Virus record (IMG/VR): IMGVR_UViG_3300028048_000043
DNA from: a virus
Lineage: Duplodnaviria > Heunggongvirae > Uroviricota > Caudoviricetes
DNA: 64,000 nt
Reading direction: 5' to 3' (one strand)
This document shows positions 1 to 64,000 of this stretch, in pieces (positions within the stretch are counted from its first letter, which is position 1; every line of letters begins with the position of its first letter). The notes below the pieces were generated by a model that saw nothing but the letters and a program-made list of their open reading frames with translations, was not told where the DNA came from and searched no databases. The position numbers and the translations under genes are program-made.

Positions 1-40
1 AACGCAGAATAAAGAGATTTATTGCAACAAGGGAAGAAAA

Positions 41-508
41 ATGATAACCAAGCGTAGAACCATTGTAACATGTAAGGAAACGTTTACGCAAATGAAATCG
101 TTTGGTTATATTAAAGGAAAGCTCAAAGGTATCGCATGTCACGATGATTTGTCGATGCCGGTATTTAATCATATACCAAGAATGTTTGATGAGGAATCTT
201 TCGTTTCTTGGATAGAAGATTATCTGTTTTTACACGAAGACCAGGTAAAGGTCTATAAAATAAATCAGATTATAGAACAATGGGCTATGGAAAACCCAGA
301 AATGAGTGATTCTGCGTTTACTTCGCTGTATATGGGAAGTGAACAACAGACACCTCAACAAGTGCTTAATTCAGGAATGTCTGGAATGTATCCTCAGACC
401 CCTGGATATCCATATTTACAGGGTAGTCCAGTTGGAAATTTCGCCGCGCAACCTTCTCCTTATTCAGAAAGCTCATATCCTGGTATAAGATATCAAGGAA
501 TTTTGTAA
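41..508 (+). CDS. hypothetical protein (Q/P/Y-rich C-terminus)
   Basis: 155-aa ORF; no recognisable motif; may be 5'-truncated by window edge. Confidence 0.4.
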   Translation: MITKRRTIVTCKETFTQMKSFGYIKGKLKGIACHDDLSMPVFNHIPRMFDEESFVSWIEDYLFLHEDQVKVYKINQIIEQWAMENPEMSDSAFTSLYMGSEQQTPQQVLNSGMSGMYPQTPGYPYLQGSPVGNFAAQPSPYSESSYPGIRYQGIL

Positions 509-529
509 AATAATTTTCTATTTCTCTAT

Positions 530-550
530 TTTTCCGTATATTTGCAAAAA
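530..550 (+). promoter_or_regulatory. Bacteroidota-type -7 promoter element (TAnnTTTG)
   Basis: TATATTTGCA at 537-546, about 19 nt upstream of ATG 565. Confidence 0.45.
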
Positions 551-564
551 TAAAAAATCTAGGA

Positions 565-1680
565 ATGATAGAGAAAGAATCGCAAAGCGGAAACTCCATA
601 ACGTTATATTCTCCAAAGGAGATTAAAGCTCACCTCGACGAATATATTATCGGTCAGGATGAAGCTAAAAAAATCCTTTCCGTTGCCGTATATAACCATT
701 ATAAAAGAATTCTTCTAAATGATAACGCAGAAAACGAATCAGTTACCGTTGAGAAGTCGAACATTCTTATGGCTGGTCCGACTGGGTGTGGGAAATCAGC
801 TATGATTAAATGTATCGCTGATTTTCTAGGTGTACCTTGTTATATAGCTGATGCAACGTCATTGACACAAGCTGGGTACGTTGGAGACGACGTAGAATCA
901 ATTTTGAGCGGTTTACTTAGGAACTGTAACTATTGTGTTCCTGTCGCTGAATGTGGAATCATAGCGATTGATGAGGTTGACAAACTCGCAAAGAGAGGCG
1001 CAAGCGAACACATCTCAAGAGACGTTGTAGGAGAAGGTGTTCAGCAGGCATTGCTTAAGATGGTTGAAGGCGATCTTGTAGGTGTTCCACCGCAGGAAGG
1101 AAGAAAACACCCAGACCAGCAGCTTATCTATATAAACACAAAGAATATTCTTTTTATAGGCACAGGCGCGTTTTCAGGAATGGACGAAATCATAAATCGC
1201 AGATTAAATATAAATCGAATAGGGTTTGATACAGGAGTCAGTAAGAGAACTTCGTCAAAGAAAAAAGACTACAACCCATATGATTATATGTGCCAGGAGG
1301 ATTTGAGGTCGTACGGACTTATTCCTGAGTTCATTGGACGATTCCCCATCGTTACAAATATTAACGGTCTTTCTAAAGATGAACTTAAACGAATTCTTCT
1401 TGAACCAAAGAATGCAATTATAAAACAGTTCCAAAGAATGATGGAACTCGATAACATAAACTTTAGTTTCACTGACAAGGCGCTAGATTTAATTGCGGAC
1501 ATTGCCATAAAACTAGGAACAGGTGCAAGAGGTCTTCGTTCGATAATGGAAAACATCTGGACGGAATATGTTTATGAATATTGTGACGATAAACGAGAAG
1601 AAAAAATAGATGTTGTCGTAACCGATAAAGATGTTAAAAAACATCTTAATGAAAGGTTTGCAAAATATATTGAGAAATAA
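565..1680 (+). CDS. clpX: ClpX-like AAA+ unfoldase (lacks N-terminal zinc-binding domain)
   Basis: MAGPTGCGKS Walker A; ADATSLTQAGYVGDDVESIL matches ClpX pore-loop region; sensor/arginine region GARGLRS. Confidence 0.8.
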   Translation: MIEKESQSGNSITLYSPKEIKAHLDEYIIGQDEAKKILSVAVYNHYKRILLNDNAENESVTVEKSNILMAGPTGCGKSAMIKCIADFLGVPCYIADATSLTQAGYVGDDVESILSGLLRNCNYCVPVAECGIIAIDEVDKLAKRGASEHISRDVVGEGVQQALLKMVEGDLVGVPPQEGRKHPDQQLIYINTKNILFIGTGAFSGMDEIINRRLNINRIGFDTGVSKRTSSKKKDYNPYDYMCQEDLRSYGLIPEFIGRFPIVTNINGLSKDELKRILLEPKNAIIKQFQRMMELDNINFSFTDKALDLIADIAIKLGTGARGLRSIMENIWTEYVYEYCDDKREEKIDVVVTDKDVKKHLNERFAKYIEK

Positions 1681-1681
1681 C

Positions 1682-2206
1682 ATGCGTAAGAAAAAGATTT
1701 TGGCGCTTGTTGGAAATAGCGGATCCGGAAAAACAACACTTGGAATAACTCTTACTTCTTTGGATGATAGATTCAACTGGGTTAGTTCATACACAACCAG
1801 ACCGAAACGCCAAAACGAAGTAAACGGAATAGATCACGTGTTTGCGGACGAGAAGGATATGCCGCCAAAAAAAGATATGGTTGCTTATACATATTTTGGA
1901 GGAAATCATTATTGGACCGAGTTTTCTCAATTTGATAAAAATAAGATAAACATTTATGTTATAGATGAAATCGGTCTAGAAGAAATGATGTTGAAATATC
2001 ACGGACTGTTCGATATAAAAACGGTTTATGTCAAGAGAGAAGATACTTCTTCAATTGATGTCGAACGAACAAAGCGAGATCAGGAAAGAAAAACATTTCC
2101 TCAAAATTTCTATGATCTTTTTATTGTTAACGATTATAGTAGCTCGCCTGAGTTTGTTAGCGATGGGTTAAAGAAACTTCGCGATCTTTGTAAAAATTGG
2201 AAATAA
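1682..2206 (+). CDS. guanylate-kinase-family (d)NMP kinase
   Basis: P-loop LVGNSGSGKTT plus TTRPKRQNEVNGIDHVF (GK signature TTRxxRxxExxGxDYxF); start placed at ATG 1682 just after clpX stop. Confidence 0.65.
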   Translation: MRKKKILALVGNSGSGKTTLGITLTSLDDRFNWVSSYTTRPKRQNEVNGIDHVFADEKDMPPKKDMVAYTYFGGNHYWTEFSQFDKNKINIYVIDEIGLEEMMLKYHGLFDIKTVYVKREDTSSIDVERTKRDQERKTFPQNFYDLFIVNDYSSSPEFVSDGLKKLRDLCKNWK

Positions 2207-2223
2207 AATAACAACAATATAAT

Positions 2224-3177
2224 ATGCCTGTAACAAATAAGTTATTTACAGAGGCTTTTAGAGCTAAAACAATTGATGGTTTGGTTTTACCCGACAGAAT
2301 ACGCAACGACGTTTCGCACGGGTTAACACAAAATATACTTCTTTATGGACCGCAGGGCGGAGGAAAGTCTACAATCGCAAGGATTCTTATTGATGGATAT
2401 GACACCCTTCTTTTGAACGGTTCGTCAGAAAACGGAATAGATGTTATTCGAGACAGAGTAGTTTCGTTTGCATCTGCCGTGTCTCTTGAGTTTGGGGCAC
2501 AAAAAACAAAAGTTATCTTTATAGATGAAGCTGATGGTCTTACAACTCAGGCATGGGACGCTTTGAGAGAGACAATCGAGCATTATGCCGATTCAGTAAG
2601 ATTCGTGTGTACCTGTAATAAGATTGATAAAATTCCTGCTCCTATTCAGTCCAGATTCAATTGCGTTCCGGTGTATCCAATAAACAAAGCTGAAGAAGAC
2701 TTTATGTTTGCTGGGTATTGTGCATATGTAGGGAAAATCCTTACGGGCATCAAGGTTTCATATGATGAAGAAACTCTTCAACAGTTTGTTAGAAACAGCT
2801 TCCCGGATATGCGATCAATCCTGAACGATATTCAGAAACTGTATATCCAAGACGCCAAGGAACTTAATAAGGAGAGTTTGGTAAAAACGTTTGATTGTTC
2901 TGATTTGTTTACGTTAATCGTAACCGGGAATAGTCCGGTTGAAAATTACAAATTCATAATGACAAACTACTCGACTTCTCCAGACGACGCTCTTCTTGCA
3001 ATATCAAAGTCGTTTGTCGATTTCTTAACATTGAATTACCCGCAGCTTTCTTCAAAGATACCATACATCATTATCACAACAGCCGAATATGCTTCTCAGA
3101 TGCAAACTGCACCAGATAAAGTTTTGGTTCTTTTGGCATGCTGCTTTAAACTTCAAGAAATAATCAGAAATGTCTAG
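2224..3177 (+). CDS. clamp-loader small subunit (RFC/gp44-like AAA+)
   Basis: LLYGPQGGGKST Walker A, FIDEADGLT Walker B, SRF (SRC-like) motif. Confidence 0.7.
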   Translation: MPVTNKLFTEAFRAKTIDGLVLPDRIRNDVSHGLTQNILLYGPQGGGKSTIARILIDGYDTLLLNGSSENGIDVIRDRVVSFASAVSLEFGAQKTKVIFIDEADGLTTQAWDALRETIEHYADSVRFVCTCNKIDKIPAPIQSRFNCVPVYPINKAEEDFMFAGYCAYVGKILTGIKVSYDEETLQQFVRNSFPDMRSILNDIQKLYIQDAKELNKESLVKTFDCSDLFTLIVTGNSPVENYKFIMTNYSTSPDDALLAISKSFVDFLTLNYPQLSSKIPYIIITTAEYASQMQTAPDKVLVLLACCFKLQEIIRNV

Positions 3178-4333
3178 AAAGTTAAATTTGGTAATAGACT
3201 TCAATAATATGGCTATGAGGTCTATGTTTACTTGCCAATATATGGGAGAAGGATCCGTAAAGAATTTTGACACTGAAGAGGAATGCAAAATTCTTGTTAG
3301 AAAGCTTGCAACTGATATGTGCCAGATTATAAAGATGTTTTCACCGGACAGGGTTATTGTTGCATGTGATACAAAGTCTCCATGGAGAACAGGATTATAC
3401 AAAGATGTTGACTATAAAGGAACTAGAAAACATGACGAAGATAAGAACTGGACAAACATTTTCTCTGCTTTGACAGATTATAAAGAAATACTTAGAAAAA
3501 ATAATTTCATTGTAACAGAGATAGAAAACGCTGAGGCTGATGATTTGGCTGCGCTTTGGGTGCATGAATTATTTGGGAACCGCAACGAGTCTGTAATCCT
3601 TGTATCGTCTGATAAGGACTGGACTCAGTTGGTTGCGTTTGGAACGTGCGACGCGTTTGTAGCCTGTTATAACCCAATATCAAATAATAAAAACCAGAGA
3701 AAGTTTTATGTTGAATCTGGATTTGAAAACTGGATAAATTCCCCGGACACTGTTGATATCTTTTTCAGTAACTACGATGAGTTAAAAAAGAAACTCAAAG
3801 AGATTATGATGTCAAACACAAAAGTTTTCAAGGAGATAATAGATCCAAACAGAGTTCTAATAGATAAGATTCTGTGTGGAGATGATGGGGATAATGTTCC
3901 GTCGTTCTACGAGTATTATAAGAGTGGTAAAAAAGCTAGGCTAACTTCACTTAAAGCTAGTCATCTCATAGAAAATCTTTCTATCCATGGTGTTGGAGGT
4001 CTTAATGAATCTGCAAAGGTCGGAACGCTGAAGACAGAAATGGAAAAAGAAATGAAGGTCGAGATTCCTGTTGATTTTGAAGACAGACTTATGCGACAGC
4101 GCAAACTTGTCGAACTTAACAGAGACTTATTTCCTGGTTCAATAGTGGATAGTTTCGATATTCATTCAAAGTATATTGATTCCGCCGGAACAGTGTCCAG
4201 CAAAATCACAATGCAGGAATTATTGAAGGATACAAAATTTATTGATAAAAATTATAATAAACCGAGAGAAAACAGTATATTTGATGATGTAAACGCATTA
4301 AATAGGTTTTCTAAGGCACCTAGTTTATTTTGA
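3170..4333 (+). CDS. 5'-3' exonuclease / flap endonuclease (phage RNase H-like)
   Basis: N-terminal LVIDFNNMAMRSMF and VSSDKDWTQLV resemble PolI 5'-nuclease/FEN acidic motifs. Confidence 0.65.
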   Translation: MSRKLNLVIDFNNMAMRSMFTCQYMGEGSVKNFDTEEECKILVRKLATDMCQIIKMFSPDRVIVACDTKSPWRTGLYKDVDYKGTRKHDEDKNWTNIFSALTDYKEILRKNNFIVTEIENAEADDLAALWVHELFGNRNESVILVSSDKDWTQLVAFGTCDAFVACYNPISNNKNQRKFYVESGFENWINSPDTVDIFFSNYDELKKKLKEIMMSNTKVFKEIIDPNRVLIDKILCGDDGDNVPSFYEYYKSGKKARLTSLKASHLIENLSIHGVGGLNESAKVGTLKTEMEKEMKVEIPVDFEDRLMRQRKLVELNRDLFPGSIVDSFDIHSKYIDSAGTVSSKITMQELLKDTKFIDKNYNKPRENSIFDDVNALNRFSKAPSLF

Positions 4334-4899
4334 TGGCAAAGAAGAAAAATGAAATATCAGTTTCAAACGAGAGTATAGATTTGATAAGTGTCCTTTCTGG
4401 AACAGATGGATATAAAATTTCCCAGAAACCAGAAAAGGAGCAAACTGTCAAATCCGTACCTTATTTTGAAATATGCGACGCCGTGTTTAAAGGGAACAGA
4501 TATTATATAAACAACATGACGGATCAGCAGGCTAAACAGAACATATTTATGGTTCTGAGAAAAGTAGCCATAGGCTATCCAGAGATAGCCAACGCTTTCA
4601 ACAGACAAAATGTTAATGCGATGGATGTCATTAAATTTTTGTCTGTCTTGCTCCCTAGCAGAGGGTTTCCAAGTTGGTATTATACTAAAACGTCTCAAAA
4701 GAAAGAGATTGCATCTAAAAATGAAATTACAAAAAACGATATTACCGTATATATACAACACTATGGAATAACAAGAAAGGACTTTGAATCGGCTATGAGG
4801 ATATTTCCAGAAGAAACCATAAAAGATGTTATAGATTTAAGAAACTTTATTAAAAATTCAAATAGCACTAGAAATGAAAAAGACACTGATAACGAATGA
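4330..4899 (+). CDS. hypothetical protein
   Basis: 189-aa ORF, start overlaps upstream stop (ATGA). Confidence 0.45.
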   Translation: MMAKKKNEISVSNESIDLISVLSGTDGYKISQKPEKEQTVKSVPYFEICDAVFKGNRYYINNMTDQQAKQNIFMVLRKVAIGYPEIANAFNRQNVNAMDVIKFLSVLLPSRGFPSWYYTKTSQKKEIASKNEITKNDITVYIQHYGITRKDFESAMRIFPEETIKDVIDLRNFIKNSNSTRNEKDTDNE

Positions 4900-5386
4900 T
4901 ATCATAAAGCTTGTTAAAAGCTCAAAGGGTGAGATTAAAGAGTACGATTTGGACCGGTACATTCAGGTTACTGTTGGTAAGATAACAATAACCAAGGGGG
5001 TAGGTTCAAAGCCAGTCTTGAATCTTGAAAGCGGGTGCGATCAAGAATATATGATGTTGTGGAATAACGACATCGGTAGGTTGTTTCTCAATGAAATAAA
5101 AAAGGATAATCCTAAAGTTTATGAGTTGATCGACGACAAGTTCAAAGCTCTGTTGGTCCTCGCGGACGAAGATGAGTATGGAGAGTTTGCATCTAAAAAT
5201 TTCTTACACGTGACATTTGGAGACAACAAGTATACGATAATCAAGGTTGTTCGTCATAATGAAAATTACAGCACCATTGAGCGCCATAATGATTATTTCG
5301 GAGATATAGACGGAGAATCTATCGTGGATGATGTTAAAACGGAAGAAGATGAGCCAGAAAAATTAAAAGAAACTGAATTATTCTAA
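4874..5386 (+). CDS. hypothetical protein
   Basis: 170-aa ORF, acidic C-terminus. Confidence 0.45.
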   Translation: MKKTLITNDIIKLVKSSKGEIKEYDLDRYIQVTVGKITITKGVGSKPVLNLESGCDQEYMMLWNNDIGRLFLNEIKKDNPKVYELIDDKFKALLVLADEDEYGEFASKNFLHVTFGDNKYTIIKVVRHNENYSTIERHNDYFGDIDGESIVDDVKTEEDEPEKLKETELF

Positions 5387-6027
5387 TGCTTCAGAAACTT
5401 GATGTAAACTTCATATTAAACATGCTGCAAGAACAGAAGGTTGCTCTATTTGAGTCACTTCTTTCTTCAACAGGAAGATCTGGTATAGACGGCGTTATAA
5501 AATTTTTAAAGGAAACCGATTTTTATAGGGCACCGGCGTCATCGAAATACCATTCAAATTATGATAGCGGTCTCCTTGACCATTCTCTGATAGTTTATTC
5601 GCTTCTTTGTGATTTGAAAGAGATGGTCGAAAAGATTGATCCAGCTGCCGTTTCTAACATTTCGGATGACAAAATAATTATATGTTCTCTTTTACATGAT
5701 GTATGTAAAACATGTTTCTATAAAAAGGCTATAAAGTGGAAGAAAAATTTAGATTCGACATGGATGCAGTATGAAGGATATGATGTAGAAGACACGTTCC
5801 CAATCGGACACGGGGAAAAATCAGTCATAATGTTGCAAAACATCGGTCTTACACTTTATCCGGACGAAATGCTTGCAATACGATATCATATGGGATTTTG
5901 GGGAGATTCGTCGAATGATGTAAAAATGTCTCAGCAAAACGCAACAAAAATGTATAGCATTGTTCCTCTTTTACAGATGGCTGATTTTACAGCATCAACG
6001 ATAATTGAGAAAGAAATAAAACACTAA
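5386..6027 (+). CDS. HD-domain phosphohydrolase
   Basis: H...HD metal-binding signature (HSLIVYSL ... LLHDVCK). Confidence 0.55.
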   Translation: MLQKLDVNFILNMLQEQKVALFESLLSSTGRSGIDGVIKFLKETDFYRAPASSKYHSNYDSGLLDHSLIVYSLLCDLKEMVEKIDPAAVSNISDDKIIICSLLHDVCKTCFYKKAIKWKKNLDSTWMQYEGYDVEDTFPIGHGEKSVIMLQNIGLTLYPDEMLAIRYHMGFWGDSSNDVKMSQQNATKMYSIVPLLQMADFTASTIIEKEIKH

Positions 6028-6067
6028 ATGCATAATAAATATCTAATAAAATAAAACGCAAAAAAAT

Positions 6068-6865
6068 ATGTTCGATCTATTTACAAAAATTGGAAGTATT
6101 TTCTCCAGCGTTCTTGAAGACGCCCTCAGTTCAGTTAATTTTGAAGACTCTATTGTCACCGATGAAAATGGGACTCATATCAAAGCATCATTTAGAGATG
6201 ACATTTTTACGGATGAAGAAAAAGATGAGCGTATAAAAGGAACTCTCAATTTCTGGAAAGGCATAATAAAAATTGGAAACGTTTCTAATCCGATTAAAAT
6301 TTCCATAAAGTTTAATGATGAAACTCCGGTTGAGTTTGAGTTCGATGAATCTTTGAACGATTTCGTTAAGATTGAAAATCCGGATACCCCAGTAAACGTT
6401 GTTGCTGAAGAAGACAGGGAATTGGATAAAAAGGACACTGTAAGCGAACCAGAATATGATATAAACAACGCTCCGAATACTGCGCACTCAGATATCAATG
6501 AAAAACAAATGACGCTTGCAGAACAGATTAAAACCGAACTTCTTTCAGACACGAAGGACCCAGATGATGAAGATTACACGGCGGAAGATATTGCCGACGA
6601 GTTTTATAAAGAAGTCAAGTCTGATAACTATAATATTTTCTCGGACGACAATGATAAAGTTCTCGGTATATCAATAGAAGCTGATCAGTTCTTTCCTGAG
6701 TTTGATTCGCTTACAAACGATGCGGATGTTATTCTTGAAGATTCTGAACTTCTTGAAGACTTCAAGGAAATCGTAAAAACAAGATACGGGTTTAGTGACG
6801 TTACTTGGGAAAGAAAGGATTATGGTTCGGGATATGTAACTATTCAGTTTAACTTTATATTTTAA
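6068..6865 (+). CDS. hypothetical acidic protein
   Basis: 265-aa ORF, D/E-rich. Confidence 0.45.
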   Translation: MFDLFTKIGSIFSSVLEDALSSVNFEDSIVTDENGTHIKASFRDDIFTDEEKDERIKGTLNFWKGIIKIGNVSNPIKISIKFNDETPVEFEFDESLNDFVKIENPDTPVNVVAEEDRELDKKDTVSEPEYDINNAPNTAHSDINEKQMTLAEQIKTELLSDTKDPDDEDYTAEDIADEFYKEVKSDNYNIFSDDNDKVLGISIEADQFFPEFDSLTNDADVILEDSELLEDFKEIVKTRYGFSDVTWERKDYGSGYVTIQFNFIF

Positions 6866-6873
6866 TTTAAATT

Positions 6874-8775
6874 ATGAACAAAATTATCGGTATTGACCTC
6901 GGCAGCACAATGAGTGCTGTCGCGGTTGTTGAACAGGGGAAGCCACAAATTATTGTGAACAATGACGGAGACAGAACTACACCGTCCGTCATCGGGTACT
7001 CTAATGATGGAGAGGTAAAGGTTGGAAATTCAGCAAAGCGTTCAGCCGTTGTCAATCCAAAAACTACTATTGAGGTTATCAAAAGATTCATTGGTAATTC
7101 CTGGAAGAGATCCTCAAAATATGCAAAGGATTTTTCATATGATATTGTTGAGGGTCCAAATGACACAATTCGTGTAAAGATAAACGGAAAGGAATACACG
7201 CCTCAGGAAATTAGTGCAGAGGTTCTTCGCAAACTTAAAAAGTCAGCGGAAGACTATCTTGGTTCAGAAGTCAAGGAAGCCGTTATAACTGTACCGGCAT
7301 ATTTTGACGACCAGCAGAGAACAGCAACAGTTGAAGCTGCAAAAATAGCCGGACTTGAATGTAAGAGAATCATAAATGAGCCAACGGCGGCCGCTCTTGC
7401 ATTTGGTCTTGACAAACTTGACAAGGACATGAAGATTCTTGTTCTTGATTTGGGCGGAAGTACAGCTGATGTTTCAATCCTTGAATTGGGAAACGGTGTA
7501 TTTGAAGTGGTCAGTACAAACGGAGATATGATTCTTGGTGGTCGAGATCTCGATCAGTTAATTACGGATTGGATTGTCGACAAAATAAAAGAACAGTGCG
7601 GCGTCGATGTAAAGAAAGACCATATGGCATATCAGAGGGTTGTTGAGGCAGCAGAGAAGGCAAAAATAGAACTTTCTAATGTTACTTCAACAGACATCAA
7701 TCTTCCATATTTGACTGCTGTCGACGGAGTTCCTCAGCACTTTATGTCAAGTCTCACTCGCGCTCAATTCGAAAATCTTGCAGAGGGTTTCATTAAAAAG
7801 GTTGAAAATCTTTGTAAAGGTGCTTTGGAATCGGCAAAAATGAACATCAACGATATAGACGAAGTTCTTCTCGTTGGAGGAACAACAAGGGTTCCTAAAG
7901 TTCAGCAATTCGTTAGAGATTATTTTAAGAAGGAACCTAACAAATCCGTTAATCCGGATGAGGCTGTTGCTCTCGGAGCTGCAATTCAAGGTGCTATCCT
8001 TGCTGGAGATCTCGGAGACGATATTGTTCTTCTTGATGTCACTCCTCTAAACTTAAATATAACAACTCTCGGTGATGTTGCTACAACAATGATTGAAGCA
8101 AACACTACTATTCCTGTTTCGAAGGAACATATTTTCACAACAGCTGAAGATAACCAACCGGCAATAACCGTTGTCGTTACTCAGGGAAACAGAAAGATTG
8201 CAAGTGAGAATAAAAAGCTCGGAGAGTTTAATCTTGATGGAATAGCTCCTGCTAGAAGAGGTGTTCCGCAGATCAAAGTAAAATTTGATCTTGATACAAA
8301 TGGAATACTTAAAGTTACTGCAACCGACACGGCAACAGGAAAAGAACAGTTTATAAGAATAGAGGGGTCATCTAATCTTGATGATTCTGAAATCGACAGA
8401 ATGAGGAAAGATGCTGAGTTGCATGAAGCAGAAGATAAAGCAAGAGTTGAGAAGCAGAATAAACTTAACGACGCAGAATCTCTCATATTTGCCACAGAGC
8501 GTCAGTTATCTGACCAAGGAGACAAGATCTCCGACAATCTGAAGAAAGATATAGCAGAAAAATTAAATGCCTTAAAAGCTGTTTATAACGTTAAACCTGA
8601 GGATAGGGACATCGATGCTATTGAAAAGGCAACAAACGTTTTAAGAGAAGCTGTATACAAGGCTAGTGAGGAACTCTATAAATCTTCTTCAACTGATTCG
8701 TCTTCCGGACAGAATCCATTCTCGAATTTTGATTTCGCAAATGGTGGATTTCCTGGTGGAAATCCGACGAAATGA
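6874..8775 (+). CDS. dnaK: Hsp70 chaperone DnaK
   Basis: [40 protein letters not shown] signatures; 633 aa with GGFPGG C-terminus. Confidence 0.9.
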
Positions 8776-8796
8776 TAACATAAACACTGTTTGTTA

Positions 8797-8830
8797 AATC
8801 CTGACTGTTTGCACAGTCAGGATTTTTCTT
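8797..8830 (+). terminator. rho-independent terminator hairpin after dnaK
   Basis: perfect inverted repeat AATCCTGACTG...CAGTCAGGATT followed by TTTTT. Confidence 0.6.
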
Positions 8831-8848
8831 ATAGGATAAATAGAATAT

Positions 8849-9100
8849 ATGCTTTTTAAATTAAAACTTATAATCCAAGGATGGTTTAATTGGATTCTTG
8901 ATAAAGTGTCTGACATTAAATATAAAGAGTATTTTGATGCCAGATATGAGATTTGTAAATGCTGTGAGCATAATAAGTTTGGAATCTGTGATTGTTGCGG
9001 ATGTGTGCTTAAAGCAAAAACAAAAGCAGAAGAATCCGAATGTCCGGTTGGAAAATGGAAAACAATAAAGGAAACGTTAGATGAAAAAGTTAAAGCTTAA
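8849..9100 (+). CDS. Cys-rich small protein (putative Zn-binding)
   Basis: CKCCEHNKFGICDCCGC...ECPVGKW. Confidence 0.45.
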   Translation: MLFKLKLIIQGWFNWILDKVSDIKYKEYFDARYEICKCCEHNKFGICDCCGCVLKAKTKAEESECPVGKWKTIKETLDEKVKA

Positions 9101-10937
9101 TGTGCATATCCTTTATCCTGGTGGGTTTAAACCGATACATGAGGGTCACATGTTTCTTATTGAAAACGCAATAAAGTCCGTTAAGGCTACATTTGGTCCA
9201 AGTAACGTGGATCCGAAGGTTCATATTATATTGTCGAATAAAAGCAGAGACGGTGTTACAGCCGAAACGACAGCAAGATATCTTGACAGTATAGGTATAG
9301 GAAAATATGGAATAGATTACATTATTTGCGACGGAAGTCCTGTCAGAAAAGCTTATAATATTGTAGCAACAAAAGAATACGGTAACGGATACTACTACAT
9401 ACTGTCGTCGAAGAAAGATTCAGATATAGATCGTTGTATGGATTTTGTTGATGCGTTTAAGATTGGTGGAAAGTATTATACAGAAGGCGCAACTGTGATG
9501 TACTGCCCTCCGTCAGCACCAATGAAATATGCATGGAGGAATGACGATAAGAACGGAGAAATTATATCATCTAGAATCGTTCGTCAGGATGCAATAAACA
9601 GCGATTATGAAAACTTTGAAAAGGCGTATTTGCATCCATATTTTTCCGATAAAACTCTTCTCGGTCGTTATTATATATGGATAAAGAGAGATATGGAGAA
9701 TTCTGGATTGTTTGAAGGCGCTGCCGCTGGGCACATAAACCACCCATATGAAGAAGATTACCTAACGTTTGCAGAAATAAGCGATATGATACGAGATGTA
9801 TTTTCCGGATCCATAGAAGATATGACTGAAAAGATTGACGGTATGAATATAATGGCGTCCGTTGATACACGAGGGAGAGCAATTTTTGCAAGAAACAAGT
9901 CGCAGTTAACCGATTATCCAATGACACTCGATGACATACGTTCAAACAAGCAGAGTTGGTCGAAAGGAATATTGGCTTCGTTTGTTAAAGGAGCAGAAAC
10001 AATCGCTGCGATATTCAAGAATATAAAAGACGCGAAGTCAGTTTTCAATGAAGACGATAAGTTGGATGGAGTTAGATATAGAACGTGGTGCAATTTTGAA
10101 ATAACTGATACAGCTTCACAAAATGTTATTCCATATACTGAGAATATAATATCATTAAATGGTTTTATTACGGCTTGTCTCAATTACGGGATAGACAAAG
10201 AGGGAGAGTGGGAAATATTTGAGCCTCACGAATCAAACGTTAACAGGATTAAACCTGTTGTTATTGATGCGATGAAGAAGACAAATGAAACTTATTTTAA
10301 GGTAAAACTCCCTCAGAATGTATTCTTAGCTCAGGCTGAAGCTGAGCGCGAAGTCATATTAAGAAAATATCAAGAAATGCTTGAGGAACTTTGTGAGGAT
10401 TATAATCTTACGATGGATAGCAATATTAGAATGTTTAAGCGCGAATCTCTTAAAAGATATCTTGTAAACAACGGGTTTAGTGACTTCAGTGATGAAGAAA
10501 TAGATCGTATGGCTGAAATGGTTTTAGGACAAATTCGCCTTTCTATAATGGCTTTTCCTGAAAACGAAAGAAAACGAATAGTAGATTTCAGAAAAAATAA
10601 GGAAAAGGATGTTCTAAAGAGAATAATGCTTCCAATCGATAAATTCTTTATAGACTTTGGAAACGATGTAATCAAATGCTGTAAAGGCATTCAGAATGAA
10701 GGAAATGAAAAAGAAATCGTAGCAAAAATAAAGAAAGGTGTAGTCGACGCAATCGATTCTATTACCAAATCAAACGATGAGCGGAAAATCGATAAACTCG
10801 AATATCTTCTTATACGATTAGGAAATGATCCAGAGATTTATCCAAGCGAAGGTATAGTTTACACTTATAAAGGAAGGAAATATAAGCTGACTGGAAGTTT
10901 TGCGGCATTGAATCAAATAAAGAATCTTCTTAAATAA
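9081..10937 (+). CDS. HIGH-motif nucleotidyltransferase domain fused to putative KxDG ligase (Rnl2-like) domain
   Basis: N-terminal PGGFKPIHEGH matches (T/H)xGH cytidylyltransferase-superfamily motif (NMNAT/PPAT-like); downstream EKIDGMNIMASVD resembles Rnl2 motif I KIHGTN. Confidence 0.5.
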   Translation: MKKLKLNVHILYPGGFKPIHEGHMFLIENAIKSVKATFGPSNVDPKVHIILSNKSRDGVTAETTARYLDSIGIGKYGIDYIICDGSPVRKAYNIVATKEYGNGYYYILSSKKDSDIDRCMDFVDAFKIGGKYYTEGATVMYCPPSAPMKYAWRNDDKNGEIISSRIVRQDAINSDYENFEKAYLHPYFSDKTLLGRYYIWIKRDMENSGLFEGAAAGHINHPYEEDYLTFAEISDMIRDVFSGSIEDMTEKIDGMNIMASVDTRGRAIFARNKSQLTDYPMTLDDIRSNKQSWSKGILASFVKGAETIAAIFKNIKDAKSVFNEDDKLDGVRYRTWCNFEITDTASQNVIPYTENIISLNGFITACLNYGIDKEGEWEIFEPHESNVNRIKPVVIDAMKKTNETYFKVKLPQNVFLAQAEAEREVILRKYQEMLEELCEDYNLTMDSNIRMFKRESLKRYLVNNGFSDFSDEEIDRMAEMVLGQIRLSIMAFPENERKRIVDFRKNKEKDVLKRIMLPIDKFFIDFGNDVIKCCKGIQNEGNEKEIVAKIKKGVVDAIDSITKSNDERKIDKLEYLLIRLGNDPEIYPSEGIVYTYKGRKYKLTGSFAALNQIKNLLK

Positions 10938-10970
10938 AAAGAAAGGAACATTGCTGTTCCTTTCTTTATT
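10938..10970. terminator. bidirectional hairpin terminator between convergent genes
   Basis: AAAGAAAGGAACA ttgc TGTTCCTTTCTTT. Confidence 0.6.
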
Positions 10971-11418
10971 TATAGAATACGTCATCTTTCCATAGAAGAT
11001 ATCTTGAAACGTAATCCATGTCTTCTTCTTTTGGTCGATTCTCTTTTTCTTCTTCAGCTTTTTGTTCAGCTTCTATTCTTTTCAGCATAGCCTCTTTATT
11101 TCTGGCATACATATCTTCGAGATCTTTTCTTTCTTTATCTGATAATCCAGCTATAAAATGTCTTTCTTCTATGTAATCGTACGCCTGTTTAAGTCGTTCT
11201 ATTCTTGTAGGATACATAAACCACCAGTCTATTTCTTCCTTAGGCATCAATGTGATTCCTCTATAATCTTTGATTGGTTTAATGTTCATTGTGTTTTTTA
11301 CAATGTCATACATATCATCACGATCCATCTTTTTATAGATTTTCTCGCGGAATAATGTAAGAACGGCAGTGACCGGATAATATAGTCTGTTGTTGTAATA
11401 TAAATGGTTAAGCTGCAT
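10966..11418 (-). CDS. hypothetical protein
   Basis: 150-aa ORF, coiled-coil/charged C-terminus. Confidence 0.45.
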   Translation of the reverse strand: MQLNHLYYNNRLYYPVTAVLTLFREKIYKKMDRDDMYDIVKNTMNIKPIKDYRGITLMPKEEIDWWFMYPTRIERLKQAYDYIEERHFIAGLSDKERKDLEDMYARNKEAMLKRIEAEQKAEEEKENRPKEEDMDYVSRYLLWKDDVFYK

Positions 11419-12244
11419 CTTTCAAAATATATTTGTCGCAATAGTCCATTATACCTTTAACGTGTATTTCTGCTATTGCTCGTTTTCCTTCTTCGGACAA
11501 AAGAATCTTTGTGTCTTCAACGTTTGTGTAGAAAAGATTTTCTGTAAGAACGGCCGGCATGTTAGCACCATATATAACTGTGAAGTTTTCCTCCAAGTCT
11601 GGATCGCCGTCAGACGTGTTCTTTCTTAATGTTGAACCAAGCTTAGGTATGATTTCGGCGGCTCTATTGTATATGCAGGTTGCCAGTTTATCGCTGTTAT
11701 TTTGTCCTTTTGTTGTGTAGATGCACCATCCCCTGGCGCTTGTCCATGCGTCACCGTGACCATGAGCGTTTGAGTGAACGCTTAGGAACAGATGAGAATA
11801 ATCTGGATACTGAGCTTTGTCCTTGTTTGCTCTCTTATATCTTTCAACAAGAGACACGTCAACATCTGATTCCGGTGTAACAGTATGAACACTGAATCCT
11901 TCTTTTTCAAGACCTTCTCTTATAAGAGCGCCTATTTCTCTATTTGATTTCCATTCGTATAGTTCCAACGCAGGCAGAACCCCACTACAAAGATAGCTTG
12001 ATCGTTTTCCAGGTGTTGTTGAAGCGTGACCATCATCAACATGAACCCTAATTTTCGAATATTTGCTCATAGTTGTATCTATATTGTTTGTTTCTTCTGT
12101 TTCTGTTTCAGACTCCTGTTCTTCCTGAATTTCATTTTCGTTTTCTGACATTTCACTCTGGTTCACCGTTGTGGTTGAAGTTTCATTCTCTTTTTTTCCA
12201 AAAAGAGAACATAACAGTTGTATTAACCATTTTAAGAATTCCAT
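11408..12244 (-). CDS. N-acetylmuramoyl-L-alanine amidase (Amidase_3-like) with acidic N-terminal linker
   Basis: IRVHVDDGHASTTPGKRS resembles IDAGHGG.DPGA; later LSVHSNAHG resembles SIHADA motif. Confidence 0.55.
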   Translation of the reverse strand: MEFLKWLIQLLCSLFGKKENETSTTTVNQSEMSENENEIQEEQESETETEETNNIDTTMSKYSKIRVHVDDGHASTTPGKRSSYLCSGVLPALELYEWKSNREIGALIREGLEKEGFSVHTVTPESDVDVSLVERYKRANKDKAQYPDYSHLFLSVHSNAHGHGDAWTSARGWCIYTTKGQNNSDKLATCIYNRAAEIIPKLGSTLRKNTSDGDPDLEENFTVIYGANMPAVLTENLFYTNVEDTKILLSEEGKRAIAEIHVKGIMDYCDKYILKDAA

Positions 12245-12705
12245 CAGAACTCGTAATCTCCTAAATCAATTACTTCTTCTTCCTGATCGTTTGCTTCAGA
12301 TAACAGCTTGTCATATGTTTCTGGAGTTATACTCATCCACCAATCGTAATCGATTATTTGCTTTTCTTTCTTTATGTAATTTACAACTTTTGCAACTTCA
12401 TCTATCATTTCATGGACAAGAACATCTTTTTTGTCATCGAAATATCCTTCATTATAAAGATAATCGAATAGATCTTCAACAAGCTTCCCGACATAAACAA
12501 CGTCCGGTTCGTTTCTACTCTCTAGTACACCGAGGCCAACAGTGTCGTATGCAACGATATTTCTTATCTCAAGTAAAAATTCTATTGGGTTTGTTGCAAC
12601 AAGAACCTTATAGAATAGAGTTTTTCCGGATTTGCCGCCATACTTTGACTCGATTATCTTATCTGTTGAATTACATCCAAGGATTATTTCTTCTAGATTG
12701 TACAT
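12244..12705 (-). CDS. hypothetical protein
   Basis: 153-aa ORF, start codon overlaps amidase gene. Confidence 0.45.
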   Translation of the reverse strand: MYNLEEIILGCNSTDKIIESKYGGKSGKTLFYKVLVATNPIEFLLEIRNIVAYDTVGLGVLESRNEPDVVYVGKLVEDLFDYLYNEGYFDDKKDVLVHEMIDEVAKVVNYIKKEKQIIDYDWWMSITPETYDKLLSEANDQEEEVIDLGDYEF

Positions 12706-12739
12706 AGTTTGTTTCTTTTGTTTTTTTATTTATCTGTTT

Positions 12740-12760
12740 TTTCAGTATATTTGCATCAAA
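12740..12760 (+). promoter_or_regulatory. TAnnTTTG promoter element
   Basis: CAGTATATTTGCA; TATATTTG at 12746-12753, 22 nt before ATG 12775. Confidence 0.45.
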
Positions 12761-12774
12761 ATATGTAATCACTT

Positions 12775-12990
12775 ATGGCAAAGAAAGATGAATACAGTGG
12801 GCAGTTATGTGTTTTCGTTGTTGTGTCGAAAAGACTTTTTAAAGAAACAAATACTGTAGAAACTGAAGTTAACGCTGTATATAAAACAGTGCAAGACGCT
12901 CGCGATTTCGGAAAGTTTTTGATCAATCAACCAGAATATGAAGGATCCAAATACATCTCATACGAAGTTGAAACCTTTATAGTTTTATAA
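12775..12990 (+). CDS. hypothetical small protein
   Basis: 71-aa ORF directly downstream of promoter motif. Confidence 0.35.
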   Translation: MAKKDEYSGQLCVFVVVSKRLFKETNTVETEVNAVYKTVQDARDFGKFLINQPEYEGSKYISYEVETFIVL

Positions 12991-12991
12991 G

Positions 12992-13576
12992 ATGAGCGTA
13001 TACGAAACTTCTAGACAACCGGATTTTCAAAAAGATATCGCCACTTATGGAAAGATTGGCGAGAACTTCTTTATGAATACGTTCGGAAAGGCGTTGACTT
13101 CAAGAGGAGAACAAATTTATGACGTATCGAATAGATTGTTCTGGCAAAAGATTGATGTTGATTTGGTTATTTCAAAGGGAGGAAAACCTTTGGTTGATTC
13201 GTTCGAAGCCGTTTCCGATGATTCATTTTTAAAAATAGAAATAAAGGTTGATACAAGGGCGGCTCACACCGGAAACCTTCCGTTTGAAATCATAAGTCAT
13301 GGCGGATGGGGGTGGGGAATAAAATCCCACGCTGACAAAGTTTTTGTGGTTTTATGCGAAGATGGTATTCAGAACGGAATGATCTACGCTCATAAGGCTT
13401 ATCTTATTGACATGCTTAAATGGAAAGTGTTTGCTTCATATTCTTCAAATACTTTTAGGAATGCGCCGAATAGAATTGTTAATGAGGAGATTTATGATTT
13501 CCTGTGTAAGATTGAGCATATGAAAAAGGTCCCAGGTCTTATACTTGGAGAAATAGAAATAAACGGTTGGATATAA
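12992..13576 (+). CDS. hypothetical protein, possible PD-(D/E)xK-fold nuclease
   Basis: IDVDLV ... KIEIKVDT spacing resembles D...(D/E)xK; weak. Confidence 0.4.
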   Translation: MSVYETSRQPDFQKDIATYGKIGENFFMNTFGKALTSRGEQIYDVSNRLFWQKIDVDLVISKGGKPLVDSFEAVSDDSFLKIEIKVDTRAAHTGNLPFEIISHGGWGWGIKSHADKVFVVLCEDGIQNGMIYAHKAYLIDMLKWKVFASYSSNTFRNAPNRIVNEEIYDFLCKIEHMKKVPGLILGEIEINGWI

Positions 13577-13580
13577 ACAC

Positions 13581-14330
13581 ATGGACTCTCAAGAAGAAAA
13601 GAAATATCCATTTAAGAAAAATGGTCTTTTAACAAAATTGTCAGTTAAAGATATAGAACTCTCTATCGTTTGTTCAATGCAATATGCTAGAAAGGATTTG
13701 TATGTGCCTAATGTAAGTTGGGGATTCTTTTCTGAACACGAGGCGGATCTTGTAAAGATAACAAAGTCTGGATATCTAACCGAGTTTGAAATTAAACGTT
13801 CCTGGAACGATTTTGTGGCTGACTTCAAGAAACATTCATATCATCATGACGACCGCATATCTGAATTATATTATGTCGTCCCTGAGGTTATGGCTGATGC
13901 TGCAATAGATTATATAAAAACATCGGATAAAAGGTTTTACAGACCAGGTGTGTATTCTTTTTCTGAATATGGCAATATTAGAATGGTTTTAGGATGTACG
14001 TATCCATCGGTATCAAAGATGTATGTTGAAGATCAGTTTGAAGTTGCTAGACTTGGAGTATTAAGATATTGGGATAAAAGATTTAAGGAATCTGGAAAGG
14101 AACAAGATACTGAGCAGAAATGGATATCTTGTGAAGAAAAACTGCCGGTTGAGTATCACTTATCTGAAACAAAAGACGGTTTTTATAGAAGCTGGAGTGA
14201 ATCAAAACCAGTTTTGATTTATCTTGATAGTGGAGATGTGTTTACAGATGTGTGCTGTGATGGAAAATTCAGCCATGACAATGTCATCGCATGGATGCCT
14301 ATACCAGATTTAGATATAAAAATTTCTTAA
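13581..14330 (+). CDS. hypothetical protein, possible PD-(D/E)xK-fold nuclease
   Basis: HEADLVKITKSGYLTEFEIKRS resembles D...ExK; weak. Confidence 0.4.
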   Translation: MDSQEEKKYPFKKNGLLTKLSVKDIELSIVCSMQYARKDLYVPNVSWGFFSEHEADLVKITKSGYLTEFEIKRSWNDFVADFKKHSYHHDDRISELYYVVPEVMADAAIDYIKTSDKRFYRPGVYSFSEYGNIRMVLGCTYPSVSKMYVEDQFEVARLGVLRYWDKRFKESGKEQDTEQKWISCEEKLPVEYHLSETKDGFYRSWSESKPVLIYLDSGDVFTDVCCDGKFSHDNVIAWMPIPDLDIKIS

Positions 14331-14370
14331 TTTGTTTTGATATTTGATTTTTTTATTCTATCTTTGCAAT

Positions 14371-14994
14371 ATGAAAAAAATCGTAGACAATTTTTTACAG
14401 ATAAGTAACTTTCTTTTCCTAAATGAAGAGAATCGTTTAGCTGAAGATGAGTTTTATTTTCTTCAGGTTCTCGTCAGAGGAAAAGATGGAAACAAAGTGT
14501 CTGGAAACAATAAGAACAGGCTTGTGAAGTTCTACCGTGTTCGTACAGCCGATGAACTGATGTCATTCAAGGACGAAATTGTAGCTCTATGCAGAGTAAC
14601 CAACGGAAGGGCATATATCAACCCGACGCCTAGAAATTATAAGAACGTCGCAAATCTTGTTCTTGAAGATACGGTTAGGACATTTATTTCTCAAAATTAT
14701 GCCGGTCTTCCGTCTATGTACCCTACAGCGTGCGGCAAGTCTTATGTTAAAGAAAAAAGGTTTTACATTGTCGATCTCGATAACGTTGATATAAATGATC
14801 CAAATTCAACGAAAGTGTACAGGGACTACATCAACGAAGAATGTAATGGAGAAGTAAAAGCTTTAGTCCCAACTAAAAGCGGATGTCATCTAATATGCAA
14901 AAAATTCAATACAAAAAAATTTAATGACAAATTCCCTTGTATAGACGTTCACAAAAATAATCCAACGCTTTTGTATTTTGAAACAAGAGATTAA
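14371..14994 (+). CDS. hypothetical protein
   Basis: ORF track starts at TTG 14344; ATG 14371 (MKKIVDN) preferred; TATCTTTG 5 nt upstream. Confidence 0.45.
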   Translation: MKKIVDNFLQISNFLFLNEENRLAEDEFYFLQVLVRGKDGNKVSGNNKNRLVKFYRVRTADELMSFKDEIVALCRVTNGRAYINPTPRNYKNVANLVLEDTVRTFISQNYAGLPSMYPTACGKSYVKEKRFYIVDLDNVDINDPNSTKVYRDYINEECNGEVKALVPTKSGCHLICKKFNTKKFNDKFPCIDVHKNNPTLLYFETRD

Positions 14995-15137
14995 TATATT
15001 GAAGGAATTTATATATTGTCCATAGCTTTGTGTGTTTCTGGATTACTGCTTATAGCAAACGGAATCTCAATGATCATAATTGGAAAATTTGAAATAAAAA
15101 GAAAACAACAACTTATAAACGATTTAAATAAATTAAA

Positions 15138-15962
15138 ATGAAATCATTAAAAGAAATCACAACAAATCTGAAGTATCGAGTAAGAAACTTTCTTCTCTAT
15201 AAAATCGCGCTTCCTATCATTAGATGGTGCGGTAAAGACTCTAACTATGTTAAACACTACGATAAAGAAATAAGCATTATCAGAAAAGGAGAACCTGGAT
15301 GCGGAATCGACGGTCTTATGGATTCCCAGGTAAAGGACCTTCTCTATCTTCTTTCTACGCAATGGGATAGCGGATTTAGTATACATTTCAAACGCCGCTA
15401 TTTCGATGCAGCCGCAAAGTTCGGTCTGCTTTCTCCTCTTACTTTTAAAGACGATGAGTTCGGTGAGTCTTATATGAGTGGACGAAATGATTTGACCGCA
15501 CAGAATAAACGACTATCGTCCGTGTTCAAATCAAACGGAAAGGTATATGATATCGATGCATTCTCGATTCGTACGTCTTTGCAGCACAACATTGACACAA
15601 AAGAAACCGTAGAGGGAAACGGTCTTACTTGGTCAGGTGGAACCTGGGTTCATGATAAAGAATCTGGAAAATGGTTCTTTATGTCAAGAGGATATATTGA
15701 CACGAAGAAAAACAAAACGTTTATGGGTGAGAATCACGTAGTTGTTCCAACAATCGAGATTATAGACAACAACTGTGGTACAGGAACGTTTATTATGAGT
15801 ATAACAGATAAAGATCTTATTCCAAACGAGTTCTACAAGGATTATACGATTGATTCAGTTTTTGATACAGAACGCCGGAGTGACGAACGGCTTAAAGAGG
15901 ATCTTGAATTCCTTGATTCACACAACGATGAGTTCGTCGAAGTGCTTAAAAAGTTAAGATAA
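15138..15962 (+). CDS. hypothetical protein
   Basis: 274-aa ORF. Confidence 0.45.
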   Translation: MKSLKEITTNLKYRVRNFLLYKIALPIIRWCGKDSNYVKHYDKEISIIRKGEPGCGIDGLMDSQVKDLLYLLSTQWDSGFSIHFKRRYFDAAAKFGLLSPLTFKDDEFGESYMSGRNDLTAQNKRLSSVFKSNGKVYDIDAFSIRTSLQHNIDTKETVEGNGLTWSGGTWVHDKESGKWFFMSRGYIDTKKNKTFMGENHVVVPTIEIIDNNCGTGTFIMSITDKDLIPNEFYKDYTIDSVFDTERRSDERLKEDLEFLDSHNDEFVEVLKKLR

Positions 15963-15966
15963 TAAT

Positions 15967-16164
15967 ATGGCTTGGTATTTCATAGTTCTGTTGATATTTG
16001 GATACTTTGTCCTTTGGATTGTAACATCATTGCTTTCAATTTATTGCAGGGAATCCAAGACAATTGAGGATGCAGTGGTGTTTGGATTTGCCTGGCCGGT
16101 ATTTTTTGTAATCTTTTTACCGATGTCTGTTATAACATATTTTGTTCGAAAATACAACATTTGA
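15967..16164 (+). CDS. small membrane protein
   Basis: 65 aa, two hydrophobic helices. Confidence 0.4.
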   Translation: MAWYFIVLLIFGYFVLWIVTSLLSIYCRESKTIEDAVVFGFAWPVFFVIFLPMSVITYFVRKYNI

Positions 16165-16170
16165 TATATT

Positions 16171-16623
16171 ATGGAAAATTTAGAAAATAAAATACAAGAA
16201 AATCTTGTAAAGGCTATGAAGGCTAAAAACGAAATCGAAGTATCAGCCCTTCGTTCAGTTAAAGCCGCTATTCAGAACGAGAAGGTTAATGGCGCATATC
16301 ACGAACTCACATACAACGAAATCATAGGCGTTATTCAAAAGCTCAGCAAGCAGCGCCAAGAAGCAGCTGAGATTTATACGTCTGCCGGGCGTACTGAACT
16401 TGCGGAAAAAGAGCTTTCAGAAAAGAAAATACTTGACGAATATCTTCCAAAGATGCTTCCGGAATACGAACTAAGAAAAGTAATCAGCGAGACCATATCT
16501 GGACTTAATATAACAGAGATGAAAGGAATGGGTCTTGTCATCAAAACACTAAAAGAAAGGTATCCAAATCAGTTCGATGGATCTGTTGCATCTCGAATTG
16601 TTCTCGAGATTCTATCAAAATAA
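16171..16623 (+). CDS. GatB/YqeY-domain protein
   Basis: N-terminal NLVKAMKAKNEIEVSALRSVKAAIQN matches YqeY family pattern. Confidence 0.6.
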   Translation: MENLENKIQENLVKAMKAKNEIEVSALRSVKAAIQNEKVNGAYHELTYNEIIGVIQKLSKQRQEAAEIYTSAGRTELAEKELSEKKILDEYLPKMLPEYELRKVISETISGLNITEMKGMGLVIKTLKERYPNQFDGSVASRIVLEILSK

Positions 16624-16643
16624 TACATTCGTTCGAATATAAA

Positions 16644-17309
16644 ATGGAAGAATCTGTTAAAAATACATCCGATGTGATGCAATTTAGGGAGAATTATTTC
16701 CTTGATTTGAATTCTGTTCTTATTAAGTTCAGAAAAGAACACGGGATGAAAGACGCAAAGGAGCTTATACCTTATCTTAGACGAATGCTCCATTGGTACG
16801 AAAACATGGGTCATATTGTTCTTGATGATAGCATTGAGAAACCATCAACGTCAAACGATTCTTTAAAGAAGAGTCCTGAAGGAAAACTGATAACTTGTGG
16901 TGTTATCATCAAGGATGTCAATGACAAAATTCTTGCTTGTGTTCCAACAGGCTCGTCTTATTATTTTGATATACCGAAAGGGTGCGCCAATAAAGATGAA
17001 GACGATTTGGATGCAGCTATAAGGGAATGCCGCGAAGAAACCGGTCTTCGTTTGGATTATTTTAGAAATGAAATCGAAGATCTAGGCGTTTACAAATATC
17101 TCAAACATAAAGATATTCATTTATTCAGGTTAAAACTTCCGTTTGTTGCCTTAGATACTTTTGTACATACTCTTAAATGTACATCTTATTTTATGGATAA
17201 AGATGGAATTGAAAAACCTGAAGTTTCTGGTTATAGGGTTGTTGATCCAAAGACATGTGAGAACTTTAACACATCTATGACAGAACTAATTAGAAAATTC
17301 GCAATTTAA
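16644..17309 (+). CDS. Nudix hydrolase
   Basis: Nudix box GCANKDEDDLDAAIRECREETGL (REx2EExGU). Confidence 0.65.
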   Translation: MEESVKNTSDVMQFRENYFLDLNSVLIKFRKEHGMKDAKELIPYLRRMLHWYENMGHIVLDDSIEKPSTSNDSLKKSPEGKLITCGVIIKDVNDKILACVPTGSSYYFDIPKGCANKDEDDLDAAIRECREETGLRLDYFRNEIEDLGVYKYLKHKDIHLFRLKLPFVALDTFVHTLKCTSYFMDKDGIEKPEVSGYRVVDPKTCENFNTSMTELIRKFAI

Positions 17310-17314
17310 ATATT

Positions 17315-17785
17315 ATGAAAGGAAATGAGAATCATGGTGCAGGGGAGTTGTGTCTCTCTGATCAAATCAAAGAAAAAACTGTAAAATCGTTAAGAGATCT
17401 TCATAGATATGTAACAGACGATGGAGTTTCAATCAAAAACGGTATTCTTGTAAGAAATATTTCAACAGGAGTGCAATATACAGTTGTATATAAACCCGAA
17501 GACAATGTTTTTATCGGTGTACCTTTAAGTGGAGATTTTGTTCTCATATCAAATTTTGGAGAGGGGTTTGTATATGATGAACTTAAAACTGAAGTGGAAG
17601 TTGAAGAAAGGTATGTTGATGGGCTTACAAATGAAAATGGGTTAGGAATGACACTGCTGACAGCTGAACCATTGAAACCAAATACAAGATACAATCTTCT
17701 TGTTAGAGAGGCGTTAAACGAAAAGCGTCCGATGATAGAAAAAGTCTATGAGAACATAAAGAAAGAAAACAAAAAAACAAAATAA
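17315..17785 (+). CDS. hypothetical protein
   Basis: 156-aa ORF. Confidence 0.45.
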   Translation: MKGNENHGAGELCLSDQIKEKTVKSLRDLHRYVTDDGVSIKNGILVRNISTGVQYTVVYKPEDNVFIGVPLSGDFVLISNFGEGFVYDELKTEVEVEERYVDGLTNENGLGMTLLTAEPLKPNTRYNLLVREALNEKRPMIEKVYENIKKENKKTK

Positions 17786-17789
17786 GTAA

Positions 17790-18887
17790 ATGAACTATCA
17801 AAATGTTGGTGTCGTCAGCTTCGGAGTCAAGCTGCCGATTCTAAAGGAGGGTGATGATTTGGTAAGCGCAGTTGTTGAATCTGTGATCTCATCATGTAAT
17901 TCAATTCATGATAAGGATGTGATCGGCATTACAGAATCTATTGTTGCCCGCGTCGAGGGAAACTATGTTACTGTTGATGAGATTGCTGACTATGTAAAGA
18001 AACTTTACGGAGAACATGCAAAGATAGCTGTGTGTGCTCCAATATATTCAAGAAACAGATTTTCAATGATTCTTAAAGGAATAGCCCGTGGGGTTGATGA
18101 AATCGTTATGTTTGCCCCAGAATATGACGAGGTCGGAAATCCTTTCGGCGTGAATCCGTTTACTGGATGCGACATTGAAAAATATTATGGAGATATCTGT
18201 GAAGCTGAGAATTGTAAATTTTCTGTTGCAGACGGGCTTACCGAATTTTATAGCAAATTCGGAGTCGATGAGGACATGAAAGTTCTTAATTGTGGTCTTC
18301 ATATTGATAAAGAGAAGTATAATCTTTTTAAATCAATGGCTGATTCCTCATTCTATTATACTCTTGAGGATATTTGTAAAGAAAAATGTGAGTATGGACT
18401 CCTCGGCTCAAACAAGGCTACAGAAGAAAAACTCAAGCTGTTTCCAAGTAAGGCATTCGCTCAAAAGGTTTGTGAAGACGTTAAGCGAGAAATTTCAGTT
18501 AAAACTGGAGCAAACGTAATAGTTTGCGTGTACGGTGACGGTTGTTTCCATGATCCGGTTGCGGGAATATGGGAGTTTGCCGACCCTGTAACAATGCCAG
18601 CGTTTACTGACGAAGACATCATAATGTCTACTCCAAATGAGATCAAAATTAAATATTTTGCTGATGAAAAATTTAAGGATCTCAGCGGAGAAGAGCTGTC
18701 TGATGCAATCAGAGCAGAAATAAAAACAAAGAAAGAAAATCTTGTTGGAGAGATGACATCTGAAGGGACAACACCGCGTCTTAGAAGGGATCTTCTTGCT
18801 TCGCTCATGGACTTAACATCTGGATCAGGAGATAGAGGAACGCCTGTTGTTGTCGTTAAAGGTTATTTTGTAGATTACTCTTCTTAA
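17790..18887 (+). CDS. hypothetical protein, possible CofE-like (F420-0:gamma-glutamyl ligase fold)
   Basis: N-terminal VKLPILKEGDDLVSAV ... IGITESIVARVEGN resembles CofE family opening motif; unverified. Confidence 0.4.
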   Translation: MNYQNVGVVSFGVKLPILKEGDDLVSAVVESVISSCNSIHDKDVIGITESIVARVEGNYVTVDEIADYVKKLYGEHAKIAVCAPIYSRNRFSMILKGIARGVDEIVMFAPEYDEVGNPFGVNPFTGCDIEKYYGDICEAENCKFSVADGLTEFYSKFGVDEDMKVLNCGLHIDKEKYNLFKSMADSSFYYTLEDICKEKCEYGLLGSNKATEEKLKLFPSKAFAQKVCEDVKREISVKTGANVIVCVYGDGCFHDPVAGIWEFADPVTMPAFTDEDIIMSTPNEIKIKYFADEKFKDLSGEELSDAIRAEIKTKKENLVGEMTSEGTTPRLRRDLLASLMDLTSGSGDRGTPVVVVKGYFVDYSS

Positions 18888-18897
18888 TTCTATATTA

Positions 18898-19518
18898 ATG
18901 GAAACGTTAGAAGAATATAAACCAATTGGTTCCGACCCTATTAAAACATATGGTTTCAGGTTTGGTATGTACAGATACCAGGTGGAACACTTTGATCATA
19001 ATCACAGCGGAGAGGAATTATCAAAAGATGACAGTCATTTAAGAATTCTTAAAAGTAAGTCTTATTGGGATTCTATATATGGTACCAGGATCTACAGGTT
19101 TGATGATAGTGATGTGTGGGGACCAGCTATCAATACTGCACTATATCTTGATAAACTCATTGAACAGGATGAACTTAAGCAGATGATTCTTGATGATTCG
19201 ATTGATTGGAAGTTTGAAGATGCTTATGATTTCAAGGATAGGTTCATTACAGGAAAGTTTGACTATATATTAAGTAATCTCTTCCCAAAAGAGAAAGAAG
19301 ACGTGAAACTTCCTTATCCAGAATGTATTTCTCCTTATAATAAGTGTCCAATCTGTGGTGGCGAACTTGATGAATCAATCCTGGAAATGGAGAACGCTGT
19401 TGATGTGTTCAACTCACATGTCGGAACAAATTACTTTGGGGAACCAGATGGATGGTGGCATGAAGTACACAGATGTCCACATTGTGATAAGTTGTTTTTT
19501 ATAGAGGAAAGCTGTTAA
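18898..19518 (+). CDS. hypothetical protein with C-terminal Zn-ribbon
   Basis: CPICGGELDE ... HRCPHCDKLFF. Confidence 0.45.
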   Translation: METLEEYKPIGSDPIKTYGFRFGMYRYQVEHFDHNHSGEELSKDDSHLRILKSKSYWDSIYGTRIYRFDDSDVWGPAINTALYLDKLIEQDELKQMILDDSIDWKFEDAYDFKDRFITGKFDYILSNLFPKEKEDVKLPYPECISPYNKCPICGGELDESILEMENAVDVFNSHVGTNYFGEPDGWWHEVHRCPHCDKLFFIEESC

Positions 19519-19523
19519 GAAAT

Positions 19524-19555
19524 AAAGGGCGGTTATTTACCGTCCTTTATTTCTT
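19524..19555. terminator. hairpin terminator between convergent genes
   Basis: AAAGGGCGG ttattta CCGTCCTTT followed by T-run. Confidence 0.55.
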
Positions 19556-21338
19556 TTCCGTATCCATCTATCCATTTCCACTCGCCGTCTTCTTTAACGT
19601 GGAATTTCGATTCATCCGATTCTGAATCATATATTGTTTTATCTATATCTTCAAACCATCTAATGTGGTGGTTCGTATTGTATTTTCCGTTTTCGTAACT
19701 TACTTTTCCTGGGAATGTATAAACTTCCTTGTTTTCGTTATCGAATATCGTAAATTTTCCATCCTTTTCTATAATCGAATAAAACTCGTTATCGTAACCA
19801 AATGAGTCGATACAAAATCCAATCATAGATGGTTCATGTTCCTGTTTAAAATTTTTCAAACTATCTGTATATGCTCTTGAATACATATCAGTCATTGCCT
19901 CTTCGTCAAGTATTTCCAACAAATCTATTGTATCGTCGTACTTATCTATCGAAACGGCAAACCCCTTCTTACTTATATGAATACCTCTTACTCCTGAAAG
20001 CTCATAACCCCAATAATATGTTTTATATCCGTCTTTATATTTTAAAAATAATGGCGTGGTTGCATCATCCGTTTTTGATAGGATTGCATCTGCCCATTCA
20101 TCTAGACACCATTTAAATCCATAATAAGATGGCATGTCATCCATGTTTATCAGTTCTACAGGAAACATATTCCATTTTTCATCGGATGTTCTTTGAAGCG
20201 CAATAAGTTCATCGTTGAAATCTCCGCGAGGTATACGAACGATTCTCTGAAATGGACCATCTGGAACACGTCTTAAGCTTTTCATCCCTACTATATCAAA
20301 TGATCCATCTTCATATAAACCGATCACAGCTTTTTCATCGTCCCAATATTCTGGACTCGTGTCATATTTTTCGACCCATTCTCTAAAAACCGGTACATAT
20401 GAATCATCTAATATGTTGAACGCTATGTCTTTGTTTCTGAATATTACGACGTTTCCCTCCACGAAAGTTCCGTTTATGTCATCAAGAAGCAATCTTTCTA
20501 TCTTTCCTTCATCTTCGATATAAACATCAATCTTCTGTTCAGACCCTGGTATATTATGATGTATAACGAGATATTTCATCTCAGCGTCTATTTCATCAGG
20601 AAGAGTAAAATCGTTTCCGGGAACCTCTTGAGAAAGTATATCAAAATCATATATCCAGTCTTCTGTTATAAATTTGTCTTCTTCTACAGAATATAACATG
20701 TATTTGTCGCCTGAATTGTTGCATATCTGTATTATGCTTGTGTCTCCGAATGAATCTTCTGTCGGCTCTCTATATGTTACAGTTTTAAGAATTTCACTTT
20801 TCTTTCCATCTTTATACTTATAAAGTGTGATTTCCCAATCATCATCTATAACATATGGGTAATAATCACAGCAAACATTGGCTGTCATTCCTGGATAGGT
20901 TACAAACTTTTCTCTAGAGAAATCATAAACAAATTCCAGATCGTCACCAGTTAATGATTGTGATGCGTTAACTATAAATGTGTCTGGTCCACCACGATAT
21001 ATTTCTCTAACAAAAAAACCGTTGCTGTTCATACCAACACCTAGAGGTTTCCCTGTTTTTTCGGATACTATGATACATACCTTATCACTCCTTTCCATTT
21101 TTAAAACCTGAAAAGGAAGACCTTCGAGAAATCTTATGCCATTTTGTATTCTTACATCCTTTACAACAACACATTTTTCTCCACCGAAAAATTCGAATGA
21201 GCATAATTTTCCATCAGGAAGCATTATGTCTTGGCATCCGTTATCATATTCAATAACGGTTAATTTTCCTTTTTTCTCTCTTTTTGTTTCCGTAATTGTA
21301 CTTTCATTTACGGATTCTTTATATTGAAAATATTTCAT
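19533..21338 (-). CDS. large protein, member of (D/R)EWV(D/E) paralog family
   Basis: 601 aa; shares FREWVEKYD motif region with 22866-24116, 24526-25467, 25988-27316, 53637-54668. Confidence 0.5.
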   Translation of the reverse strand: MKYFQYKESVNESTITETKREKKGKLTVIEYDNGCQDIMLPDGKLCSFEFFGGEKCVVVKDVRIQNGIRFLEGLPFQVLKMERSDKVCIIVSEKTGKPLGVGMNSNGFFVREIYRGGPDTFIVNASQSLTGDDLEFVYDFSREKFVTYPGMTANVCCDYYPYVIDDDWEITLYKYKDGKKSEILKTVTYREPTEDSFGDTSIIQICNNSGDKYMLYSVEEDKFITEDWIYDFDILSQEVPGNDFTLPDEIDAEMKYLVIHHNIPGSEQKIDVYIEDEGKIERLLLDDINGTFVEGNVVIFRNKDIAFNILDDSYVPVFREWVEKYDTSPEYWDDEKAVIGLYEDGSFDIVGMKSLRRVPDGPFQRIVRIPRGDFNDELIALQRTSDEKWNMFPVELINMDDMPSYYGFKWCLDEWADAILSKTDDATTPLFLKYKDGYKTYYWGYELSGVRGIHISKKGFAVSIDKYDDTIDLLEILDEEAMTDMYSRAYTDSLKNFKQEHEPSMIGFCIDSFGYDNEFYSIIEKDGKFTIFDNENKEVYTFPGKVSYENGKYNTNHHIRWFEDIDKTIYDSESDESKFHVKEDGEWKWIDGYGKEIKDGK

Positions 21339-21361
21339 ACCAAACCTTTCTTTATTTATTC

Positions 21362-21382
21362 TTTTTCAGTATATTTGCAAAA
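21362..21382 (+). promoter_or_regulatory. TAnnTTTG promoter element
   Basis: CAGTATATTTGCAAAAA, 23 nt before ATG 21400; near-identical to motif at 12743. Confidence 0.45.
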
Positions 21383-21399
21383 AGGTAAAACATTGTATA

Positions 21400-22287
21400 A
21401 TGGCAAAACAGAAATTCAAAGTTTGCAGAAAATCTTTATTTAGCAATCAATATTGTGTGAAGTCTGGGAAAAATATGCTCAGATATTTCTATTATAAAAC
21501 ATTCGAGCAGATGTATAACATTACAAAAAGTGAAGGTTTTATATCAGATACACCGTGGATGACAAAAAGTAGAGCTGAAGCATATGCAGCTATTCTAAAC
21601 GACGAAAAGAATCATTCTGGAAATGGAGTGTTTCATGTTGTACCTGTATTTAAATCAAATGATACTGTATATGAATCTCCTGTTCCTAGATTTGTTGTCG
21701 TTCAGACAATGACGTCGATGGGTTCACCAATTGATTTTGGAGAAGTGATGTCATTAAAGTACGGGTTGATTGATTTTGCATCAGCGTATCTTCAGCCATA
21801 TAGCGACGCTTTTGGAGATTGTATATCTTTCGGGTCAATACTGTCAGCCAGGATAAAGGAGATTTCTGGGGAATTGCCTGAGTCTGAAAAGAAAGAGCTT
21901 GCTGTAGAAGAAACATCTATTAAGAAAGCAATAGAGGTTGAGAATAAAATAGGAAAGGAATGCAGAGATAATGAAACTCGTCTTTTCGAGCTTCATGAAA
22001 AGACAAACATAGACAACTTCAACAAGGATAGGATTCCATCCATTACAGATTATACTGGAGCGACTGAACGTCTGAATAATCTTCGTGAGAAGCAGAACAA
22101 TACAAAATCAAAAAATGATGCTATAAAAGATGCGGTTTTAAGTATTGTTGCGGATGCAATTCGTGAAAATTCAAAATGGAACGGGAACGGTATGTTTGAC
22201 GACAGCGAGCTTGCCGATCTAGTTTTAGCCGGAATGAGGTTACAGCGACAGATTGGTGAGACGGAAGTAAAAAGAAAAAATTCGTAG
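21400..22287 (+). CDS. hypothetical protein
   Basis: 295-aa ORF. Confidence 0.45.
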   Translation: MAKQKFKVCRKSLFSNQYCVKSGKNMLRYFYYKTFEQMYNITKSEGFISDTPWMTKSRAEAYAAILNDEKNHSGNGVFHVVPVFKSNDTVYESPVPRFVVVQTMTSMGSPIDFGEVMSLKYGLIDFASAYLQPYSDAFGDCISFGSILSARIKEISGELPESEKKELAVEETSIKKAIEVENKIGKECRDNETRLFELHEKTNIDNFNKDRIPSITDYTGATERLNNLREKQNNTKSKNDAIKDAVLSIVADAIRENSKWNGNGMFDDSELADLVLAGMRLQRQIGETEVKRKNS

Positions 22288-22290
22288 TAA

Positions 22291-22575
22291 ATGGTAGCAA
22301 GACTTAAAAACGCTCCAGAGGAAACTTGGGCTGATGTCGAAACAACAAACGGCGAATATTTCTATGATAAACTTTCAAGGCAAGTTTTTCATAGAGATGA
22401 GTTAGAATTTCCACTAAGCATCAATGTAGAGAAGTTCAGGTGGGAAGCGGCAAAAGATATACTCGCAGCCGCAAACGCATCTCAATCTATGGTTCATCTT
22501 ACTACAGAACAACTTGTTGAACATTCAATAGAGACTGCAAATGAATTAATAAAACAATTAACAACTAAACGATGA
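22291..22575 (+). CDS. hypothetical protein
   Basis: 94-aa ORF. Confidence 0.4.
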   Translation: MVARLKNAPEETWADVETTNGEYFYDKLSRQVFHRDELEFPLSINVEKFRWEAAKDILAAANASQSMVHLTTEQLVEHSIETANELIKQLTTKR

Positions 22576-22841
22576 AACTACAGATGGTAAGGGGCTGTGT
22601 ATGTGACAGTCTTAATGTTGACGGAAAGGAAGAAATTGATCTCACAGATGATGAAAGGGCGCTCGTGTTACGGACAATTCTAAACAGCGAATTGTTGAAA
22701 AAAAATATTCTGTCAAAACCAGGAAGTTTAAATCAGCTGCTTCAATTTGTCGCCAGGGAATATTTCGATACATATGAAGTATCTGATGAGCCTTGTGACT
22801 GCTGTGATGATTATGTTGAAACGTTCGAACTAGAAATTTAA
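22572..22841 (+). CDS. hypothetical protein
   Basis: 89-aa ORF, start overlaps upstream stop. Confidence 0.4.
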   Translation: MKLQMVRGCVCDSLNVDGKEEIDLTDDERALVLRTILNSELLKKNILSKPGSLNQLLQFVAREYFDTYEVSDEPCDCCDDYVETFELEI

Positions 22842-22868
22842 AAAGGAAGCTAACCGGCTTCCTTTTTA
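22842..22868. terminator. hairpin terminator between convergent genes
   Basis: AAAGGAAGC taaccg GCTTCCTTT TT. Confidence 0.55.
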
Positions 22869-24116
22869 AATTTCTGTTATCTTTCCATCTGGATATGCTA
22901 TTTTAACATTGTCATTCATTTTATCGAATTCTATATTTTCTATCCAGTTGAACGTGTTTTCCGTAAACAGACCGATTTTTTCGCTTTCTGTATATAAAAC
23001 CAAATAGCCAGTTGCTTTGATAACTTCGTATTCGAACGCTTCGATGTTTTCTTCATCAGCGATATACTTCCCCTTTTCTTTCCAGAATACTTTTAAATAA
23101 TCCCCTTTAGCCAGAATACCAATACTGCTTCCGGAAATATAAAGAAGTTTAACTATATAGTCGCATTCAAACATTTCTATTTTTTTGGATTTCTGTGAGA
23201 GTACTGGTATATTGAAGAACGTTTTTCCATCTTTAACGATCACAAGAAATTCTAACCCAATTCCAGGTTTCCTTGGGCATAGTCTTATATCGTCTACCCA
23301 TTCTTTCAGGATGAAAGGTTTTAGGTCTTTGTTTATATCCAGTTTCGGATATTCTTCTGCCTCTATTATGTTACACTTTCCGTCGCTCAACCTTTTTACA
23401 TATAGCGGATAGTTTAATCCGAACCTTCTCCATGACATTCCTTTTTCAGTTTCAACGATATGATATGGTCCACCATCAATTTTTTCTTCGCTTGGAACTA
23501 TCTCAAATATTCTTTTTTCTGGAGAATCTACATAAACGAGATAATAATACCCAACACCAAGAATAGGCACTTTTGATAGTTCGCATATCCAATTTCTTCC
23601 GTTAAAAAGACCAAATCGTTCTTTTCTTGTGTCAGGATCCATAAGTTTTATTTCTGGAATCTGTATCTGATGAGTAACTTGTATTATGTCTCTTATATCA
23701 AGATTTCCTGTATCAACGATGTGATTGTTTTCATCTATTATTATTTTGTAGATATCTTCTTTTGATAAATTTCCGTATTCATCCCAATCATATAATACAA
23801 AGAATCTTGATTGGAATTTAGGGAGTTCTATCTTTCGATCGTCATATAACTTATACATCAGCCTGTGATTGTTAAGTCTATTATATTTCGTCTCGAACCC
23901 ATCGGTCTTATCAAACAGGATGAATACCTTGCCGTTTGTTTTTGTACCGGCAAGAACGAATCTTTCGTTTTCATCGAATAAGTAAAGATCAGATACTGTT
24001 TCTGGTGGATTTATTTTTTCTGGATAGTTTCCCCAGAGACTGAACTTTTTTGAAACAAGTTCGTCTCCAATCCACAAATCCCTCTGAACCATTTTAAATT
24101 CTTTCTTCATAATCAA
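22866..24116 (-). CDS. member of (D/R)EWV(D/E) paralog family
   Basis: 416 aa; KEWVDDIRL motif. Confidence 0.5.
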   Translation of the reverse strand: MIMKKEFKMVQRDLWIGDELVSKKFSLWGNYPEKINPPETVSDLYLFDENERFVLAGTKTNGKVFILFDKTDGFETKYNRLNNHRLMYKLYDDRKIELPKFQSRFFVLYDWDEYGNLSKEDIYKIIIDENNHIVDTGNLDIRDIIQVTHQIQIPEIKLMDPDTRKERFGLFNGRNWICELSKVPILGVGYYYLVYVDSPEKRIFEIVPSEEKIDGGPYHIVETEKGMSWRRFGLNYPLYVKRLSDGKCNIIEAEEYPKLDINKDLKPFILKEWVDDIRLCPRKPGIGLEFLVIVKDGKTFFNIPVLSQKSKKIEMFECDYIVKLLYISGSSIGILAKGDYLKVFWKEKGKYIADEENIEAFEYEVIKATGYLVLYTESEKIGLFTENTFNWIENIEFDKMNDNVKIAYPDGKITEI

Positions 24117-24498
24117 CGTGATTTATCAAACCTTCATGAGCAAGAAGTGCTGCCATTTTGTTCCAATCAACACAAAGTTGCCCGCCGGAATCAACCCGCA
24201 TTGGAGTGCCGATGTTCCTGTCGTCTATACAATAGTCTGCGTGGATCTTTTTCGAATTAGTCCACGATTCGTTTCCAAACATCTGTTGGGTCCCGGACAG
24301 TTTTATTCCGTTATCGCAAAACCAACGAATCGCTTGATCAAGAGTTCCGTTTTCACTGTCCCTCATTGTATACAATATAAGCTGGTTTCCAGCATCAACC
24401 AGCGCACGAAGAACAGGGACAGCTCCTATATCTCCGCCAACTTTTGGATATCTGTGTTCAACACAGGTTCCGTCGAAATCTATAAGTATTCTTGCCAT
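24094..24498 (-). CDS. HAD-superfamily hydrolase (nucleotidase-like)
   Basis: N-terminal ILIDFDGTCVE (DxDGT motif I). Confidence 0.5.
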   Translation of the reverse strand: MARILIDFDGTCVEHRYPKVGGDIGAVPVLRALVDAGNQLILYTMRDSENGTLDQAIRWFCDNGIKLSGTQQMFGNESWTNSKKIHADYCIDDRNIGTPMRVDSGGQLCVDWNKMAALLAHEGLINHVDYEERI

Positions 24499-24525
24499 AC
24501 ATTATTTATCCTGAATAAATAACAT

Positions 24526-25467
24526 ATGAAGCTGATAACAACAATAGACGATATAAGGTTTTATAAAAAGATGGATAAGTTTGGCAACGAATCCATTATG
24601 GTTGTTGTATATCCAGACGGAACAACGCATGTTTCAGATAGAAGAACAACATACACGATCGTCAAAGGTGGAGATGGAAGTTCAAAAAATATGCTTTTTG
24701 AGTATTTTTTCCCAGACACGAAGTATGTGGCGATGACTGTGTTTAGTTATAAAAAATTTCTTGAACATGTTATCTTATTTAGACAAGAAATAGAGTTCAA
24801 ATCGCAGTCGTTGAATTCATTCGGGATAATACACGATTTTAAAGATAATATGGATTTTATCACGGATGGAGAAAAGCTCTTGTTTGACGAGCCCGGCGTG
24901 ATAGAAATTCAATCACCAGACGCTGTAATGTGGAGAAAAAATCACGGTTCAAAAGAATATGAAATATGGATTCATGATCTCAAAGATATTATTCCAGGTG
25001 GACCGTTTGAAACTAGGTGGCCTGTTGGAAATAGAGATTTTATCTTCATTAAAAACAAGGAAGGTAAAGTAAACGCTGTAAATTTCAGGCACGGAAGTAT
25101 TATATTTAAACGCTTCGTTGATGAAGTAAGATATACATCATCGAAAGTTATAAACGCAGTGTCAAACAGTTCAAAAATAGAGACGACAAAATATTACGCT
25201 GTAATTAACGGGGAAATGTATCTATTGATTGATCTACTTGGAAAAATGATACCATGTGTATTTTCTTTGAACGTAATATGTAAAAATGGACGAAGAATAA
25301 TAGCTGAGCGAAAAGATGGAAAATATAACGTTTATAACGATAGAGGAGATTTGGTTGTTTTGTATGATAAAGACGGGAATCGTATAAACGCTGATGATGC
25401 AGAAGAGTGTTATATAGTAGATGGAGACATTATGATAATAAAAGACGGAAAGGAGATACAATTCTAA
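24526..25467 (+). CDS. member of (D/R)EWV(D/E) paralog family (divergent)
   Basis: 313 aa; FKRFVDEVRY and repeated KDG/DG beta-strand-like repeats. Confidence 0.45.
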   Translation: MKLITTIDDIRFYKKMDKFGNESIMVVVYPDGTTHVSDRRTTYTIVKGGDGSSKNMLFEYFFPDTKYVAMTVFSYKKFLEHVILFRQEIEFKSQSLNSFGIIHDFKDNMDFITDGEKLLFDEPGVIEIQSPDAVMWRKNHGSKEYEIWIHDLKDIIPGGPFETRWPVGNRDFIFIKNKEGKVNAVNFRHGSIIFKRFVDEVRYTSSKVINAVSNSSKIETTKYYAVINGEMYLLIDLLGKMIPCVFSLNVICKNGRRIIAERKDGKYNVYNDRGDLVVLYDKDGNRINADDAEECYIVDGDIMIIKDGKEIQF

Positions 25468-25505
25468 TTAAAAAGTTTCTGAATCTTTGGATTTTAGAAA
25501 CTTTT

Positions 25506-25520
25506 TTTCTATATTTGCGT
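25506..25520 (+). promoter_or_regulatory. TAnnTTTG element
   Basis: TCTATATTTGCG 8 nt before ATG 25525. Confidence 0.4.
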
Positions 25521-25524
25521 CGTT

Positions 25525-26007
25525 ATGTATGAAGGCGTTATAGAAAATAACTTTCTTGATCATTTCGAGGCAGACGGAAAATTGTGGTCAATTTTAAAAA
25601 GAAAAATAGACGGTTCAGTCGTTTTGAAAAACGGTTCGCAATATTACGATACCGTAGTGTGTTCATATGATGGAAAAGAATTGGATTTTCGTCTTTGTAA
25701 GGAATCTTCCATAAAACGCCTGTCTCCGTTTTCTGATACCGATTTTGTGCCAACATTCTATAAAGTAATTGATTTCTTTTCGTATGAGTTTAAAAAAGAA
25801 GAAATCATAGGAAACACGGCCGACGAGATATTGCTTCTGAATCCTGAGTGTATATTCTGCATCTGCGAAAAGAATCACTATGAACCAATTTTTTACATAG
25901 TTAATGGAAGGGTTGTCGCGTATTCACACGATAAAGTAAACGGAGATTGTCTTCTCATGACAAAGGAAATGTATGAAAAAATGAAGAATGAACATGCTGA
26001 TTTCTGA
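25525..26007 (+). CDS. hypothetical protein
   Basis: 160-aa ORF. Confidence 0.45.
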   Translation: MYEGVIENNFLDHFEADGKLWSILKRKIDGSVVLKNGSQYYDTVVCSYDGKELDFRLCKESSIKRLSPFSDTDFVPTFYKVIDFFSYEFKKEEIIGNTADEILLLNPECIFCICEKNHYEPIFYIVNGRVVAYSHDKVNGDCLLMTKEMYEKMKNEHADF

Positions 26008-27316
26008 TATAATTGGTTCAATAAATCAACCGTACGTCGTAAAGCGAGATTACGACGATAGTGTTTTTCCGCCGGAAATTCTTTCTGGTGGAGAAGCGTT
26101 CATGAGGTTCGCCATATCATATGACGGAGATTTGTTATTTTGTCCAGATAAGTATAATCAAAATAAAACCGTTTTGTTTTTTACACAACAAACGATGTGT
26201 AAAAAAAATATTGGAAGACCGAGCCACGTTCGATACGGAGGTAACATCGGTCCATATTATCTCGCAGCGTTTGAGTATTATGATGAAGATACGAGATATT
26301 TTATACTTGATGGTGATACTGATGATGAGGCGATTGAATTATTTCCATTGAGAAGATTATATGATAATTTATACATATTAACAATCGACGGAACATCTTA
26401 TTCTGATAATCCAAACGAATTCTTAATAACGTCCGAACCAAGACTTCTGTATATAGGGCACTCTATAGAAGTTAAGGATTGGAGCGCGGTTAGAACAAGG
26501 ATTGTGCAATTAAAATCAACAACGTTAGTTGGAGACACGGTATATAATTATTTTGACGGCAGAAAACTATGTTTCAATGATTGGTCTAAAAATAGTTCAT
26601 ATGTGGTTGTTCCTTTTGAACAGTTTGGTGGTCTTCTTTTTAGAAAGAAAGATGAGAATTTTTATCAAATCTATGATCCTGGTAGAGGAAAGGTTTTGTT
26701 CGATGGTGATCCCATGCAAATTAAGACTGTCACTCTTAACAAAGACCTAGTTATAAAAGATGTTGATTTTCCTGTAGATCCAAATCATATGAAATTTGTA
26801 AACCCCAATGGTGAAAAATCTGTCCTTGTTGTGAAACGGAAAACAGACGGCAAGATAAATGTGCTGGATAGAGATTCGACAAAGCCTGTGTTCGACGAAT
26901 GGGTTGACGATATATATGAAGCTTCTTCATATTTTGTTGGAAACGGAAGCGGAACGACAAAAATACTTGTTGCTGAAAGAAACGGAATTAAGTACGGTTA
27001 TATAAACGGATCCGTTGTCAGGGGCGATAATTTTGTATATACTAAATGTTGTGGGGGTATTTTTATTATAGCAACGAGAGAAACCGAGAATCAGGAAATT
27101 GTTGTTGATTTATATCAATTCGTACCGTTCCGTTGGGATAAATCATCAGGAAAGGCTGATGGGGTATCTTATGGTCTTCAGGACCTTTGGGTTGATGGAT
27201 GTCATATATTTGGCAAACTACAGAACGGTGTTATTGGTGAGTTCGTACCAAACTCAATATTCAAAACGTTTATGTTTGTTCGAGAGAGTACAACAAAAAT
27301 AAAAGATGATGTTTAA
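25988..27316 (+). CDS. member of (D/R)EWV(D/E) paralog family
   Basis: 442 aa; FDEWVDDIYEASSYF. Confidence 0.5.
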   Translation: MNMLISDIIGSINQPYVVKRDYDDSVFPPEILSGGEAFMRFAISYDGDLLFCPDKYNQNKTVLFFTQQTMCKKNIGRPSHVRYGGNIGPYYLAAFEYYDEDTRYFILDGDTDDEAIELFPLRRLYDNLYILTIDGTSYSDNPNEFLITSEPRLLYIGHSIEVKDWSAVRTRIVQLKSTTLVGDTVYNYFDGRKLCFNDWSKNSSYVVVPFEQFGGLLFRKKDENFYQIYDPGRGKVLFDGDPMQIKTVTLNKDLVIKDVDFPVDPNHMKFVNPNGEKSVLVVKRKTDGKINVLDRDSTKPVFDEWVDDIYEASSYFVGNGSGTTKILVAERNGIKYGYINGSVVRGDNFVYTKCCGGIFIIATRETENQEIVVDLYQFVPFRWDKSSGKADGVSYGLQDLWVDGCHIFGKLQNGVIGEFVPNSIFKTFMFVRESTTKIKDDV

Positions 27317-27332
27317 GCATCATCTTTTTTTG
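27303..27332 (+). terminator. hairpin terminator
   Basis: AAGATGATG tttaag CATCATCTT TTTTTTG. Confidence 0.55.
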
Positions 27333-27664
27333 TTTTCTTCTTCAGCAACAACCTGATGTTCATTTAACAACCTGATGTTCATTCCGTCTCCAGTTGTGTT
27401 TGGTCTTGTTATTATACCTTCTCCAGTTCCACGTTTAGGACAATTGATGCAATCCATACAAGGATTTGTACATATTCCGTTCGGTGCGTAACATGGAACA
27501 GCCATAGTATCCCCACCGGTACCTATCCACGGAAACGTTGGTTGAACAAAACCACGCGACTTTAGTTGTTCTGTAAGATTAAAGATTTCTTCGTCTTTTT
27601 CGATGATTAATTCAATCAGTCTTTCTTTAGGAAAGCGACTGTAATCCTCTTTCGTTAGTTTCAT
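27320..27664 (-). CDS. Cys-rich small protein
   Basis: CYAPNGICTNPCMDCINCPKRG. Confidence 0.4.
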   Translation of the reverse strand: MKLTKEDYSRFPKERLIELIIEKDEEIFNLTEQLKSRGFVQPTFPWIGTGGDTMAVPCYAPNGICTNPCMDCINCPKRGTGEGIITRPNTTGDGMNIRLLNEHQVVAEEENKKR

Positions 27665-28020
27665 TTATTATGTCGTTTATTTTTTAGTTCAAAATCATCT
27701 TCATCTATATATATATATTTTCCCAAAGTTTTTTGTTCCTGTAAACGCGAGAAAACAAAATCTGCTTCTTTTTTCGAAAATATAGCGTTTCCGTTTTTAT
27801 CTCTTTTACTGAAAGCAACAGTCATAGTGTAAACTTTTGCGGATATTACGGAGTTGTCGCTGTAGAAAAGATTACAAGGTTCATATGACATTCCGTTTTC
27901 ATCAAACTCCCAAGCCATAAACGGAACCATAATAACTGGAAATTCGGATGTTTTTCCAATTAGTTTAAATATCTCTTCTCTAATCTCGTCAAGAGACATA
28001 GAATGTATCTTCGCGCCCAT
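27661..28020 (-). CDS. hypothetical protein
   Basis: 119-aa ORF. Confidence 0.4.
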   Translation of the reverse strand: MGAKIHSMSLDEIREEIFKLIGKTSEFPVIMVPFMAWEFDENGMSYEPCNLFYSDNSVISAKVYTMTVAFSKRDKNGNAIFSKKEADFVFSRLQEQKTLGKYIYIDEDDFELKNKRHNK

Positions 28021-28025
28021 AGAGT

Positions 28026-28325
28026 TTATTTGATGTTCTGCAAGTCTATTATTTTTTGAGCTTCTTCATATGCATATTCCTTATCCAGCGAAGGAGATTT
28101 TTTATAAATGATGTACTGATCTCCATTTGGATTTATAATAGCTATGCCTTCATTTTTAGAAACTTTTTTAAATTCTTTCTCTATCCACCAGGTAACTAGA
28201 CTCGTTATCTCTAACGGATTTATTTTAGTAAGGTCGTCGCTTAATTTTCCGTTCTTTAATGACCGGCAGATAAAGACATCGTTTTCATCGTGTCCTATTG
28301 AATAATCTGTTGCTTTTCTCTGCAT
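28026..28325 (-). CDS. hypothetical protein
   Basis: 99-aa ORF. Confidence 0.4.
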   Translation of the reverse strand: MQRKATDYSIGHDENDVFICRSLKNGKLSDDLTKINPLEITSLVTWWIEKEFKKVSKNEGIAIINPNGDQYIIYKKSPSLDKEYAYEEAQKIIDLQNIK

Positions 28326-28326
28326 A

Positions 28327-28572
28327 TTACCATTCGTTTGATTTTAACGTCGTTGGTGGAAGATTTGATATCCATTCCTGAAGGGATCCTTTTGTTTTGT
28401 TAGCTTTCTCTCTGTTCCAATAATCTGGGCAATAGCTGTCAAATTTACAATTATTCTTGCAAAGACACCAGCAGTTTCCTTCTATATTTCTTGCCATCTT
28501 CAAATCAAACTTAGTTGGTTCCCACCACCAACATTTATAACACATTCCGTGATTTGCCATTATATTTCCCAT
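28327..28572 (-). CDS. Cys/Trp-rich small protein
   Basis: CYKCWWWEP...CWCLCKNNCKFDSYCPDYW. Confidence 0.4.
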   Translation of the reverse strand: MGNIMANHGMCYKCWWWEPTKFDLKMARNIEGNCWCLCKNNCKFDSYCPDYWNREKANKTKGSLQEWISNLPPTTLKSNEW

Positions 28573-28967
28573 TTATGTTCGATTCCAGCAAATTTGAATG
28601 CGTGCTGCAATTCATGAAGATACTTACATGTACATCTGAAAATAACTTCTCTGGCCTTGGAATGATTCTCCCATTCGTCTATACCTTCCCAATATATGGT
28701 GAGCCTATTCTCATGATAGTAGTATTCGATGAACTTTCCTTCACCTAAACCAAATATTGCATATGGTATCGTTGCATCAAATCCGTTCATTTCAAGAAGA
28801 CCTTCTGTAATTTCGATCGGAACAATGTTGTCATCTGGTTCTGTTACCATTTCATAACTGAAACCGATTTCGTTCATATGAGAATCAACGTAGTCGATTC
28901 TTATAGGTTTTTCTAGTTCTTTATGATAGAAGATGTCGTCTATCATTATGTTGTTAATATCAATCAT
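28560..28967 (-). CDS. hypothetical protein
   Basis: 135-aa ORF. Confidence 0.4.
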   Translation of the reverse strand: MIDINNIMIDDIFYHKELEKPIRIDYVDSHMNEIGFSYEMVTEPDDNIVPIEITEGLLEMNGFDATIPYAIFGLGEGKFIEYYYHENRLTIYWEGIDEWENHSKAREVIFRCTCKYLHELQHAFKFAGIEHKWEI

Positions 28968-28974
28968 ATGTGTA

Positions 28975-29181
28975 TCAGTCTTTCTGTTTTCTATCTACAG
29001 AAACAACATCCCAGAATGGAACACCTAAGCGGTTGCACCCTGTACATTTTTCTGTTATGATATATTCTTCAGTTTCGGTTATTCTTGTGTCACCATTTTT
29101 TACACTGAACCTAACATTCTTTCCTCCTGTACACGATGAAAGAATGATCACAAAAATAAGAAATAATAAAATCTTTTTCAT
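28975..29181 (-). CDS. small lipoprotein
   Basis: signal peptide plus lipobox MKKILLFLIFVIILSSC. Confidence 0.5.
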   Translation of the reverse strand: MKKILLFLIFVIILSSCTGGKNVRFSVKNGDTRITETEEYIITEKCTGCNRLGVPFWDVVSVDRKQKD

Positions 29182-29185
29182 GTGT

Positions 29186-29893
29186 TTATTTGTTTTCTTT
29201 GTCGGTTATCCAATATAGAATATATTCCTCTGGGTGAAGAACTCTATTTGCAATTTCATTGTTCCATTGAGGGTTGTTGGAATTTCTCATACCGTAAAGC
29301 TTTGAGCATTCAAATCCGGAATATCGGATCTCAGTTAGGACTTTGTTATATGCTTTTTCTATTTTTTTCTTTCTTTCCTCATCTGATAAATGTTCCATAA
29401 ACTTTGTGTGGGTGTGGACCATCTTCCCGTCTTCCATAACAGTTATGTTGCTTTCCGGAAGTATGTCAGGCGTACCGACACAACTGTCAAATATGAGATT
29501 ACCGTCTTCATCCATACTTACCCAGAAATAATCATCCATCGTGTCTATGGCTCCGAGTATGTAAGATGTCCTGGATCTTCCGTGTTCTTTGAAGTATCTT
29601 CCTACAATTTCTTTACAATCTTCCTTTATTGCATACCAGTTTCTATCGTGCTCCCTTTCAATATTTTTTTCTCCTTCCCATTTTTTTGTCAAAGACGAAT
29701 CTATTTCTTCGTTGAGATATTTGTTTATATTATCAAGAGCGTTCATTTCTCCGATATAACAGGCGTATTCAAGACCAGCGTCGGTTAAAGAGCCTCTATC
29801 TTTCGCGTGTCTGTTAATATAATCAAGTACAGGTGTAATAAGAGACATTACTTTGCCCCTTATTTCAACAAGCGTATCTTTTCTAGTTTCCAT
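29186..29893 (-). CDS. hypothetical protein
   Basis: 235-aa ORF. Confidence 0.45.
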   Translation of the reverse strand: METRKDTLVEIRGKVMSLITPVLDYINRHAKDRGSLTDAGLEYACYIGEMNALDNINKYLNEEIDSSLTKKWEGEKNIEREHDRNWYAIKEDCKEIVGRYFKEHGRSRTSYILGAIDTMDDYFWVSMDEDGNLIFDSCVGTPDILPESNITVMEDGKMVHTHTKFMEHLSDEERKKKIEKAYNKVLTEIRYSGFECSKLYGMRNSNNPQWNNEIANRVLHPEEYILYWITDKENK

Positions 29894-30070
29894 CTAAAAT
29901 TCCCAACCTGAATAATTTTTAATCGTTCCTTTAACTGGAACGATTTTCATTCTTCTTATAATCCTGTTCTTCATTTTCTTTACGAACTTGTGAACACCAG
30001 CTCTTGTTTTGGGAAAGTATTTTCTAATCTTTCCCTTTTCCAGTTGAAAGTTATACTGACTTTGGCTCAT
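29894..30070 (-). CDS. small basic protein (58 aa), translationally coupled
   Basis: MSQSQYNFQLEKGKIRKYFPKTRAGVHKFVKKMKNRIIRRMKIVPVKGTIKNYSGWEF; TAG stop directly followed by ATG of downstream gene; below ORF-track length cutoff. Confidence 0.3.
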   Translation of the reverse strand: MSQSQYNFQLEKGKIRKYFPKTRAGVHKFVKKMKNRIIRRMKIVPVKGTIKNYSGWEF

Positions 30071-30530
30071 TTTTCAAAAGTTTATATATTTCGAAATTTA
30101 TCCACCGTTCAGCATAATCCTGTTCTACCTCCATGTCAGGGTGCTCATCTATGTAGTAATAATAGTCTGTTTTTGTATCAACGCCGTCTTTATTGATATA
30201 GGATCCAAACTTATAATACTTTTCATAATCCATTGACAAAAGACCTACTGTTACATAGAATGCGTCTTTACTTTCGATGTACGGTTTAAGGAACTCAGCC
30301 AATGCATTCTCTGTATCACAATATCCGTAAAATTCCATAGTCCTATTATGGAATTTATATTCTTTATACACTCCAAGATCTATGAAACTATCTTGACAAA
30401 GGTGAACCGGTATTTTCTTATCTGATAGAGCAACTGGCTCTACCATTTTTATCAGTTCATCCCAATCTTCCGGATGGTCTTTCCAATTTTCATGGATTGC
30501 ATCAATGTCTATGGTTAGTTCTGGAATCAT
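30051..30530 (-). CDS. hypothetical protein
   Basis: 159-aa ORF. Confidence 0.45.
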   Translation of the reverse strand: MIPELTIDIDAIHENWKDHPEDWDELIKMVEPVALSDKKIPVHLCQDSFIDLGVYKEYKFHNRTMEFYGYCDTENALAEFLKPYIESKDAFYVTVGLLSMDYEKYYKFGSYINKDGVDTKTDYYYYIDEHPDMEVEQDYAERWINFEIYKLLKNEPKSV

Positions 30531-30532
30531 AT

Positions 30533-30548
30533 TGCAAATATATCGATT
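30533..30548 (-). promoter_or_regulatory. TAnnTTTG element (minus strand)
   Basis: rc CAAATCGATATATTTGCAAT, 5 nt upstream of ATG 30530. Confidence 0.45.
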
Positions 30549-30566
30549 TGTTTTTATTTTTCCAAA

Positions 30567-30719
30567 TTAAAACACGAAATACAGTTTGTTTTCGTACTTA
30601 TCCGGATCTTTTTCTTCAAGAGCGTTGGTAAAGATTTCTGCTAGAGTGAGATTTTCGAATGCCCCAAGCCACACATTTTCTTCGACGTCTTTAAAATAGA
30701 CTTCAACTTCATCATTCAT
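30567..30719 (-). CDS. small acidic protein (50 aa), ATGA-coupled to upstream gene
   Basis: MNDEVEVYFKDVEENVWLGAFENLTLAEIF...; start overlaps stop of 30716-31309 gene. Confidence 0.3.
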   Translation of the reverse strand: MNDEVEVYFKDVEENVWLGAFENLTLAEIFTNALEEKDPDKYENKLYFVF

Positions 30720-31309
30720 TTCGGAAGATTTTTAATTTTATCTAAAGGAAGTTCTTCACCAGCGACACAATCATATAATGTATTGCCCCCTCTTTGTACA
30801 GTATATCTTTGATTTCCAAATCCAGAAAGATCTGTTTTAACCCAGTGTGGATATTCTTTTATGATTTCTTCTCTGACCTCTTTTCTTATATCATCTTTCA
30901 TTTCTTCCTTTAGAAGATTTCTTAGATGATCGGCGTTTGCTTTAATTGCATCATAATCGTCAATCCCAATTTCCAACCAACTCGCTGTTTGTACAGCTTT
31001 GTCGAATTCTGTCAGGTCTGGAACTTCATCACAGAAAACGATATCTGATTCTGAACTACCTTCCCAACAAACGCCATTATCATAATAATATTCGATATGG
31101 TTTCTTGTTGAGAATTTGATATCACTGTTATAATTGTCAACAATGGCGATAATGTTTACCCATCCATTTCCGTTTGCTCCACACTCATCGTTTGAGCAGT
31201 GATTTGCATCTGTACATATGATTCTTACTTTTCTTCCGTCGCGGGTTTCTATATTCCTCTCTGGATTTTTAAGATATTCTTCAAGTTTGAATGATTTTTG
31301 TAATTTCAT
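30716..31309 (-). CDS. hypothetical protein
   Basis: ORF track gives 30716-31540, but the extension runs through a terminator and promoter; start placed at internal Met MKLQKSF (31309). Confidence 0.45.
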   Translation of the reverse strand: MKLQKSFKLEEYLKNPERNIETRDGRKVRIICTDANHCSNDECGANGNGWVNIIAIVDNYNSDIKFSTRNHIEYYYDNGVCWEGSSESDIVFCDEVPDLTEFDKAVQTASWLEIGIDDYDAIKANADHLRNLLKEEMKDDIRKEVREEIIKEYPHWVKTDLSGFGNQRYTVQRGGNTLYDCVAGEELPLDKIKNLPK

Positions 31310-31324
31310 AAAAACATTATATTT

Positions 31325-31345
31325 TTTGCAAATATACTGATTATT
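31325..31345 (-). promoter_or_regulatory. TAnnTTTG element (minus strand)
   Basis: rc ATCAGTATATTTGCAAAAAAT, about 20 nt upstream of ATG 31309. Confidence 0.45.
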
Positions 31346-31356
31346 TTCTAAAAAAT

Positions 31357-31380
31357 AAAGGGCGGATTCACCGCCCTTTT
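31357..31380. terminator. GC-rich hairpin terminator after SPFH gene
   Basis: AAAGGGCGG attca CCGCCCTTTT. Confidence 0.6.
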
Positions 31381-31397
31381 GTTTTTGTTGTTTGTGA

Positions 31398-32588
31398 TTA
31401 CTTGGAATACTTGTCTGACAAGTCAAGAAGGAATTTGAGTCCCATTGCATCCATCGCTGTGGCACCCGAAGAACCGTTTCCTCCACCGCCCCAGATAATC
31501 TTAGGAAGCTCAACATTGGAGAATGCCTCTGCAACACCAACCTTGGTCTTGTATTCCCATTCTGCCCTTTCCTGAGGAGTCAGACCTGCTGCCACCTTTG
31601 CGCGGTTGGCTGCTGCCTCTGCTTCGCCCTCGGCAATAATCCTCTTCTTATCAAACTCTGCCTTCTCTGCTGCAAGACGGGCAACTTCGCGTTCCTGTTC
31701 AGCCTTTGTGACCTCTGTTGCCTTCACCTTCTCCTGTTCCCACTTGGCCTTTGCTGCTGCTGCCTTACCTTCAGCCTCTGCCTTGATAGCATCCTGCTGC
31801 GCAGCCAGTGCTTCTGCCTTCTTGGTCTGGATGGACATATTAGCCTGCTGCTGGGTCTGGATCTGCTGGTTCACCTTGTCATCATAAGTGATTTCAGTGA
31901 TGGATACCTGGTCAATAATAACACCATAATTGGTGAATGGTGAACTTTCTGAACGGGCATATCCATTGGGAGAGTGTTCATCTGCAACAAGAGATGCGAC
32001 CTTTACCTTCTTACTTTCTCCAGTGAAAGAGTCAATGACATCATCTTCACGGACAGTAGTCTTATATACACCATTAGTGAGCTGGTCGGTGATATAGGCA
32101 ACCATATCATTCTTCTTCTCTGCATAAGATTCAAATGCTGACATCAGAGGACCGGATGCATAGATAACCTTCACAACATTCTGTGCAACCAGGTCATTCA
32201 TCAACCTATCCATTCCATTGTATGCGGTCTGGATGAGTTTCAGGTGAGCAACATCAGTAGGGAGTACGACACGAAGGGATCCATAGATGTAACCAACAGA
32301 TGCATCATTGAAAACAACCTTGATGGGAGTACCATGGGAATTGCCTTCCACATCCTTACCACCAAACCAGAACTGCTGGGTCTTGTAGTACTCGGTCTTC
32401 TTACCGAACCACTGCCACTGGAAACCAGGTTCTGTCCAGTATGCCATTTTTCCAGTGAAAGGATACTGGTTGACCACAATGTTCTCATTCTTCACATCCT
32501 CACCGATGCTTCCCATCAGACAGAGAACGATTACTGCGAATACGCCGACGATTGCGGCGACTACTTTGTTTTTTGTTACGTTAATCAT
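31398..32588 (-). CDS. SPFH/band-7 (flotillin/YqiK-like) membrane protein
   Basis: N-terminal TM helix (VVAAIVGVFAVIVLCLMGSIG), central SPFH-like region, long Ala/Glu/Lys coiled-coil (AEAEGKAAAAKAKWEQEK...EAEAAANRAK); GC about 50% vs about 35% background. Confidence 0.75.
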   Translation of the reverse strand: MINVTKNKVVAAIVGVFAVIVLCLMGSIGEDVKNENIVVNQYPFTGKMAYWTEPGFQWQWFGKKTEYYKTQQFWFGGKDVEGNSHGTPIKVVFNDASVGYIYGSLRVVLPTDVAHLKLIQTAYNGMDRLMNDLVAQNVVKVIYASGPLMSAFESYAEKKNDMVAYITDQLTNGVYKTTVREDDVIDSFTGESKKVKVASLVADEHSPNGYARSESSPFTNYGVIIDQVSITEITYDDKVNQQIQTQQQANMSIQTKKAEALAAQQDAIKAEAEGKAAAAKAKWEQEKVKATEVTKAEQEREVARLAAEKAEFDKKRIIAEGEAEAAANRAKVAAGLTPQERAEWEYKTKVGVAEAFSNVELPKIIWGGGGNGSSGATAMDAMGLKFLLDLSDKYSK

Positions 32589-32754
32589 TGTTTTTATTTT
32601 TTATGAGATAATAAAATGGAATTAATGCCTTTGGATATGTGATGGTTGTTTTCTTATCGGTCCACTTCATGATACCGAAAACTTCAAGAAAACAAACTAT
32701 GCTGTAAAGAGCATAAGCTAAAAGTGTTAAAAAAATCAGTACTTTGTAAATCAT
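32581..32754 (-). CDS. 57-aa hydrophobic peptide co-transcribed with SPFH gene (NfeD/YuaF-like partner candidate)
   Basis: MIYKVLIFLTLLAYALYSIVCFLEVFGIMKWTDKKTTITYPKALIPFYYLIKNKNND; stop overlaps SPFH start (ATGATTAA); below ORF-track cutoff. Confidence 0.4.
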   Translation of the reverse strand: MIYKVLIFLTLLAYALYSIVCFLEVFGIMKWTDKKTTITYPKALIPFYYLIKNKNND

Positions 32755-32778
32755 GTTTATCTGTCATGTTGTTTCGAT

Positions 32779-32792
32779 TGCAAATATAGGAA
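32779..32792 (-). promoter_or_regulatory. TAnnTTTG element (minus strand) for the peptide-SPFH operon
   Basis: rc CCTATATTTGCAATCG, about 27 nt upstream of ATG 32754. Confidence 0.4.
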
Positions 32793-32812
32793 CTAATTTC
32801 TATATTTCCAAA

Positions 32813-33235
32813 TTATGTTTGTAAAAATTCAATTTCTTTTGAATACATTTTAATTTTATCTCTGCAATTGTTCTTATATCTTTCTTGATACTCTATAAGA
32901 TTTTTGTATCGCTCGATTTCTTCATCAGCCTTATGTATTCTGTTATCATATATTTCTATCATCTTTCTACAGAATTCGTTTTTATCGGCAAAGTATATGA
33001 ACTTGTTCTTTTCAAATGATGTTTCATTATAATACTTTTCATCTATCGCAAGATGACCATAGCCGTCAAGATTAATCTCATATAAATTGAATTGTTCAAA
33101 TTTTTCAATTTGTCCATTTACTGTGAACGTTCTTGTTTCTTCGTTCGTAATGTACATTGTGCCTATACAATATATTTTGTCTCCGGATTTTAATTCGCTA
33201 AACTTTTTCATTATATGAATTTTACATTTATCCAA
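32813..33235 (-). CDS. hypothetical coiled-coil protein
   Basis: 140-aa ORF. Confidence 0.4.
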   Translation of the reverse strand: MDKCKIHIMKKFSELKSGDKIYCIGTMYITNEETRTFTVNGQIEKFEQFNLYEINLDGYGHLAIDEKYYNETSFEKNKFIYFADKNEFCRKMIEIYDNRIHKADEEIERYKNLIEYQERYKNNCRDKIKMYSKEIEFLQT

Positions 33236-33573
33236 TCAGCTCTAAATATAAACTCTCCTTCTCCAAGTTCAACAGGAATGCAGTCGAGCGCCAGCATCTC
33301 TTCAATTCCGTGTTCTGGATCACTTATCAAAAGAGTATCTATTATGTTTTCTTTTGGAAGCATTGCGTAATCTTTATCATACATTGACATCATCCATGCA
33401 GTGAAATAATCTTTAAGTAAATAATCTTCAGATGACACTGTTATTGTAAAGCTGTTTCCCGATAAATCTTTTTTATAACTGAACGATTCTATATTGAAAA
33501 CATCTCCAGATGAGAAAAACAATGAATCTGTTTTTGGAATGAATTTTTCATTTAGACAACGAAGTATAGCCAT
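33211..33573 (-). CDS. hypothetical protein
   Basis: 120-aa ORF. Confidence 0.4.
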   Translation of the reverse strand: MAILRCLNEKFIPKTDSLFFSSGDVFNIESFSYKKDLSGNSFTITVSSEDYLLKDYFTAWMMSMYDKDYAMLPKENIIDTLLISDPEHGIEEMLALDCIPVELGEGEFIFRADWINVKFI

Positions 33574-33649
33574 TTAACCTTTGTATTTAAAATTATGGTC
33601 AAAGACAGGAACGTCGATGTCTATGGTTTTTCGTTTCCATAGAAATGCT

Positions 33650-33976
33650 TTATTGCTGGACTCCTTTATGATAAGGTTGGTTTCCATTTTTAGAAATTCT
33701 TGATATTTCGATTACGGTTTCGTCGAGACAACTGTATTCAGAATTATTGATTATAAAGTGAATAATATCTTCAGCAGTCGTATCTTTACGTATAGACATA
33801 CTCTTTATGTCGTTTGTTGTATGACAAATTGGGCACTCTATGTTTATTTTATGATATCCGTTTTCATCGTCGAATACAAAATAATCTAAAGGGTGTCCAC
33901 ATTTCCGGCACGTTGTTCTCTTTCTTACTAATGACGGAAACGAATTATCTATGACGAAATCACCTTTGTTTTTCAT
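33650..33976 (-). CDS. Zn-finger small protein
   Basis: CRKCGHP...CPICHT. Confidence 0.4.
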   Translation of the reverse strand: MKNKGDFVIDNSFPSLVRKRTTCRKCGHPLDYFVFDDENGYHKINIECPICHTTNDIKSMSIRKDTTAEDIIHFIINNSEYSCLDETVIEISRISKNGNQPYHKGVQQ

Positions 33977-33979
33977 GTC

Positions 33980-34204
33980 TTATGTTGTTAATTTTTTCCA
34001 TGTTTCATCAATAAATGCATCGACTTTATCGTCATCATAAAAACAGTCGATGCCAGATGTATCTCGAACTTTATAAGCAATACCGTACAAGTCTTCTATC
34101 GCGTTAAAGATCCGCTGTCCAAGTCTCATATATCGTGGATATTCGTCGAATTTTTTCCAAATGTTTACGACAAAATCTCCAAATTCTTTATCAAAATGCG
34201 CCAT
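33980..34204 (-). CDS. hypothetical protein
   Basis: 74-aa ORF. Confidence 0.35.
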   Translation of the reverse strand: MAHFDKEFGDFVVNIWKKFDEYPRYMRLGQRIFNAIEDLYGIAYKVRDTSGIDCFYDDDKVDAFIDETWKKLTT

Positions 34205-34205
34205 A

Positions 34206-34574
34206 TTACATTTCTACTTTTATGCTTTTTAGAGGGTGTTTTGTTCCAAGTTTTTCTGAGAAATCGCAATCCCAGTTTATGCAGCGCCTCCCGAAATACT
34301 GAACAATCTTGTAATCGAATGTATCTTCGTCGTCGCAGAGATCTCCGCCGTGAAATCTGTACTTCTTTCCGCAGTATGGGCACTCAAAAACACCCATACG
34401 ATGACCAAGATTTGTTTCGCACCAACCGAGTATTCTTGGCTCGGATTTAGGAACTTTTGTTCCGTTTTGAAGAAATCCTGATTCGCCACATTCAGGACAA
34501 ACATAATCCGGAGCGTACTCAATATCATCATATTGAGCAAACTTATGACTTATGTCTATGAATCTTTTTTCCAT
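34206..34574 (-). CDS. Zn-ribbon protein
   Basis: CPECGESG...CPYCGKKY. Confidence 0.4.
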   Translation of the reverse strand: MEKRFIDISHKFAQYDDIEYAPDYVCPECGESGFLQNGTKVPKSEPRILGWCETNLGHRMGVFECPYCGKKYRFHGGDLCDDEDTFDYKIVQYFGRRCINWDCDFSEKLGTKHPLKSIKVEM

Positions 34575-34585
34575 ATTGTTTAATT

Positions 34586-34768
34586 CTAATCTTCTAAAAT
34601 AAGATCAAGAATAATCGTTATCGGCCAGAAAGCGGCTAGTGACACTTCTGCAATAATTGTTAAAGGATCGTCATCATCGCAATATCCTTTAAGTGACCTT
34701 TTATAGCAGACTAATCCAGCTATAAACAAATAAAGAGTAACAATCAATATAAGAACTAAATCGCTCAT
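34586..34768 (-). CDS. small membrane protein
   Basis: 60 aa, two hydrophobic helices. Confidence 0.35.
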   Translation of the reverse strand: MSDLVLILIVTLYLFIAGLVCYKRSLKGYCDDDDPLTIIAEVSLAAFWPITIILDLILED

Positions 34769-34769
34769 T

Positions 34770-35453
34770 TTATTTGTTTATAAAAGTTTTTATAAGAAAC
34801 ATCTGAATTTTATCAAACTTAATCGAATGTGTTTCAATCGAGTTTGTTTGTTGATTAAAATAGTATATAACGGATTCACTGTTTGCTGAGCACTTTTTCG
34901 CAAACTCTTTATCCCAATCAGAAAGATATTCGTCGGTTTCTATTCTTAATTTTCCAGGAGTCAAGTTGTATCCTTGAGTCTCAATCGATTTTTCGATAAG
35001 ACTCATCAGTTTATCTGACGTGAATCCGAAATCTTTTTTATTTTCTTTTTTATGAAATATTCTGTATAACAAAGATTTCTTTGTAGTTTCACAGAAACCA
35101 ATCATCTGTAAAAAATTAAGAAGCGTTATATCTGTTTTAACCCACTTATGCTCGTTTATATAACACTGAAATGTTATAGTTGAATTTAAATTTCTCCGAG
35201 TGTGATTTAATTCTGCCCATACGTTAGGGTATTTCTTAAGAGTTAAAAAGCAGTTTATGCCGTCTGGTTCTATATAAACCGTCGTGTTGAACAATCCAGT
35301 TTCTTCGATCGCTTTTGGCATTTCTTCTCGAACTTTCAAGAAATACTTTCTATTGCTTTCTTCCGCTTGCGCTTTGTTTATGGCGTCCCATTCTTCTTTA
35401 GTTCTGCGATGACTTCCTAAAATTAACGCTGCGGATGCTGTCGGTACAAACAT
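34770..35453 (-). CDS. hypothetical protein
   Basis: 227-aa ORF. Confidence 0.45.
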   Translation of the reverse strand: MFVPTASAALILGSHRRTKEEWDAINKAQAEESNRKYFLKVREEMPKAIEETGLFNTTVYIEPDGINCFLTLKKYPNVWAELNHTRRNLNSTITFQCYINEHKWVKTDITLLNFLQMIGFCETTKKSLLYRIFHKKENKKDFGFTSDKLMSLIEKSIETQGYNLTPGKLRIETDEYLSDWDKEFAKKCSANSESVIYYFNQQTNSIETHSIKFDKIQMFLIKTFINK

Positions 35454-35456
35454 ATA

Positions 35457-35891
35457 TCAATCTTTATAAGGGTTGTTTTCTTCAGTTACCTCAATTGCAA
35501 GATCATCGGATATCAAATCCAGATAATCAATATGAATAGAATCCAGATAATTGTATACCTCTTCCAATTCCTCAATCCATCTTCCGGAAGAAAGGAAGAA
35601 TTTTATACCGGTTACATCATTTATCTTTATCCAGTCATCATCGCGCCCTTCTTTATCGATATGAAGAATATCGAACATCCTGTCCATTTCATCTTCAGTC
35701 AAAGTGTGTATAGGACGAAGATATGGTTTACAATCTTCAATCGGTATTCCTCCGTTCAAGAAAACCATAGAATCGTTCTTCAATTGAACAATTTTAATAG
35801 AATGAAGCGTCTCTACAGAAGTGTAATAAAATTTCACTTTGTACGGCAATCTTCTTGCGAATTCTTTCAAAAGTTTGTTTTTCTTTTCCAT
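35457..35891 (-). CDS. hypothetical protein
   Basis: 144-aa ORF. Confidence 0.45.
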   Translation of the reverse strand: MEKKNKLLKEFARRLPYKVKFYYTSVETLHSIKIVQLKNDSMVFLNGGIPIEDCKPYLRPIHTLTEDEMDRMFDILHIDKEGRDDDWIKINDVTGIKFFLSSGRWIEELEEVYNYLDSIHIDYLDLISDDLAIEVTEENNPYKD

Positions 35892-35900
35892 ATCTACTGC

Positions 35901-36734
35901 TCAAAATTTGAACGCTTCCTTCATAAACCTTTCTCGATTTTCATCAAGAGTTAAATCAAATGCAGGAATAACTGTAAATTTCGATCGAGTGAAAGTTATA
36001 GGTGCATTAGACTGTGGAATAAGTCTACTCTCTGTTGTTTCTTTCTTATATACGAATCGACCGAACCTATACTGATCGGCGAACGCACACCAATCTACAC
36101 CAGATTTTGCTTTACATAGTTCAACTTGTTCATCTGTATTTCTACTCATAAGATCCTTAGGAGAAAGATATGTCTGAGCAGTCTGCTGCTTAGAGTTCCT
36201 GATGCAGTCGATTTGGCGGTACAGGAACCAAGCATACACGTCGTTTTTATTTGGAACGACCCAGACTTTACAGTCGAATTGGGCTAGTTTCATTTTATTG
36301 ATTTCGTCATACACTTCCGCAAACGTAACATCTACATCTCCGCTATCAACAAACTTGTTTGAAAGTTTATTCAGTATGAATTGTCTGTTGAATTCGCTGG
36401 TTGCTAACGAAGCTAAAATAGACTGAAGTTTGCACAATCTTCCACCAAATGGAGTGTCGGTTTCCTGTGTATCATAATCTGTTATGAGAAGACTTATCTC
36501 GTCGCTCTGCGTATATGCAAATTTAACTCCCTGAACGTTATTGCACAGGAATTTTGCCGTTTTGTTCATCATATCGATGAAATCATCATCGAACGGTTTT
36601 TTGAAATGATTCTTCACGAGCGTACTGAAGTTCTTTCCGTCAAGCATAACAAGAATGTTACTGTTCGGGAGAATCCTGTAATCAGTAAGATCTCTATAAT
36701 AATTACACTTTTCTTTGAGGTTTTTGAAATTCAT
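35901..36734 (-). CDS. Thg1-like protein (tRNA-His guanylyltransferase family 3'-5' nucleotidyltransferase)
   Basis: ILVMLDGKNFSTLVKNHFKKPFDDDF matches Thg1 VVVRLDGRNFHRF..KP.D; FAYTQSDEISLL matches metal-binding IAYGQSDEYSFV; KLQSILASLATSEF matches KFMTHVASQFASSY. Confidence 0.65.
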   Translation of the reverse strand: MNFKNLKEKCNYYRDLTDYRILPNSNILVMLDGKNFSTLVKNHFKKPFDDDFIDMMNKTAKFLCNNVQGVKFAYTQSDEISLLITDYDTQETDTPFGGRLCKLQSILASLATSEFNRQFILNKLSNKFVDSGDVDVTFAEVYDEINKMKLAQFDCKVWVVPNKNDVYAWFLYRQIDCIRNSKQQTAQTYLSPKDLMSRNTDEQVELCKAKSGVDWCAFADQYRFGRFVYKKETTESRLIPQSNAPITFTRSKFTVIPAFDLTLDENRERFMKEAFKF

Positions 36735-36778
36735 AATCAGTCTTGTTTAATTACCGTAACCAGCTTTAAGATGTATCT

Positions 36779-37012
36779 CTATTGTTGCTCTGTCGTTATC
36801 TTTTCTTTTCCGCCCCATCCGATTCTTCTTATCCGTAGCGAACTTTTTGTATAATATGAATAGCACTCCGGGCAGGTTATATATTCTTTGTATGTTTGAT
36901 GATCCGTTTGAAACTCGTTCTCAAGAAATTCACAAACACATCCACATCTACATTTTAATCTGTATTTCCTTTCGAGTGCTTCAGGACCTTTACCGTGTTT
37001 AATAATTTCCAT
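36779..37012 (-). CDS. Zn-ribbon small protein
   Basis: CRCGC...CPEC. Confidence 0.4.
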   Translation of the reverse strand: MEIIKHGKGPEALERKYRLKCRCGCVCEFLENEFQTDHQTYKEYITCPECYSYYTKSSLRIRRIGWGGKEKITTEQQ

Positions 37013-37014
37013 CT

Positions 37015-37578
37015 TTATCTCTTAAAGTTTTCTTTGATGTACTCTTCGGCAATCGTGTCTTTCGGGAACATTCGTTTGTATAGAGCAAGGATGTTGTTTC
37101 TGTTCTTTGTGAAATCAAAATATTCTTCTCCTCCACCCCAATCATATCTTACAACGTTTCTGTTGAAATCAAATTCAACATCAACGATTTGTGATTCCAG
37201 ACGTTTGAATGTAACTACAAGCGTTGGGGAAAATTCATAAAAGTTTACTACAGTGGAATCCGATCCGTGAAACGTTCCTAGTGTGTTTCTGGATAGAACA
37301 ATTCTCTTCAGGTCCCTATTAAACTCGTCTCCAGATATCGTAGATACAATTTTCCACCCTTTGTGAGTTTCCATAGCTGACGTATCCGATTCCGAAACGT
37401 AATCAATTGTTCTTACACATTTTACACTTCCTGTCTGTATGGTTGTTTTAACATCGCTGTTCAATGTGAATCTAGTTGATCTTACAGATACTGCGATGCA
37501 CACAAAGAAAACAATGAAAAACAAAGGTATGAATCCAGGCGCCGGACTATTGTACTCGGGTGTTTTGTAAACTGTCAT
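37015..37578 (-). CDS. membrane-anchored protein
   Basis: N-terminal TM helix FIPLFFIVFFVCIAVSV. Confidence 0.45.
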   Translation of the reverse strand: MTVYKTPEYNSPAPGFIPLFFIVFFVCIAVSVRSTRFTLNSDVKTTIQTGSVKCVRTIDYVSESDTSAMETHKGWKIVSTISGDEFNRDLKRIVLSRNTLGTFHGSDSTVVNFYEFSPTLVVTFKRLESQIVDVEFDFNRNVVRYDWGGGEEYFDFTKNRNNILALYKRMFPKDTIAEEYIKENFKR

Positions 37579-37596
37579 ATTATATTGTTTTTATTT

Positions 37597-37612
37597 TGTG
37601 CAAATATATCGA
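37597..37612 (-). promoter_or_regulatory. TAnnTTTG element (minus strand)
   Basis: rc TCGATATATTTGCACAAAATAAAAACAATATAATATG preceding ATG 37578. Confidence 0.45.
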
Positions 37613-37618
37613 TTATTT

Positions 37619-37858
37619 TTAAAATTTCCAAAGAAAACTAAAATTATTTTCAGATGTCCATCGTTTAAGTATGACTTCTATTGTGTGCATTGATAGTCCG
37701 GTCTTCTTCTTTAACGATTTAAACATATCAGTTGTTGGTGATGTTAGATGGTTTATTTCTATGTAGGAGAGAAAGTTATATATCAGATCGTCTATTTTTA
37801 GTTCGTCAGGTATAATTGTGAGAGTGCCGCGAATTTTATCTTTGCTTATTTTGTACAT
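37619..37858 (-). CDS. small protein translationally coupled to radical SAM gene
   Basis: 79 aa; TAATATG junction with rSAM stop; possible HTH (TGLSMHTIEVILKRW). Confidence 0.4.
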   Translation of the reverse strand: MYKISKDKIRGTLTIIPDELKIDDLIYNFLSYIEINHLTSPTTDMFKSLKKKTGLSMHTIEVILKRWTSENNFSFLWKF

Positions 37859-37859
37859 A

Positions 37860-38708
37860 TTAGTCTGTTCTTACAAGAAGTTTTCTATCTTTATTGTTTT
37901 TAAACATCATAGTTTGATAACATTTTGCACAATTAGGTATAAATGCGTTATAGAACTTCATGTTAAATTCCTTGAATCTCTTGTCGAATCCGCCATCAAG
38001 ATAATCAGATATGTTTGCATATTGAAGCACTCCCATATCACATTTGTATATGTCACCATCCTCATCAATAAGGAATGTATATAAAGACTCTGGTTTCTGA
38101 CAGTAACACCCAAAGAAACTATAAATCCCGTTAGATGAAAACGCGCTTCTTCCAATCGGTACTATTCCACTTTCACTTAAATAGTTTATATCAGGAATGT
38201 TATATTTTGCACCCATCTTTTCAAGAAGTTCTCCAGCTTTATCCACATTTTTATTTGTGTGCCATTTATCCCTTGAAATCGATATGTTTATTTTATCTCC
38301 ACAGTTTATGACGAGTCGCTGAAGTTTTGCTTGAACAGAAATATTGTTAGCCCAGTCTCCATTGCTGACAATTCTTGCGTGTTTACAGGAATCTATAAGA
38401 ATTGTAAATATTTCATACCAGTCAGGGTTACAGAAAAATTCTCCTCCCATAAGGTTAATACTTACGACGTCGTTGTTTTTGATGAATTGAGCAATCTCCT
38501 TTGCCCTGTCTATGCTCATCATTATTTTGCTTTCTGGAGACGAATTGAAGCAGCAATGGGAACATTTTTGTGTACATTTATTCGTTATCCTTATTGTCCA
38601 ATGAAGAAACCGCATGCACTCGTTTGCTAATTTACAAGTGTTGCAGTTACAGTCGTGTTTTCCTTTACAAGTTTCCTCTACACAAATGTTGCAAGGAGGT
38701 TTTCTCAT
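37860..38708 (-). CDS. radical SAM enzyme with N-terminal Cys-rich extension and C-terminal twitch/SPASM-like motif (paralog 1)
   Basis: CTQKCSHC (Cx3Cx2C), NLMGGEFF (GGE motif), C-x14-G-x4-C then CAKC at C-terminus; N-terminal CNICVEETCKGKHDCNCNTCKLANEC. Confidence 0.7.
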   Translation of the reverse strand: MRKPPCNICVEETCKGKHDCNCNTCKLANECMRFLHWTIRITNKCTQKCSHCCFNSSPESKIMMSIDRAKEIAQFIKNNDVVSINLMGGEFFCNPDWYEIFTILIDSCKHARIVSNGDWANNISVQAKLQRLVINCGDKINISISRDKWHTNKNVDKAGELLEKMGAKYNIPDINYLSESGIVPIGRSAFSSNGIYSFFGCYCQKPESLYTFLIDEDGDIYKCDMGVLQYANISDYLDGGFDKRFKEFNMKFYNAFIPNCAKCYQTMMFKNNKDRKLLVRTD

Positions 38709-39049
38709 TACTGTCTGTTCTTTAACTCTTCCTTTATTCGTTTTTGAAAAGCGATCATGTCGCTTTCTGTTCTGAAGCAGAGGAATCCATTCATAACCTT
38801 ATCGTGATAATGAACGATCCCTTCCTTTGTCAAGAGATAGTCATCCTCTTTTATCTGATCCTGATGGCATTCGTATGTCCATAAGGTGACTTCAAAGTTC
38901 GTCTTTAAAGCATCCTTTATCGTTTGACAAATTGATTCTCTCTTTACATCATACACGCGTTTCTCTCCTTCTTGTGGAGGACCAAGATATTCATCAAGTC
39001 TCTCCTTATATGTTTTTGCTTCTTTCATAATTAATCTATTCCCATCCAA
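38708..39049 (-). CDS. hypothetical protein, ATGA-coupled upstream of rSAM
   Basis: 113-aa ORF. Confidence 0.4.
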   Translation of the reverse strand: MDGNRLIMKEAKTYKERLDEYLGPPQEGEKRVYDVKRESICQTIKDALKTNFEVTLWTYECHQDQIKEDDYLLTKEGIVHYHDKVMNGFLCFRTESDMIAFQKRIKEELKNRQ

Positions 39050-39414
39050 AGTCCATACTTGTCACAGAAATTCTTGAAGATGGTCTTTATCTCCTCTCCA
39101 AACACATGATAATGAAAATTGTCAGACTCCTTTGAGTCTCTCGCCCTGTTGTCATGCTGCTCCCAAAGAAATCCTCTGATCTCCTGGATCTGGTTTCCAT
39201 CTTCAATGAACTGTTTATAATCAAAGCCGGGCTCATTGAACTTATCTTTCAGGAACAGTGTCAGACCATCCACACAAGGAAGACAATCAATCTCAGAAAC
39301 CCACTTTCCTTTCTCACCATATGCTTCCTTCTTGTAGTATTCTATATCAAACATAACAACTCCCCTACTATTCTTTGGAGAATCTTTTGGTGTGTAACCT
39401 AAATAGTAAGTCAT
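39031..39414 (-). CDS. hypothetical protein
   Basis: 127-aa ORF. Confidence 0.4.
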   Translation of the reverse strand: MTYYLGYTPKDSPKNSRGVVMFDIEYYKKEAYGEKGKWVSEIDCLPCVDGLTLFLKDKFNEPGFDYKQFIEDGNQIQEIRGFLWEQHDNRARDSKESDNFHYHVFGEEIKTIFKNFCDKYGLWMGID

Positions 39415-39416
39415 AA

Positions 39417-39869
39417 CTACAAATTTATTAAGAGTTTCAGTTGATTATCGATTTCATTTTTCTGTGCAGTGAGTTTTTCCTGAAGATCGCTGACGCGATC
39501 GTAATCTGGCTCTATAACACATTCTAGGAGAGCTTTCACGAAATCCTCATAAGCCTTTCTTTGCTTACCTTTATACGTGTGTCTCCAGAACTGAAAGCAA
39601 TCGTAATGTTCCTTTGTGTTTTGAGACCAAGTGTAGAACGCATAACTTTTTTCTCTGTCATGAACACTATAATCGCTAAAAAAGGATACTACCGTTGCTC
39701 TTTTAAGATTTGAACTTTTACCGAATCGTTTTACAACTTCGGCGTATTTTACTTTATCAATCTTATACGGAACATTGTACCTGTATTTCGTACCTAATAT
39801 GTTTTCTAAGAAATCAGCCTGGTAGCTGTCTGTAGCGTCTGAATATGTCATCTTATTTCGTATTTTCAA
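39417..39869 (-). CDS. hypothetical protein
   Basis: 150-aa ORF. Confidence 0.4.
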   Translation of the reverse strand: MKIRNKMTYSDATDSYQADFLENILGTKYRYNVPYKIDKVKYAEVVKRFGKSSNLKRATVVSFFSDYSVHDREKSYAFYTWSQNTKEHYDCFQFWRHTYKGKQRKAYEDFVKALLECVIEPDYDRVSDLQEKLTAQKNEIDNQLKLLINL

Positions 39870-40071
39870 TATAATCTCTTAAACAGGACAGTTCCTGCTG
39901 AGTAGAAACCATCAAGCCTTCCATTTCAAATAAAGCCTTGCCTTCCATATCATCGTCTTTATTGACTCGTCCTTTTAGAAGTCTGGTCATACAATTATCG
40001 ATGTCTTTATAAAGGTTGTCTATGCTATCAAGTACTTTTTGTTTTTCGTAGAGTTCGCTATCTATTACCAT
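39853..40071 (-). CDS. hypothetical protein
   Basis: 72-aa ORF. Confidence 0.35.
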   Translation of the reverse strand: MVIDSELYEKQKVLDSIDNLYKDIDNCMTRLLKGRVNKDDDMEGKALFEMEGLMVSTQQELSCLRDYIENTK

Positions 40072-40262
40072 AAATTCTTCGGTTTCTTTTCGATGACAAT
40101 TTTAAGTTGTTCTTCTTTCATTCCGTAATAAGGATTCTGAGCAGTATAATACTCAATCCAAGGAACAGGATGTTCTGCTGTTTTTTCTGTGTGCATCCTC
40201 GACTGAAGCTGAAGAGGCGCCTGAATAGATTCTTTCCATCTACGTTTAGCATCCTCAATCAT
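40065..40262 (-). CDS. hypothetical protein
   Basis: 65-aa ORF; upstream 84 nt are in-frame and stop-free back to the TGA of 40347-40607. Confidence 0.35.
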   Translation of the reverse strand: MIEDAKRRWKESIQAPLQLQSRMHTEKTAEHPVPWIEYYTAQNPYYGMKEEQLKIVIEKKPKNLW

Positions 40263-40346
40263 TCTTCTTTGGTGCCAATCTTCGATGTAGTGACCTCCTA
40301 TTCCTCCGTCAACGTACGTTCCAACGACAGGAATTTTTTCATATGA

Positions 40347-40607
40347 TCATTTCTTATCATTAAATTCGTTCCATCTGCGTGCGATTTCCTCACCAAACGC
40401 TTTAGCGTCATCGTACGTCGCTTTAGCGTCTTTGTATAAATCGCTATCATATAATTTTATTTCAGCAATTGGAACAATCATGCTTCCTGAGTCGCATTTT
40501 ATTCCTAGTTCAACGGTTGAGTATTTAAATCGTGGCACACAGACCATTTCACATTTTGTCGTATCAAAGGTTCCAGATACAAACTCCATTATAGGTTTTA
40601 TTTCCAT
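40347..40607 (-). CDS. hypothetical protein
   Basis: 86-aa ORF. Confidence 0.35.
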   Translation of the reverse strand: MEIKPIMEFVSGTFDTTKCEMVCVPRFKYSTVELGIKCDSGSMIVPIAEIKLYDSDLYKDAKATYDDAKAFGEEIARRWNEFNDKK

Positions 40608-40709
40608 TATTTTGCTCCAGTCATAAATTTACGAAACTTTCTAACCATATATTGTTTGAACCGTATTTTCAGTGTAAGCCAACAATGATTCTTTCTCAGC
40701 TTTATCCAT

Positions 40710-40973
40710 TTAATCTAAATCTGAAAAATCTGGTTCCTCGTAAGGTTCTTCTTTAATAAATTTTATTACATCAGCAAACGCCCGCCTTAAGAATAGGTTT
40801 GAATAATTGTTTGCGTTGTATTTTGATATCATCTCCTCACAATGCTTTATAATATCATCCCCCGCGCCTTCATATCCTTTTATGCAGGCTAATCTAAAGT
40901 ACAGGTTGTCATCACCTAATGGTGTTGGATCTATTGGATAATTTTTTGTTGCAAAATCTTCAGATCTTTTCAT
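40710..40973 (-). CDS. hypothetical protein
   Basis: 87-aa ORF. Confidence 0.35.
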   Translation of the reverse strand: MKRSEDFATKNYPIDPTPLGDDNLYFRLACIKGYEGAGDDIIKHCEEMISKYNANNYSNLFLRRAFADVIKFIKEEPYEEPDFSDLD

Positions 40974-41095
40974 ATTTTATTCTGTTAATGTATTTGTTAC
41001 AAGAACATATGGAATGTAAATAGCGGCTAGTTTATTATAAATGTACCGCAGAAAACATTTCTTTTTCTAGACTTTTAATCTTATCATCCATATGA

Positions 41096-41623
41096 TTATT
41101 GCTCCTTTGGAAGTTTATCTAGGTCATCGAGACTTATCGAGTAACCTTTATGATATAGATAACTTTCATTTTTCTTTACACTGTAATGAAAAACAAAAGT
41201 ATCGTTTTCACATCCTGGTGCATTGCATTTCTTCCATGTTGGAAGCTGCTTCTGAAATTCTTTCTTTGCTTCAGATAGCAGTGTCGGTGAGAACGATTTT
41301 ACAAAATCAGAGAGTTTTGTTTCTGGAAAAACTGTTGCCTGGGATATAGCGTATCCACAAACTTCGCCAAGAGTTTTCTCAAACTTTGTAAGTTCTGGAT
41401 CCGCATCTAAAAGAAAAAGATCATGAAAACTTTCACAGTCTTTTCCAACAAGACCTTCTTTTGTATAAAATTCCGCGTGCTTACCATATCTGTCTTCAAA
41501 GTATGCTAGAATTGGTTTGTCTCCTCCTGAATCATAACACGCTATTTTTGCCGGTCTTCCATCGCGTGTAACGACTTTCGCCCCAGCTTTCGCTTCATCA
41601 ATATTAAATGGTTTTGTTTTCAT
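41096..41623 (-). CDS. hypothetical protein, paralog of N-terminal half of 62260-63165
   Basis: shared PFNI...VTRDGRPAK..CYD and DLFLLDADPELTKFEKTL vs DLFIITPDPELSEFEKEL. Confidence 0.45.
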   Translation of the reverse strand: MKTKPFNIDEAKAGAKVVTRDGRPAKIACYDSGGDKPILAYFEDRYGKHAEFYTKEGLVGKDCESFHDLFLLDADPELTKFEKTLGEVCGYAISQATVFPETKLSDFVKSFSPTLLSEAKKEFQKQLPTWKKCNAPGCENDTFVFHYSVKKNESYLYHKGYSISLDDLDKLPKEQ

Positions 41624-41629
41624 AATATG

Positions 41630-41881
41630 TTATTTAATTGCCCGATTTCCTTCTTTGTATCTTACAATTGCATCAACAAGCTTTGCAGCAAATTTATAAA
41701 TTTCTGTTTGTTCAAAAGGTTGACTGCCTATACAAAATTTGAAATATTTTTTTCCAATTATCAAGATAGGATCTCCATCAGGTGCCCTATATCCATCTAG
41801 AGTTATGTTTGGACTATCTCCGCTTAATATCTTTTGCACCATTTCATTAACCGATTTTGTATTTTTCTTCTGCCTTAACAA
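41630..41881 (-). CDS. hypothetical protein
   Basis: 83-aa ORF. Confidence 0.35.
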   Translation of the reverse strand: MLRQKKNTKSVNEMVQKILSGDSPNITLDGYRAPDGDPILIIGKKYFKFCIGSQPFEQTEIYKFAAKLVDAIVRYKEGNRAIK

Positions 41882-42506
41882 ACGGCTCCACTTTATCCAA
41901 TTCGTCGTAGAGACCCTTGATATAGGCGTTTGTTTCTGCGGTGTTGTTAACTTCCTTTTCCCATTCTTCGGTGTGATAGTTTATTTCCCATTCACAATGC
42001 TCAATCTGAGTTTTATACCATTCGTCGATCGACGGTATAGGTTCATTTTTCTTTTTCTCTTTATTTGGCTTTCCACAATCAAAGTTCATACTTTCTGTCA
42101 GTTGATCGTGCATAAGCTTCTTAAGAGACGAATATTCTGAAGATGGTTTCCACGCGACAACTTTATCAAGCATTTCAAGATATCTTGAACGGCGCTCCTC
42201 GCGATCATTATCAATTTCTTCGTTTTCGGCAGTCAACTTTGCCATTTCTCGCTCGTATATTGCTTGAAGTTCATTCGGACGATTCTTTAAATCTTGCCAC
42301 TTCATCAATTCGTTTTTTGCGATTTCAAGGCACTTCTTGTGATATGGATCTGGAGATAGAATCGGCGCCTTATCCTTTGGCATTTCTTTTTCACCGTGAT
42401 CAGATGCTCTGTATCCGTAACCAAGATATCTTACGCAATCAAGCACGAAATTACGGAACGACATGTCTCGTCCGTCATAAATTTTACTTGTTAGTCCTGT
42501 TGGCAT
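41847..42506 (-). CDS. hypothetical protein
   Basis: 219-aa ORF, charged coiled-coil segments. Confidence 0.45.
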   Translation of the reverse strand: MPTGLTSKIYDGRDMSFRNFVLDCVRYLGYGYRASDHGEKEMPKDKAPILSPDPYHKKCLEIAKNELMKWQDLKNRPNELQAIYEREMAKLTAENEEIDNDREERRSRYLEMLDKVVAWKPSSEYSSLKKLMHDQLTESMNFDCGKPNKEKKKNEPIPSIDEWYKTQIEHCEWEINYHTEEWEKEVNNTAETNAYIKGLYDELDKVEPFVKAEEKYKIG

Positions 42507-42541
42507 ATTTTACGAGGTTTTTGTGAAACAATCTTTATTTT

Positions 42542-42859
42542 CTAAACATCTTTTTCATTCTTGTCGGTGTAGTGACTGGTTATGTCTGTTGAATCTCCAT
42601 ATGCTCTCTTTTTCCAGTCTACATACATCTTTATTGCGCTGAACAAAGCCCAGGCGCAGAAAGCGTAAAGCGGAACATCAAAGAACACAACCCATCTCCA
42701 ATCTATCGCATTTTTCTTTATAAGCGTTCCGTAATGTCCGAATATAGATGCCCCTATTCCGAATCCGGCTAAAATAAAAACAGCTATCATTCCTCCGTTT
42801 TGGAAGAATTTATTCATTTTCTCATAAAGCTTTTCACTGAAAGATTTACTCTTTTCCAT
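42542..42859 (-). CDS. membrane protein
   Basis: 105 aa, at least 2 TM helices. Confidence 0.4.
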   Translation of the reverse strand: MEKSKSFSEKLYEKMNKFFQNGGMIAVFILAGFGIGASIFGHYGTLIKKNAIDWRWVVFFDVPLYAFCAWALFSAIKMYVDWKKRAYGDSTDITSHYTDKNEKDV

Positions 42860-42970
42860 TATAGGTTTTTTATTTGTTAATATAACTGTGTCACCTACTG
42901 AATAAAGTTAATTAGTATAGAATTTTAAATGTTTTCCGCAATTAAACGTTTCATGTAATTTTATGTTATG

Positions 42971-43189
42971 TTAATTATTTTTTGATTTTCCGTATTTCCA
43001 GCTTATTCCAACAACGAACCAAAGAAAACAAAGATCTACGCATCTTGTAAACATATATTTCTTTCCGAATTCATAGCTGTTGTAGCTATATGTAGTTAGA
43101 GTAGGAAAAAGATAAAATGAACTGAAGAATCTCCAATCTTTGATTCTTGGCGTTAAGTTGTAAAATTTGAATTCTCTATCAGATTTCAT
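42971..43189 (-). CDS. small hydrophobic protein
   Basis: 72-aa ORF, weak. Confidence 0.3.
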   Translation of the reverse strand: MKSDREFKFYNLTPRIKDWRFFSSFYLFPTLTTYSYNSYEFGKKYMFTRCVDLCFLWFVVGISWKYGKSKNN

Positions 43190-43896
43190 TTTATTCCTCT
43201 CATATAATTTACGAATAGCTTTCCGTAGTATCCACCAAAATGTTCGATGTTGTTAAGTGTCCAGTTTCCAGTAGCTCCGCTATGACTTTGTTCTTCAAAA
43301 TATTCTTTCAACTCATCGAATTGTTTTTCAGGATTGTCTGAGGTTTTTAACACTCTAAGGTAGTATAGAACTTCATCGATATGATAAGATCCATTTAAAT
43401 TGTTTTGAACCATTTCCTTAAAGTCTTTTGACAGGTAATCTGGAACGATGCGTTTTGATTTATCCATATAAGAGTTTACACGAACGCGGTCATAGTTCTC
43501 CTGTGTTCCATAATTTTCTATAACCCACTTTTCATGTTCCTCTTTCATAGCTTTTTCTTTAGCCTCAATCTCTTTGCAGTGCCTCTCAAGCTCTTCCTTT
43601 ATTCTTTTTTCTTCAGCAAGAGCCTCTTCTTTTGGTTTTCCGCAATGAGCAATATACATCTCGTCCTCTGTCATGTCCGAGTTTAGGAGAGTGTCGTTGA
43701 ATCTTGCCGTGATTTTACCAGAGAAACCGTTCATATTTTTGAACATCTCTGCTTTATCTTTCAGCCATCTGTAAGCATCTTTGAAATTCATCATGTATGG
43801 AAAACGTAGTTCAATTGTGTCTACAGAATCAAACACGTCTTCCGATTTAAAGAAAACCGGATTATCTTTTTTCACGATATCTATTTTCTTTTCCAT
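43186..43896 (-). CDS. hypothetical coiled-coil protein
   Basis: 236-aa ORF. Confidence 0.45.
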   Translation of the reverse strand: MEKKIDIVKKDNPVFFKSEDVFDSVDTIELRFPYMMNFKDAYRWLKDKAEMFKNMNGFSGKITARFNDTLLNSDMTEDEMYIAHCGKPKEEALAEEKRIKEELERHCKEIEAKEKAMKEEHEKWVIENYGTQENYDRVRVNSYMDKSKRIVPDYLSKDFKEMVQNNLNGSYHIDEVLYYLRVLKTSDNPEKQFDELKEYFEEQSHSGATGNWTLNNIEHFGGYYGKLFVNYMRGIK

Positions 43897-43908
43897 TTTA
43901 CATGCAAT

Positions 43909-44430
43909 TTACCACTCGTTGATGATAGCCATTATTCCGAGTCCACAAAAGAAAAGTATCAAGAATGACAATATCCTTAACACACCGAAAAGTGCATTGT
44001 GAGGATATCGAGAAATGCCGTCGGGGATAGTTATCTCGTCCCCTTTGTCACCATGATTATCCATAAGGCTTTCCCTAACCTTCATAAGTATATTTGACTT
44101 TTCAAGTTGAGTCGCATCCTCCTTTTCCACTACCAGTTTGAGTTCGTCTCTACAAGCAACAAGATTCTTGTACCAGAAACCTATATTTTCATCCTCAGTT
44201 TTCCACAACACAGATGTGTATCCGGAAGTAAGGTTGTTTATTTCAGCGTAATTGATTGCGGTTTCAAGCCTGGATAGACTGAGTTCAACGCTGTTGGCGT
44301 CGGCCGCCTGTTTGATATATCCTCCACAGTTCTGATTGAACTTAATGGATTTAACAAGAACAATGGTAGGAACAACAAGTCCGATAATAATCCCTACAAA
44401 AAGAAGTGGAAGTAGATTTCTGTTTGTCAT
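43909..44430 (-). CDS. membrane-anchored protein
   Basis: N-terminal TM (LLPLLFVGIIIGLVVPTIVLV) and C-terminal TM. Confidence 0.45.
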   Translation of the reverse strand: MTNRNLLPLLFVGIIIGLVVPTIVLVKSIKFNQNCGGYIKQAADANSVELSLSRLETAINYAEINNLTSGYTSVLWKTEDENIGFWYKNLVACRDELKLVVEKEDATQLEKSNILMKVRESLMDNHGDKGDEITIPDGISRYPHNALFGVLRILSFLILFFCGLGIMAIINEW

Positions 44431-44454
44431 GTTTTTTGTTTTTATAATATTAAC

Positions 44455-44470
44455 GATGCAAATATATGGA
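44455..44470 (-). promoter_or_regulatory. TAnnTTTG element (minus strand)
   Basis: rc CCATATATTTGCATCG about 30 nt upstream of ATG 44430. Confidence 0.45.
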
Positions 44471-44494
44471 ATTGTTTTTTAATTTCCAAATTTA

Positions 44495-45292
44495 TTAAAT
44501 TTTTATTATTTGAACTTTCGCGTTGTCTCCTGCTGAAAGATTTGTGCAGTCTTTATGAACTGGTATCTTTAACCATCCGTCATTATCATGACATATTCTT
44601 GTTCCGTGTGTTTCTCCTTGTTCTTCTTGCCATTTCGCTCCAGCTTTGAACGCGAGTTCTATTTCGACGTTTCCAACTCCTTCAGAAGGATACATTTCGT
44701 AAGCATATTTTTCTGCTGCATCGTTCAACCCGACAGATTCGTTTCGTTTCGCTTTACTGTTTGTTGAGGTGTTTAGTCCGAAATTCCTTAAAGTTTTCAA
44801 TAAATTTCTAAACAAACTATCATAGCAATAGAAATAAATCTTTGGGTATTTCTCTGAAAATTTTATATTATCGGAAAACAGATCAAGTGTTTCATCGTAT
44901 GCGTTTTTAGATTTAGAAATCTTTGTATATCTACTACATTCCCAATCTATGATTGCACCTTCAAAATCAAATGAATTGACAATTCGTTCGATATCATACG
45001 AACCTAGACCGCCACGTTTTTCACACTCTTTTTTTAATTTGTTTTCGAGCCATTCTATATGATGGTTGTTATTGTTTCTGTGGATCCGTTGAACAGTTTC
45101 ATATTTGACGAAAAGACGAATAAACGGCTTTTCTATATCGTGGAACAAATATTTGAATTTCCATTTTCCAAGCTCAATAGCAACTAGATTATATGCTTTC
45201 CAATGGTTCCACCAATATGGGAAACTTGACCGTTCATTTTTGTCAAATTTCCTGAGTCCTTCAAGGTTTGCTTTTATTTTTTCCTTGTTCAT
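44495..45292 (-). CDS. hypothetical protein with shared C-terminal FKAG module
   Basis: AAEKYA...FKAGAKWQEEQG...GDNAKVQIIKI shared with 52767-53189 and 63189-63587. Confidence 0.45.
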   Translation of the reverse strand: MNKEKIKANLEGLRKFDKNERSSFPYWWNHWKAYNLVAIELGKWKFKYLFHDIEKPFIRLFVKYETVQRIHRNNNNHHIEWLENKLKKECEKRGGLGSYDIERIVNSFDFEGAIIDWECSRYTKISKSKNAYDETLDLFSDNIKFSEKYPKIYFYCYDSLFRNLLKTLRNFGLNTSTNSKAKRNESVGLNDAAEKYAYEMYPSEGVGNVEIELAFKAGAKWQEEQGETHGTRICHDNDGWLKIPVHKDCTNLSAGDNAKVQIIKI

Positions 45293-45294
45293 GC

Positions 45295-46239
45295 TTATTC
45301 CTCTTCTTTTTCTCGAACCTGAACTATTACATCTGTATCGTTTTTGAATTTATCAAAAAGTTTTTCCTCGATTCCTGGAGTTTTTACATATGATGTGAAT
45401 GCACTTGTATATACCGTTCCTTCAACGGTTATTCCTTTTTCAGCTTGCTCCTGCTTTCCGGCGATTTTTCCAAGATTGTAATAATGCTTTGCGATTGCGG
45501 AATGTGTTCGGTCATCAAGAATCTCATACATATTATTAAAAGGAATATGCGATCCATATCTTTCTATTTCACGCTCAAGACTGTCCGATTCATTATATGT
45601 TTTAAGATCTGTTTTGAAATGATAACCAGATTCATCAACAACTGCGTCTCCATGAACTTCCGGATAGAAAGTTGTTTTTGGTTCTCTGTATTTTTTATCA
45701 AAGTTCCATTTCTTTAGATAATCAAATTTTTGTTCTTTTGTTTCTGATTTTTCTAATCCTTCACCAGCCGTTCTAAGATAATCTTCAAGTCGTTCTGCTG
45801 CCTGCTGAGGAGTATGACCATCCCATTTATTCGCGACAACTTTTTCAGGAATATTGAAAAGATTCCAATACTTCATTTCATAATGGTTGGAAATCTGTCC
45901 CGTTGGAAGTTCAGCCATAACGATAAACCATCCGCCTCCGAAACATTCTTCGCCGTCGTTGTGTCTCTTACTTTTATGTACGTCATATTCAACTTCCCAT
46001 GATCCGTCAGCCCAACTGTCATAATTTGCAAGGGAATTAAAGAATGCGGCATTATACAGCATCCTATAATTGTAAAGCTCATTAAACGTATGATATCCGT
46101 CCGATATTTCTCCTTTATCGGTCGGTTCGTTTTCCATTTTTTCTGCAAAAGAAATCAGTTTATCAAGACTAGGAGTAGCTATTGGTTGCCACTTCTTCAA
46201 TTCTTCAACCTTCTCTTTCAGTTTTTCAAGATCTATCAT
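45295..46239 (-). CDS. hypothetical protein
   Basis: 314-aa ORF. Confidence 0.45.
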   Translation of the reverse strand: MIDLEKLKEKVEELKKWQPIATPSLDKLISFAEKMENEPTDKGEISDGYHTFNELYNYRMLYNAAFFNSLANYDSWADGSWEVEYDVHKSKRHNDGEECFGGGWFIVMAELPTGQISNHYEMKYWNLFNIPEKVVANKWDGHTPQQAAERLEDYLRTAGEGLEKSETKEQKFDYLKKWNFDKKYREPKTTFYPEVHGDAVVDESGYHFKTDLKTYNESDSLEREIERYGSHIPFNNMYEILDDRTHSAIAKHYYNLGKIAGKQEQAEKGITVEGTVYTSAFTSYVKTPGIEEKLFDKFKNDTDVIVQVREKEEE

Positions 46240-46460
46240 AATGAATTTATTTTGTTTTTCAGTTTTCTAAGAACAAGACGAGCACCTTCATCTTCAGGAC
46301 GATTACTTCCATACGCAGAAGAATATAACTCGTCTAATGCGTCAGAAATGAATTTTTTGCTGATATATTCTTCACATCCTTCAGGATGATTGTCTTTATC
46401 ATATGCAGTTATAAATCCGAACGGATCCAATTTAACCGCTATCTTTTCAAGATTATTCAT
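46236..46460 (-). CDS. hypothetical protein
   Basis: 74-aa ORF. Confidence 0.35.
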   Translation of the reverse strand: MNNLEKIAVKLDPFGFITAYDKDNHPEGCEEYISKKFISDALDELYSSAYGSNRPEDEGARLVLRKLKNKINSL

Positions 46461-46461
46461 A

Positions 46462-46683
46462 TCAATATTTGAAATATTTCTTTAGGTCTTCGATCATCTT
46501 TTCAGTAGAGATTCCTATGCATTCCCAGCTTTTTGTTTTATAATTATACTGATTCATCTGATACTCCGGAGCGGCATCGCTCAACCAGTCGCACACATCT
46601 CTTAACATCGATCTGCGACCTATTATATAAGCGCGTTCACATTCTTGAATTTGAGAGTCTTTCTTTGAACTCATCCTTACCAC
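46462..46683 (-). CDS. hypothetical protein
   Basis: 73-aa ORF. Confidence 0.35.
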   Translation of the reverse strand: MVRMSSKKDSQIQECERAYIIGRRSMLRDVCDWLSDAAPEYQMNQYNYKTKSWECIGISTEKMIEDLKKYFKY

Positions 46684-47031
46684 TTAACTATATATAAATC
46701 CTGTTAAATCAAACATCTTTCTTTTTTTGTCTTCGGTCGGTTCAAACTTGTCTTTTATGACCCAACCAATATCATCATAACCCCCCGTCGCATAATTGGG
46801 AAGTGTCGTATATCTCACCCATCCGAGACTCTCTAAAGCAGCTGTAAGTGAACCATGTTCCCTGTCAAGTTTATCTATTTCATCAATGTCCAAACCAAGT
46901 TTTTCCTCCATAATTTTCCAGGCAGCTCTAGCATGATCCCATTTGCCTGTACAATTAATAACTTCTCCATATGGACTTAACCAACAATCTCTTTCCATAA
47001 TTAAGATTCCTTCTTGTATAAAATTTCCCAA
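46684..47031 (-). CDS. hypothetical protein
   Basis: 115-aa ORF. Confidence 0.4.
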   Translation of the reverse strand: MGNFIQEGILIMERDCWLSPYGEVINCTGKWDHARAAWKIMEEKLGLDIDEIDKLDREHGSLTAALESLGWVRYTTLPNYATGGYDDIGWVIKDKFEPTEDKKRKMFDLTGFIYS

Positions 47032-47261
47032 GGCGTTTGTTCATCCCAGGCGAAATCATAATCATAATGAAATCTCTTGTTGATGGTGAACACATCACCG
47101 TTTGCACATTTATGTCTTTCAACAAGCATATAATCTTCCCTTGGTTCATACTCATATGCTTGAATATCTGGATTATAATCCTTTACTTTATACTTGGCAA
47201 GGCAGACCATACATCCACCTTCATTTGGAGTTTCTTTATTTAAAAAATCTATCAGTTTCAT
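47001..47261 (-). CDS. hypothetical protein
   Basis: 86-aa ORF. Confidence 0.35.
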   Translation of the reverse strand: MKLIDFLNKETPNEGGCMVCLAKYKVKDYNPDIQAYEYEPREDYMLVERHKCANGDVFTINKRFHYDYDFAWDEQTPWEILYKKES

Positions 47262-47300
47262 AACACTACAAAGATAATGGATTTTTTTGACAATTCCAAA

Positions 47301-47582
47301 TTATCCTGTATAAAAATCTGTGTAATAACTCCAAACTTCCTGGTTTGTTTTCTTGTCTATGATCCTGTGATCCAGAGTATATGAATTACTCTCATATGCA
47401 TACCTGTCATTCTCCCCGGTTCTCCACCAATGTGAATCATTGGGATATGGTTGATACGGTTTCTCAATGACTGCCAGAGAGTCACAAACCTTTATCATTT
47501 TTTCATAAGACAATCTTTTCATATTAAAATAACTTTTTACAATTCCAGTCACTAATCTTTTTGGATATAAGTTCCAAAACAA
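47301..47582 (-). CDS. hypothetical protein
   Basis: 93-aa ORF. Confidence 0.35.
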   Translation of the reverse strand: MFWNLYPKRLVTGIVKSYFNMKRLSYEKMIKVCDSLAVIEKPYQPYPNDSHWWRTGENDRYAYESNSYTLDHRIIDKKTNQEVWSYYTDFYTG

Positions 47583-47733
47583 TTATACCACACAAATAAA
47601 CCACTAATAAAATTGTAAATATTCCAATATGAACAATTATATCCTGTTGTATACTATATCTCGGAAGGATAAAATATATTGCAAGTCCATAGATGATAAT
47701 ACCTATAAAAAACAATATGTCTCTTCTAATCAT
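47524..47733 (-). CDS. small membrane protein immediately downstream of rSAM paralog 2
   Basis: 69 aa, 2 TM helices, overlaps rSAM stop. Confidence 0.4.
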   Translation of the reverse strand: MIRRDILFFIGIIIYGLAIYFILPRYSIQQDIIVHIGIFTILLVVYLCGIIVLELISKKISDWNCKKLF

Positions 47734-48565
47734 AATCTACTATAAATTCAGGTTTCTGTGATGATATAAAGTTATAACAGGATTGACAAGATGAGATGAA
47801 TACAGAATAGAATTTACTGTTTGTTTCTTTGAACTTCTGTCTGAATCCTCCTTCAAGATATTCATCAACATGTGCATAACACAGGACACCGAATGAACAC
47901 TTGAAAATATTTCCTTTTTCATCAATAAGGAAAGAATACTTATTTTTAGGATTCTGACAGTAACATCCCATCATATCATAAAGTCCACTGATGTACTTAC
48001 CATTTGCCCTACCAACAGGGACAATAGACTGATCGGTTGTCTGATCTTCTGTTGCCACTTTGACAATCGCCCCTATATCTTCAAGGAATGCCTTTGCAGC
48101 ATCCACATTCTTGTTTGTATGCCACTTGTCCTTTGATATACAGAAGTAAATCTGCTTATTGAACAGTGATACCAATGTCATCAGCTGGGTCTTTACTTTC
48201 ATATTGTTCACCCAGTCACCATTTGTCACCAGTCTGGCATATTTTACAGATGAGATGAGGGCACTATATATCTCAAACCAGTCGGGATTGCAGAAGAACT
48301 CTCCACCCATAAGGTTGATACTCTCTATGTCATTACTTTTCAAGAACTTTGCAATTTCTTTTGCTTTCTCCACAGTCATCATAATGTTTGACTTTGGAGA
48401 AGACATAAAGCAACAGTGACCGCACTCCTGGGTACATCTGTTGGTGATTCTGATAGTTGCATGAAGTTTTCTGTAACACTTATCTTTCAGTTGACAAGCA
48501 TCACAATGACAATTATGAGCGCCTTTGCAGGTTTCTTCTAAACATATATCACAAGGACTTGACAT
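47726..48565 (-). CDS. radical SAM enzyme with N-terminal Cys-rich extension and C-terminal twitch/SPASM-like motif (paralog 2)
   Basis: CTQECGHC, NLMGGEFF, GCYCQ...C-x-G-x4-C, about 50% identity to 37860-38708 across full length. Confidence 0.7.
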   Translation of the reverse strand: MSSPCDICLEETCKGAHNCHCDACQLKDKCYRKLHATIRITNRCTQECGHCCFMSSPKSNIMMTVEKAKEIAKFLKSNDIESINLMGGEFFCNPDWFEIYSALISSVKYARLVTNGDWVNNMKVKTQLMTLVSLFNKQIYFCISKDKWHTNKNVDAAKAFLEDIGAIVKVATEDQTTDQSIVPVGRANGKYISGLYDMMGCYCQNPKNKYSFLIDEKGNIFKCSFGVLCYAHVDEYLEGGFRQKFKETNSKFYSVFISSCQSCYNFISSQKPEFIVDYD

Positions 48566-48583
48566 TTCTTTTTACGTTTTACG

Positions 48584-48596
48584 ATACAAAGATAAG
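48584..48596 (-). promoter_or_regulatory. TAnnTTTG element (minus strand)
   Basis: rc CTTATCTTTGTATCG about 20 nt upstream of ATG 48565. Confidence 0.4.
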
Positions 48597-48621
48597 GTTT
48601 TTTCTTGAGATATCCAAATTT

Positions 48622-48843
48622 TTATAAGTCTTCCAACCAAAGTTTTTGATTTCCTTTGACAAACTCACATTTTTCGATTTCAACGTTCCTGTCTTCTGAA
48701 TAAAGACTAACAAGCATATCCATCACCTTGTCTCTTGAAAAATCAGCATCCATAATGATGTCTTTCTTTACATTACAATCTTCTGGACCATCATAATCAC
48801 TCCAACCATGATACAGTTCAATGCGCCAGATATTATATTTCAT
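48622..48843 (-). CDS. hypothetical protein
   Basis: 73-aa ORF. Confidence 0.35.
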   Translation of the reverse strand: MKYNIWRIELYHGWSDYDGPEDCNVKKDIIMDADFSRDKVMDMLVSLYSEDRNVEIEKCEFVKGNQKLWLEDL

Positions 48844-49093
48844 TCCTTTCCTCCTTTATTCTGCTCATTGTTTTTAATAATTGGTTGTAATAATTGGATT
48901 CCAGATTCAACTGTGCCTTATAACCATCCAATAAACCATATATGGATTCTGGTATGGAAACACTATCATCTTCAAGAATTTTGATAGCATCAGTTAGCAC
49001 TGATACTTTTCTTCGAAATTCTTCCTGAAGACACTTGCTTTCAGACAAACAGTCCTCAATTTCAACTAAATCTATAAATGAATTTTCTGACAT
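48833..49093 (-). CDS. hypothetical protein
   Basis: 86-aa ORF. Confidence 0.35.
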   Translation of the reverse strand: MSENSFIDLVEIEDCLSESKCLQEEFRRKVSVLTDAIKILEDDSVSIPESIYGLLDGYKAQLNLESNYYNQLLKTMSRIKEERNEI

Positions 49094-49229
49094 ATATTAA
49101 TCAATAAGGTCAACATCAATTATTTCCATATCATCCCTGTGGTTTGCATCAATTAGTGTATCAAATGGATAATCGCATTCGTAATCATCAGGGACATTGA
49201 TGACAACTTTCAATTCAATACATTTCATA

Positions 49230-49568
49230 TTATTTCAACATATTTCTCAATTCAATTTCATTCTCAAGTATAGATGATAGTTTATTGAGCTCTTCTTTTT
49301 TCTCATTGATACTTTTATCAAGATTTTCAATTATCCAAGTTATTTTCTTGTGCTTGTATGTATCTTCATTCTCATTGGGGTTTGCCCAGAAATATACACC
49401 ATGATAAGATTTATTACTATATACTTGTAATTCAAGAGTGCCATCATCATAAGAATATACTTCTGCGCGATCTAAATCATAATCATCGGCAGTGATGGTT
49501 TCTGTAGTTAAGTTATCCTTAACAAAGTTTTTTGTATATTCATACTGTTCAGAATGTCTTTGTTCCAA
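49230..49568 (-). CDS. hypothetical protein
   Basis: 112-aa ORF. Confidence 0.4.
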   Translation of the reverse strand: MEQRHSEQYEYTKNFVKDNLTTETITADDYDLDRAEVYSYDDGTLELQVYSNKSYHGVYFWANPNENEDTYKHKKITWIIENLDKSINEKKEELNKLSSILENEIELRNMLK

Positions 49569-49620
49569 GACATATTTCTGTTGTAAAGCTCAACAAAATT
49601 TTTGACTTCTTCTTTCATAT

Positions 49621-49878
49621 CTATTCATTGTTATTAATCAATCGAACTGTTACTTCAACCTCAATTGGACCATCATTAAACTTAAGTTCTGGAAGAAGAT
49701 TTTTTAAATCATATGAACCCAACTTTCCATAGCTATCATCATATCTACAAGTTAAATCTTCCATATGACAATATATTTTTTCTTTCTTTGGTTTTCTTGT
49801 ATATAAGAATGTTCTTGGATAGAATTCATCGTTTATATTGTCTCTTGCTACCCACCCTTTAAATGTTACACTATTCAT
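49621..49878 (-). CDS. hypothetical protein
   Basis: 85-aa ORF. Confidence 0.35.
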   Translation of the reverse strand: MNSVTFKGWVARDNINDEFYPRTFLYTRKPKKEKIYCHMEDLTCRYDDSYGKLGSYDLKNLLPELKFNDGPIEVEVTVRLINNNE

Positions 49879-49880
49879 AC

Positions 49881-50558
49881 CTATTCAAGTTTTTTACATT
49901 CTTCTTCAGTATACATAGAATGGAGTTTTTCAATCCACCACTTGGTCTTGATTTTAACAGAAGGTCTCCTCTGTCCCTTGAGTAAAGTTGATCTCTTGAA
50001 CACAACACCTTCCTTTACTTTTGAGTTCCAGCAATCGGGTTGAGTCCAGTCATTTCCCTGGATCTTTGAAATGATGTCTGCGTCAAGTACACCTGAATAA
50101 ATCAAATCAGGCATCTCAATCCCAGAATTCCTGAAACACATTTCATAGTTCTTTGGTTCAATATAACCTTTCTTCTTCAGGAATACATCAATGAGTGCAA
50201 GATGCATTTCATCTCCATCCTGGTGTTTACCGGCGAAAGAATTCCAACCATACCACTCAGATACAAATGTCACTTCATCAACACCAGTAAAGACATCTCC
50301 CTTTCCGGAATAGTCTTTTACAATCTTTGCAATTATTTCAGGATAATTGGAATTTTTGAACCACTTGACCACCTGTCCAAACTGTTCAGAATTCTCATCA
50401 ACAGTGACTGTCCTGGATCCAAATGGTCCCCAGGTTTTCTTTCTGCAATTATAGGATGCAACAAAATTCTGGCCATCAAGTTTATTATACCCGACAACCA
50501 TTTCACCTTTCAAAGAACCATCATCCTGGATTCTTGGTATGGAATCATAATGTTTCAT
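49881..50558 (-). CDS. minimal Rnl2-like RNA/DNA ligase nucleotidyltransferase domain
   Basis: motif I GYNKLDGQNF (KxDGxN, cf. T4 Rnl2 KIHGTNF), motif IV EGVVFK, motif V KIKTKWW. Confidence 0.55.
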   Translation of the reverse strand: MKHYDSIPRIQDDGSLKGEMVVGYNKLDGQNFVASYNCRKKTWGPFGSRTVTVDENSEQFGQVVKWFKNSNYPEIIAKIVKDYSGKGDVFTGVDEVTFVSEWYGWNSFAGKHQDGDEMHLALIDVFLKKKGYIEPKNYEMCFRNSGIEMPDLIYSGVLDADIISKIQGNDWTQPDCWNSKVKEGVVFKRSTLLKGQRRPSVKIKTKWWIEKLHSMYTEEECKKLE

Positions 50559-50569
50559 TGCTTTTAAAC

Positions 50570-51175
50570 TTAATCAATATATCCTTTGTCTTCATACCAT
50601 TCCTTGTGTAAATACTTCTCAAGAGTCCAGTCATTGTCATAATGCGGATTCTGAACCATCTTGTATGTACACTGGTCTTTACTGAATAATCTTTCAACAG
50701 GGTAACTGATTGATGTAACCAATTCTCCATCAATGAGATTGTGGAGAATCATCAGCATCTTTTCAGTTGTTTCTGTGAATTTTCCATATAAATCTTTAAA
50801 GACACCCTGGCTGTTCCAGTTTTCCCTGAGTTTCCACCAGATACCCCTGAAATCGTGCATTGCATAATTTATGAGGGCAATGTTTGGGTTGGCATAGATT
50901 TCTGCACCATCCTGATAATGGAAATATCCATCAGGTGAATCAGACGTCTTGTAGTGCAGCATCCTATCCTTCACATATCTGTAATACCTGTAAACCATGT
51001 TATAACCATGATCATCCAAGTCATATTCTTCAAGAGCATTATTAACTTCCTCAAACAATTTGGCATATTCATCCAGAAGATACAACTGTGGATTCTTCCT
51101 GAACTCATGATTCTTTATTTTATCATGCAGGACTTTACATTTATCCAGGTCTTCTTTTAAGATTTCTTTGTACAT
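50570..51175 (-). CDS. hypothetical protein
   Basis: 201-aa ORF. Confidence 0.45.
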   Translation of the reverse strand: MYKEILKEDLDKCKVLHDKIKNHEFRKNPQLYLLDEYAKLFEEVNNALEEYDLDDHGYNMVYRYYRYVKDRMLHYKTSDSPDGYFHYQDGAEIYANPNIALINYAMHDFRGIWWKLRENWNSQGVFKDLYGKFTETTEKMLMILHNLIDGELVTSISYPVERLFSKDQCTYKMVQNPHYDNDWTLEKYLHKEWYEDKGYID

Positions 51176-51186
51176 ATGAATTCAAT

Positions 51187-51840
51187 TTACATACACTCTA
51201 CATAGAGTTCATTTTCCTTGTTTTCATCATTGACCGATGCAAGGTCCATATACCCATCTGATGCACAGATCCATTCTCCACACTTACAACTAGCTGCCAA
51301 GTCATCCAGACCAAACCAGAACCCATTCCAATCAAGGGGAAGGTCTCTTTTATTCTTCTCAAGGAACTCTGAAATAAGTCCAAAAAGAAAATCCTGACAA
51401 CCAACAAATTCCTCCCGTTTGGGTTCATCTTCAAGGTTCTCAACCATTTGAGTATCAGGGATATAATACTTAACATTGAAAGATGGGATATACAAATCTT
51501 CAACCCCATCAACAACACGTTTTACATTGATGGAGAAAGACCAGAGATTTTCATAATCCACATTCTCCATGCACCAATCAACAAGTGCCTGACCAAGCAT
51601 TGAGAAGAGAATACACCATTCGCTGTTCTTCACATTGGTGTGATTTTTGAACAAGGACGAGTCATTCTTTTCATACTCTGAAAGGAATTTAACCGTTTCG
51701 ATGTAGTCTCCTTTCAAAGACAACTTGTCATATTCGAATCGTGTCGGTTTTCTCCACCACTCTTCATCTTGCATCGATAACCACTGTTCGTGGTGATCTT
51801 TTGCCAAATCATAATATTCTTTAAATGTTCTCATATTCAC
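51187..51840 (-). CDS. hypothetical protein
   Basis: 217-aa ORF. Confidence 0.45.
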   Translation of the reverse strand: MNMRTFKEYYDLAKDHHEQWLSMQDEEWWRKPTRFEYDKLSLKGDYIETVKFLSEYEKNDSSLFKNHTNVKNSEWCILFSMLGQALVDWCMENVDYENLWSFSINVKRVVDGVEDLYIPSFNVKYYIPDTQMVENLEDEPKREEFVGCQDFLFGLISEFLEKNKRDLPLDWNGFWFGLDDLAASCKCGEWICASDGYMDLASVNDENKENELYVECM

Positions 51841-52034
51841 TTAATTATACCAGCTTCCATAAAAAGTCTCAGCTCACCTACGCTGCTTCCGTCATTGAAG
51901 TAAAGCTTTATTATACCAAGAGCGTTATAATCAACCCCTGACATTCCACATTCATTGGCAATCTCTCTCAGACCGATTATGAATCGTTCGGCCTGAGAGA
52001 GTTTTACTGTTTTTGTTTTTGGAATATCCATCAC
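51837..52034 (-). CDS. hypothetical protein
   Basis: 65-aa ORF. Confidence 0.35.
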   Translation of the reverse strand: MMDIPKTKTVKLSQAERFIIGLREIANECGMSGVDYNALGIIKLYFNDGSSVGELRLFMEAGIIK

Positions 52035-52037
52035 TTA

Positions 52038-52487
52038 TTATTCGCTATATCTATATATTGATTCTTTTCCGGTATCGTCGCCAATCGGATTGTCGAAACC
52101 GTATTTCAGCGCCGTTGCCTTGAAAAGTGGAAGACCATACATAGCATAGTCGTCCCAGTTTTCCAGACCTTCTTCGAGGATCCAGTTCCACATCATAACG
52201 ACGTTGTACATGAGACTTGAACTGATTCCTCGTTTGTCGAGCGCCTTTTCAAAACCGAAATCTACGTCTTCTTTTAGTTGATTCAGGATATTCTCCCTGG
52301 TAAACGGAATAAGTGTGGAATTCCATTTCTCTTCGTTGTCCCATTCTTCGCTTGGACTGATTCCGAATCTGGAAAGCATATTATACGGGATAAACCGGCA
52401 AAGCCTGTTAAAATCCCTTCCGTCGATACATCTAGATTCGAATTCTTTCTTTTCCGCTAGTTCAGCGAGCTGTTCAAGTGTTTTCAT
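52038..52487 (-). CDS. hypothetical protein
   Basis: 149-aa ORF. Confidence 0.4.
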   Translation of the reverse strand: MKTLEQLAELAEKKEFESRCIDGRDFNRLCRFIPYNMLSRFGISPSEEWDNEEKWNSTLIPFTRENILNQLKEDVDFGFEKALDKRGISSSLMYNVVMMWNWILEEGLENWDDYAMYGLPLFKATALKYGFDNPIGDDTGKESIYRYSE

Positions 52488-52500
52488 TTTTGTTTTCTTT

Positions 52501-52764
52501 TTAAATGTTAATTATTGTTGAGTTGTGATTATAATCCATAAAATATTTCTTGTGCAGGAATACTCTCGTTATAATCGGTTCCCCGGAATACGCGTAATCC
52601 ATTTCAAACAGTTTCTCTCCGTTCTCTGTGTCGACAACGGCATATATGCCGGTTAGAGAACCATCATTAAGTTCAATGAGTTTATCAAGATCCTTTGTGA
52701 TATAAATCTTGTCGTCGTCCAATACATCACAAAAAATAAATTCCTTTGCTCTTTCCTTATCCAT
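52501..52764 (-). CDS. hypothetical protein
   Basis: 87-aa ORF. Confidence 0.35.
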   Translation of the reverse strand: MDKERAKEFIFCDVLDDDKIYITKDLDKLIELNDGSLTGIYAVVDTENGEKLFEMDYAYSGEPIITRVFLHKKYFMDYNHNSTIINI

Positions 52765-52766
52765 CG

Positions 52767-53189
52767 TTATCGTATTTGCACTGTTACGTCAATCGCGTCA
52801 CCTTCAGTCGGAGCGCCTTCAATTCTTGTCTTTTCTTTCATATCGAAAAACCAGTCACCGAAGTGCGTGTATAGGAACCCGTCGAGAAGTTTACCCTTTA
52901 CTGTTATTCCTTGGCTCAAAATCCACTTCACACCGGCTTTGAAATTCTCAACAGCGATCGCCTTTATCCAATCTGTACTGAGTGACTTCGCATTTTCCTC
53001 TGCCGCCGAGTCTATTTCTTTTTCATCGTTCTCTGTAAGTTTGAGGTTGTCCATGTTCTTTATGAATTCCTTCATTTCCAGGAGTTCGTGCTTTATCCGG
53101 AACTCGTTTCCGCTCTTGCATTCCTGTACCAGTCGGTCTATCTCGTCGAATATTATCTGTTTTTCTTTTTCGTTCATATATTTCAGCAA
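52767..53189 (-). CDS. hypothetical protein with shared C-terminal FKAG module
   Basis: FKAGVKWILSQG...GDAIDVTVQIR. Confidence 0.4.
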   Translation of the reverse strand: MLKYMNEKEKQIIFDEIDRLVQECKSGNEFRIKHELLEMKEFIKNMDNLKLTENDEKEIDSAAEENAKSLSTDWIKAIAVENFKAGVKWILSQGITVKGKLLDGFLYTHFGDWFFDMKEKTRIEGAPTEGDAIDVTVQIR

Positions 53190-53534
53190 TTATAACGTTT
53201 TCTTGTGAAGCGGTATAGCCATTTCGTTCTTTATCGAAATCGTCCTTATTTCAGAATACCTTCCGTTCCAAGCGACACCGATAAACGCACTCATTCCACA
53301 ATTCTCCTCTATTATCATGTCGGACACCTTGTTTATAAGTACCCTCTCGTTCGCATCTTTTGTCATTGGGTAAAGTTCAGGATACATATCACTGTAATTT
53401 TCTCCCTGATCCAAAGTAACCTTTCCTTCAGCAAACCATTCTGGAGATCCGAAGGAATTGAAATGGTACACATTGGCGTAATAATGCTCAGTGAAATTGC
53501 TCCATTTTGTTATGTTTATTACGAAATAGTGCAT
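53190..53534 (-). CDS. hypothetical protein
   Basis: 114-aa ORF. Confidence 0.4.
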   Translation of the reverse strand: MHYFVINITKWSNFTEHYYANVYHFNSFGSPEWFAEGKVTLDQGENYSDMYPELYPMTKDANERVLINKVSDMIIEENCGMSAFIGVAWNGRYSEIRTISIKNEMAIPLHKKTL

Positions 53535-53556
53535 TGTGTTACTCCTATTTTTTCCA

Positions 53557-53572
53557 ATTGCAAATGTACGGA
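53557..53572 (-). promoter_or_regulatory. TAnnTTTG element (minus strand)
   Basis: rc CCGTACATTTGCAATTGG about 27 nt upstream of ATG 53534. Confidence 0.45.
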
Positions 53573-53636
53573 ATTATTTCCAAACTTCCAAACACACAGA
53601 TAAATATTTTATAAATTTTACAGGTTTACCAAAGCG

Positions 53637-54668
53637 ATGCTGCTATATGACAACAACAATATCCGAGTAATTTACAATACAGACCGCACCTATACAATAG
53701 TGTACCATCCCGATCAGCGTGACAACCTTTCCCTTGTCGATTCGTTCGATTTCGTAAACGGAGTTCAGGTATTCATACTGTCGAACAAGGGAGGCATAAA
53801 AGACTTTTATGTCCTCGCCACGGAATCAGACAGACATCCTGACTGTCCGTCCGTACTTGTCGTAACGACAGACGAACTCGAACTTGACCAGCATTGTTCA
53901 TCATCTGCGGGAGCGTTTACCAGATTCAAGGTGTACATAGTAGACTGCAATGGAAAACTAATCGACGGCAACCCGTTCGATTCGACTGATCCTTTCCTCT
54001 CAGATTCATACATTATAGCCGAACAGAAGCACTCAAACGGAAAATGGACGCTCGTAGACGTCGCGAACGAAACAGCGATAAACAACGCCAAGGTCGTTTT
54101 CAAGGACTATGACGCCAACTGCTTCAATCAGTCCCCGAAATACTACATAAAGAACCCGTCCACCGGAAAATGCAACATACTTACTTATAACGACTACATC
54201 GGAGACATGATCCTCATATTCGACGAATGGGTTGACGGCATATACACGACAGATGTTCCGCTATTCGATCTTGACAAGAAATATAACAAGATGGAATACA
54301 TATCGACTGAAATCGTGCCAGGCACAAACGACTCGGTGTTCACCATACTTTACGGAGGAGACTTCAACCAAACCGGCTGCACGGGTTCCAAGGCACTCGG
54401 GCATCCTGTACTTTTCTTTATTTCTTTCGAGCTTTCCATACTCGTCTCCGAAATCAAATTCGACAACAAGGAAACTTATTACTCCCTGTATAAGTTTCAT
54501 TACTACGACGACTATGACAAGGTGTTCAGACCGGTGGCTTCGTTCGTTACTGATTTGTTCATAGAGGACGAAGCGATTCACATCGTAAAATCAGGAAAGG
54601 AATACGCGCTTGACTTCGACAGGATAAAGTCTGGATATTCTAATTTCAGGAAAGTGGAAAACGAATAA
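53637..54668 (+). CDS. member of (D/R)EWV(D/E) paralog family (GC-richer copy)
   Basis: 343 aa; FDEWVDGIYTTDVP; about 45% GC vs about 33% for paralogs at 19-27 kb. Confidence 0.5.
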   Translation: MLLYDNNNIRVIYNTDRTYTIVYHPDQRDNLSLVDSFDFVNGVQVFILSNKGGIKDFYVLATESDRHPDCPSVLVVTTDELELDQHCSSSAGAFTRFKVYIVDCNGKLIDGNPFDSTDPFLSDSYIIAEQKHSNGKWTLVDVANETAINNAKVVFKDYDANCFNQSPKYYIKNPSTGKCNILTYNDYIGDMILIFDEWVDGIYTTDVPLFDLDKKYNKMEYISTEIVPGTNDSVFTILYGGDFNQTGCTGSKALGHPVLFFISFELSILVSEIKFDNKETYYSLYKFHYYDDYDKVFRPVASFVTDLFIEDEAIHIVKSGKEYALDFDRIKSGYSNFRKVENE

Positions 54669-54673
54669 TAATA

Positions 54674-54729
54674 TATGAAATTTCATACGTTATCAAGGTT
54701 TTACAACCAAAACATATGAAATTTCATAT
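54674..54729. repeat. two copies of palindrome TATGAAATTTCATA (14 and 16 bp) 26 bp apart between convergent genes
   Basis: 54674-54687 and 54714-54729 perfect palindromes. Confidence 0.5.
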
Positions 54730-54743
54730 AATTTAAATTATTC

Positions 54744-55052
54744 TTATCTTGGATCTTTTAACCAGTCTTCGTAATTGCGTATCGCGAACGTTATGCTAGA
54801 TATTGTTTCTTCCGCTCCGTATTTGACCATTGCATCAAGAAGACTCATTTTGTTCCATTCAACATCATACAGGTATACTGTATTTTCTTTTACTTCTAGA
54901 TATTGAATCACAAAATCGTCTTCATAAGACAGCGGGCAACCATACACGATATCTAATGATCCTCCGAATTTTTGGTGTTTCATTATCAACCGTTTTATTC
55001 TCTCGATTTCAGATGAATACCTTTTAAGGATTTCTTGTTTGTTTGTTTTCAT
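54744..55052 (-). CDS. hypothetical protein
   Basis: 102-aa ORF. Confidence 0.4.
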   Translation of the reverse strand: MKTNKQEILKRYSSEIERIKRLIMKHQKFGGSLDIVYGCPLSYEDDFVIQYLEVKENTVYLYDVEWNKMSLLDAMVKYGAEETISSITFAIRNYEDWLKDPR

Positions 55053-55067
55053 AATATAATCATTGTT

Positions 55068-55415
55068 TCACTTGTTTCTAATATCCTTATAGTAATCGCG
55101 AAGCCTGTACCTCGCCCACCTTATGCCATTTGCGCTTACTACATATGTGGCTTCTATGAAGTTCATCTCCGTCCGCCTCTCATATACCATGGCGACAAGA
55201 CAGTCCATCACGAGCAACTGGTGCACCTTATCATCCGTTAGGTGATCCCCGCACCCCGAACAACAGTCGTAACATACAGCCCTGCTCCTTATCTCGGAAA
55301 AACACCCGAACTCAGAAAAACCGCAGTCCTCTATCACACCGGCGAAGAAATCCATGAACTCGAAGTCCTCAAGCTGCATCCTCTTCTGGATTATCGTGTC
55401 TTGTTCCGCCTTCAT
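55068..55415 (-). CDS. Cys-rich hypothetical protein
   Basis: CYDCCSGCGDH; GC-rich (about 48%). Confidence 0.4.
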   Translation of the reverse strand: MKAEQDTIIQKRMQLEDFEFMDFFAGVIEDCGFSEFGCFSEIRSRAVCYDCCSGCGDHLTDDKVHQLLVMDCLVAMVYERRTEMNFIEATYVVSANGIRWARYRLRDYYKDIRNK

Positions 55416-55420
55416 ATCCT

Positions 55421-55831
55421 TTACAGTTTCTTAAGACAACAAACCAGACCGTATTCCATCGCATTCTCGAATCTCGGAAAAATCTCTTTCTCTATGGTCT
55501 TACCGTTATAAACGGCACCGTCGTCTTCGAGAGCCTGGATCCATTCGCTTCCGTTGTTTTTATAGAACGAAAGATAAAACCCAGTGCTGTTCGGATCGGG
55601 TCTGACATCTATGTATATCCCGAAGATTTCCGTCAGCCATGTCAACGCCCCCTGCTGCGTAGGAGCGTGAAGCATCTTCCCGTCATCGAACTTATCCCAA
55701 TGAAAAAACCTCTCGAAACACCATTCGCCGTCAGATTCATAATAATAGTATATGTAATCCGTATCGGAATCAAACCCTTTCTCTTTTAAGAGTTTGGCCG
55801 TTTTAAAACTAACGTGATTTTCGGTAATCAT
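55421..55831 (-). CDS. MITEDYVSF-family paralog A
   Basis: MITENHVSFKTAKLLKEKGFD ... EYGLVCCLKKL; GC-richer than other copies. Confidence 0.55.
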   Translation of the reverse strand: MITENHVSFKTAKLLKEKGFDSDTDYIYYYYESDGEWCFERFFHWDKFDDGKMLHAPTQQGALTWLTEIFGIYIDVRPDPNSTGFYLSFYKNNGSEWIQALEDDGAVYNGKTIEKEIFPRFENAMEYGLVCCLKKL

Positions 55832-55834
55832 ATT

Positions 55835-56185
55835 CTAAATCAATTTTTTAAGACAAAATTTGATAACAGCTTCAGCAGCATCTTCAAAAGAATGATATGC
55901 CATGTCGCTCTCTATTTTCTCACCACGATAAAGGATTATATATTGATAATAGTCCCAAAAAGTATTATAGTGTACTTCAACGTGCAAATTATGAACTTTC
56001 CTCAACCACTTCATTGTCATTTGAAGAGTTGGGTCGGAATATCGACGTCCAATATTCCAATTCCAATCAGCCTCCTTTCTATTAAACTTTCCTTCATTGT
56101 CATAAAACGAAGATACATACACATCAAACCCTTTCTCTTTCAGGAGCTTAGCCGTACCAAAGCTAACATAATCATCTGTAATCAT
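55835..56185 (-). CDS. MITEDYVSF-family paralog B
   Basis: MITDDYVSFGTAKLLKEKGFD ... PTLQMTMKWLRK ... AEAVIKFCLKKLI. Confidence 0.55.
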   Translation of the reverse strand: MITDDYVSFGTAKLLKEKGFDVYVSSFYDNEGKFNRKEADWNWNIGRRYSDPTLQMTMKWLRKVHNLHVEVHYNTFWDYYQYIILYRGEKIESDMAYHSFEDAAEAVIKFCLKKLI

Positions 56186-56268
56186 ATTGTTTTTTCCTCA
56201 AACATTTTTATATGCCTTGATTTAATACCAAAAAAGCGATCAACACTCCTTCCAAGTTCATTCCATTT

Positions 56269-56346
56269 TTAATTGAAGAAGAAAAAGAACGGCAGTCCTA
56301 CAATGCAAATAATCGTAACCACAATGTAATAAACTACTTTTTTCAT
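56269..56346 (-). CDS. 25-aa hydrophobic micro-peptide
   Basis: MKKVVYYIVVTIICIVGLPFFFFFN; speculative. Confidence 0.25.
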   Translation of the reverse strand: MKKVVYYIVVTIICIVGLPFFFFFN

Positions 56347-56351
56347 ATCTT

Positions 56352-56624
56352 TTATATTACGGTGAACATTGTATTAGACCAATAAAACACATCTCTGTCT
56401 TCTTTTATATGATAGATGTAATTATCACATGGTTTGGGGTAGTTAGATGTGAATACATTTCCATGTTTATCCATATGCCCTATGTAAGAAATGGTTACTT
56501 CTTTTCCACCAAACTTGTCTATCATTTCTTGTGTTAAACCAAATAGGTGTTTATATTTTGTTTCATGACCAATCACTCTTACTTTCTGCCCCACTTGGAA
56601 CATTGCATCATTTATCTTTTCCAT
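56352..56624 (-). CDS. hypothetical protein
   Basis: 90-aa ORF. Confidence 0.4.
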   Translation of the reverse strand: MEKINDAMFQVGQKVRVIGHETKYKHLFGLTQEMIDKFGGKEVTISYIGHMDKHGNVFTSNYPKPCDNYIYHIKEDRDVFYWSNTMFTVI

Positions 56625-56629
56625 AGTCC

Positions 56630-56989
56630 CTAGATCAATTTTTCAAGACAATATTTTATTGTCGATTCGCAGGCTTCTTCGAATGAATCAAACCCATTTC
56701 CACCAATTTTATTTTTATCTGATTCAACCTTAATGTCTTTACTATTACAAATAAATTGAACAGTTGGCATATAGTTTTTTGAACCGATACAGTCTACCAT
56801 TATATGAAGATTATGCTGATTTCTCAACCACTTCATTGCTGTTTGAAGAGTTGGTGCATATACACCATCAGGTGACTCCTGATCATAATCAGGTTCAGGA
56901 TAAAACCTATTTGATTCACAATTCCAGTCAAACCCCTTTTCTTTAAGAAGCTCTGCAATTTCAAGACTAACGTAATCTTCAGTAATCAT
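56630..56989 (-). CDS. MITEDYVSF-family paralog C
   Basis: MITEDYVSLEIAELLKEKGFD ... PTLQTAMKWLRN ... EACESTIKYCLEKLI. Confidence 0.55.
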   Translation of the reverse strand: MITEDYVSLEIAELLKEKGFDWNCESNRFYPEPDYDQESPDGVYAPTLQTAMKWLRNQHNLHIMVDCIGSKNYMPTVQFICNSKDIKVESDKNKIGGNGFDSFEEACESTIKYCLEKLI

Positions 56990-56992
56990 AAT

Positions 56993-57298
56993 CTATTTTT
57001 CTACATCAAACAACATATCTTCTGTAACGTCATATCCTCCATCCAAGTCCACACATTCAATATCAAAAGGATTTTCACACTCTTTGATTCTCTGGATAAA
57101 CATCTGCTTCAGCTCATCTATCCTATCCTTTGTGAAATACTTTTCCGTCACCAATGATGCCTGATTGTCTATGTCATTAGCATCATCAGGAAACGGCTTG
57201 GTATATACAGTTATATCATCATCTATCAAATGAGGCTTAAGAGCACATACGAATTTAAAGACATCGTTATCTACATATTTTTTACAATCCTTTTTCAT
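56993..57298 (-). CDS. hypothetical acidic protein
   Basis: 101-aa ORF; preceded by decayed paralog N-terminus. Confidence 0.4.
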   Translation of the reverse strand: MKKDCKKYVDNDVFKFVCALKPHLIDDDITVYTKPFPDDANDIDNQASLVTEKYFTKDRIDELKQMFIQRIKECENPFDIECVDLDGGYDVTEDMLFDVEK

Positions 57299-57402
57299 AT
57301 CCTATAAAAAATTTTTGCCAAATCATATAAGCAAGCACACGTTTCATTAACCCATTTCAAGAGTTTTGCGGTTTAAAAGCTAACACAATATTCAGTCATC
57401 AT
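57299..57402 (-). pseudogene. decayed N-terminal remnant of a MITEDYVSF-family gene
   Basis: minus strand reads MMTEYCVSF*TAKLLKWVNE (cf. MITEDYVSFETAKLLKEKGFDE) with in-frame stop. Confidence 0.45.
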
Positions 57403-57776
57403 ATCAAATTTTCAAGGCAATATTTTATTGCTGCTTCACACGCCCCCTCTTGATTTTCATAAACCCATCCTTGAGAATAAACATCATTGTGTTTTGCAAC
57501 AACGATTTCAACCTTCCACAAAAACTTCTCTTTATCGAGTACACTACTCAGGACAGGTATAACAGCAATACCTTTCTTTTCCCTCAACCACTTCATTGCC
57601 ATTTGAATAGTTGGTGCTAGGATAGCATTATGCATTTCACATCCAGATGCTTCAACCTCATATTTTTCATAACTAAAAGAACCAGCGCTCCCATAATGAG
57701 CTCTACATCCTTCATCAAACCCCTTTTCCTTAAGGAGTTTTGCTGTTTCGAAGCTTACGTAATCTTCTGTTATCAT
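57399..57776 (-). CDS. MITEDYVSF-family paralog D
   Basis: start placed at MITEDY (57776) rather than the upstream Met at 57800 given by the ORF track; PTIQMAMKWLREK ... CEAAIKYCLENLI. Confidence 0.55.
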   Translation of the reverse strand: MITEDYVSFETAKLLKEKGFDEGCRAHYGSAGSFSYEKYEVEASGCEMHNAILAPTIQMAMKWLREKKGIAVIPVLSSVLDKEKFLWKVEIVVAKHNDVYSQGWVYENQEGACEAAIKYCLENLI

Positions 57777-57777
57777 A

Positions 57778-58032
57778 TTACTGTTTGTTTTTATGTTCAT
57801 ACCAAATGTAACGGAGTCTTGCTAATATACTGCGTTCGTGTAATGATCCGCATAATGGGCACTTGCAATATTTGCGAGGAGAAACGTACGAGAAAAAATC
57901 GTTAGGATAATCGGCAACAAAAGTTGTTTTGCTATAATTAAATCCATTTTCTTCCTTTTTACAAGTCTTACATACAAACATGTATTTTTTACTCTTTGTC
58001 TTTTTTGGTGGAACGGTTTTTACTATTTCCAT
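57778..58032 (-). CDS. Zn-ribbon small protein
   Basis: CKTCKK ... CKCPLCG. Confidence 0.4.
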   Translation of the reverse strand: MEIVKTVPPKKTKSKKYMFVCKTCKKEENGFNYSKTTFVADYPNDFFSYVSPRKYCKCPLCGSLHERSILARLRYIWYEHKNKQ

Positions 58033-58047
58033 AATCTAAATCAAATT

Positions 58048-58290
58048 TTAAAGATATATTCCAAAAGGGCTCCATCCATAAGGAAGAATCATATATTCTT
58101 CTGGATTCTTGTGCGAGTCTTCTGTTACCTTCAACCAAATCTCCCTCTCTTTTTGTGCTTTAAGGAATTTTGCATTATCTTTAATCCTGCGTTTCTTTAA
58201 AGCTTCATTCCGACGGATTTTTTCGTTTTCTTCTTGTATATCGACAATTGCTGTTGCTATATCGACAATTAAACTAAATGAATTAAACAT
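58048..58290 (-). CDS. hypothetical protein
   Basis: 80-aa ORF, basic. Confidence 0.35.
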   Translation of the reverse strand: MFNSFSLIVDIATAIVDIQEENEKIRRNEALKKRRIKDNAKFLKAQKEREIWLKVTEDSHKNPEEYMILPYGWSPFGIYL

Positions 58291-58716
58291 CTAGATCAAA
58301 TTTTCAAGACAGTACTTTATTGCTGCTTCACAAGCTTGTTCATAAGTCTTGTAAATAGCATCAGACTCATCTTTGATCAAACTGCATCCTTTGGAATGAT
58401 ATTCAATCCTGTACCACCAATCATTACTTTCTTGAATTGCGTCATGGAATGGATAGATTTCAAGATAAAAAGTATTCCTCAACCACTTCATAGCCATTTG
58501 AAGAGTTGGTGTGGAACAGTAAACAATGTGCCCATATGGTTTATTTTCTAATTCACTATTAGTTAGCATTAAATTAGCAGATATAAATAATTCTTCCTCA
58601 TCTACTATTTTATTGTTGACTAATTTTTTTCTATAAGAGCATTGGCATTTCTCATCAAACCCCTTTTCTTTCAGGAGTTTTGCAACTTCAAAAGAAACGT
58701 AATCTTCCGTAATCAT
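58291..58716 (-). CDS. MITEDYVSF-family paralog E
   Basis: MITEDYVSFEVAKLLKEKGFDE ... PTLQMAMKWLRN ... EQACEAAIKYCLENLI. Confidence 0.55.
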   Translation of the reverse strand: MITEDYVSFEVAKLLKEKGFDEKCQCSYRKKLVNNKIVDEEELFISANLMLTNSELENKPYGHIVYCSTPTLQMAMKWLRNTFYLEIYPFHDAIQESNDWWYRIEYHSKGCSLIKDESDAIYKTYEQACEAAIKYCLENLI

Positions 58717-58718
58717 AA

Positions 58719-58940
58719 CTAATCGTTTTTACATTTTGCTAACAAAGCCCTGATTGCCTTGTAAAGGCGCCTTATAAATTTAACTGGGAACAAAATTGCC
58801 CAGAAGGAAATGATGAGGACAAACATATTTTTATCATCCTCCGACATATCTGGAGGAGTCGGAATATTATGGATTGCACAATAGATACAGGCAAAAACAA
58901 ACCCAATTACTAAATAAAGTAAGATTAGTAAAATTACCAT
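58719..58940 (-). CDS. small membrane protein
   Basis: 73 aa, 2 TM helices. Confidence 0.4.
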   Translation of the reverse strand: MVILLILLYLVIGFVFACIYCAIHNIPTPPDMSEDDKNMFVLIISFWAILFPVKFIRRLYKAIRALLAKCKND

Positions 58941-58943
58941 ATT

Positions 58944-59351
58944 TTAAATCAAATTTTCAAGACAATATTTTATAGCAACTTCGCAGGCTTCTTCATAAGT
59001 GTTAAAATTTTTTGGAAAACCGTTTTTGTGAGCTAATGGATTTAGTTCTTCAATAGTTGCTGCTTTATGTATGAGAGAATTTCCTGATTTAGTTTCAAGA
59101 ACATATACATAATAGCGAGGATGATATATTTCAGGATTTTCAGAAAATGTTAAATTTACTTCAATATATAGGTTATATTTCTCCCTCAACCACTTCATTG
59201 CCATTTGAAGAGTTGGAGCAACTGGTCCATAACAATATCCACTACATAAATCTCCCTGTGTGTTATACTGCTTATGGCAACCAAATTGTTCAAACCCCTT
59301 CTCTTTCAAGAGTAGTGCCGTTTCAAAGCTAACATAATCTTCCGTAATCAT
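58944..59351 (-). CDS. MITEDYVSF-family paralog F
   Basis: MITEDYVSFETALLLKEKGFEQ ... PTLQMAMKWLREK ... EEACEVAIKYCLENLI. Confidence 0.55.
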   Translation of the reverse strand: MITEDYVSFETALLLKEKGFEQFGCHKQYNTQGDLCSGYCYGPVAPTLQMAMKWLREKYNLYIEVNLTFSENPEIYHPRYYVYVLETKSGNSLIHKAATIEELNPLAHKNGFPKNFNTYEEACEVAIKYCLENLI

Positions 59352-59362
59352 AACAATTTTTA

Positions 59363-59554
59363 CTAGCAGTTAATTCTTATAGCATATCCTTTGCTGACAT
59401 ATTCTTCAAACTGTTCCTGTGTAACATCAGCATCTTCCCATGTGACGGGGTATCCTGACGGGGTTGATAAATCATCGCCTTCTCTTAAACACCTTCTATC
59501 ATGTTCATGCATCATTTTCGCCCAAGAGTAATCCTTGCTAAATTTAATTTTCAT
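59363..59554 (-). CDS. hypothetical protein
   Basis: 63-aa ORF. Confidence 0.35.
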   Translation of the reverse strand: MKIKFSKDYSWAKMMHEHDRRCLREGDDLSTPSGYPVTWEDADVTQEQFEEYVSKGYAIRINC

Positions 59555-59556
59555 AA

Positions 59557-60027
59557 CTAAATCAAATTTTCAAGACAATACTTAATGGCTGCTTCGCATG
59601 CTTTTTCATAAGGAATGTGTTCGGCTTCATGCCTTTTCCACCTATCTGTAAAAATGGTTGTTTTAACAGCCCACCCATAATGCCACTCTAAATCCTCATT
59701 GGAATCTCCTGTGCAAATTGGGTTAAGTTCTATATGAATGTTATGTTTCTCTCTCAACCACTTCATTGCCGCCCACAATGTTGGAGCCGCCCACACTTTA
59801 CCGTCTTCATCACTATTGCTACAGTTAAAATAGTATAATGCACCACCCTCTACATACTCAATTTCATTCTCCATGCCTTCATCTTTAAGATCACATTCTT
59901 CATCGAAGCTGATATTCTCTCCATTATGAAGTACAGCAACACCGTAGCAGCACCGACACCATTCCTTAAACCCTTTTTCTTTTAAGAGTTTTGCCGTTTC
60001 AAAACTAACGTAGTCTTCGGTAATCAT
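59557..60027 (-). CDS. MITEDYVSF-family paralog G
   Basis: MITEDYVSFETAKLLKEKGFKE ... PTLWAAMKWLREK ... EKACEAAIKYCLENLI. Confidence 0.55.
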   Translation of the reverse strand: MITEDYVSFETAKLLKEKGFKEWCRCCYGVAVLHNGENISFDEECDLKDEGMENEIEYVEGGALYYFNCSNSDEDGKVWAAPTLWAAMKWLREKHNIHIELNPICTGDSNEDLEWHYGWAVKTTIFTDRWKRHEAEHIPYEKACEAAIKYCLENLI

Positions 60028-60030
60028 ATT

Positions 60031-60270
60031 TTACACGTTTTCAATTAAATCGTTTTTATTAACCGATGGTAATTGTGGCTGTAGTGGTTTACCGAAGTTC
60101 ATTTGCCCCAGCCAAATTACGCCTGTAAACAAAACCTTGAGGCGTTCTTTAAGTGAAAGCTTATAGCAGGTTACGGATACATTGCCAACCTTTTGTGCGT
60201 GTAAAGGAATATATTCAGATTGTCCTTTACCATAAACTACATTACATCCTTCAAATTCTATATTTTTCAT
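60031..60270 (-). CDS. hypothetical protein
   Basis: 79-aa ORF. Confidence 0.4.
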   Translation of the reverse strand: MKNIEFEGCNVVYGKGQSEYIPLHAQKVGNVSVTCYKLSLKERLKVLFTGVIWLGQMNFGKPLQPQLPSVNKNDLIENV

Positions 60271-60274
60271 ATCT

Positions 60275-60514
60275 TATTCAAAAACTTTAGCTTCGCCTAA
60301 ATCCTCAAAACTTGCTTTATCATATTTTGCTCTCACACCAACAATCAAGTCATTGTTGTCTTCAAATGGATGATAAAACCTTACCTCTGAAACAATGCAT
60401 ATGTTTAGAGCCGTCGGCATCTAAGCTATAATACTTTTCCTCATCGCTAACTGCCATAGAAATATCTTCTTCTGAAAATGGAAGAAGCTTTTCTATTAAA
60501 TCCTTGTATTTCAT
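60275..60514 (-). pseudogene. two overlapping 50-aa ORFs, possibly one frameshifted gene of about 86 aa
   Basis: MKYKDLIEKLLPFSEEDISMAVSDEEKYYSLDADGSKHMHCF then +1 frame ...RFYHPFEDNNDLIVGVRAKYDKASFEDLGEAKVFE. Confidence 0.3.
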
Positions 60515-60526
60515 AGTAATTTTCCT

Positions 60527-60733
60527 TTATTTTATATTTTTATCATTTTTAATCCTAATGACAGCAAAAGCACCATTCATACATTCAGCGCGTGCATTAA
60601 AACCAAAATCTTTGATATAATTTCTACCTTCAGCAACAGCATTTGGAATATATGAACGTATGAAATGGTCTCTTTCAAAAAATGAATTGTATCTCTTGTT
60701 CGCTTCGTCAATGATTTCTTTTTCTGTCTTCAT
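60527..60733 (-). CDS. hypothetical protein
   Basis: 68-aa ORF. Confidence 0.35.
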   Translation of the reverse strand: MKTEKEIIDEANKRYNSFFERDHFIRSYIPNAVAEGRNYIKDFGFNARAECMNGAFAVIRIKNDKNIK

Positions 60734-60810
60734 TTCCTTTCATTCAACAGCCAACCAGTTAGCTGCGCACCTGGCTTCAAAGCACCTTTGCCTTATATTA
60801 TCTTCCATCG

Positions 60811-61053
60811 TCATTTCTCAAACCATCTTGGCTCATCAAACCCCATTTCTATATAGACAGAGTCCTCTCCACATTTGTAGTCTGTGGCAACCATTTCTAT
60901 CTTCGCGTTGGCAACCCTGCTTCCCTGAAGCATACACACATGCACATCACAGTCGTGCCCAATGTCATCCCTGATTTCTTGGAGGCGTTCAATAAGCCCG
61001 TCAAGCGTCATTAGTTTATTAGTCGCCATATTCACATCTTGTTTACGATGCAA
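60811..61053 (-). CDS. hypothetical protein
   Basis: 80-aa ORF. Confidence 0.35.
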   Translation of the reverse strand: MHRKQDVNMATNKLMTLDGLIERLQEIRDDIGHDCDVHVCMLQGSRVANAKIEMVATDYKCGEDSVYIEMGFDEPRWFEK

Positions 61054-61094
61054 AGATAAGAAATATAAATCAAAAATCCAAATTTATTTCAATC

Positions 61095-61496
61095 CTATTT
61101 TGCATAGAAGTTCTCGAACGGTTCAATGCTGACGATTCCGTAGAAAGGTTTCTTGATACCTTGATATTCGTCTGAAAACATTTGTGGTATAACTTTCATT
61201 AGGAATCCTCGACCAGTGCTTCCATCGCCCCATTCGTATTTTGACTTCGTGCCATCCATCATCTTTTCAATGTGCTGTTCGATAATTTCAGACACTATAT
61301 GCGGATCGAAGTCAAACGGAAATTCATTCCAACCTTCATCACAATTCCATCCAAGACAGTATTTTCCGTCTTCTGCTATCTGATAGAACAATTCCTTTGC
61401 ATTTGACTTTCCATAATGTCTAAGAGCAAAACGTATAGCGTCCTCCAATTGTTCCAAAGAACCGCTTATTTCAAAAATTTGATTGCTTGAAAACAT
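61095..61496 (-). CDS. hypothetical protein
   Basis: 133-aa ORF. Confidence 0.4.
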   Translation of the reverse strand: MFSSNQIFEISGSLEQLEDAIRFALRHYGKSNAKELFYQIAEDGKYCLGWNCDEGWNEFPFDFDPHIVSEIIEQHIEKMMDGTKSKYEWGDGSTGRGFLMKVIPQMFSDEYQGIKKPFYGIVSIEPFENFYAK

Positions 61497-61598
61497 ATTC
61501 TACTATTTTTATTTTACGCAATTTTATCAAAATCCAATTCTTTCTGCTTATCTTCTTCGATCATAGAAGCAAGATGTTTTCTAAGTTGTTCAACAATA

Positions 61599-61787
61599 TT
61601 ACTCAGAATTATTATCTTTATGTATTGGATGCCATTCGTAAGAAGTTTCAAATTCAATACTATCTCCATCATATCCACAATGCGGACATATATATCTTAC
61701 TCTGTTATGATATGAGGAATAATCTTCACAATCTTCAAATGATTTCATACATTTTGGGCAAACCAAATTTGGAATAATGTTACTCAT
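61599..61787 (-). CDS. Zn-ribbon small protein
   Basis: CPKC ... CPHCG. Confidence 0.4.
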   Translation of the reverse strand: MSNIIPNLVCPKCMKSFEDCEDYSSYHNRVRYICPHCGYDGDSIEFETSYEWHPIHKDNNSE

Positions 61788-61825
61788 AATTTATAAATTT
61801 TTAACATATTCTTTATCGTAAATGG

Positions 61826-62122
61826 TTAAGCTTTCTCCTCCATTATTTTTTTCTTGTACTCTCCAAAATTCTTTTTTATCCACCAAACGGTTGCGTAATC
61901 TCTGTCGTCACAACTATCAAGAAACTTTAAGATTAGTGCTTCAATGTCTTTCTCCGCCTGCTCGTAGCCTTTTTGAGCGGCGCACATAAGTTCATAATGA
62001 GTGAAACTTTTTTCTTTGGTATTATAAACAACCCTACCTGTTTTGCCTTGAACACTAATCATTATGCCGTTGGCAATTAGTTCCGCTTTTTCTTTTGCTC
62101 TTTTACTCATGGATAATTTCAA
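61826..62122 (-). CDS. hypothetical protein
   Basis: 98-aa ORF. Confidence 0.4.
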   Translation of the reverse strand: MKLSMSKRAKEKAELIANGIMISVQGKTGRVVYNTKEKSFTHYELMCAAQKGYEQAEKDIEALILKFLDSCDDRDYATVWWIKKNFGEYKKKIMEEKA

Positions 62123-62333
62123 ATTTTATAAGTTCTTCTTTGGTGAATAATCGCGGGTATCTCCCATCCTCAATGTAATGCCACCTTTCCCACCAATGGA
62201 ATTTCTTTTCAACTGTATAGCGAATCTCGTCACCAATAATCAATTCATGTATTTTTGTTTTACTCATGGCTCTCATACTCCTTGAATCCGGGAAGTTTCT
62301 TAAGACGACTAATTGAGATAGCGTTTTCCCCAA
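62103..62333 (-). CDS. hypothetical protein
   Basis: 76-aa ORF. Confidence 0.35.
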   Translation of the reverse strand: MGKTLSQLVVLRNFPDSRSMRAMSKTKIHELIIGDEIRYTVEKKFHWWERWHYIEDGRYPRLFTKEELIKFEIIHE

Positions 62334-63165
62334 TGTAAAGCATCTTATCTCCGACTATATTTGTGCCGACATGGGGGATTCTTACGTTAGTATTATCATC
62401 TTTTTTTATTGTCTTCCACTTCGGCAAGTCTTTCATTACTTCTGCTTTGCCGTATAAAACGCCGTTCTCATAGACAATATTATCTGCTTTCTCGTAAGCC
62501 TTTGCGATCTCGGAATCAATTTCCGGCTGGAGTTGTTTGCGGGCACATTCAAGTATTACGCGGCATAACCCCTTGAGGTCATAACATCCACCTATATCTT
62601 CATTGTAAAAGATTTCGCACTTAATAGCAAGGAGGTCTTTAATCCTTTGCTCGAACTCGGTAAGCTCTGTCTTATCCATATTCTCCGAAACATCTTTCAT
62701 CGCTTCGGTGTCAACCTTTTCAACAGCATCGTGAAATGCTTTCTTCTCTATAACATATCCCCGCCTGACAAGTTCTTCCTTTGCGATCGTGAGAAGTTTA
62801 TCCGCCCAGTTGTGTAAACTATCCTCTACCGTTCCTTGATTGTCATGGGAGCATACTAGCAAATGATGATTATAGAAACTCTCCAACTCCTTCTCAAACT
62901 CGCTCAGTTCTGGATCTGGAGTAATAATGAAAAGGTCTGTTTCGGTTTCAAAAGGAAAAGCCCTTCCAAACTCGTTGCAGGAGTATGGATATTCCTTATC
63001 TTTGTCATCCAATCCGTCATGTTCTGTTACGAGAAAAATAACGGGAGTACAACTATTAGCATCCCAGCATACCACCCTCGCAGGTGATCCACATCTTGTT
63101 TCAACTTTGTACTCACCACTTTCAACCTGTGGCTTAAATTTAATATTAAACGGAATCTTTGCCAT
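62260..63165 (-). CDS. hypothetical protein; N-terminal domain paralogous to 41096-41623
   Basis: PFNIKFKPQ...VETRCGSPARVVCWD and DLFIITPDPELSEFEKEL. Confidence 0.45.
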   Translation of the reverse strand: MAKIPFNIKFKPQVESGEYKVETRCGSPARVVCWDANSCTPVIFLVTEHDGLDDKDKEYPYSCNEFGRAFPFETETDLFIITPDPELSEFEKELESFYNHHLLVCSHDNQGTVEDSLHNWADKLLTIAKEELVRRGYVIEKKAFHDAVEKVDTEAMKDVSENMDKTELTEFEQRIKDLLAIKCEIFYNEDIGGCYDLKGLCRVILECARKQLQPEIDSEIAKAYEKADNIVYENGVLYGKAEVMKDLPKWKTIKKDDNTNVRIPHVGTNIVGDKMLYIGENAISISRLKKLPGFKEYESHE

Positions 63166-63188
63166 ATTTCTTTGCCTTATTTTTTAGG

Positions 63189-63587
63189 TTACTGCTTCTT
63201 TCTGATTTGGACGATTACCTTATCGCCAAGTTTGAAACCATCGCATTCGTAGAGATTCATGCATATTCCGGCTGGTCCGTTGAGTGGCGTCCTGCGCACG
63301 GTACATTCTTCTACATATCCCTGTCCCGCCATCCACTCGGCTCCAGCTTTGAAAGTGTCCTTATCTGCTTGATATGATGCCGTCTCTTCATAAGGGTCGG
63401 CGTTAGATGAAATACCCCTGTTTGCATATTTCTCTGCCGCCTCGTCAAGGTTGGGTGGAAGGGAATGCTGGGAAAGAACGATTTCAATAGCCTCAGCAAT
63501 TTCCATCATTTTAGTAGAATCGGTAGGATTGTTATGCCTCCAATCAATAATTTTCTTTACTATTTTATTTGCTTCTTCTTTTGTCAT
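63189..63587 (-). CDS. hypothetical protein with shared C-terminal FKAG module
   Basis: AAEKYA...FKAGAEWMAGQG...GDKVIVQIRKKQ. Confidence 0.4.
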   Translation of the reverse strand: MTKEEANKIVKKIIDWRHNNPTDSTKMMEIAEAIEIVLSQHSLPPNLDEAAEKYANRGISSNADPYEETASYQADKDTFKAGAEWMAGQGYVEECTVRRTPLNGPAGICMNLYECDGFKLGDKVIVQIRKKQ

Positions 63588-63588
63588 A

Positions 63589-63978
63589 TTACATTGAGTT
63601 TAGTTTGTCAATCAGTTGCTTGTAGCAAGCCTTTCTTATCGCACTTGCGTTTTCGTTGAGATAGGTTTCTTTCGCCCACTCCATCAGAGCGTCCTTGCGG
63701 ATGTATATCGTATCATGTCGATTTAATCCTTGTTTTGTTACCATTGGTCCGTGCCAAGGGTGTTTTTCAACAAAAGGAAAATTCACATATATCTTATCCG
63801 GTACTTCCATATTAGTCATCCTTTCTTGCATTTGCGATGGCATACTCCATCCCATAGACAGCAACCAAATACGGGTCAATCGCTCTACCATCGGAAGTGT
63901 ACTCCGTGCCAATTTTGTTGCCGCGATCATCGTAATCTTTTCTATCAGGCATTGGATTACAACCATTAAGATCAGCAC
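63589..63978 (-). CDS. hypothetical protein
   Basis: 129-aa ORF; may continue beyond window. Confidence 0.4.
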   Translation of the reverse strand: MLILMVVIQCLIEKITMIAATKLARSTLPMVERLTRIWLLSMGWSMPSQMQERMTNMEVPDKIYVNFPFVEKHPWHGPMVTKQGLNRHDTIYIRKDALMEWAKETYLNENASAIRKACYKQLIDKLNSM

Positions 63979-64000
63979 TTTCTGGTCTATTTCGCCAACG

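Follow-up and report, generated by a model that had tools for sequence, protein, structure and literature searches.

What does a phage gain from an SPFH (band-7) gene, with which partner does the protein act, and where did the gene come from? These questions are raised by a locus in a 64,000-nucleotide stretch of Caudoviricetes DNA (IMG/VR record IMGVR_UViG_3300028048_000043, hereafter the window), in which an SPFH gene is preceded by an ORF for a 57-aa membrane peptide. Annotations of SPFH/band-7 genes exist for numerous phages and for giant viruses. None of these other viral proteins has an established function, and as late as 2026 the role of the phage genes is described in the literature as unclear. 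Our literature searches for SPFH together with lysis, superinfection exclusion, jumbo phage, Bacteroides or anti-phage activity gave annotation-level mentions only, and nothing was found for crAss001 combined with SPFH, band 7 or gp91. The window derives from a huge phage of gut or rumen Bacteroidota, and the pair is an autonomous two-gene cassette. As phage SPFH genes were already annotated, what is new here is a conserved partner protein and an allele swap.

The promoter, the 57-aa ORF, the SPFH ORF and the terminator that the first-pass annotation had described as one compact unit were all four confirmed on the minus strand, where it had placed them (Table 1). The promoter element fits the Bacteroidota -33/-7 layout, with TTTG located 20 nt upstream of TATATTTGCAA, and its function is predicted from this consensus alone. 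The window contains 8 copies of the motif TANNTTTGCAA where 1.7 would be expected, a count that 0 of 100 shuffles got to, and in the alignment of the 7 ORF-facing sites TTTGCAA is invariant, with TTTG upstream. The stop of the peptide gene does overlap the start of the SPFH gene, by 8 nt (ATGATTAA). Judged from this layout, the two genes are co-transcribed and probably translationally coupled, which supports the earlier proposal that the SPFH gene has a small membrane partner in the same transcript. The terminator stem (31379-31357) comprises 9 bp, 6 of them G-C pairs. The next gene has a TATATTTGCAA promoter motif of its own, and the pair is thus a discrete transcription unit. The cassette has the build of a moron, with a predicted promoter and terminator, an SPFH core whose GC content departs from that of the flanks, and other gene contexts in relatives; the composition of the peptide gene is native, and the promoter is recognized by consensus.

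Table 1. Features of the peptide-SPFH cassette and of its downstream edge, in window coordinates.
Feature	Position	Strand	Basis and remarks
Candidate Bacteroidota-type promoter	32778..32812	-	-33 TTTG at 32812-32809 and -7 TATATTTG(CAA) at 32788-32778
57-aa membrane ORF	32581..32754	-	ORF scan; first gene of the cassette
SPFH ORF, 396 aa	31398..32588	-	Pfam PF01145 and phrog_11908; second gene of the cassette
SPFH core, recently exchanged, codons ~15-385	31435..32547	-	blastn and sliding-window identity
Intrinsic terminator	31350..31379	-	AAAGGGCGG-TGAAT-CCGCCCTTT, then ATTTTTT (terminator scan and sequence)
Promoter motif of the next gene, TATATTTGCAA	31326..31336	-	serves 30716-31312; downstream edge of the cassette, outside it

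The SPFH ORF matches the Pfam Band_7 model over residues 34 to 260 (E=8.4e-11; 42.7 bits, cut-off 23.6), which is its sole Pfam match at E<=0.1, with no flotillin model, and it matches phrog_11908, a family with no function given, over residues 7 to 378 (E=1.1e-36; profile positions 5-410 of 430). The AF2 model (pLDDT 84) comprises a TM helix (residues 2-28), the SPFH domain (29-235), a 97-residue helix (237-333) and C-terminal helices, and bears out the N-terminal TM helix and long coiled coil previously read from the translation. Foldseek returned full-length matches to HflK/C, prohibitin, erlin, QmcA, flotillin, stomatin and MVP (E 3e-9 to 1e-5). As modelled, the protein has the full cage-forming SPFH fold, and all cage-forming families match it about equally, at 8-15% identity. 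The top match is the HflK/C assembly 7vhq; flotillin structures rank 21-23, after HflK/C, prohibitin, erlin and QmcA. No NCBIfam subfamily model matched the protein, including those for HflK, HflC and flotillin, and a sequence search of the PDB gave a weak match to prohibitin only. In 97% of the SPFH homologues there is more positive charge before the TM helix than after it, and the positive-inside rule predicts an N-in/C-out topology, as in HflK/C, with the SPFH domain in the periplasm. The SPFH domain of flotillins is located on the cytoplasmic face, and the predicted topology would argue against a flotillin/YqiK type. With no subfamily match, structural families that are level and this predicted topology, the specific YqiK/FloA-like flotillin identity proposed by the first-pass annotation finds no support.

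Topology and top structural match also bear on the idea that the SPFH protein acts like HflK/C, by enclosing or modulating FtsH and thereby shielding phage or host membrane proteins, with the small protein as adaptor or decoy. FtsH-HflK/C complexes (7wi3, 9cz2) are among the Foldseek matches, and the HflK/C analogy has been raised in a crAss-like phage preprint too. The window protein resembles E. coli HflK/HflC in its full-length fold (9paw in addition to the three entries above), its N-terminal TM helix and its predicted periplasmic SPFH domain and coiled coil, but it shares ~10-14% identity with them, has a coiled coil of 97 residues and is encoded by a single gene, with no paralogue pair, unlike the heteromeric HflK/HflC. 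At the sequence level the protein is unrelated to HflK and HflC, no linked FtsH gene is present in any examined locus, and prohibitin, erlin, QmcA and flotillin match the fold about as well as HflK/C does. An FtsH-modulating role is therefore, in our judgement, quite unlikely. Membership of the HflK/HflC family was rejected on the missing NCBIfam match, the single SPFH gene and the absence of ftsH from the examined neighbourhoods, with fold and predicted topology in agreement.

The 57-aa peptide is modelled by AF2 as one transmembrane helix (residues 2-26) followed by a short tail of 30 residues. It has no match in Pfam (E<=0.1), PHROG or PADLOC. By its match to a family HMM (E=2e-26), the small ORF is a member of a previously unannotated family, with the motif M-I-Y..YY..FG.K.T..IPFYY, in whose alignment Y17, P46, F47 and Y48 are invariant. 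The family comprises 284 clusters; among the best 120 of these, all are hypothetical by name and none carries a Pfam domain. In almost every locus whose SPFH protein is at least 41% identical, the family HMM has a match immediately 5' of the SPFH gene. We define an IPFYY+SPFH module by a single-pass protein of 51-93 aa with M-I/R-Y/F, YY and IPFY[YG], encoded immediately upstream of an SPFH gene on the same strand; the window pair is one such module. The charge around the peptide helix is +1 before and +3.7 after, which leaves its orientation ambiguous under the positive-inside rule. In L003/L038 the peptide carries an additional BACON-like domain, a type usually located outside the cytoplasm.

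Small membrane partners of SPFH proteins are known from the SPFH-NfeD operons QmcA-YbbJ, YqiK-YqiJ and FloT/YuaG-YuaF, and an NfeD/YuaF-type partner had been suggested for this locus. The window pair shares with these operons the combination of an SPFH protein and a small membrane protein, and QmcA is among the fold matches (8z5g). Unlike theirs, the window partner has no NfeD domain: the OB-fold family PF01957 gives no Pfam match at E<=0.1, and the AF2 model contains one helix, the tail and short turns, with no beta-domain. The suggestion was rejected. QmcA and YqiK face the cytoplasm, an orientation opposite to that predicted for the window SPFH protein.

We searched for the pair in other genomes, using a single SPFH protein as the query for the IMG/VR scan. 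Matches to the peptide HMM lie immediately 5' of SPFH in crAss001, in all close relatives, in Bacteroidales chromosomes and in ~50 of 60 IMG/VR loci. As SPFH genes in phages of the Bacteroidota lineage are nearly always found with this specific small membrane protein, the functional unit appears to be the pair. The best-known instance is in crAss001, where gp91 (annotated as 'SPFH-domain/band7-family protein') is 46% identical to the window protein over 95% of its length and gp92 ('hypothetical protein') belongs to the same M-I-Y..YY..IPFYY family. Gene order, tight spacing, carriage by a phage and a Bacteroidota host are common to both pairs. They differ in that the crAss001 pair has a low, genome-like GC3 of 0.27 (window SPFH, 0.49) and adjoins a putative lysis pair, gp90/gp89, whereas the window pair is a stand-alone cassette with a recently swapped SPFH core. 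SPFH proteins of other viruses (the T4-like phages 44RR, Aeh1 and RB43, Vi01-like phages, Pseudoalteromonas phage pYD6-A and giant viruses) belong to the same superfamily with 10-25% identity; they include lipoproteins (phrog_200), and certain of their genes have, in place of the IPFYY peptide, a linkage to pilin-like N_methyl proteins.

The crAss001 locus brings up a role in lysis, in which an SPFH cage and its partner would regulate holin and endolysin or the timing of lysis. There, gp92-gp91 is directly followed by the two-TM protein gp90 and the membrane-anchored peptidoglycan hydrolase gp89, an order also found in L055; in the huge-phage clade nearest to the window, an SLT lytic transglycosylase is encoded 2-4 genes upstream of the pair; and the predicted periplasm-facing topology would set the cage beside the peptidoglycan. 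Against this stands the lack of conservation of the link, as the neighbours are unrelated in most phage lineages. Across 31 de-duplicated phage loci, no neighbour besides the peptide is universally conserved, and synteny (PhoH, pilin-like proteins and others) is lineage-specific. The window contains no SLT homologue by searches with ORFs of related loci, and its only endolysin-like gene (11408-12244) is located 19 kb from the pair. Pfam and PADLOC searches of the window neighbours gave sub-threshold zinc-ribbon and DUF matches only, with no lysis or defence genes nearby. The bacterial copies, moreover, are found among housekeeping genes. Altogether, we regard a part in the lysis machinery as distinctly improbable.

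These chromosomal copies occur in the order transketolase-pair-LeuRS in 9 species, and elsewhere next to Ffh and a dihydroorotate-dehydrogenase-like gene or to RecF and GHL10. Pairs of rumen Bacteroidales such as the transketolase-leuS group (L014) have the same architecture as the window pair, with a peptide of the same family (52-55 aa), an SPFH protein 62-68% identical and, likewise, a TAnnTTTG promoter. Unlike the window pair they are cellular, are syntenic in the 9 species, reside in genomes of 47-51% GC and are rich in CCG, GCG and ACG codons. In an NJ tree without support values, phage and bacterial copies interleave. Sequence comparison shows that rumen and gut Bacteroidales carry the pair as an ordinary module of the cell, and one that appears to have moved repeatedly between Bacteroidales and phages, including crAss-like phages and several huge-phage lineages. 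Since the pair is a normal Bacteroidales chromosomal module, the phage copy would represent a borrowed host function.

The SPFH gene of the window stands out in composition. It had been estimated at about 50% GC in a genome of about 35%; the enrichment stands with lower contrast, as the measured values are 0.475 for the gene and 0.362 for the whole window. The core has a GC content of 0.481 between flanks at 0.33-0.34. Amino-acid composition accounts for +0.050 of the excess and synonymous codon choice for +0.056, each ~2 sd. At 0.491, the GC3 of the gene lies above the window median of 0.333 (sd 0.073) and ranks 5th from the top among 95 ORFs. The codons form a dialect rich in CAG (21/21), AAG (32/37, 86%), ATC and GGT, with GGT, CGT, ATC and TTC preferred, no ATA (0/22) and no AGA (0/9). 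The anomaly thus goes beyond the Ala/Glu/Gly content of the coiled coil, because GC3 and codon choice are shifted as well. The SPFH gene had been called compositionally foreign, and this holds; the peptide gene is not foreign in this sense (GC 0.276, GC3 0.293). Two circumstances had been named in advance as speaking against acquisition, a GC3 similar to the genome and homologues common in related phages; such homologues are indeed common, yet the GC3 is unlike that of the genome. GC3 values of 0.49-0.62 are shared by the whole phage clade, and GC3 is raised also in several other rumen phage lineages. A second island of high GC3, at 52-56 kb of the window, gave no Pfam match by which to tie it to the SPFH gene.

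Comparison with related phages points to a source of the gene. The core (Table 1) is 92% identical in DNA to L007/L008 and 89% identical to L099, from another huge-phage lineage. Outside this block, identity to the L007-type lineage is ~63% in the peptide gene and at background level in the flanks; the edges of the SPFH block are abrupt, and it contains bins of 95-100% identity, with several 60-nt bins at 98-100%. For the window and L007, nucleotide identity is 0.90 in SPFH and 0.63 in the peptide gene, and for L003 and L007 it is 0.85 and 0.80. Other genes common to the window and the donor-type lineage have ~50% protein identity, a genome-level relatedness based on two other shared genes in loci of at most 21 kb. 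At synonymous sites, pS is 0.28 in the core and 0.87 in the adjoining peptide gene; SPFH dS is 0.34, and pS is saturated in both the peptide gene and a Thg1-like gene. The window allele nests, in an NJ tree without support values, within a clade of genomes that are ~50% identical in other shared genes, and the closest alleles (92% and 90%) stand in a different synteny, SLT...peptide-SPFH. These comparisons show, as far as sequences can, that the SPFH core was recently replaced through homologous recombination by an allele of another huge-phage lineage, and that the peptide gene is old and AT-rich here, with only the SPFH core swapped.

The same data can be read as vertical inheritance, with GC3, codons and low dS all resulting from translational selection on a highly expressed gene. 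The codon set looks like an optimal one (CAG 100%, AAG 86%, no ATA or AGA), the elevated GC3 is clade-wide and recurs in the other rumen lineages, and in the L003-L007 pair, too, the Thg1-like gene has a higher dS (1.02) than SPFH (0.64). Low SPFH dS could thus be due in part to codon selection. The ENC of 44.7, against a median of 48, is however too weak a bias to lower a saturated dS to 0.34, and codon selection is at odds with near-identical 60-nt bins, abrupt block edges and closest alleles in a different gene order. Furthermore, the adjoining, co-transcribed peptide gene is saturated and AT-rich, and the window allele resembles that of L007 more than the L003 allele does, even though L003 and L007 are, as genomes, by far the closer relatives. 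We consider vertical inheritance unlikely and retain recent replacement of the core.

The sharply bounded block shared with a different phage lineage therefore supports acquisition of the SPFH gene from another element, as the first-pass annotation had proposed for a host or other source, and chromosomal homologues do exist in Bacteroidales. The nearest homologue is the phage allele; the nearest bacterial copies are 62-68% identical with another codon dialect, and a direct origin from a host chromosome was rejected as the proximate event. A search of the GenBank phage collection found no near-identical DNA. Very divergent huge phages thus exchange the SPFH core and keep their own partner gene, which points to selection on the allele that is carried.

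Rapid turnover of alleles between phages is expected of conflict genes, and together with the membrane location, the moron-like build with its own promoter and terminator and the foreign composition of the SPFH gene it would suit a superinfection-exclusion, anti-defence or defence module. Such a module might keep the DNA of other phages from entering the cell, or help the membrane to withstand depolarising abortive-infection effectors. PADLOC (E<=0.01) was blank for the SPFH protein, the peptide and the flanking ORFs, except for a chance-level Cmr5 match on an unrelated ORF, and known defence or anti-defence genes are absent nearby. SPFH is strongly constrained by purifying selection (dN/dS 0.10-0.16) and shows no diversification. 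In several lineages of Bacteroidales, moreover, stable chromosomal orthologues are found beside leuS, ffh or recF, as would suit a housekeeping function in the membrane. The anti-phage or superinfection-exclusion role suggested earlier thus finds no backing in PADLOC or in gene context, and we hold it to be highly improbable.

The overall explanation that we favour, and consider reasonably probable, is an autonomous phage cassette for a peptide+SPFH scaffold with a recently swapped core. The SPFH protein would be anchored through its single N-terminal helix, with SPFH domain and coiled coil predicted to face the periplasm like those of HflK/C. All full-length SPFH proteins of solved structure form large rings or domes, and by analogy the window protein most likely does so too and encloses a patch of inner membrane; the small protein, embedded in the membrane, may be its obligate partner or its client. 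Such a scaffold might serve the infecting phage by organising or stabilising the inner membrane of the host, or by controlling the access of membrane proteins, for instance proteases, to the patch. A bolder reading, to which we give a small chance, takes IPFYY+SPFH as a distinct, hitherto undescribed bacterial SPFH system, periplasm-facing and non-NfeD, that Bacteroidota phages recapture and whose alleles they swap for compatibility with the host cage. If this were true, the phage SPFH protein could, in the infected cell, join the scaffold of the host and either work with it, hijack it or poison it, and allele turnover would be the mark of phage-host molecular mimicry at the inner membrane, to which gp91/gp92 of the culturable crAss001 give access. 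Current understanding is not overturned by these results; they refine how a phage gene abundant in gut and rumen is annotated and make its function testable, since the existence of a cellular counterpart opens the pair to study in culturable systems, for instance crAss001 with its host Bacteroides intestinalis.

No natural peptide-SPFH fusion was present among the retrieved proteins. Conservation of the pair is further supported by one crAss001-like contig (L068), in which the two ORFs are joined in frame through a 22-nt deletion.

The pair forms a compact unit on the minus strand of the window, where the first-pass annotation had correctly placed the promoter, the peptide and SPFH genes and the terminator. 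The stop codon of the small ORF overlaps the ATG of the SPFH ORF (ATGATTAA). Upstream, the layout of TTTG and TATATTTGCAA fits that of the Bacteroidota -33/-7 promoter. The next downstream gene has its own TATATTTGCAA element, and the pair is thus a discrete cassette. Eight copies of the extended motif TANNTTTGCAA are found in the window, where 1.7 would be expected, and none of 100 shuffles reached 8. Seven of the eight sites directly precede an ORF and share a TTTG about 20 nt further upstream; judged by sequence, they resemble a group of promoters for host RNA polymerase within a huge phage. A 60-aa ORF for a small membrane protein, in which two segments are hydrophobic (MSDLVLILIVTLYLFIAGLVCY...AFWPITIILDLIL), is located 1.8 kb upstream of the cassette and gave no match in a family search.

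Features of the cassette, its product and the surrounding window
Feature	Position	Strand	Basis or remark
Whole cassette, promoter to terminator	31350-32812	-	Sequence reading and ORF calls
Putative promoter, upstream element TTTG	32812-32809	-	20 nt from TATATTTGCAA
Putative promoter, TATATTTGCAA element	32788-32778	-	Sequence reading
Small ORF, 57 codons	32581-32754	-	ORF call
SPFH ORF, 396 codons	31398-32588	-	ORF call
Terminator: 9-bp GC-rich hairpin, then ATTTTTT	31379-31350	-	Terminator scan
TATATTTGCAA of next downstream gene	31336-31326	-	Motif scan
TANNTTTGCAA sites	537, 542, 14359, 21370, 30532, 31326, 32778, 53558		Motif scan of window
SPFH protein, TM helix	residues 2-28		AF2
SPFH protein, alpha/beta SPFH domain	residues 29-235		AF2
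SPFH protein, 97-residue helix	residues 237-333		AF2
SPFH protein, C-terminal part: further helix, Gly-rich disordered linker, terminal helix			AF2
Two clamp-loader-like genes, exonuclease, radical-SAM-like ORF	565-1680, 2224-3177, 3170-4333, 37860-38708		
Phage DnaK/Hsp70, 633 aa	6874-8775	+	phrog_22485, E=3e-215
Endolysin-like ORF	11408-12244	-	phrog_435, E=3e-34
60-aa membrane ORF	34586-34768	-	
Thg1-like gene	35901-36734	-	
Second high-GC3 island	52038-55831		GC3 0.45-0.64
Island ORFs	52038-52487, 52767-53177, 53190-53534, 53637-54668 (+), 55068-55415, 55421-55831		

Homologues in uncultured huge phages of 630-735 kb share about 50% identity with the DnaK encoded in the window; Prevotella phage records match it more weakly (<60% identity). 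This phage-type DnaK identifies the window as a piece of a huge-phage genome. The window also encodes many ORFs with matches in PHROGs only, and its clamp-loader-like, exonuclease and radical-SAM-like genes serve replication and metabolism, as is typical of large phages. An ARAGORN scan of the 64 kb gave no tRNA gene. A 314,739-bp JGI contig has a recorded peptide identical to that of the window, and rumen metagenome contigs at most 412 kb long are the source of the closest SPFH alleles.

The SPFH protein matches Pfam Band_7 (42.7 bits, cut-off 23.6) and, over its full length, the function-unknown family phrog_11908; no match was found in NCBIfam or PADLOC. SPFH/band-7 genes are widely annotated in viruses, including T4-like and Vi01-like phages, the Bacteroides phage crAss001, many BFVD entries and giant viruses, with a role termed unclear; the gene is therefore of a known kind, both at the superfamily level and as phrog_11908. 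The SPFH family comprises 1060 clusters at 50% identity (E<=1e-3), or 318 at E<=1e-30, with members nearly all of about 400 aa. The dN/dS of the protein, 0.10-0.16, indicates purifying selection. A PDB sequence search returned a single weak match, to prohibitin. The AF2 model, built with 94 homologues as input, has a pLDDT of 84, and Foldseek aligned its full length with all solved SPFH proteins that form cages, at 8-15% identity (HflK/C, prohibitin, erlin, QmcA-YbbJ, flotillin, stomatin and major vault protein), none being clearly preferred. In 97% of the homologues, the residues preceding the TM helix have a net charge of +2.2 to +3.1 and those following it one of -1.3 to -1.9. By the positive-inside rule, an N-in/C-out topology is thus predicted, with the SPFH domain in the periplasm as in HflK/C. 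This predicted topology argues against a flotillin or YqiK type, and the YqiK/FloA-like identity proposed in the first-pass annotation is not retained. Control of FtsH in the HflK/C manner is an unlikely alternative: the fold and predicted topology of the protein agree with HflK/C, but no sequence or gene-context link was found.

The 57-aa protein has no match in Pfam, PHROG, NCBIfam or PADLOC. A lone NCBIfam line was rejected as chance-level transmembrane similarity, far under its cut-off. AF2 predicts a single TM helix (residues 2-26) followed by an approximately 30-residue basic tail with short turns; it is not the NfeD-like partner expected earlier. The peptide family is well defined, by an HMM built from six peptides and then by a 22-sequence alignment. 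Its motifs are an initial M-I/R-Y/F, YY within the helix, FG.K.T, and IPFY[YG] with an invariant P-F-Y, after which we call it IPFYY. It comprises 284 clusters at 90% identity, all unnamed or 'hypothetical', and no Pfam domain occurs in their listed members. In one huge-phage lineage (L003, 9496-9978; L038, 5497-5979) the peptide is extended at its C-terminus by a domain of about 100 residues that matches BACON weakly, for a total of 160 aa; this BACON-like domain bears on the membrane orientation of the peptide. An obligate IPFYY-family partner of SPFH appears undescribed in the searchable literature, and it distinguishes the IPFYY-SPFH operon from SPFH-NfeD as a separate SPFH operon type.

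In crAss001, the annotated SPFH/band-7 protein gp91 shares 46% identity with that of the window; directly upstream, the hypothetical gp92 is a homologue of the 57-aa ORF. The peptide HMM matches directly upstream of SPFH in all fetched loci with at least 50% SPFH identity that span this region, and, among 60 IMG/VR viral loci, in about 50, where SPFH identity goes as low as about 41%. The intergenic gap is mostly -35 to +40 nt; in a few lineages one or two genes intervene (gaps of 130-900 nt), such as a DUF6734 gene in locus L010. In one crAss001-like contig (L068, IMGVR_UViG_3300045988_017056, 5794-7200), loss of 22 nt from the A-rich spacer joins peptide and SPFH in frame into a 468-aa product; it reflects either a 'Rosetta-stone' fusion of natural origin or misassembly of the contig. 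No neighbour other than the peptide was found to be conserved across lineages. Control of lysis by the pair, an unlikely alternative, has the support of gp90/gp89, which adjoin it in crAss001, and of SLT genes near it in relatives. However, this link is not conserved across lineages, and the endolysin-like ORF of the window is unlinked, about 19 kb from the cassette. A distant SPFH clade (33-37% identity) is devoid of the IPFYY peptide, and in L086 (8609-9169), L091 and L094 pilin-like proteins with an N-terminal methylation motif are encoded downstream of SPFH. An SPFH/pilin-like adjacency is likewise listed for the T4-like phage 44RR in a 2006 paper (ORF097c and ORF098c).

The same pair is present in chromosomes of rumen and gut Bacteroidales (47-51% GC), beside housekeeping genes, with SPFH copies 62-68% identical to the window protein. 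It lies in the order transketolase-pair-LeuRS-HtrA in nine species-level genomes, adjoins Ffh and a dihydroorotate-dehydrogenase-like gene in another lineage, and RecF and a GHL10 hydrolase in a third. In the species of the chromosomal locus L014, two additional ORFs separate transketolase from the pair, which is preceded by about 560 nt of non-coding DNA (7218-7780). These housekeeping contexts, together with purifying selection and the lack of a PADLOC match for the pair, count against a defence, exclusion or anti-defence module, and the superinfection-exclusion or anti-phage role first put forward is not favored. In NJ distance trees, which have no support values and are read for their broad pattern only, bacterial copies are intermixed with phage copies (loci L045, L042-L050 and the window clade), and the crAss001-like clade falls outside the bacterial and window groups. 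This broad pattern is one of several phage-host transfers.

Every solved full-length SPFH protein forms a ring or dome assembly, and on this basis we propose that the pair builds a cage. The SPFH protein would insert N-in/C-out into the inner membrane and oligomerise as a ring or dome on its periplasmic face. The small protein would lie within the enclosed patch of membrane or along its rim, as a functional analogue, not a homologue, of NfeD or the transmembrane region of FtsH. During infection the phage would express the pair from a host-type promoter, and the inner membrane may thereby be remodelled or stabilised, or access to it gated. The cage-with-partner mechanism is tentative, with chances that we put at slightly under even. 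That the phage SPFH protein co-assembles with, or mimics, the host's own cage is improbable; if true, it would add to the interest of the finding.

The GC content of the SPFH gene is elevated as noted earlier, at 47.5% rather than about 50%, in a window of 36.2%. With a GC3 of 0.491, it is fifth from the top among 95 window ORFs (median 0.333, sd 0.073). At window-average codon usage, amino-acid composition alone predicts 41.8% GC (mean over window genes 36.8%, sd 2.1), and synonymous codon choice adds the remaining +5.6 points (sd 2.6). The anomaly is therefore roughly half Ala/Gly/Glu content and half a real codon-usage difference. In a distinctive codon dialect, the gene uses CAG (21/21) and AAG (32/37) and avoids ATA (0/22) and AGA (0/9); it favours GGT, CGT, ATC, TTC and GCA and shuns NCG codons. 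Its ENC is 44.7 (median 48).

The SPFH protein is 87-92% identical to that of its closest relatives, with which the window was found to have in common only a Thg1-like gene (tRNA-His guanylyltransferase family; PF04446 in the L003 and L007 homologues) and a 134-aa ORF, at about 50% aa identity. DNA similarity to any relative is restricted to the SPFH ORF. Between window positions 32547-31435 and L007/L008, phage loci of a different huge-phage lineage, identity is 92%, with many 60-nt bins at 95-100%, against about 63% in the peptide gene. It falls to background (30-50%) in the first 14 and last about 12 SPFH codons and in both flanks. For window-L007, Nei-Gojobori pS is 0.28 for SPFH (dS 0.34) and saturated for the peptide (0.87) and Thg1-like (0.78) genes, and nucleotide identity is 0.90 for SPFH against 0.63 for the peptide gene. 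In the control pair L003-L007, whose genomes are close (Thg1-like 81% aa), these identities are 0.85 and 0.80. The window allele falls inside the clade, sister to L007, in the NJ tree without support values, and the most similar alleles (92% and 90%) sit in an 'SLT ... peptide-SPFH' order absent from the window.

These comparisons are most simply explained by a recent replacement of the SPFH core via homologous recombination with an allele of another huge-phage lineage, the AT-rich resident peptide gene and the SPFH gene ends being retained. Purely vertical inheritance, with a dS lowered by codon selection, would fit the GC3 of about 0.5 common to the whole SPFH clade and the L003-L007 dS values (SPFH 0.64, Thg1-like 1.02), and codon selection probably contributes. 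That reduction is only about 40%, however, so codon selection cannot account for a drop from saturated values to 0.34. Foreign acquisition, first supposed for the SPFH gene, applies to its core, exchanged with another phage lineage as the 92% block; the composition of the peptide gene is not anomalous (GC 0.276, GC3 0.293). Core-only SPFH allele replacement between very divergent huge phages appears undescribed in the searchable literature. Taken together, the identity and evolutionary parts of our explanation are very probably correct.

A second high-GC3 island, unrelated to SPFH, was observed in the window. None of its ORFs has a match in Pfam, and 53637-54668 has none in PHROGs. Its codon-choice GC residual reaches +0.095, exceeding that of the SPFH gene, and the island may be another group of imported or highly expressed genes.

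Follow-up and report, generated by a model that had tools for sequence, protein, structure and literature searches.

A Thg1-like protein gene in a huge gut phage belongs to a phage clade that lacks a nucleotidyl-transfer arginine and carries another nearby

Results

The window analysed here, a stretch of 64,000 nucleotides, is part of a 313,587-bp phage contig, k141_717600 of ENA ERZ27252073. It holds PHROG matches for a clamp loader, an exonuclease and an endolysin, and a large terminase gene and a gp25-like baseplate gene lie just left of it on the same contig; megablast found no near-identical phage genomes. A sequence-only reading had assigned a Thg1-like gene to positions 35901-36734, and this is borne out by profiles, aligned carboxylates and a full-length fold. 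The ORF fills exactly 35901..36734 on the minus strand, runs from ATG to TGA over 277 codons without internal stops in the standard code, and its start codon is supported by 49 homologues with the same initial Met. We consider it a complete gene for a Thg1-like protein (TLP) based on the ORF itself, Pfam, PHROG, the match to BtTLP of Bacillus thuringiensis and an AF2 model searched with Foldseek. PHROG 4717, annotated as "tRNA-His guanylyltransferase", matches with E=2.7e-52. Of the two Pfam profiles that the sequence-only reading had named, Thg1 (PF04446) gives a significant match over profile positions 9-130 of 130 (E=5.1e-28; 98 bits at a cut-off of 29.2) and Thg1C (PF14413) gives none at E<=1. 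The C-terminal half is still homologous to BtTLP, both by a second phmmer domain (residues 148-218) and by fold, and the Thg1C profile is probably too narrow for the clade to which this TLP belongs.

Three blocks had been held to resemble the Thg1 family. The first, ILVMLDGKNFS (residues 27-37), and the second, FAYTQSDEISLL (residues 72-83), are indeed aligned by phmmer with human VVVRLDGRNFH and IAYGQSDEYSFV (7cv1), respectively, and with BtTLP (4kgk). The third, KLQSILASLATSEF (residues 102-115), holds good as to its place and its BtTLP counterpart KIASVSASMATAKF, but the human comparator quoted for it, KFMTHVASQFASSY, is in no alignment shown.

BtTLP (4KGK/4KGM), a template-dependent enzyme of the repair type, is the best match to the phage protein in sequence and in fold. 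Its chain 4kgk is the closest solved structure by sequence (phmmer, E=4.2e-24), and the AF2 model of the phage protein (pLDDT 89.5, pTM 0.87) retrieves 4kgm_A as best Foldseek match (E=2.2e-20, target TM 0.83) with 4kgk next among the top ones, human and Candida Thg1 and archaeal TLP coming after BtTLP and matches 1-32 all being Thg1/TLP chains. The fold alignment to BtTLP extends over about 268-272 columns, at an identity of ~25% to the phage-encoded protein. Within the latter, the N-terminal catalytic palm domain (residues 17-161; 36252..36686, minus strand) corresponds to the Pfam Thg1 match, and the C-terminal half (residues 162-277; 35904..36251, minus strand), recognised by the second phmmer domain, the model and the fold alignment, comprises a helix with R173, D176 and N180 and, according to model secondary structure, a beta-hairpin at 226-257. 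Unlike BtTLP, the phage protein has an insert of ~25 residues at 118-147, which varies within the clade, and a C-terminal helix at 264-275.

The Thg1 palm is related to GGDEF, Cas10 and cyclase domains (PMC2904730), and weak Foldseek matches to adenylyl cyclases and GGDEF proteins do occur. That the gene encodes a palm-domain nucleotide cyclase or signal-molecule synthase, or else is a decaying or inactive copy, nonetheless strikes us as very improbable: full-length matches to TLP and Thg1 structures reach E=1e-12 to 1e-20 as against E>=5e-3 for the cyclase-type proteins, the tRNA-facing C-terminal half is conserved, and decay is at odds with an intact ORF and with catalytic residues invariant across more than 100 clusters.

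For the active site, roles in metal binding, activation and nucleotidyl transfer were taken from PMC3701042 and those of the R147/D150/N154 helix from PMC12632743. By alignment, the first metal-binding carboxylate is D32 (codon 36639..36641, minus strand; D29 in human Thg1 (hThg1), D30 in BtTLP), which is present in 50/50 clade members, while the S77-D78-E79 codons (36498..36506, minus strand; hThg1 S75/D76/E77) specify the activation step residue S77 and the second and third carboxylates (D75 and E76 in BtTLP) and are conserved in 82/82 phage loci as well as the alignment of 50. The three catalytic carboxylates (D32, D78, E79) are thus all present in a proper alignment; no variation is seen among 50 clade members, and 81-82 of 82 phage TLPs have them. 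Residues for 5'-end activation are there, too, namely S77 (S75; BtTLP S74) and K46-P47-F48-D49 with the Lys of the KPxD loop (K44; BtTLP K43), a position that is K or R in most phage TLPs and Leu in 7/82. So are D49, K102 (BtTLP K99), D154 and the helix residues R173, D176 and N180, which correspond to R147 (also R147 in BtTLP), the fidelity gatekeeper D150 and N154. With its active site intact, the phage TLP is predicted to be catalytically competent.

Eukaryotic Thg1 (human 3OTB/7CV1, Candida 3WBZ, yeast 5XOX) has the same fold, the three carboxylates and the two-step chemistry expected of the phage protein. It uses its HINNLYN region to read the GUG anticodon, and the G-1 that it places opposite A73 is non-templated, whereas the phage protein is without this motif and groups with the TLPs: DCIRNSKQQ takes the place of eukaryotic DCHINNLYN, so that HINNLYN is replaced by I178-R-N-S-K-Q-Q184. 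BtTLP is likewise devoid of the motif. Because HINNLYN is absent, the ORF is, as judged by alignment, that of a bacterial-type TLP and not of a dedicated or eukaryotic-type tRNA-His guanylyltransferase; BtTLP as best match in sequence and fold, the lack of Thg1-specific motifs and a retained gatekeeper D176 all agree with the TLP type.

The leftward gene block that contains the TLP gene also includes, on the same strand and 13 kb upstream, an RNA-ligase-like gene for 225 aa (49881..50558, minus strand; Pfam RNA_ligase PF09414, E=2.4e-8, 34.7 bits at a cut-off of 27), whose product shows the ligase motifs KLDG, SEWYG, LIDVF and EGVVFK and has no significant match among PDB sequences. It is 81% identical to a gene 2.2 kb upstream of TLP in a relative (L005; TLP 67% identical), where an RNA ligase, a second ligase-like gene, a Tpt1 2'-phosphotransferase and TLP are found within 7 kb. 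In 7/82 loci, a count that ignores shared ancestry, a member of the ligase-like family is found no more than 10 kb from TLP, and in Xanthomonas phage XacN1 an RNA ligase is 4 kb from TLP. Other neighbours within 10 kb of phage TLPs include the HAD domain of 'Swiss Army Knife' RNA-repair proteins (10/82 loci), metallophosphoesterases (13/82) and NAD-salvage genes (16 to 23). At a separation of 13 kb the link is no more than suggestive. By association, the RNA-ligase-like gene would be a probable partner of TLP in RNA repair, a role to which the upstream ligase and the L005 cluster together tentatively point.

By tblastn, genes resembling Tpt1, NAMPT, PRPP synthetase, HAD_SAK_2 and nucleoside deoxyribosyltransferase are absent from the window; one marginal NAMPT match (E=0.001) was disregarded. 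A radical SAM gene abuts TLP in one relative (L003) and in 7 other loci. We claim no such link for the present phage, since the two radical SAM genes of the window show no detectable homology to it at E<0.01. A scan for promoters and terminators around the TLP gene gave counts no higher than shuffled sequence did and was uninformative.

R27, K95/96 and R130/133 are listed as nucleotidyl-transfer residues that are conserved family-wide and catalytically important (PMC3701042). Of these basic residues, the phage TLP keeps K102 but has M30 (codon 36645..36647, minus strand) at the site of the arginine known as R27 in ScThg1/hThg1 and R28 in BtTLP, and K156 instead of R130 (BtTLP R131). We do not take the missing R27 and R130 as grounds for exclusion, since profile, fold and metal site define the Thg1/TLP family. 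Position 30 is Met, His or Ala in 33/33 members of the clade and Arg in the 49 other phage TLPs, a split seen likewise in 150 library representatives. The covarying site is R99 (codon 36438..36440, minus strand; N96 in BtTLP), one helical turn before TLP K102 (BtTLP K99): this arginine occurs in 33/33 phage loci without Arg30 as opposed to 0/49 with it, and in 74/75 versus 9/72 library representatives. K156 is shared by 33/33 clade members, and the I-S-M triplet (BtTLP I156-S157-M158) is K-Q-Q (K182-Q183-Q184) throughout the M30 clade. M30, R99 and K156 represent a sub-clade signature with probable compensation; the exchanges are a trait of the clade and not a defect of a single gene, and Arg27 to Met with a new Arg at position 99 is a previously unreported feature of a large phage clade. 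A presumed sequence of exchanges leads from R/N/R through R/R/R and M/R/R to M/R/K.

Because Arg27 is Met and R130 is Lys, step-2 chemistry could differ from that of characterised TLPs. One may envisage a non-tRNA substrate or altered chemistry based on a remodelled incoming-NTP site, with 5'-monophosphate RNA ends being activated or capped as App-RNA or Gpp-RNA for the neighbouring ligase, or other small RNAs being extended. The exchanges (Arg27 to Met, R130 to Lys, I-S-M to K-Q-Q) concern the whole clade and include residues from the set assigned to the nucleotidyl-transfer step (R27, K96, R133; PMC3701042), ligase-type genes recur near TLPs, and physiological substrates of bacterial TLPs are described as not established (PMC5041481). 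We nevertheless think this scenario decidedly unlikely, given that loss of Arg30 is paired with R99 beside K102 (33/33; 74/75) and that the NTP-facing gatekeeper D176 is conserved along with R173 and N180. BtTLP K99 contacts the gamma-phosphate of the incoming NTP from the adjacent subunit (PMC3701042), and with R99 sitting next to the K99 equivalent K102, the exchange looks like compensation and not like loss of step 2; R99 may take over the role of the missing Arg27.

The clade is large, phage-specific and kept under conservation. IMG/VR holds at least 588 matches to TLP, and at >=53% identity there are at least 120 clusters on contigs of up to 0.78 Mb. Of the 150 closest clusters at 50% identity, roughly half belong to the M30 clade, which is confined to phage-like animal-gut contigs, save for a few inconsistently classified MAG contigs. 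A cellular origin was rejected: among 185,579 species genomes, 6 MAG contigs only match clade-specific motifs, their taxonomy is inconsistent and they are probably mis-binned phage. The nearest complete genomes are those of the Lak megaphages (Prevotella), huge gut phages like the one studied here, whose TLPs are 49% identical over 97-99% of the length; three metagenomic relatives (L016, L018, L035), taken as Lak-like by identity and match length, carry the M30/R99/K156/KQQ signature. Lak genomes differ in that they have 26% GC with TAG recoding, whereas the window has 36% GC and shows no sign of recoding, and in that Lak-A1 has an S1-domain gene upstream of TLP and its ligase homologue 44 kb away. 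Reading TAG or TGA as sense in the window brought little gain in ORF coverage, and we dismissed the larger gain with TAA because AT-rich sequence gives it by chance.

PHROG 4717 is also shared by proteins of Bacillus phages Bc431v3 (gp143) and G (gp378), Caulobacter phage CcrSC (gp347) and XacN1 (ORF126), all large or jumbo phages in which the gene lies near NAD-salvage or RNA-ligase genes. These proteins are only 29-37% identical to the TLP studied here, and aligned TLPs from uncultured phages at this level of identity keep Arg30, Asn99 and Arg156. They offer no functional reference, since none has been characterised biochemically.

As regards candidate substrates, ARAGORN and Rfam searches yielded no tRNA genes or Rfam RNAs in the window or in ~10 kb extra on each side (84 kb in total), so tRNA is a substrate that we infer. 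A TLP gene is near a tRNA array in 7/82 loci and within the array in 3; the notion that TLP genes adjoin tRNA arrays was abandoned, 7/82 being close to our estimate of chance for 20-kb windows in huge phages. Among 134 tRNAs near TLP genes, 12 have an acceptor-stem mismatch, with 5 mismatches at positions 1-3 in 4 tRNAs, and mitochondrial-style 5' editing was discarded as a general explanation for want of such position 1-3 mismatches (4/134 tRNAs).

The tRNA-His genes of TLP-encoding phages bear on another option, dedicated tRNA-His maturation, in which G-1 would be added or restored opposite C73 on phage or host tRNA-His for charging by HisRS. C73 is found in 5/6 of these genes, and acceptor stems are irregular in 4/6 compared to 13/160 other tRNAs (Fisher p=0.001, relatedness ignored); Lak-A, Lak-B and Lak-C all share the irregular stem of the Lak tRNA-His, and Lak phages have an orthologous TLP. 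In vitro, bacterial TLPs are efficient at adding G-1 opposite C73 (cited in PMC3701042), and DdiTLP2 carries out this addition in vivo (PMC12632743). However, G at -1 is already encoded in 5/6 tRNA-His genes and could be left by RNase P, as in bacteria, without Thg1. The phage TLP is without HINNLYN, the element present in enzymes that recognise the His anticodon, and the 84 kb searched contain no tRNA-His gene. Moreover, 13 Caulobacter and 7 Brevundimonas phage records include a TLP; tRNA-His of these hosts reportedly lacks G-1 by nature (Wang et al. 2007). Since TLPs thus occur in phages of hosts that do not use G-1, we argue for a role wider than G-1 addition and regard dedicated tRNA-His maturation as possible but unlikely.

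Discussion

Our preferred reading, which we hold to be reasonably probable, is that the gene encodes a template-dependent 3'-to-5' RNA polymerase of a huge animal-gut phage that serves tRNA 5'-end repair and quality control on phage or host tRNAs. Going by what is known of the family, ATP or GTP would activate a 5'-monophosphate RNA end; an incoming NTP that forms a Watson-Crick pair with the opposite (3') acceptor strand would then attack the activated end with its 3'-OH, and pyrophosphate would be removed. In this way, missing 5' nucleotides might be rebuilt, including G-1 opposite C73 on tRNA-His lacking G-1, with the TLP acting during infection as part of a phage RNA-repair set that may include the upstream RNA-ligase-like gene product. 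That all TLPs studied except DdiTLP2 repair 5'-truncated tRNA by templated, Watson-Crick-dependent addition (PMC12632743) is consistent with this, while the literature we searched contains no biochemically characterised phage TLP. A tRNA substrate and the role in vivo are what we infer. Repair of tRNA 5' ends, defence against tRNA nucleases and maturation of phage tRNAs, as put forward in the sequence-only reading, are standard proposals for the family and plausible here.

As models for the phage TLP, DdiTLP2 (G-1 addition to mt-tRNA-His), DdiTLP3 (5' editing of mt-tRNAs) and archaeal MaTLP (5AXK-5AXN) all perform templated 3'-5' addition on acceptor stems. Their known tasks in Dictyostelium and archaea are organellar or archaeal, though, and systematic 5' mismatches in need of editing are not seen in tRNAs near phage TLPs. 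To our knowledge, the physiological substrate of DdiTLP4 is not established.

Reports from 2010 and 2013 mention phage Thg1 genes, which were placed into phage tRNA 5'-end repair in 2021. The 2013 paper suggested modification of phage or host tRNAs by phage Thg1 (PMC3601020), restoration of tRNA 5' ends has been ascribed to phage Thg1-like genes (PMC7824862), and a repair role of phage TLPs is thus already published (Iyer et al. 2021). The idea of phage tRNA repair is therefore not new, and a PHROG family exists for phage Thg1 genes. At least 155 phage genomes have a TLP annotated, and because many large phages already carry such annotations, the find is real but, the moved arginine excepted, ordinary.

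As for that arginine, it may be speculated that the M30/R99/K156/KQQ clade is a functionally distinct 3'-5' polymerase in which the NTP-holding arginine has moved to a helix of the neighbouring subunit. This could change the nucleotide or substrate accepted, and the task might be to rebuild or complete oddly paired tRNA-His stems such as those of Lak phages, or to reverse a host defence that trims 5' ends. We see this as an outside chance. We know of no anti-phage nuclease by which tRNA 5' ends are trimmed, and our literature search revealed none.

The present phage adds one more huge-phage genome with a Thg1-like gene and backs the published view that large phages are equipped with tRNA-repair tools. 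R27 had been assumed, as a working premise, to be conserved family-wide, which the M30 clade contradicts; with its change of Arg27 to Met and its gain of Arg99, the clade provides a natural experiment in how a reverse polymerase holds the incoming NTP. Moreover, a phage setting with clear selection could reveal which damage TLPs repair in vivo, and a phage enzyme for 5'-end repair is a hint that the acceptor end of tRNAs may be a target of certain host defences.

Identity of the phage-encoded Thg1-like protein

The sequence-only reading had placed a gene for a Thg1-like protein (TLP) at 35901-36734 of the window, and we find there one uninterrupted ORF of 277 codons on the minus strand, with an ATG start and a TGA stop, whose product carries the three quoted peptide blocks at residues 27-37, 72-83 and 102-115. 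Its membership of the Thg1 family is borne out, far beyond chance, by Pfam Thg1 (PF04446), which matches over about the whole profile with 98 bits (gathering score 29.2; E=5.1e-28). The Thg1C profile (PF14413), proposed alongside, gave no match to the TLP; despite this, the C-terminal half aligns in both sequence and fold with the Bacillus thuringiensis TLP (BtTLP). Residues 11-255 match PHROG 4717 ('tRNA-His guanylyltransferase', E=2.7e-52), and the best sequence match among solved structures is BtTLP (4KGK, E=4.2e-24), followed at about 1e-8 by an archaeal TLP and by human and Candida Thg1. When an AlphaFold2 model built on 50 homologues (pLDDT 89.5, pTM 0.87) was compared with the PDB by Foldseek, hits 1-32 were all Thg1/TLP chains with BtTLP on top (E=2e-20, target TM 0.83), palm-domain cyclases appearing only at E>=5e-3. 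We predict, with near certainty, that the gene encodes a functional enzyme of the Thg1/TLP family.

The presence of Thg1 homologues in caudoviruses was pointed out in 2010 (PMC2904730); the homologue of Bacillus phage Bc431v3 was singled out as an unusual gene in 2013 (PMC3601020), and in 2021 phage homologues were counted among the tRNA 5'-end repair tools of jumbo phages (PMC7824862). Our searches place TLP homologues in at least 155 reference phage genomes and on at least 588 IMG/VR contigs, within a family of roughly 4,700 clusters at 50% identity. The identification is thus correct, and the gene belongs to a type already known from phages. We found no biochemical study of a phage TLP in the literature searched.

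Catalytic residues and a proposed relocation of an arginine

Residues were mapped through phmmer alignments, with roles taken from PMC3701042 and PMC12632743. The catalytic carboxylates on which the earlier claim hinged are present, the metal ligands D29, D76 and E77 of the Thg1 reference numbering corresponding to D32, D78 and E79. So are the activation residues (K44 and S75; here K46 and S77), the Asp of the KPxD loop (D47; D49), the nucleotidyl-transfer lysine (K95; K102), a conserved Asp (D128; D154), the helix Arg (R147; R173), the fidelity gatekeeper (D150; D176) and the helix Asn (N154; N180). All eleven are conserved or invariant throughout the large clade of gut-phage TLPs that share further sequence features with the query. 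As judged from its sequence, the protein is a TLP of the bacterial/archaeal type and not, contrary to its database label, a tRNA-His guanylyltransferase of the eukaryotic style, because the HINNLYN segment used by eukaryotic Thg1 for tRNA-His recognition is replaced by IRNSKQQ.

R27 (R28 in BtTLP) is an arginine with an assigned role in nucleotidyl transfer (PMC3701042). In the query TLP, Met30 occupies this position and Lys156 that of R130. Across 82 phage TLP loci drawn from IMG/VR and metagenomes, a clade of 33 (the query and sequences 39-68% identical to it) carries Met, His or Ala at position 30, Arg at 99, Lys at 156 and mostly K-Q-Q at 182-184, whereas the other 49 have Arg at 30, no Arg (mostly Asn) at 99, Arg at 156 and I/V-S-M/S at 182-184. 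At positions 30, 99 and 156 the split is complete. Among the best 150 representatives from a library of 1.84 billion proteins, Arg99 is found in 74 of 75 sequences without Arg30 versus 9 of 72 with it; p-values for this association are tiny but ignore phylogeny. Apparent intermediates at 30/99/156 exist as R/R/R in nine clusters and M/R/R in three. Position 99 lies one helical turn ahead of K102, whose BtTLP equivalent (K99) reaches over from the adjacent subunit to contact the incoming NTP at its gamma-phosphate (PMC3701042). These patterns suggest that the NTP-holding arginine has been relocated rather than lost, with R99 compensating. No description of this Arg30-to-Met/Arg99 signature of the gut-megaphage clade was found in the literature searched.

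Source phage and gene neighbourhood

A metagenomic contig of 313,587 bp (ENA ERZ27252073 k141_717600) encodes an identical protein. Phage genes within the window include a clamp loader (2224-3177), a 5'-3' exonuclease (3170-4333), an endolysin and a full-length Hsp70/DnaK homologue (6874-8775, plus strand; Pfam HSP70, 733 bits), the last also having an AAA+/ClpB-like ATPase (565-1680) and an HD phosphohydrolase (5386-6027) nearby; immediately left of the window, the same contig encodes a large terminase and a gp25-like baseplate protein. The window has no DNA-level relative among phages of the reference collection. By TLP protein, the nearest complete genomes are the Lak megaphages of Prevotella (540-550 kb, 49% identity), which differ in GC content (26% versus 36%) and in stop-codon recoding, of which we saw none in the window. 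Suppressor-type tRNAs (anticodons CTA, TCA, TTA) occur in several TLP-encoding huge phages (L064, L076, L086, Lak-A1), consistent with the recoding reported for Lak. Among 185,579 species genomes, clade-specific motifs turned up in only six contigs, all from MAGs of goat, yak or faecal samples, and since their taxonomy is mutually inconsistent these are probably mis-binned phage contigs.

Elsewhere in the window, a plus-strand gene run at 15138-18887, likely for counter-defence or nucleotide metabolism, encodes a Tad3-like protein (15138-15962; Pfam 'Type I Thoeris inhibitor Tad3', E=3e-18), YqeY (16171-16623; E=6e-38), a NUDIX protein (16644-17309) and an F420-0:gamma-glutamyl-ligase-like protein (17790-18887; E=4e-36). 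On the minus strand, among leftward genes otherwise lacking annotation, are one for an SPFH/Band_7-like protein (31398-32588; weak precomputed Pfam match, PHROG 11908) and one for a WDGH-domain protein (45295-46239). Just past the right end of the window (L109 ~1900-8200, same contig), about 6 kb beside a sigma-70 gene are nearly devoid of called genes, with 41% GC versus 36% and no tRNA, Rfam match or notable tandem repeat; stop-codon reassignment fails to explain this stretch.

The TLP gene belongs to a long run of short leftward genes, which mostly lack a family match, and is separated by 9 nt from its downstream and by 44 nt from its upstream neighbour; promoter and terminator scans around it gave counts no higher than in shuffled sequence. 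Upstream by 13 kb on the same strand is an RNA-ligase-like gene (49881-50558, minus strand; 225 aa; Pfam RNA_ligase E=2.4e-8) whose product, a small nucleotidyltransferase, shows ligase motifs I, III, IV and V (KLDG, SEWYG, LIDVF, EGVVFK) and is 81% identical to a homologue beside the TLP gene on the related 473-kb phage contig L005 and 60% to a Lak-A1 gene; it matches no PHROG and, by sequence, nothing significantly in the PDB. L005, whose TLP is 67% identical to the query, packs an RNA ligase, the ligase-like gene, a Tpt1 RNA 2'-phosphotransferase and the TLP gene into 7 kb. Across the 82 loci, the commonest families within 10 kb of the TLP gene are NAMPT-like phosphoribosyltransferase (23 loci), a nucleoside deoxyribosyltransferase-like family (17), PRPP synthetase (16), metallophosphoesterases (13), YqeY (11), the HAD domain of 'Swiss Army Knife' RNA-repair proteins (10) and the ligase-like family (7), shared ancestry being left in these counts; only YqeY and the ligase-like gene are found in the window. 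In cultured phages, NAD-salvage genes lie 3-5 kb from the TLP gene (CcrSC) and an RNA ligase 4 kb from it (XacN1). With shared ancestry uncorrected, such neighbours agree with the NAD-dependent RNA repair scheme that has been published for jumbo phages (PMC7824862). The TLP's leftward gene block also holds two radical SAM paralogues (37860-38708 and 47726-48565, both minus strand), 56% identical and 9 kb apart, each extended at the N terminus by a Cys-rich stretch and bearing a CxxxCxxC cluster; this pair has no detectable kinship with the radical SAM family abutting TLP genes in other phages.

tRNA substrates and proposed role

No tRNA is predicted in the window or the extra flanks (84 kb in total). 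In 16 of the 82 loci a tRNA lies no more than 10 kb from the TLP gene and in seven there are large arrays, a closeness about that expected by chance; the TLP gene itself is inside a tRNA array in just three loci, of which two are clearly related. Three related viral contigs carry, ~250 nt upstream of the TLP gene, a tRNA of 94-95 nt (L056 8257-8350, L057 677-771, L059 662-756; 44 bits versus Rfam tRNA) whose anticodon region holds a 39-nt insertion; ARAGORN assigned it no anticodon, and it may contain an intron. The proposed editing activity fared less well: acceptor-stem mismatches of any kind affect just 12 of 134 tRNAs near phage TLP genes, five of the mismatches (spread over four tRNAs) being at positions 1-3, and with so few, general 5' editing of phage tRNAs is unsupported.

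A role directed at tRNA-His is kept alive as a rival, and the six tRNA-His genes of TLP-encoding phages bear on it in both directions. In five, G at -1 and C73 are already encoded, so post-transcriptional G-1 addition is not required; yet four of the six have irregular acceptor stems, compared with 13 of 160 other tRNAs (p=0.001, uncorrected). One of these is the sole tRNA-His of the Lak megaphages (GTG; MK250016.1 108271-108344, L098 8671-8744 in Lak-A1), which in the canonical register forms only G-1:C73 and three more pairs and in a slipped register seven pairs with a bulged T. The gene and its irregular stem are kept in Lak-A, Lak-B and Lak-C alike, even as the flanking sequence diverges (L107, Lak-B2; L108, Lak-C1), with a compensatory change in the Lak-B2 anticodon stem, and all these phages have an orthologous TLP. 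Other tRNA-His genes near phage TLP genes (L011 5257-5330, L052 4076-4161 and L075 6750-6824) are mismatched within acceptor positions 4-6 (U-U or C-U), that of L075 additionally having T at both -1 and 73.

General repair of tRNA 5' ends is the reading we favour as the probable main role of the TLP, with tRNA as substrate and the in vivo purpose both being what we infer. The phage-made enzyme may be envisaged as a BtTLP-like tetramer that would activate the 5'-monophosphate end of a tRNA using ATP or GTP, then add NTPs paired to the 3' strand of the acceptor stem, and remove pyrophosphate. Lost 5' nucleotides, including G-1 opposite C73, would in this way be restored.

Follow-up and report, generated by a model that had tools for sequence, protein, structure and literature searches.

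The enzymes EpeE and SkfB modify small peptides that are encoded next door, EpeX and SkfA, respectively. The function of EpeE is known, as it acts as a radical SAM peptide epimerase (PMC13012085). In large phages, radical SAM genes are common cargo, yet they are almost wholly unexplained. The Campylobacter phages CP220 and CPt10 carry 11 and 12 radical SAM genes, respectively, partly located in exchangeable modules (PMC2853527). Our search of the literature on radical SAM enzymes in huge or jumbo phages or megaphages, and on YydG in combination with phage, returned nothing specific to the family described here.

The window analyzed in this study is a whole stretch of 64,000 nucleotides from one phage contig, and it contains two radical SAM genes, rSAM-A and rSAM-B (copies A and B; Table 1). 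We consider it fairly probable that copy B is an intact, resident and expressed-looking member of a jumbo-phage family, that copy A comes from another sub-lineage of the same family, and that both act by the chemistry proposed below. The family delineated here is compact, restricted to jumbo phages and clearly related to EpeE, lacks the catalytic residues of EpeE and carries an added Cys-rich module.

Table 1. Position of the two radical SAM genes, the domains of copy B and the surrounding elements in the window
Feature	Position	Strand	Description
Thg1-like tRNA-His guanylyltransferase family gene	35901..36734	-	1.1 kb downstream of copy A; Pfam Thg1 5e-28
rSAM-A	37860..38708	-	282 aa; second family member, different sub-lineage
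Next promoter-like site, TTTGGAATTGTCAAAAAAATCCATTATCTTTG	47269..47300	-	Same class as the site of copy B; downstream border of the B / 2-TM / p73 unit
p73	47301..47522	-	73-aa soluble protein, third gene of the unit; ATG at 47522, not the 93-aa TTG ORF
2-TM protein	47524..47733	-	69 aa; two predicted TM helices (two hydrophobic segments)
rSAM-B	47726..48565	-	279 aa, ATG to TAG; radical SAM/twitch ORF
Twitch auxiliary-cluster domain (predicted)	47729..47980	-	B codons 196-279; C203-x14-G218-x4-C223 and C260-x2-C263
AdoMet radical core	47981..48466	-	B codons 34-195; invariant columns, Pfam
N-terminal 7-Cys module	48467..48565	-	B codons 1-33; C5, C8, C13, C19, C21, C24, C30
Bipartite promoter-like site, TTTGGATATCTCAAGAAAAAACCTTATCTTTG	48587..48618	-	-33 TTTG, 20-nt spacer, -7 TAnnTTTG
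Upstream 73-aa ORF	48622..48843	-	Beyond the promoter, outside the unit
RNA ligase gene	49881..50558	-	1.3 kb upstream of copy B; Pfam RNA_ligase 2.4e-8

Two intact copies in one phage genome

A sequence-only reading of the window had described copy B as a second, diverged and co-linear copy of rSAM-A. The two genes share one strand of one genome at a distance of ~9 kb, and BLASTP aligned their proteins co-linearly over residues 4-264 with a single 1-residue gap (146/261 identical, 56%; 76% positives; E 7e-116); the description holds, with its estimate of roughly 50% identity being slightly low. At the DNA level, 495 of 837 positions are identical (59%), runs of identity reach at most 14 nt and the synonymous sites are saturated (dS). 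All of the motifs named in that reading, i.e., the N-terminal Cys pattern, the CX3CX2C motif CTQxCxHC, GGEFFCNPDW and GCYCQ...C...CxxC, are present in both proteins. When both proteins were used as tblastn queries, only A and B were recovered in the window; a weak match at 36021-36668 was rejected as a third paralog, as it belongs to the Thg1-like gene and not to a radical SAM gene.

Both proteins carry the CX3CX2C and GGE motifs and exceed the gathering threshold of PF04055 (Radical_SAM; 42.1 bits for B and 41.8 for A vs 29.5), which places them by sequence in the radical SAM superfamily. Among the columns with a conservation of 90% or more over 101 homologs, B retains 76/76 and A 75/76, and the catalytic and cluster residues do not differ between the copies. 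Comparison of B with its orthologs gave a dN/dS of 0.11-0.15, and its AF2 model reached a pLDDT of 94 and a pTM of 0.92. Both copies look intact, functional and under selection, in agreement with the selected role that had been suggested for them.

The possibility that copy B arose through faulty assembly, is a recent duplicate of near-identical sequence or represents a pseudogene in decay had virtually no probability in our assessment and is already refuted. Public gene callers shorten many family members, including A (P0121, 219 aa), which could mimic decay, but the 63 codons that the callers omit hold CX3CX2C together with seven Cys that are conserved at 98-100% in the family, and the full-length ORFs are intact. 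The DNA identity, the short longest run and the saturated dS argue against an artefact and, as the earlier reading had also held, against a recent tandem copy. In addition, the same contig was recovered independently in ENA.

In public databases, mis-calling of family members is routine. The gene calls start at an internal Met, by which CX3CX2C is lost, and most of them have no Pfam match.

The standard genetic code suffices for the window, which is 92% coding and uses TAA, TGA and TAG as stops; a Lak-like recoding of TAG was rejected on these grounds. The rSAM-B and 2-TM genes lie in different frames, so that read-through of the TAG would give no fusion.

Domain architecture

The protein of copy B can be divided into three parts (Table 1). 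Each Cys of the N-terminal 7-Cys module is 98-100% conserved among 103 sequences, the module of B was modelled with a pLDDT of 82-86, and it presumably binds metal, either Zn or Fe-S. The hhalign match to YydG begins only at residue 36, and remoter relatives match from profile position ~35 onward. In the AdoMet radical core, CX3CX2C corresponds to C44/48/51 in B (C44-x3-C48-x2-C51) and C45/49/52 in A and is invariant in the 103 sequences; the AdoMet-binding GGE motif (G87-G88-E89) is likewise invariant, and the core of B further contains C52, NGDW and SxSKDxWH. When hmmsearch was run against the PDB, YydG was matched at 4e-19 over residues 35-155.

The C-terminal part fits the pattern CX9-15GX4C...CX2C, with Cys conserved at 99-100%, and hhalign paired C203/C223/C260/C263 with C206/C222/C289/C292 of EpeE. 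SkfB, EpeE, BtrN and SpeY are among the fold matches of B. Based on these residues, the domain is predicted to be of the twitch type (truncated SPASM), in which the four Cys should supply all ligands of one auxiliary [4Fe-4S] cluster. A full SPASM domain, with two auxiliary clusters and a seven-Cys motif including CX2CX5CX3C, was not found, as the hairpin is followed by CX2C only and the C-terminal part contains no further conserved Cys.

Distribution of the family and origin of the two copies

Judged from the database searches, the family is compact and confined to jumbo-phage contigs. It was found on phage contigs only, with 65 clusters at 50% identity when E<=1e-30 was required; its GTDB occurrences are limited to two 'MAGs' that each consist of a single contig (363-371 kb), and a tblastn search of GenBank revealed one huge phage carrying it, LR756500.1. 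A near-identity DNA match to the region was not found among 50,697 phage records.

Copy B has orthologs at 95, 84, 83, 82 and 77% identity (overall range 72-95%). Due to these close orthologs, the conserved synteny and the dN/dS values given above, we interpret B as the vertically inherited, resident ortholog, kept by purifying selection. Copy A is embedded differently: its start overlaps the stop of the upstream gene by 1 nt, it lies in a long multi-gene unit without a promoter site of the B class, and the neighbors of A and B have no mutual similarity, as the different flanks noted earlier had indicated. Its best non-self match is at 63-64%, with none above 64% among 5.8 billion clusters.

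The earlier reading attributed the two copies to duplication with divergence, which would make them in-lineage duplicates that were neofunctionalized toward two different substrates. Their presence in one genome, on one strand and 9 kb apart, and the retention of the family-conserved residues in both intact copies are consistent with such an origin, as are three positions of the twitch hairpin at which A departs from the family majority (N205K, S211T and F225M), which border the auxiliary-cluster Cys and, in the alignment, correspond to the D210/C223 region of EpeE. However, in neighbor-joining trees built on ~275 columns, the smallest clade containing both A and B comprised at least 20 of the 52 sequences in 198/200 bootstraps, so that A and B stand apart. 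P0048, which comes from another phage contig, has the residues K205 and M225 and the string GVLQYA in common with A, and these therefore predate any local event. Moreover, B has many close orthologs whereas A has none above 64%, the synteny of B with its closest relative spans 46991-51723 of the window and ends at 46991, short of the A region, and all of the other IMG/VR contigs (34/34) have one family copy each, with the reservation that contigs may be incomplete. We regard duplication within the lineage as improbable, and the earlier attribution is not upheld.

Because of the bootstrap result, the residues shared with P0048 and the single copy in 34 contigs, we interpret A as an ancient paralog or xenolog and not as a copy that was duplicated locally and then diverged on site. 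The neighbor-joining trees do not separate these two origins, the sister group of A having a bootstrap of only 55%. Most likely, A was acquired from another jumbo phage by recombination; less likely, it is the survivor of an ancient duplication that other lineages lost. The second copy by itself is ordinary, i.e., an additional, anciently diverged family member. This phage seems to be unusual in carrying two. A candidate second copy in another contig (L059) proved to be a radical SAM gene that belongs to an unrelated family; it lacks the N-terminal module and is 25-28% identical over 115 aa. Copy A is followed by a 79-aa ORF that matches the ORFs behind P0045 and P0049 in length and position; it is not homologous to them and was rejected as their counterpart.

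Putative promoter and small neighbors of copy B

The -33 TTTG element and the spacing of Bacteroidota sigma-A promoters were reportedly described by Bayley et al. 2000. This -33 TTTG / -7 TAnnTTTG arrangement is found ahead of B and at nine further sites of the window; TAnnTTTG itself is the Bacteroides -7 consensus (PMC4747536). The -7 element of B (TATCTTTG, 48587-48594(-)) is separated from the ATG by 21 nt. The pattern TTTG-N19-21-TAnnTTTG occurs at 10 sites in the window vs 1.7 expected, a number reached in 0/100 shuffles, and the listed sites are intergenic, on the coding strand and 5-29 nt ahead of a start codon. In comparison with the Bacteroidota class the phage sites are tighter, following TTTGGAW...TAYNTTTG with a 20-nt spacer in 9/10. 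By sequence, the site of B agrees with the Bacteroidota sigma-A pattern, and it is kept upstream of the closest ortholog (L033). The promoter element ascribed to B in the sequence-only reading is thereby borne out and extends to a full TTTG-N20-TAnnTTTG. A scan for terminators and sigma-70 promoters gave background levels, with no terminator found.

Copy B, the 2-TM protein and p73 appear to be transcribed as one unit from this promoter. The ATG of the 2-TM gene overlaps the TAG stop of rSAM-B by 8 nt (ATGATTAG). Homologs in L033 and L034 are 86-87% identical and have the identical overlap, in L035 a 39% homolog lies immediately upstream of the radical SAM gene, and the dN/dS of the 2-TM protein is 0.23-0.33. 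The p73 orthologs in L033 and L034 are also 73 aa long and 93-95% identical, with a dN/dS of 0.09-0.14. No match above threshold was obtained for p73 in Pfam or PHROGs, or for the small flanking proteins in PHROGs, Pfam and NCBIfam; the 73-aa ORF upstream of the promoter had no family match and no tblastn match in related loci.

Given this arrangement, copy B and the adjacent small proteins could form a RiPP-like cassette in which the 69-aa and/or the 73-aa protein serves as substrate or membrane anchor. The 8-nt overlap, which suggests translational coupling, is kept in L033 and L034, the L035 homolog is still adjacent on the other side of the enzyme gene, the three genes are bounded by two promoter sites, and the nearest characterized relatives act on peptides encoded alongside. 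However, the 2-TM gene is next to the radical SAM gene in only 4 of ~37 loci, all of the B sub-clade, and none lies within 10 kb of the L031 enzyme gene, the product of which is 91% identical to that of L034. The p73 gene is found in 3 loci only, the sole Cys of the 2-TM tail has no counterpart in L035, neither a protease nor an exporter is nearby, and such neighbors are missing from copy A and from most of the family. A cassette of this kind is quite unlikely in our view. The two-helix ORF overlapping the stop of B is real, but its earlier designation as a partner of the enzyme was overstated. Across the family, neither a conserved neighbor nor a precursor peptide was found, the best co-occurring family being present in 11/37 loci at variable distance.

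Possible association with tRNA genes

In six loci (L036/38/39/40/41/64), the family gene is located in the middle of an array of 16-27 same-strand tRNA genes, and in most of these a tRNA ends 26 nt ahead of the ATG of the radical SAM gene. One further locus contains 18 tRNAs within 6 kb as well as a tmRNA (L029), others have 14 (L051), 6 (L045) or 5-6 (L052/53) tRNAs nearby, and 12 nt separate the end of a tRNA from the ATG in L057. The tRNA-rich loci are scattered over the whole family tree. The commonest annotated neighbors are RNA ligase (5), AAA_33/HD, CCA-adding PolyA_pol, RlaP, SmpB, peptidyl-tRNA hydrolase and peptide deformylase. No tRNAs were found in the window, and an Rfam scan of 36-50 kb gave no match; B is situated near an RNA ligase gene and A near a Thg1-like gene (Table 1). 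Orthologs of this RNA ligase (98% and 74%) adjoin the radical SAM gene in L001/L010/L031, syntenic with the B orthologs. When large phage contigs were compared, at least 2 tRNAs within 6 kb were present at 13/39 radical SAM loci vs 1/17 DnaK control loci (Fisher p 0.026). A link of the family gene to tRNA arrays and tRNA-repair genes in several lineages is suggestive only (p ~0.03-0.08).

Based on these arrays, their spread over the tree, the recurrent RNA- and translation-related neighbors and the control comparison, it is possible, though on the unlikely side, that the family targets tRNA or the translation apparatus and not a free peptide. It would then modify a tRNA nucleoside or repair or alter tRNA, the 7-Cys module would be an RNA-binding Zn or Fe-S finger, and two copies could serve two tRNA targets. 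Sequence and fold comparisons gave no membership in the tRNA- or rRNA-modifying radical SAM families MiaB/RimO, RlmN/Cfr, QueE and TYW1. Since the significance against the DnaK control is modest, we have not made the tRNA reading our best explanation. More doubtful still is a broader version, in which the family is a new kind of enzyme of a huge-phage translation island that carries out an undescribed radical modification of tRNA or of a translation-apparatus protein, with a second sub-type recruited by this phage for a second target; it would account for the location of the gene within tRNA arrays in several deep lineages. If the association with tRNA arrays holds, the family would offer an approach to the remodelling of host translation by huge phages.

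Comparison with known radical SAM enzymes

The nearest characterized relative of the family is the peptide epimerase EpeE/YydG of Bacillus subtilis (TIGR04078; PDB 8ai1-8ai6), which hhalign matched with a probability of 99.5% (E 1e-22, 228 columns) at an identity of just 19-25%. Against the TIGR04078 HMM, B scored 57.5 and A 60.2 bits vs a cutoff of 300, whereas genuine YydG members score 316-458; by sequence, the phage family falls outside YydG/EpeE. It differs from EpeE by the extra 7-Cys N-terminal module, a shorter C-terminus and its confinement to phages. In the hhalign alignment, the H-donor Cys223 of EpeE, directly after the ligand Cys222, faces a gap in the phage family, and the position after that gap is G/S/P/A/D/N, never Cys, in 103 sequences. 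Asp210 of EpeE, which we take to be a critical residue, aligns with S211 of the phage family (Ser 71%, Thr 16%; Thr in A). By its title, 8ai6 is the structure of EpeE D210A. The Asp210 column is not invariant in the six-sequence YydG alignment either (consensus GYE).

Due to the absence of the EpeE catalytic residues, the chemistry of EpeE is not transferable to the phage family, and together with the new Cys-rich module this absence makes a different chemistry probable. We infer the chemistry and the substrate class from the known functions of the relatives and from genomic context. In A and B, SAM would be reductively cleaved at the CX3CX2C cluster and a macromolecular substrate would then have an H-atom abstracted, with electrons being conducted by the auxiliary cluster. 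As the H-donor cysteine is missing, the outcome would be oxidation or a cross-link and not epimerization. The substrate is tentatively a peptide or protein, possibly of the translation apparatus; tRNA or RNA, the main alternative, is conceivable but rather unlikely.

The genomic surroundings differ as well. Among the scanned window neighbors, no epeX-like precursor, protease or ABC transporter resembling the epeXEPAB context was found, and peptidase and ABC-transporter families are absent from the 25 commonest Pfam families in either half of a census of 210 neighbors. RiPP maturases of the SkfB/AlbA/SuiB type have their own N-terminal RRE/PqqD-like leader-binding domain and an adjoining precursor peptide, neither of which was found here; the phage N-terminus is a 33-residue Cys-rich module and not an RRE, in contrast to sactisynthases and RRE-dependent maturases. 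SuiB and AlbA contain two auxiliary clusters, whereas the phage family has cysteines for one, and the HMM scores were 46-55 bits for AlbA vs a cutoff of 850 and 15 for SkfB vs 300. BtrN and SpeY (twitch dehydrogenases), MoaA and viperin act on small molecules, and the phage family does not belong to any of them at the sequence level (NCBIfam, MoaA 23-29 bits vs 231-325 and viperin 23 vs 450).

The Campylobacter phages CP220 and CPt10 provide a precedent for several function-unassigned radical SAM genes in one large phage genome, and proteins of CP220, CP21 and CPt10 were weak fold matches in BFVD. Their enzymes belong to other families and to phages of another host phylum, whereas here two members of a single phage-restricted family occur in one phage, which makes A and B a natural pair for specificity experiments.

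Two intact, diverged copies of the radical SAM gene

The sequence-only reading described a second, diverged radical SAM (rSAM)/twitch gene co-linear with the first, and the present analysis bears this out. rSAM-B (B), an unbroken 279-codon ORF running from ATG to TAG, and rSAM-A (A), an ORF of 282 codons, encode proteins that align co-linearly over residues 4-264, with 146 of 261 positions identical (56%), one 1-residue gap and an E-value of 7e-116. Their DNA is 59% identical with a longest common run of 14 nt, and synonymous sites are saturated, leaving NG86 dS undefined. Each protein exceeds the Pfam Radical_SAM threshold (42.1 and 41.8 bits vs 29.5), tblastn of A and B across the 64-kb window detected no family copies beyond these two, and the standard code fits the window, with a coding density of 92% and 78 TAA, 20 TGA and 16 TAG stops. 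The observation is thus confirmed, and the diverged DNA and intact ORFs exclude a near-identical duplicate, an artefact and a pseudogene. Both proteins were also matched exactly on contig k141_717600 (313,587 bp) of ENA assembly ERZ27252073. By itself the second copy is an ordinary observation whose facts are correct.

For other window genes, among them those for DnaK, the ClpX-like AAA+ protein, a 5'-3' exonuclease, the CofE-like ligase, the Thg1-like protein and the RNA ligase, the best phage relatives are metagenomic huge phages (LR7565xx), with weaker matches to Prevotella Lak phages; the source of the window is a jumbo phage. Most of the remaining ~100 window ORFs had no family match.

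Positions of the genes and promoter-like sites in the window
Feature	Position	Strand	Remark
ClpX/ClpB-like AAA+ protein	565-1680	+	
DnaK	6874-8775	+	
Promoter-like site	14336-14366	+	
CofE-like F420 ligase	17790-18887	+	
Promoter-like site	25486-25517	+	
Promoter-like site	30535-30566	-	
SPFH/Band_7 protein	31398-32588	-	
Promoter-like site	32781-32812	-	
Thg1-like protein	35901-36734	-	1.1 kb from A
Promoter-like site	37601-37632	-	
rSAM-A	37860-38708	-	
Promoter-like site	44459-44490	-	
WDGH-domain protein	45295-46239	-	
Promoter-like site	47269-47300	-	
73-aa protein	47301-47522	-	
69-aa protein	47524-47733	-	
rSAM-B	47726-48565	-	
Promoter-like site	48587-48618	-	before B
RNA ligase	49881-50558	-	1.3 kb from B
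Promoter-like site	53561-53592	-	
Promoter-like site	61051-61082	-	

Promoter-like sites and the genes downstream of B

B had also been credited with a promoter element of its own, TATCTTTG, which we find to be the -7 half of a putative bipartite site, TTTGGATATCTCAAGAAAAAACCTTATCTTTG, that is also conserved ahead of the B ortholog of the related contig L033. Ten matches to TTTG-N19-21-TAnnTTTG were counted in the window vs 1.7 expected, and none of 100 shuffles reached 10; nine of the ten sites have TTTGGA and a 20-nt spacer (tight class TTTGGAW-N17-TAYNTTTG). The sites listed in the promoter scan are intergenic and on the coding strand, 5-29 nt ahead of an ATG, and the intergenic 6% of the window is 3.6-fold enriched in TAnnTTTG alone. 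The -33 element of Bacteroides promoters is TTTG. These motifs suggest a host in the Bacteroidota, and TAnnTTTG matches the -7 consensus of Bacteroides (PMC4747536). The sites could divide the small-gene region into transcription units: as the next one lies at 47269-47300, the motifs predict a promoter-delimited unit of three genes, B and those for the 69-aa and 73-aa proteins. A is one of a long series of genes and is flanked by the sites at 44459-44490 and 37601-37632; its ATG shares 1 nt with the stop codon before it.

The proposed two-helix membrane (2-TM) partner of B stood as a neighbouring gene and not as an obligate partner. The 69-aa ORF, with two hydrophobic helices and a dN/dS of 0.23-0.33, is a real gene; two contigs carry orthologs (86-87% identity) that overlap the rSAM gene by the same 8 nt, and in a third a 39% homolog immediately precedes the rSAM gene. 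The 2-TM gene was found at four of ~37 loci, all in the B sub-clade. It is present at L034 but absent within 10 kb at locus L031, and the rSAMs of these two loci are 91% identical. The 2-TM protein is therefore at most an accessory neighbour. The 73-aa protein (93-95% identity, dN/dS ~0.09-0.14) is more conserved than the enzyme, and its distribution is as restricted as that of the 69-aa protein.

Relationship of A and B

B has orthologs at 95, 84, 83, 82 and 77% identity, one such cluster having 1,160 members, and its dN/dS of 0.11-0.15 against them indicates purifying selection. Relatives of A outside its own contig did not exceed 63-64% among 5.8 billion clusters and IMG/VR. In neighbor-joining trees the whole B sub-clade excludes A, and the smallest clade with both copies held at least 20 of 52 sequences in 198 of 200 bootstraps; P0045 and P0049 formed the sister of A in 55% of replicates. 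The hairpin residues K205, M225 and "GVLQYA" of A are unusual and are common to P0048, a protein from another contig.

The closest relative (L001/L033, 84%) is syntenic over window positions 46991-51723, with the common order RNA ligase, small genes, rSAM, 2-TM gene, 73-aa gene and an 86-aa gene, and the synteny ends before the 36-47 kb region carrying A. Within this stretch, as an example of small-gene shuffling, the orthologs of 49097-49228 and 48833-49093 are separated in L001 by an inserted homolog of window gene 18898-19518 (9023-9654, matching 18893-19527). IMG/VR scans with each protein and the family profile gave 6, 19 and 34 loci, and every contig, including ~10 above 300 kb, carried one family copy. 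One 442-kb contig has an additional rSAM gene 4.6 kb downstream of its family gene (L059, 10658-11305; 215 aa, without the N-terminal Cys module), which we rejected as a family copy because it belongs to another family (25-28% identity over 115 aa).

We therefore regard B as the resident ortholog and A as an anciently diverged second member, either the relic of an old duplication or, as we favour, derived from another jumbo phage. The two substrate specificities proposed earlier are kept as a hypothesis, since no cluster ligand or conserved residue tells A from B.

Distribution and conserved features of the family

With B as query, 336 proteins were retrieved at E<=0.001; nearly all have 260-300 aa, and their contigs reach 427 kb. 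When 1.84 billion cluster representatives were searched exhaustively with the family profile, just 65 clusters emerged at E<=1e-30. Among 50,697 GenBank phage records the family is present once (LR756500.1), and its only occurrences among 185,579 GTDB species genomes are two "MAGs" that consist of one contig each (363-371 kb). These entries, CASEGV010000001.1 (370,971 bp) and JBAZIW010000001.1 (362,763 bp), are labelled Mycoplasmatota and Paceibacterota, an IMG/VR phage contig matches the latter in length, and both are probably mis-binned jumbo phages. By these searches the family is confined to phages, and it carries no functional name in any source.

In an alignment of 103 sequences, the N-terminal cysteines C5, 8, 13, 19, 21, 24 and 30 are each 98-100% conserved. 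The conserved core comprises CX3CX2C (C44/48/51) followed by C52, GGE (87-89), C92, NGDW and SxSKDxWH, and the C-terminal cysteines are C201 (80%), C203, C223, C260 and C263. Of the 76 columns conserved at 90% or more, B retains all and A 75 (exception F225M). Many public gene calls begin at a conserved internal "MM(S/T)(V/I)" and give ~217-222 aa, among them P0121 (219 aa), the call for A, and P0027, P0029-31, P0050, P0063, P0077, P0083, P0099 and P0136. Because the dropped codons are conserved, these calls are errors; they lose the 7-Cys module and CX3CX2C, which is why most of the entries have no Pfam annotation. In L064 (IMGVR_UViG_3300045988_044102, 4631-5426) the gene is in 61-aa and 210-aa pieces and lacks the 'YC' of GCYC, which points to a pseudogene or to an error of sequencing. 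In P0019, a 327-aa call from a 4.7-kb ENA contig, the N-terminal ~240 residues belong to a B-type rSAM and are joined to an SmpB domain (PF01668); this is probably a frameshift or chimeric call, and by implication the phage in question has smpB immediately after its rSAM gene.

A possible association with tRNA arrays

At six related loci (L036, L038-L041 and L064; around 6001-6800) the family gene lies amid a same-strand array of 16-27 tRNA genes, at most of them with a tRNA end 26 nt before the ATG and another tRNA soon after the stop. L029 (family gene 10001-10849) has 18 tRNAs within 6 kb and a tmRNA, L051 has 14 tRNAs, L045 six and L052/53 five to six, and in L057 a tRNA ends 12 nt ahead of the ATG. 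The tRNA-adjoining loci, with up to 27 tRNAs within 6 kb, are dispersed over the whole family tree and include several deep lineages. The L029 array, on the 388-kb contig carrying P0035, includes the tmRNA (16264-16665) and a tRNA with anticodon CTA (8944-9015; a TAG suppressor, labelled tRNA-Pyl by ARAGORN), which hints at stop-codon reassignment in that phage.

With DnaK loci on phage contigs of at least 90 kb as control, at least two tRNAs lay within 6 kb of 13 of 39 rSAM loci vs one of 17 DnaK loci (Fisher p = 0.026; 0.078 once related loci were collapsed). No tRNAs were found in the window. In a Pfam census of 210 neighbouring ORFs, RNA ligase was the commonest annotated family (five), and AAA_33/HD, CCA-adding enzyme, RlaP, SmpB, peptidyl-tRNA hydrolase and peptide deformylase also occurred. 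An N6/N4 DNA methyltransferase gene follows the rSAM gene, directly or after one small ORF, in two different sub-lineages (L031, 10928-11671; L073, 1160-1951). The association with tRNA arrays, a modest excess over the control, is suggestive but not established, and the substrate may be tRNA or belong to the translation apparatus.

Predicted fold and mechanism, and comparison with known enzymes

An AlphaFold2 model built with the family alignment (pLDDT 94, pTM 0.92) placed EpeE/YydG, a peptide epimerase of Bacillus subtilis, first in a Foldseek search of the PDB (E 4e-9), followed by SkfB, BtrN, SpeY, SuiB, MoaA and viperin; a profile search of PDB sequences gave YydG at 4e-19. The EpeE sequence was taken from the alignment of a genuine YydG-family protein and the two family profiles were compared with hhalign (probability 99.5%, E 1e-22, 228 columns), pairing phage C203/C223/C260/C263 with EpeE C206/C222/C289/C292. 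The earlier "twitch" label is upheld, as C203-x14-G218-x4-C223 fits the SPASM/twitch hairpin CX9-15GX4C and only CX2C follows it.

The sequence and predicted fold show the features expected of an AdoMet radical enzyme that has a single auxiliary-cluster site, ligated fully by Cys, plus an additional Cys-rich module. Such an enzyme would cleave SAM and then abstract a hydrogen atom, and the auxiliary cluster may serve as an electron conduit, as it does in BtrN and anSME; the outcome would be other than epimerisation. A peptide or protein is a tentative choice of substrate and tRNA or RNA a more doubtful one, the remaining probability falling to something else.

EpeE is described as carrying a single auxiliary cluster within an extended twitch domain, its Cys223 donating the H atom for epimerisation (PMC13012085). 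In the phage family, a gap lies opposite Cys223, the next residue is never Cys in the 103 sequences, and Ser/Thr occupies the position of Asp210; the phage copies score 57-60 bits with TIGR04078, whereas true members score 316-458 and the cutoff is 300. The family is therefore a relative of EpeE/YydG and not a member, and it is unlikely to epimerise in the manner of EpeE. EpeE has no counterpart of the N-terminal 7-Cys module, and the more remote relatives, which match only from profile position ~35, also lack it. Several rSAM genes in one large phage are already precedented, with 11 of unknown function in CP220 (PMC2853527), and phage rSAM/SPASM-like proteins are common in BFVD. The family is less ordinary than the second copy: it is phage-only, related to EpeE yet catalytically different, mis-annotated in public data, often within tRNA arrays, and carries an unexplained 7-Cys module.
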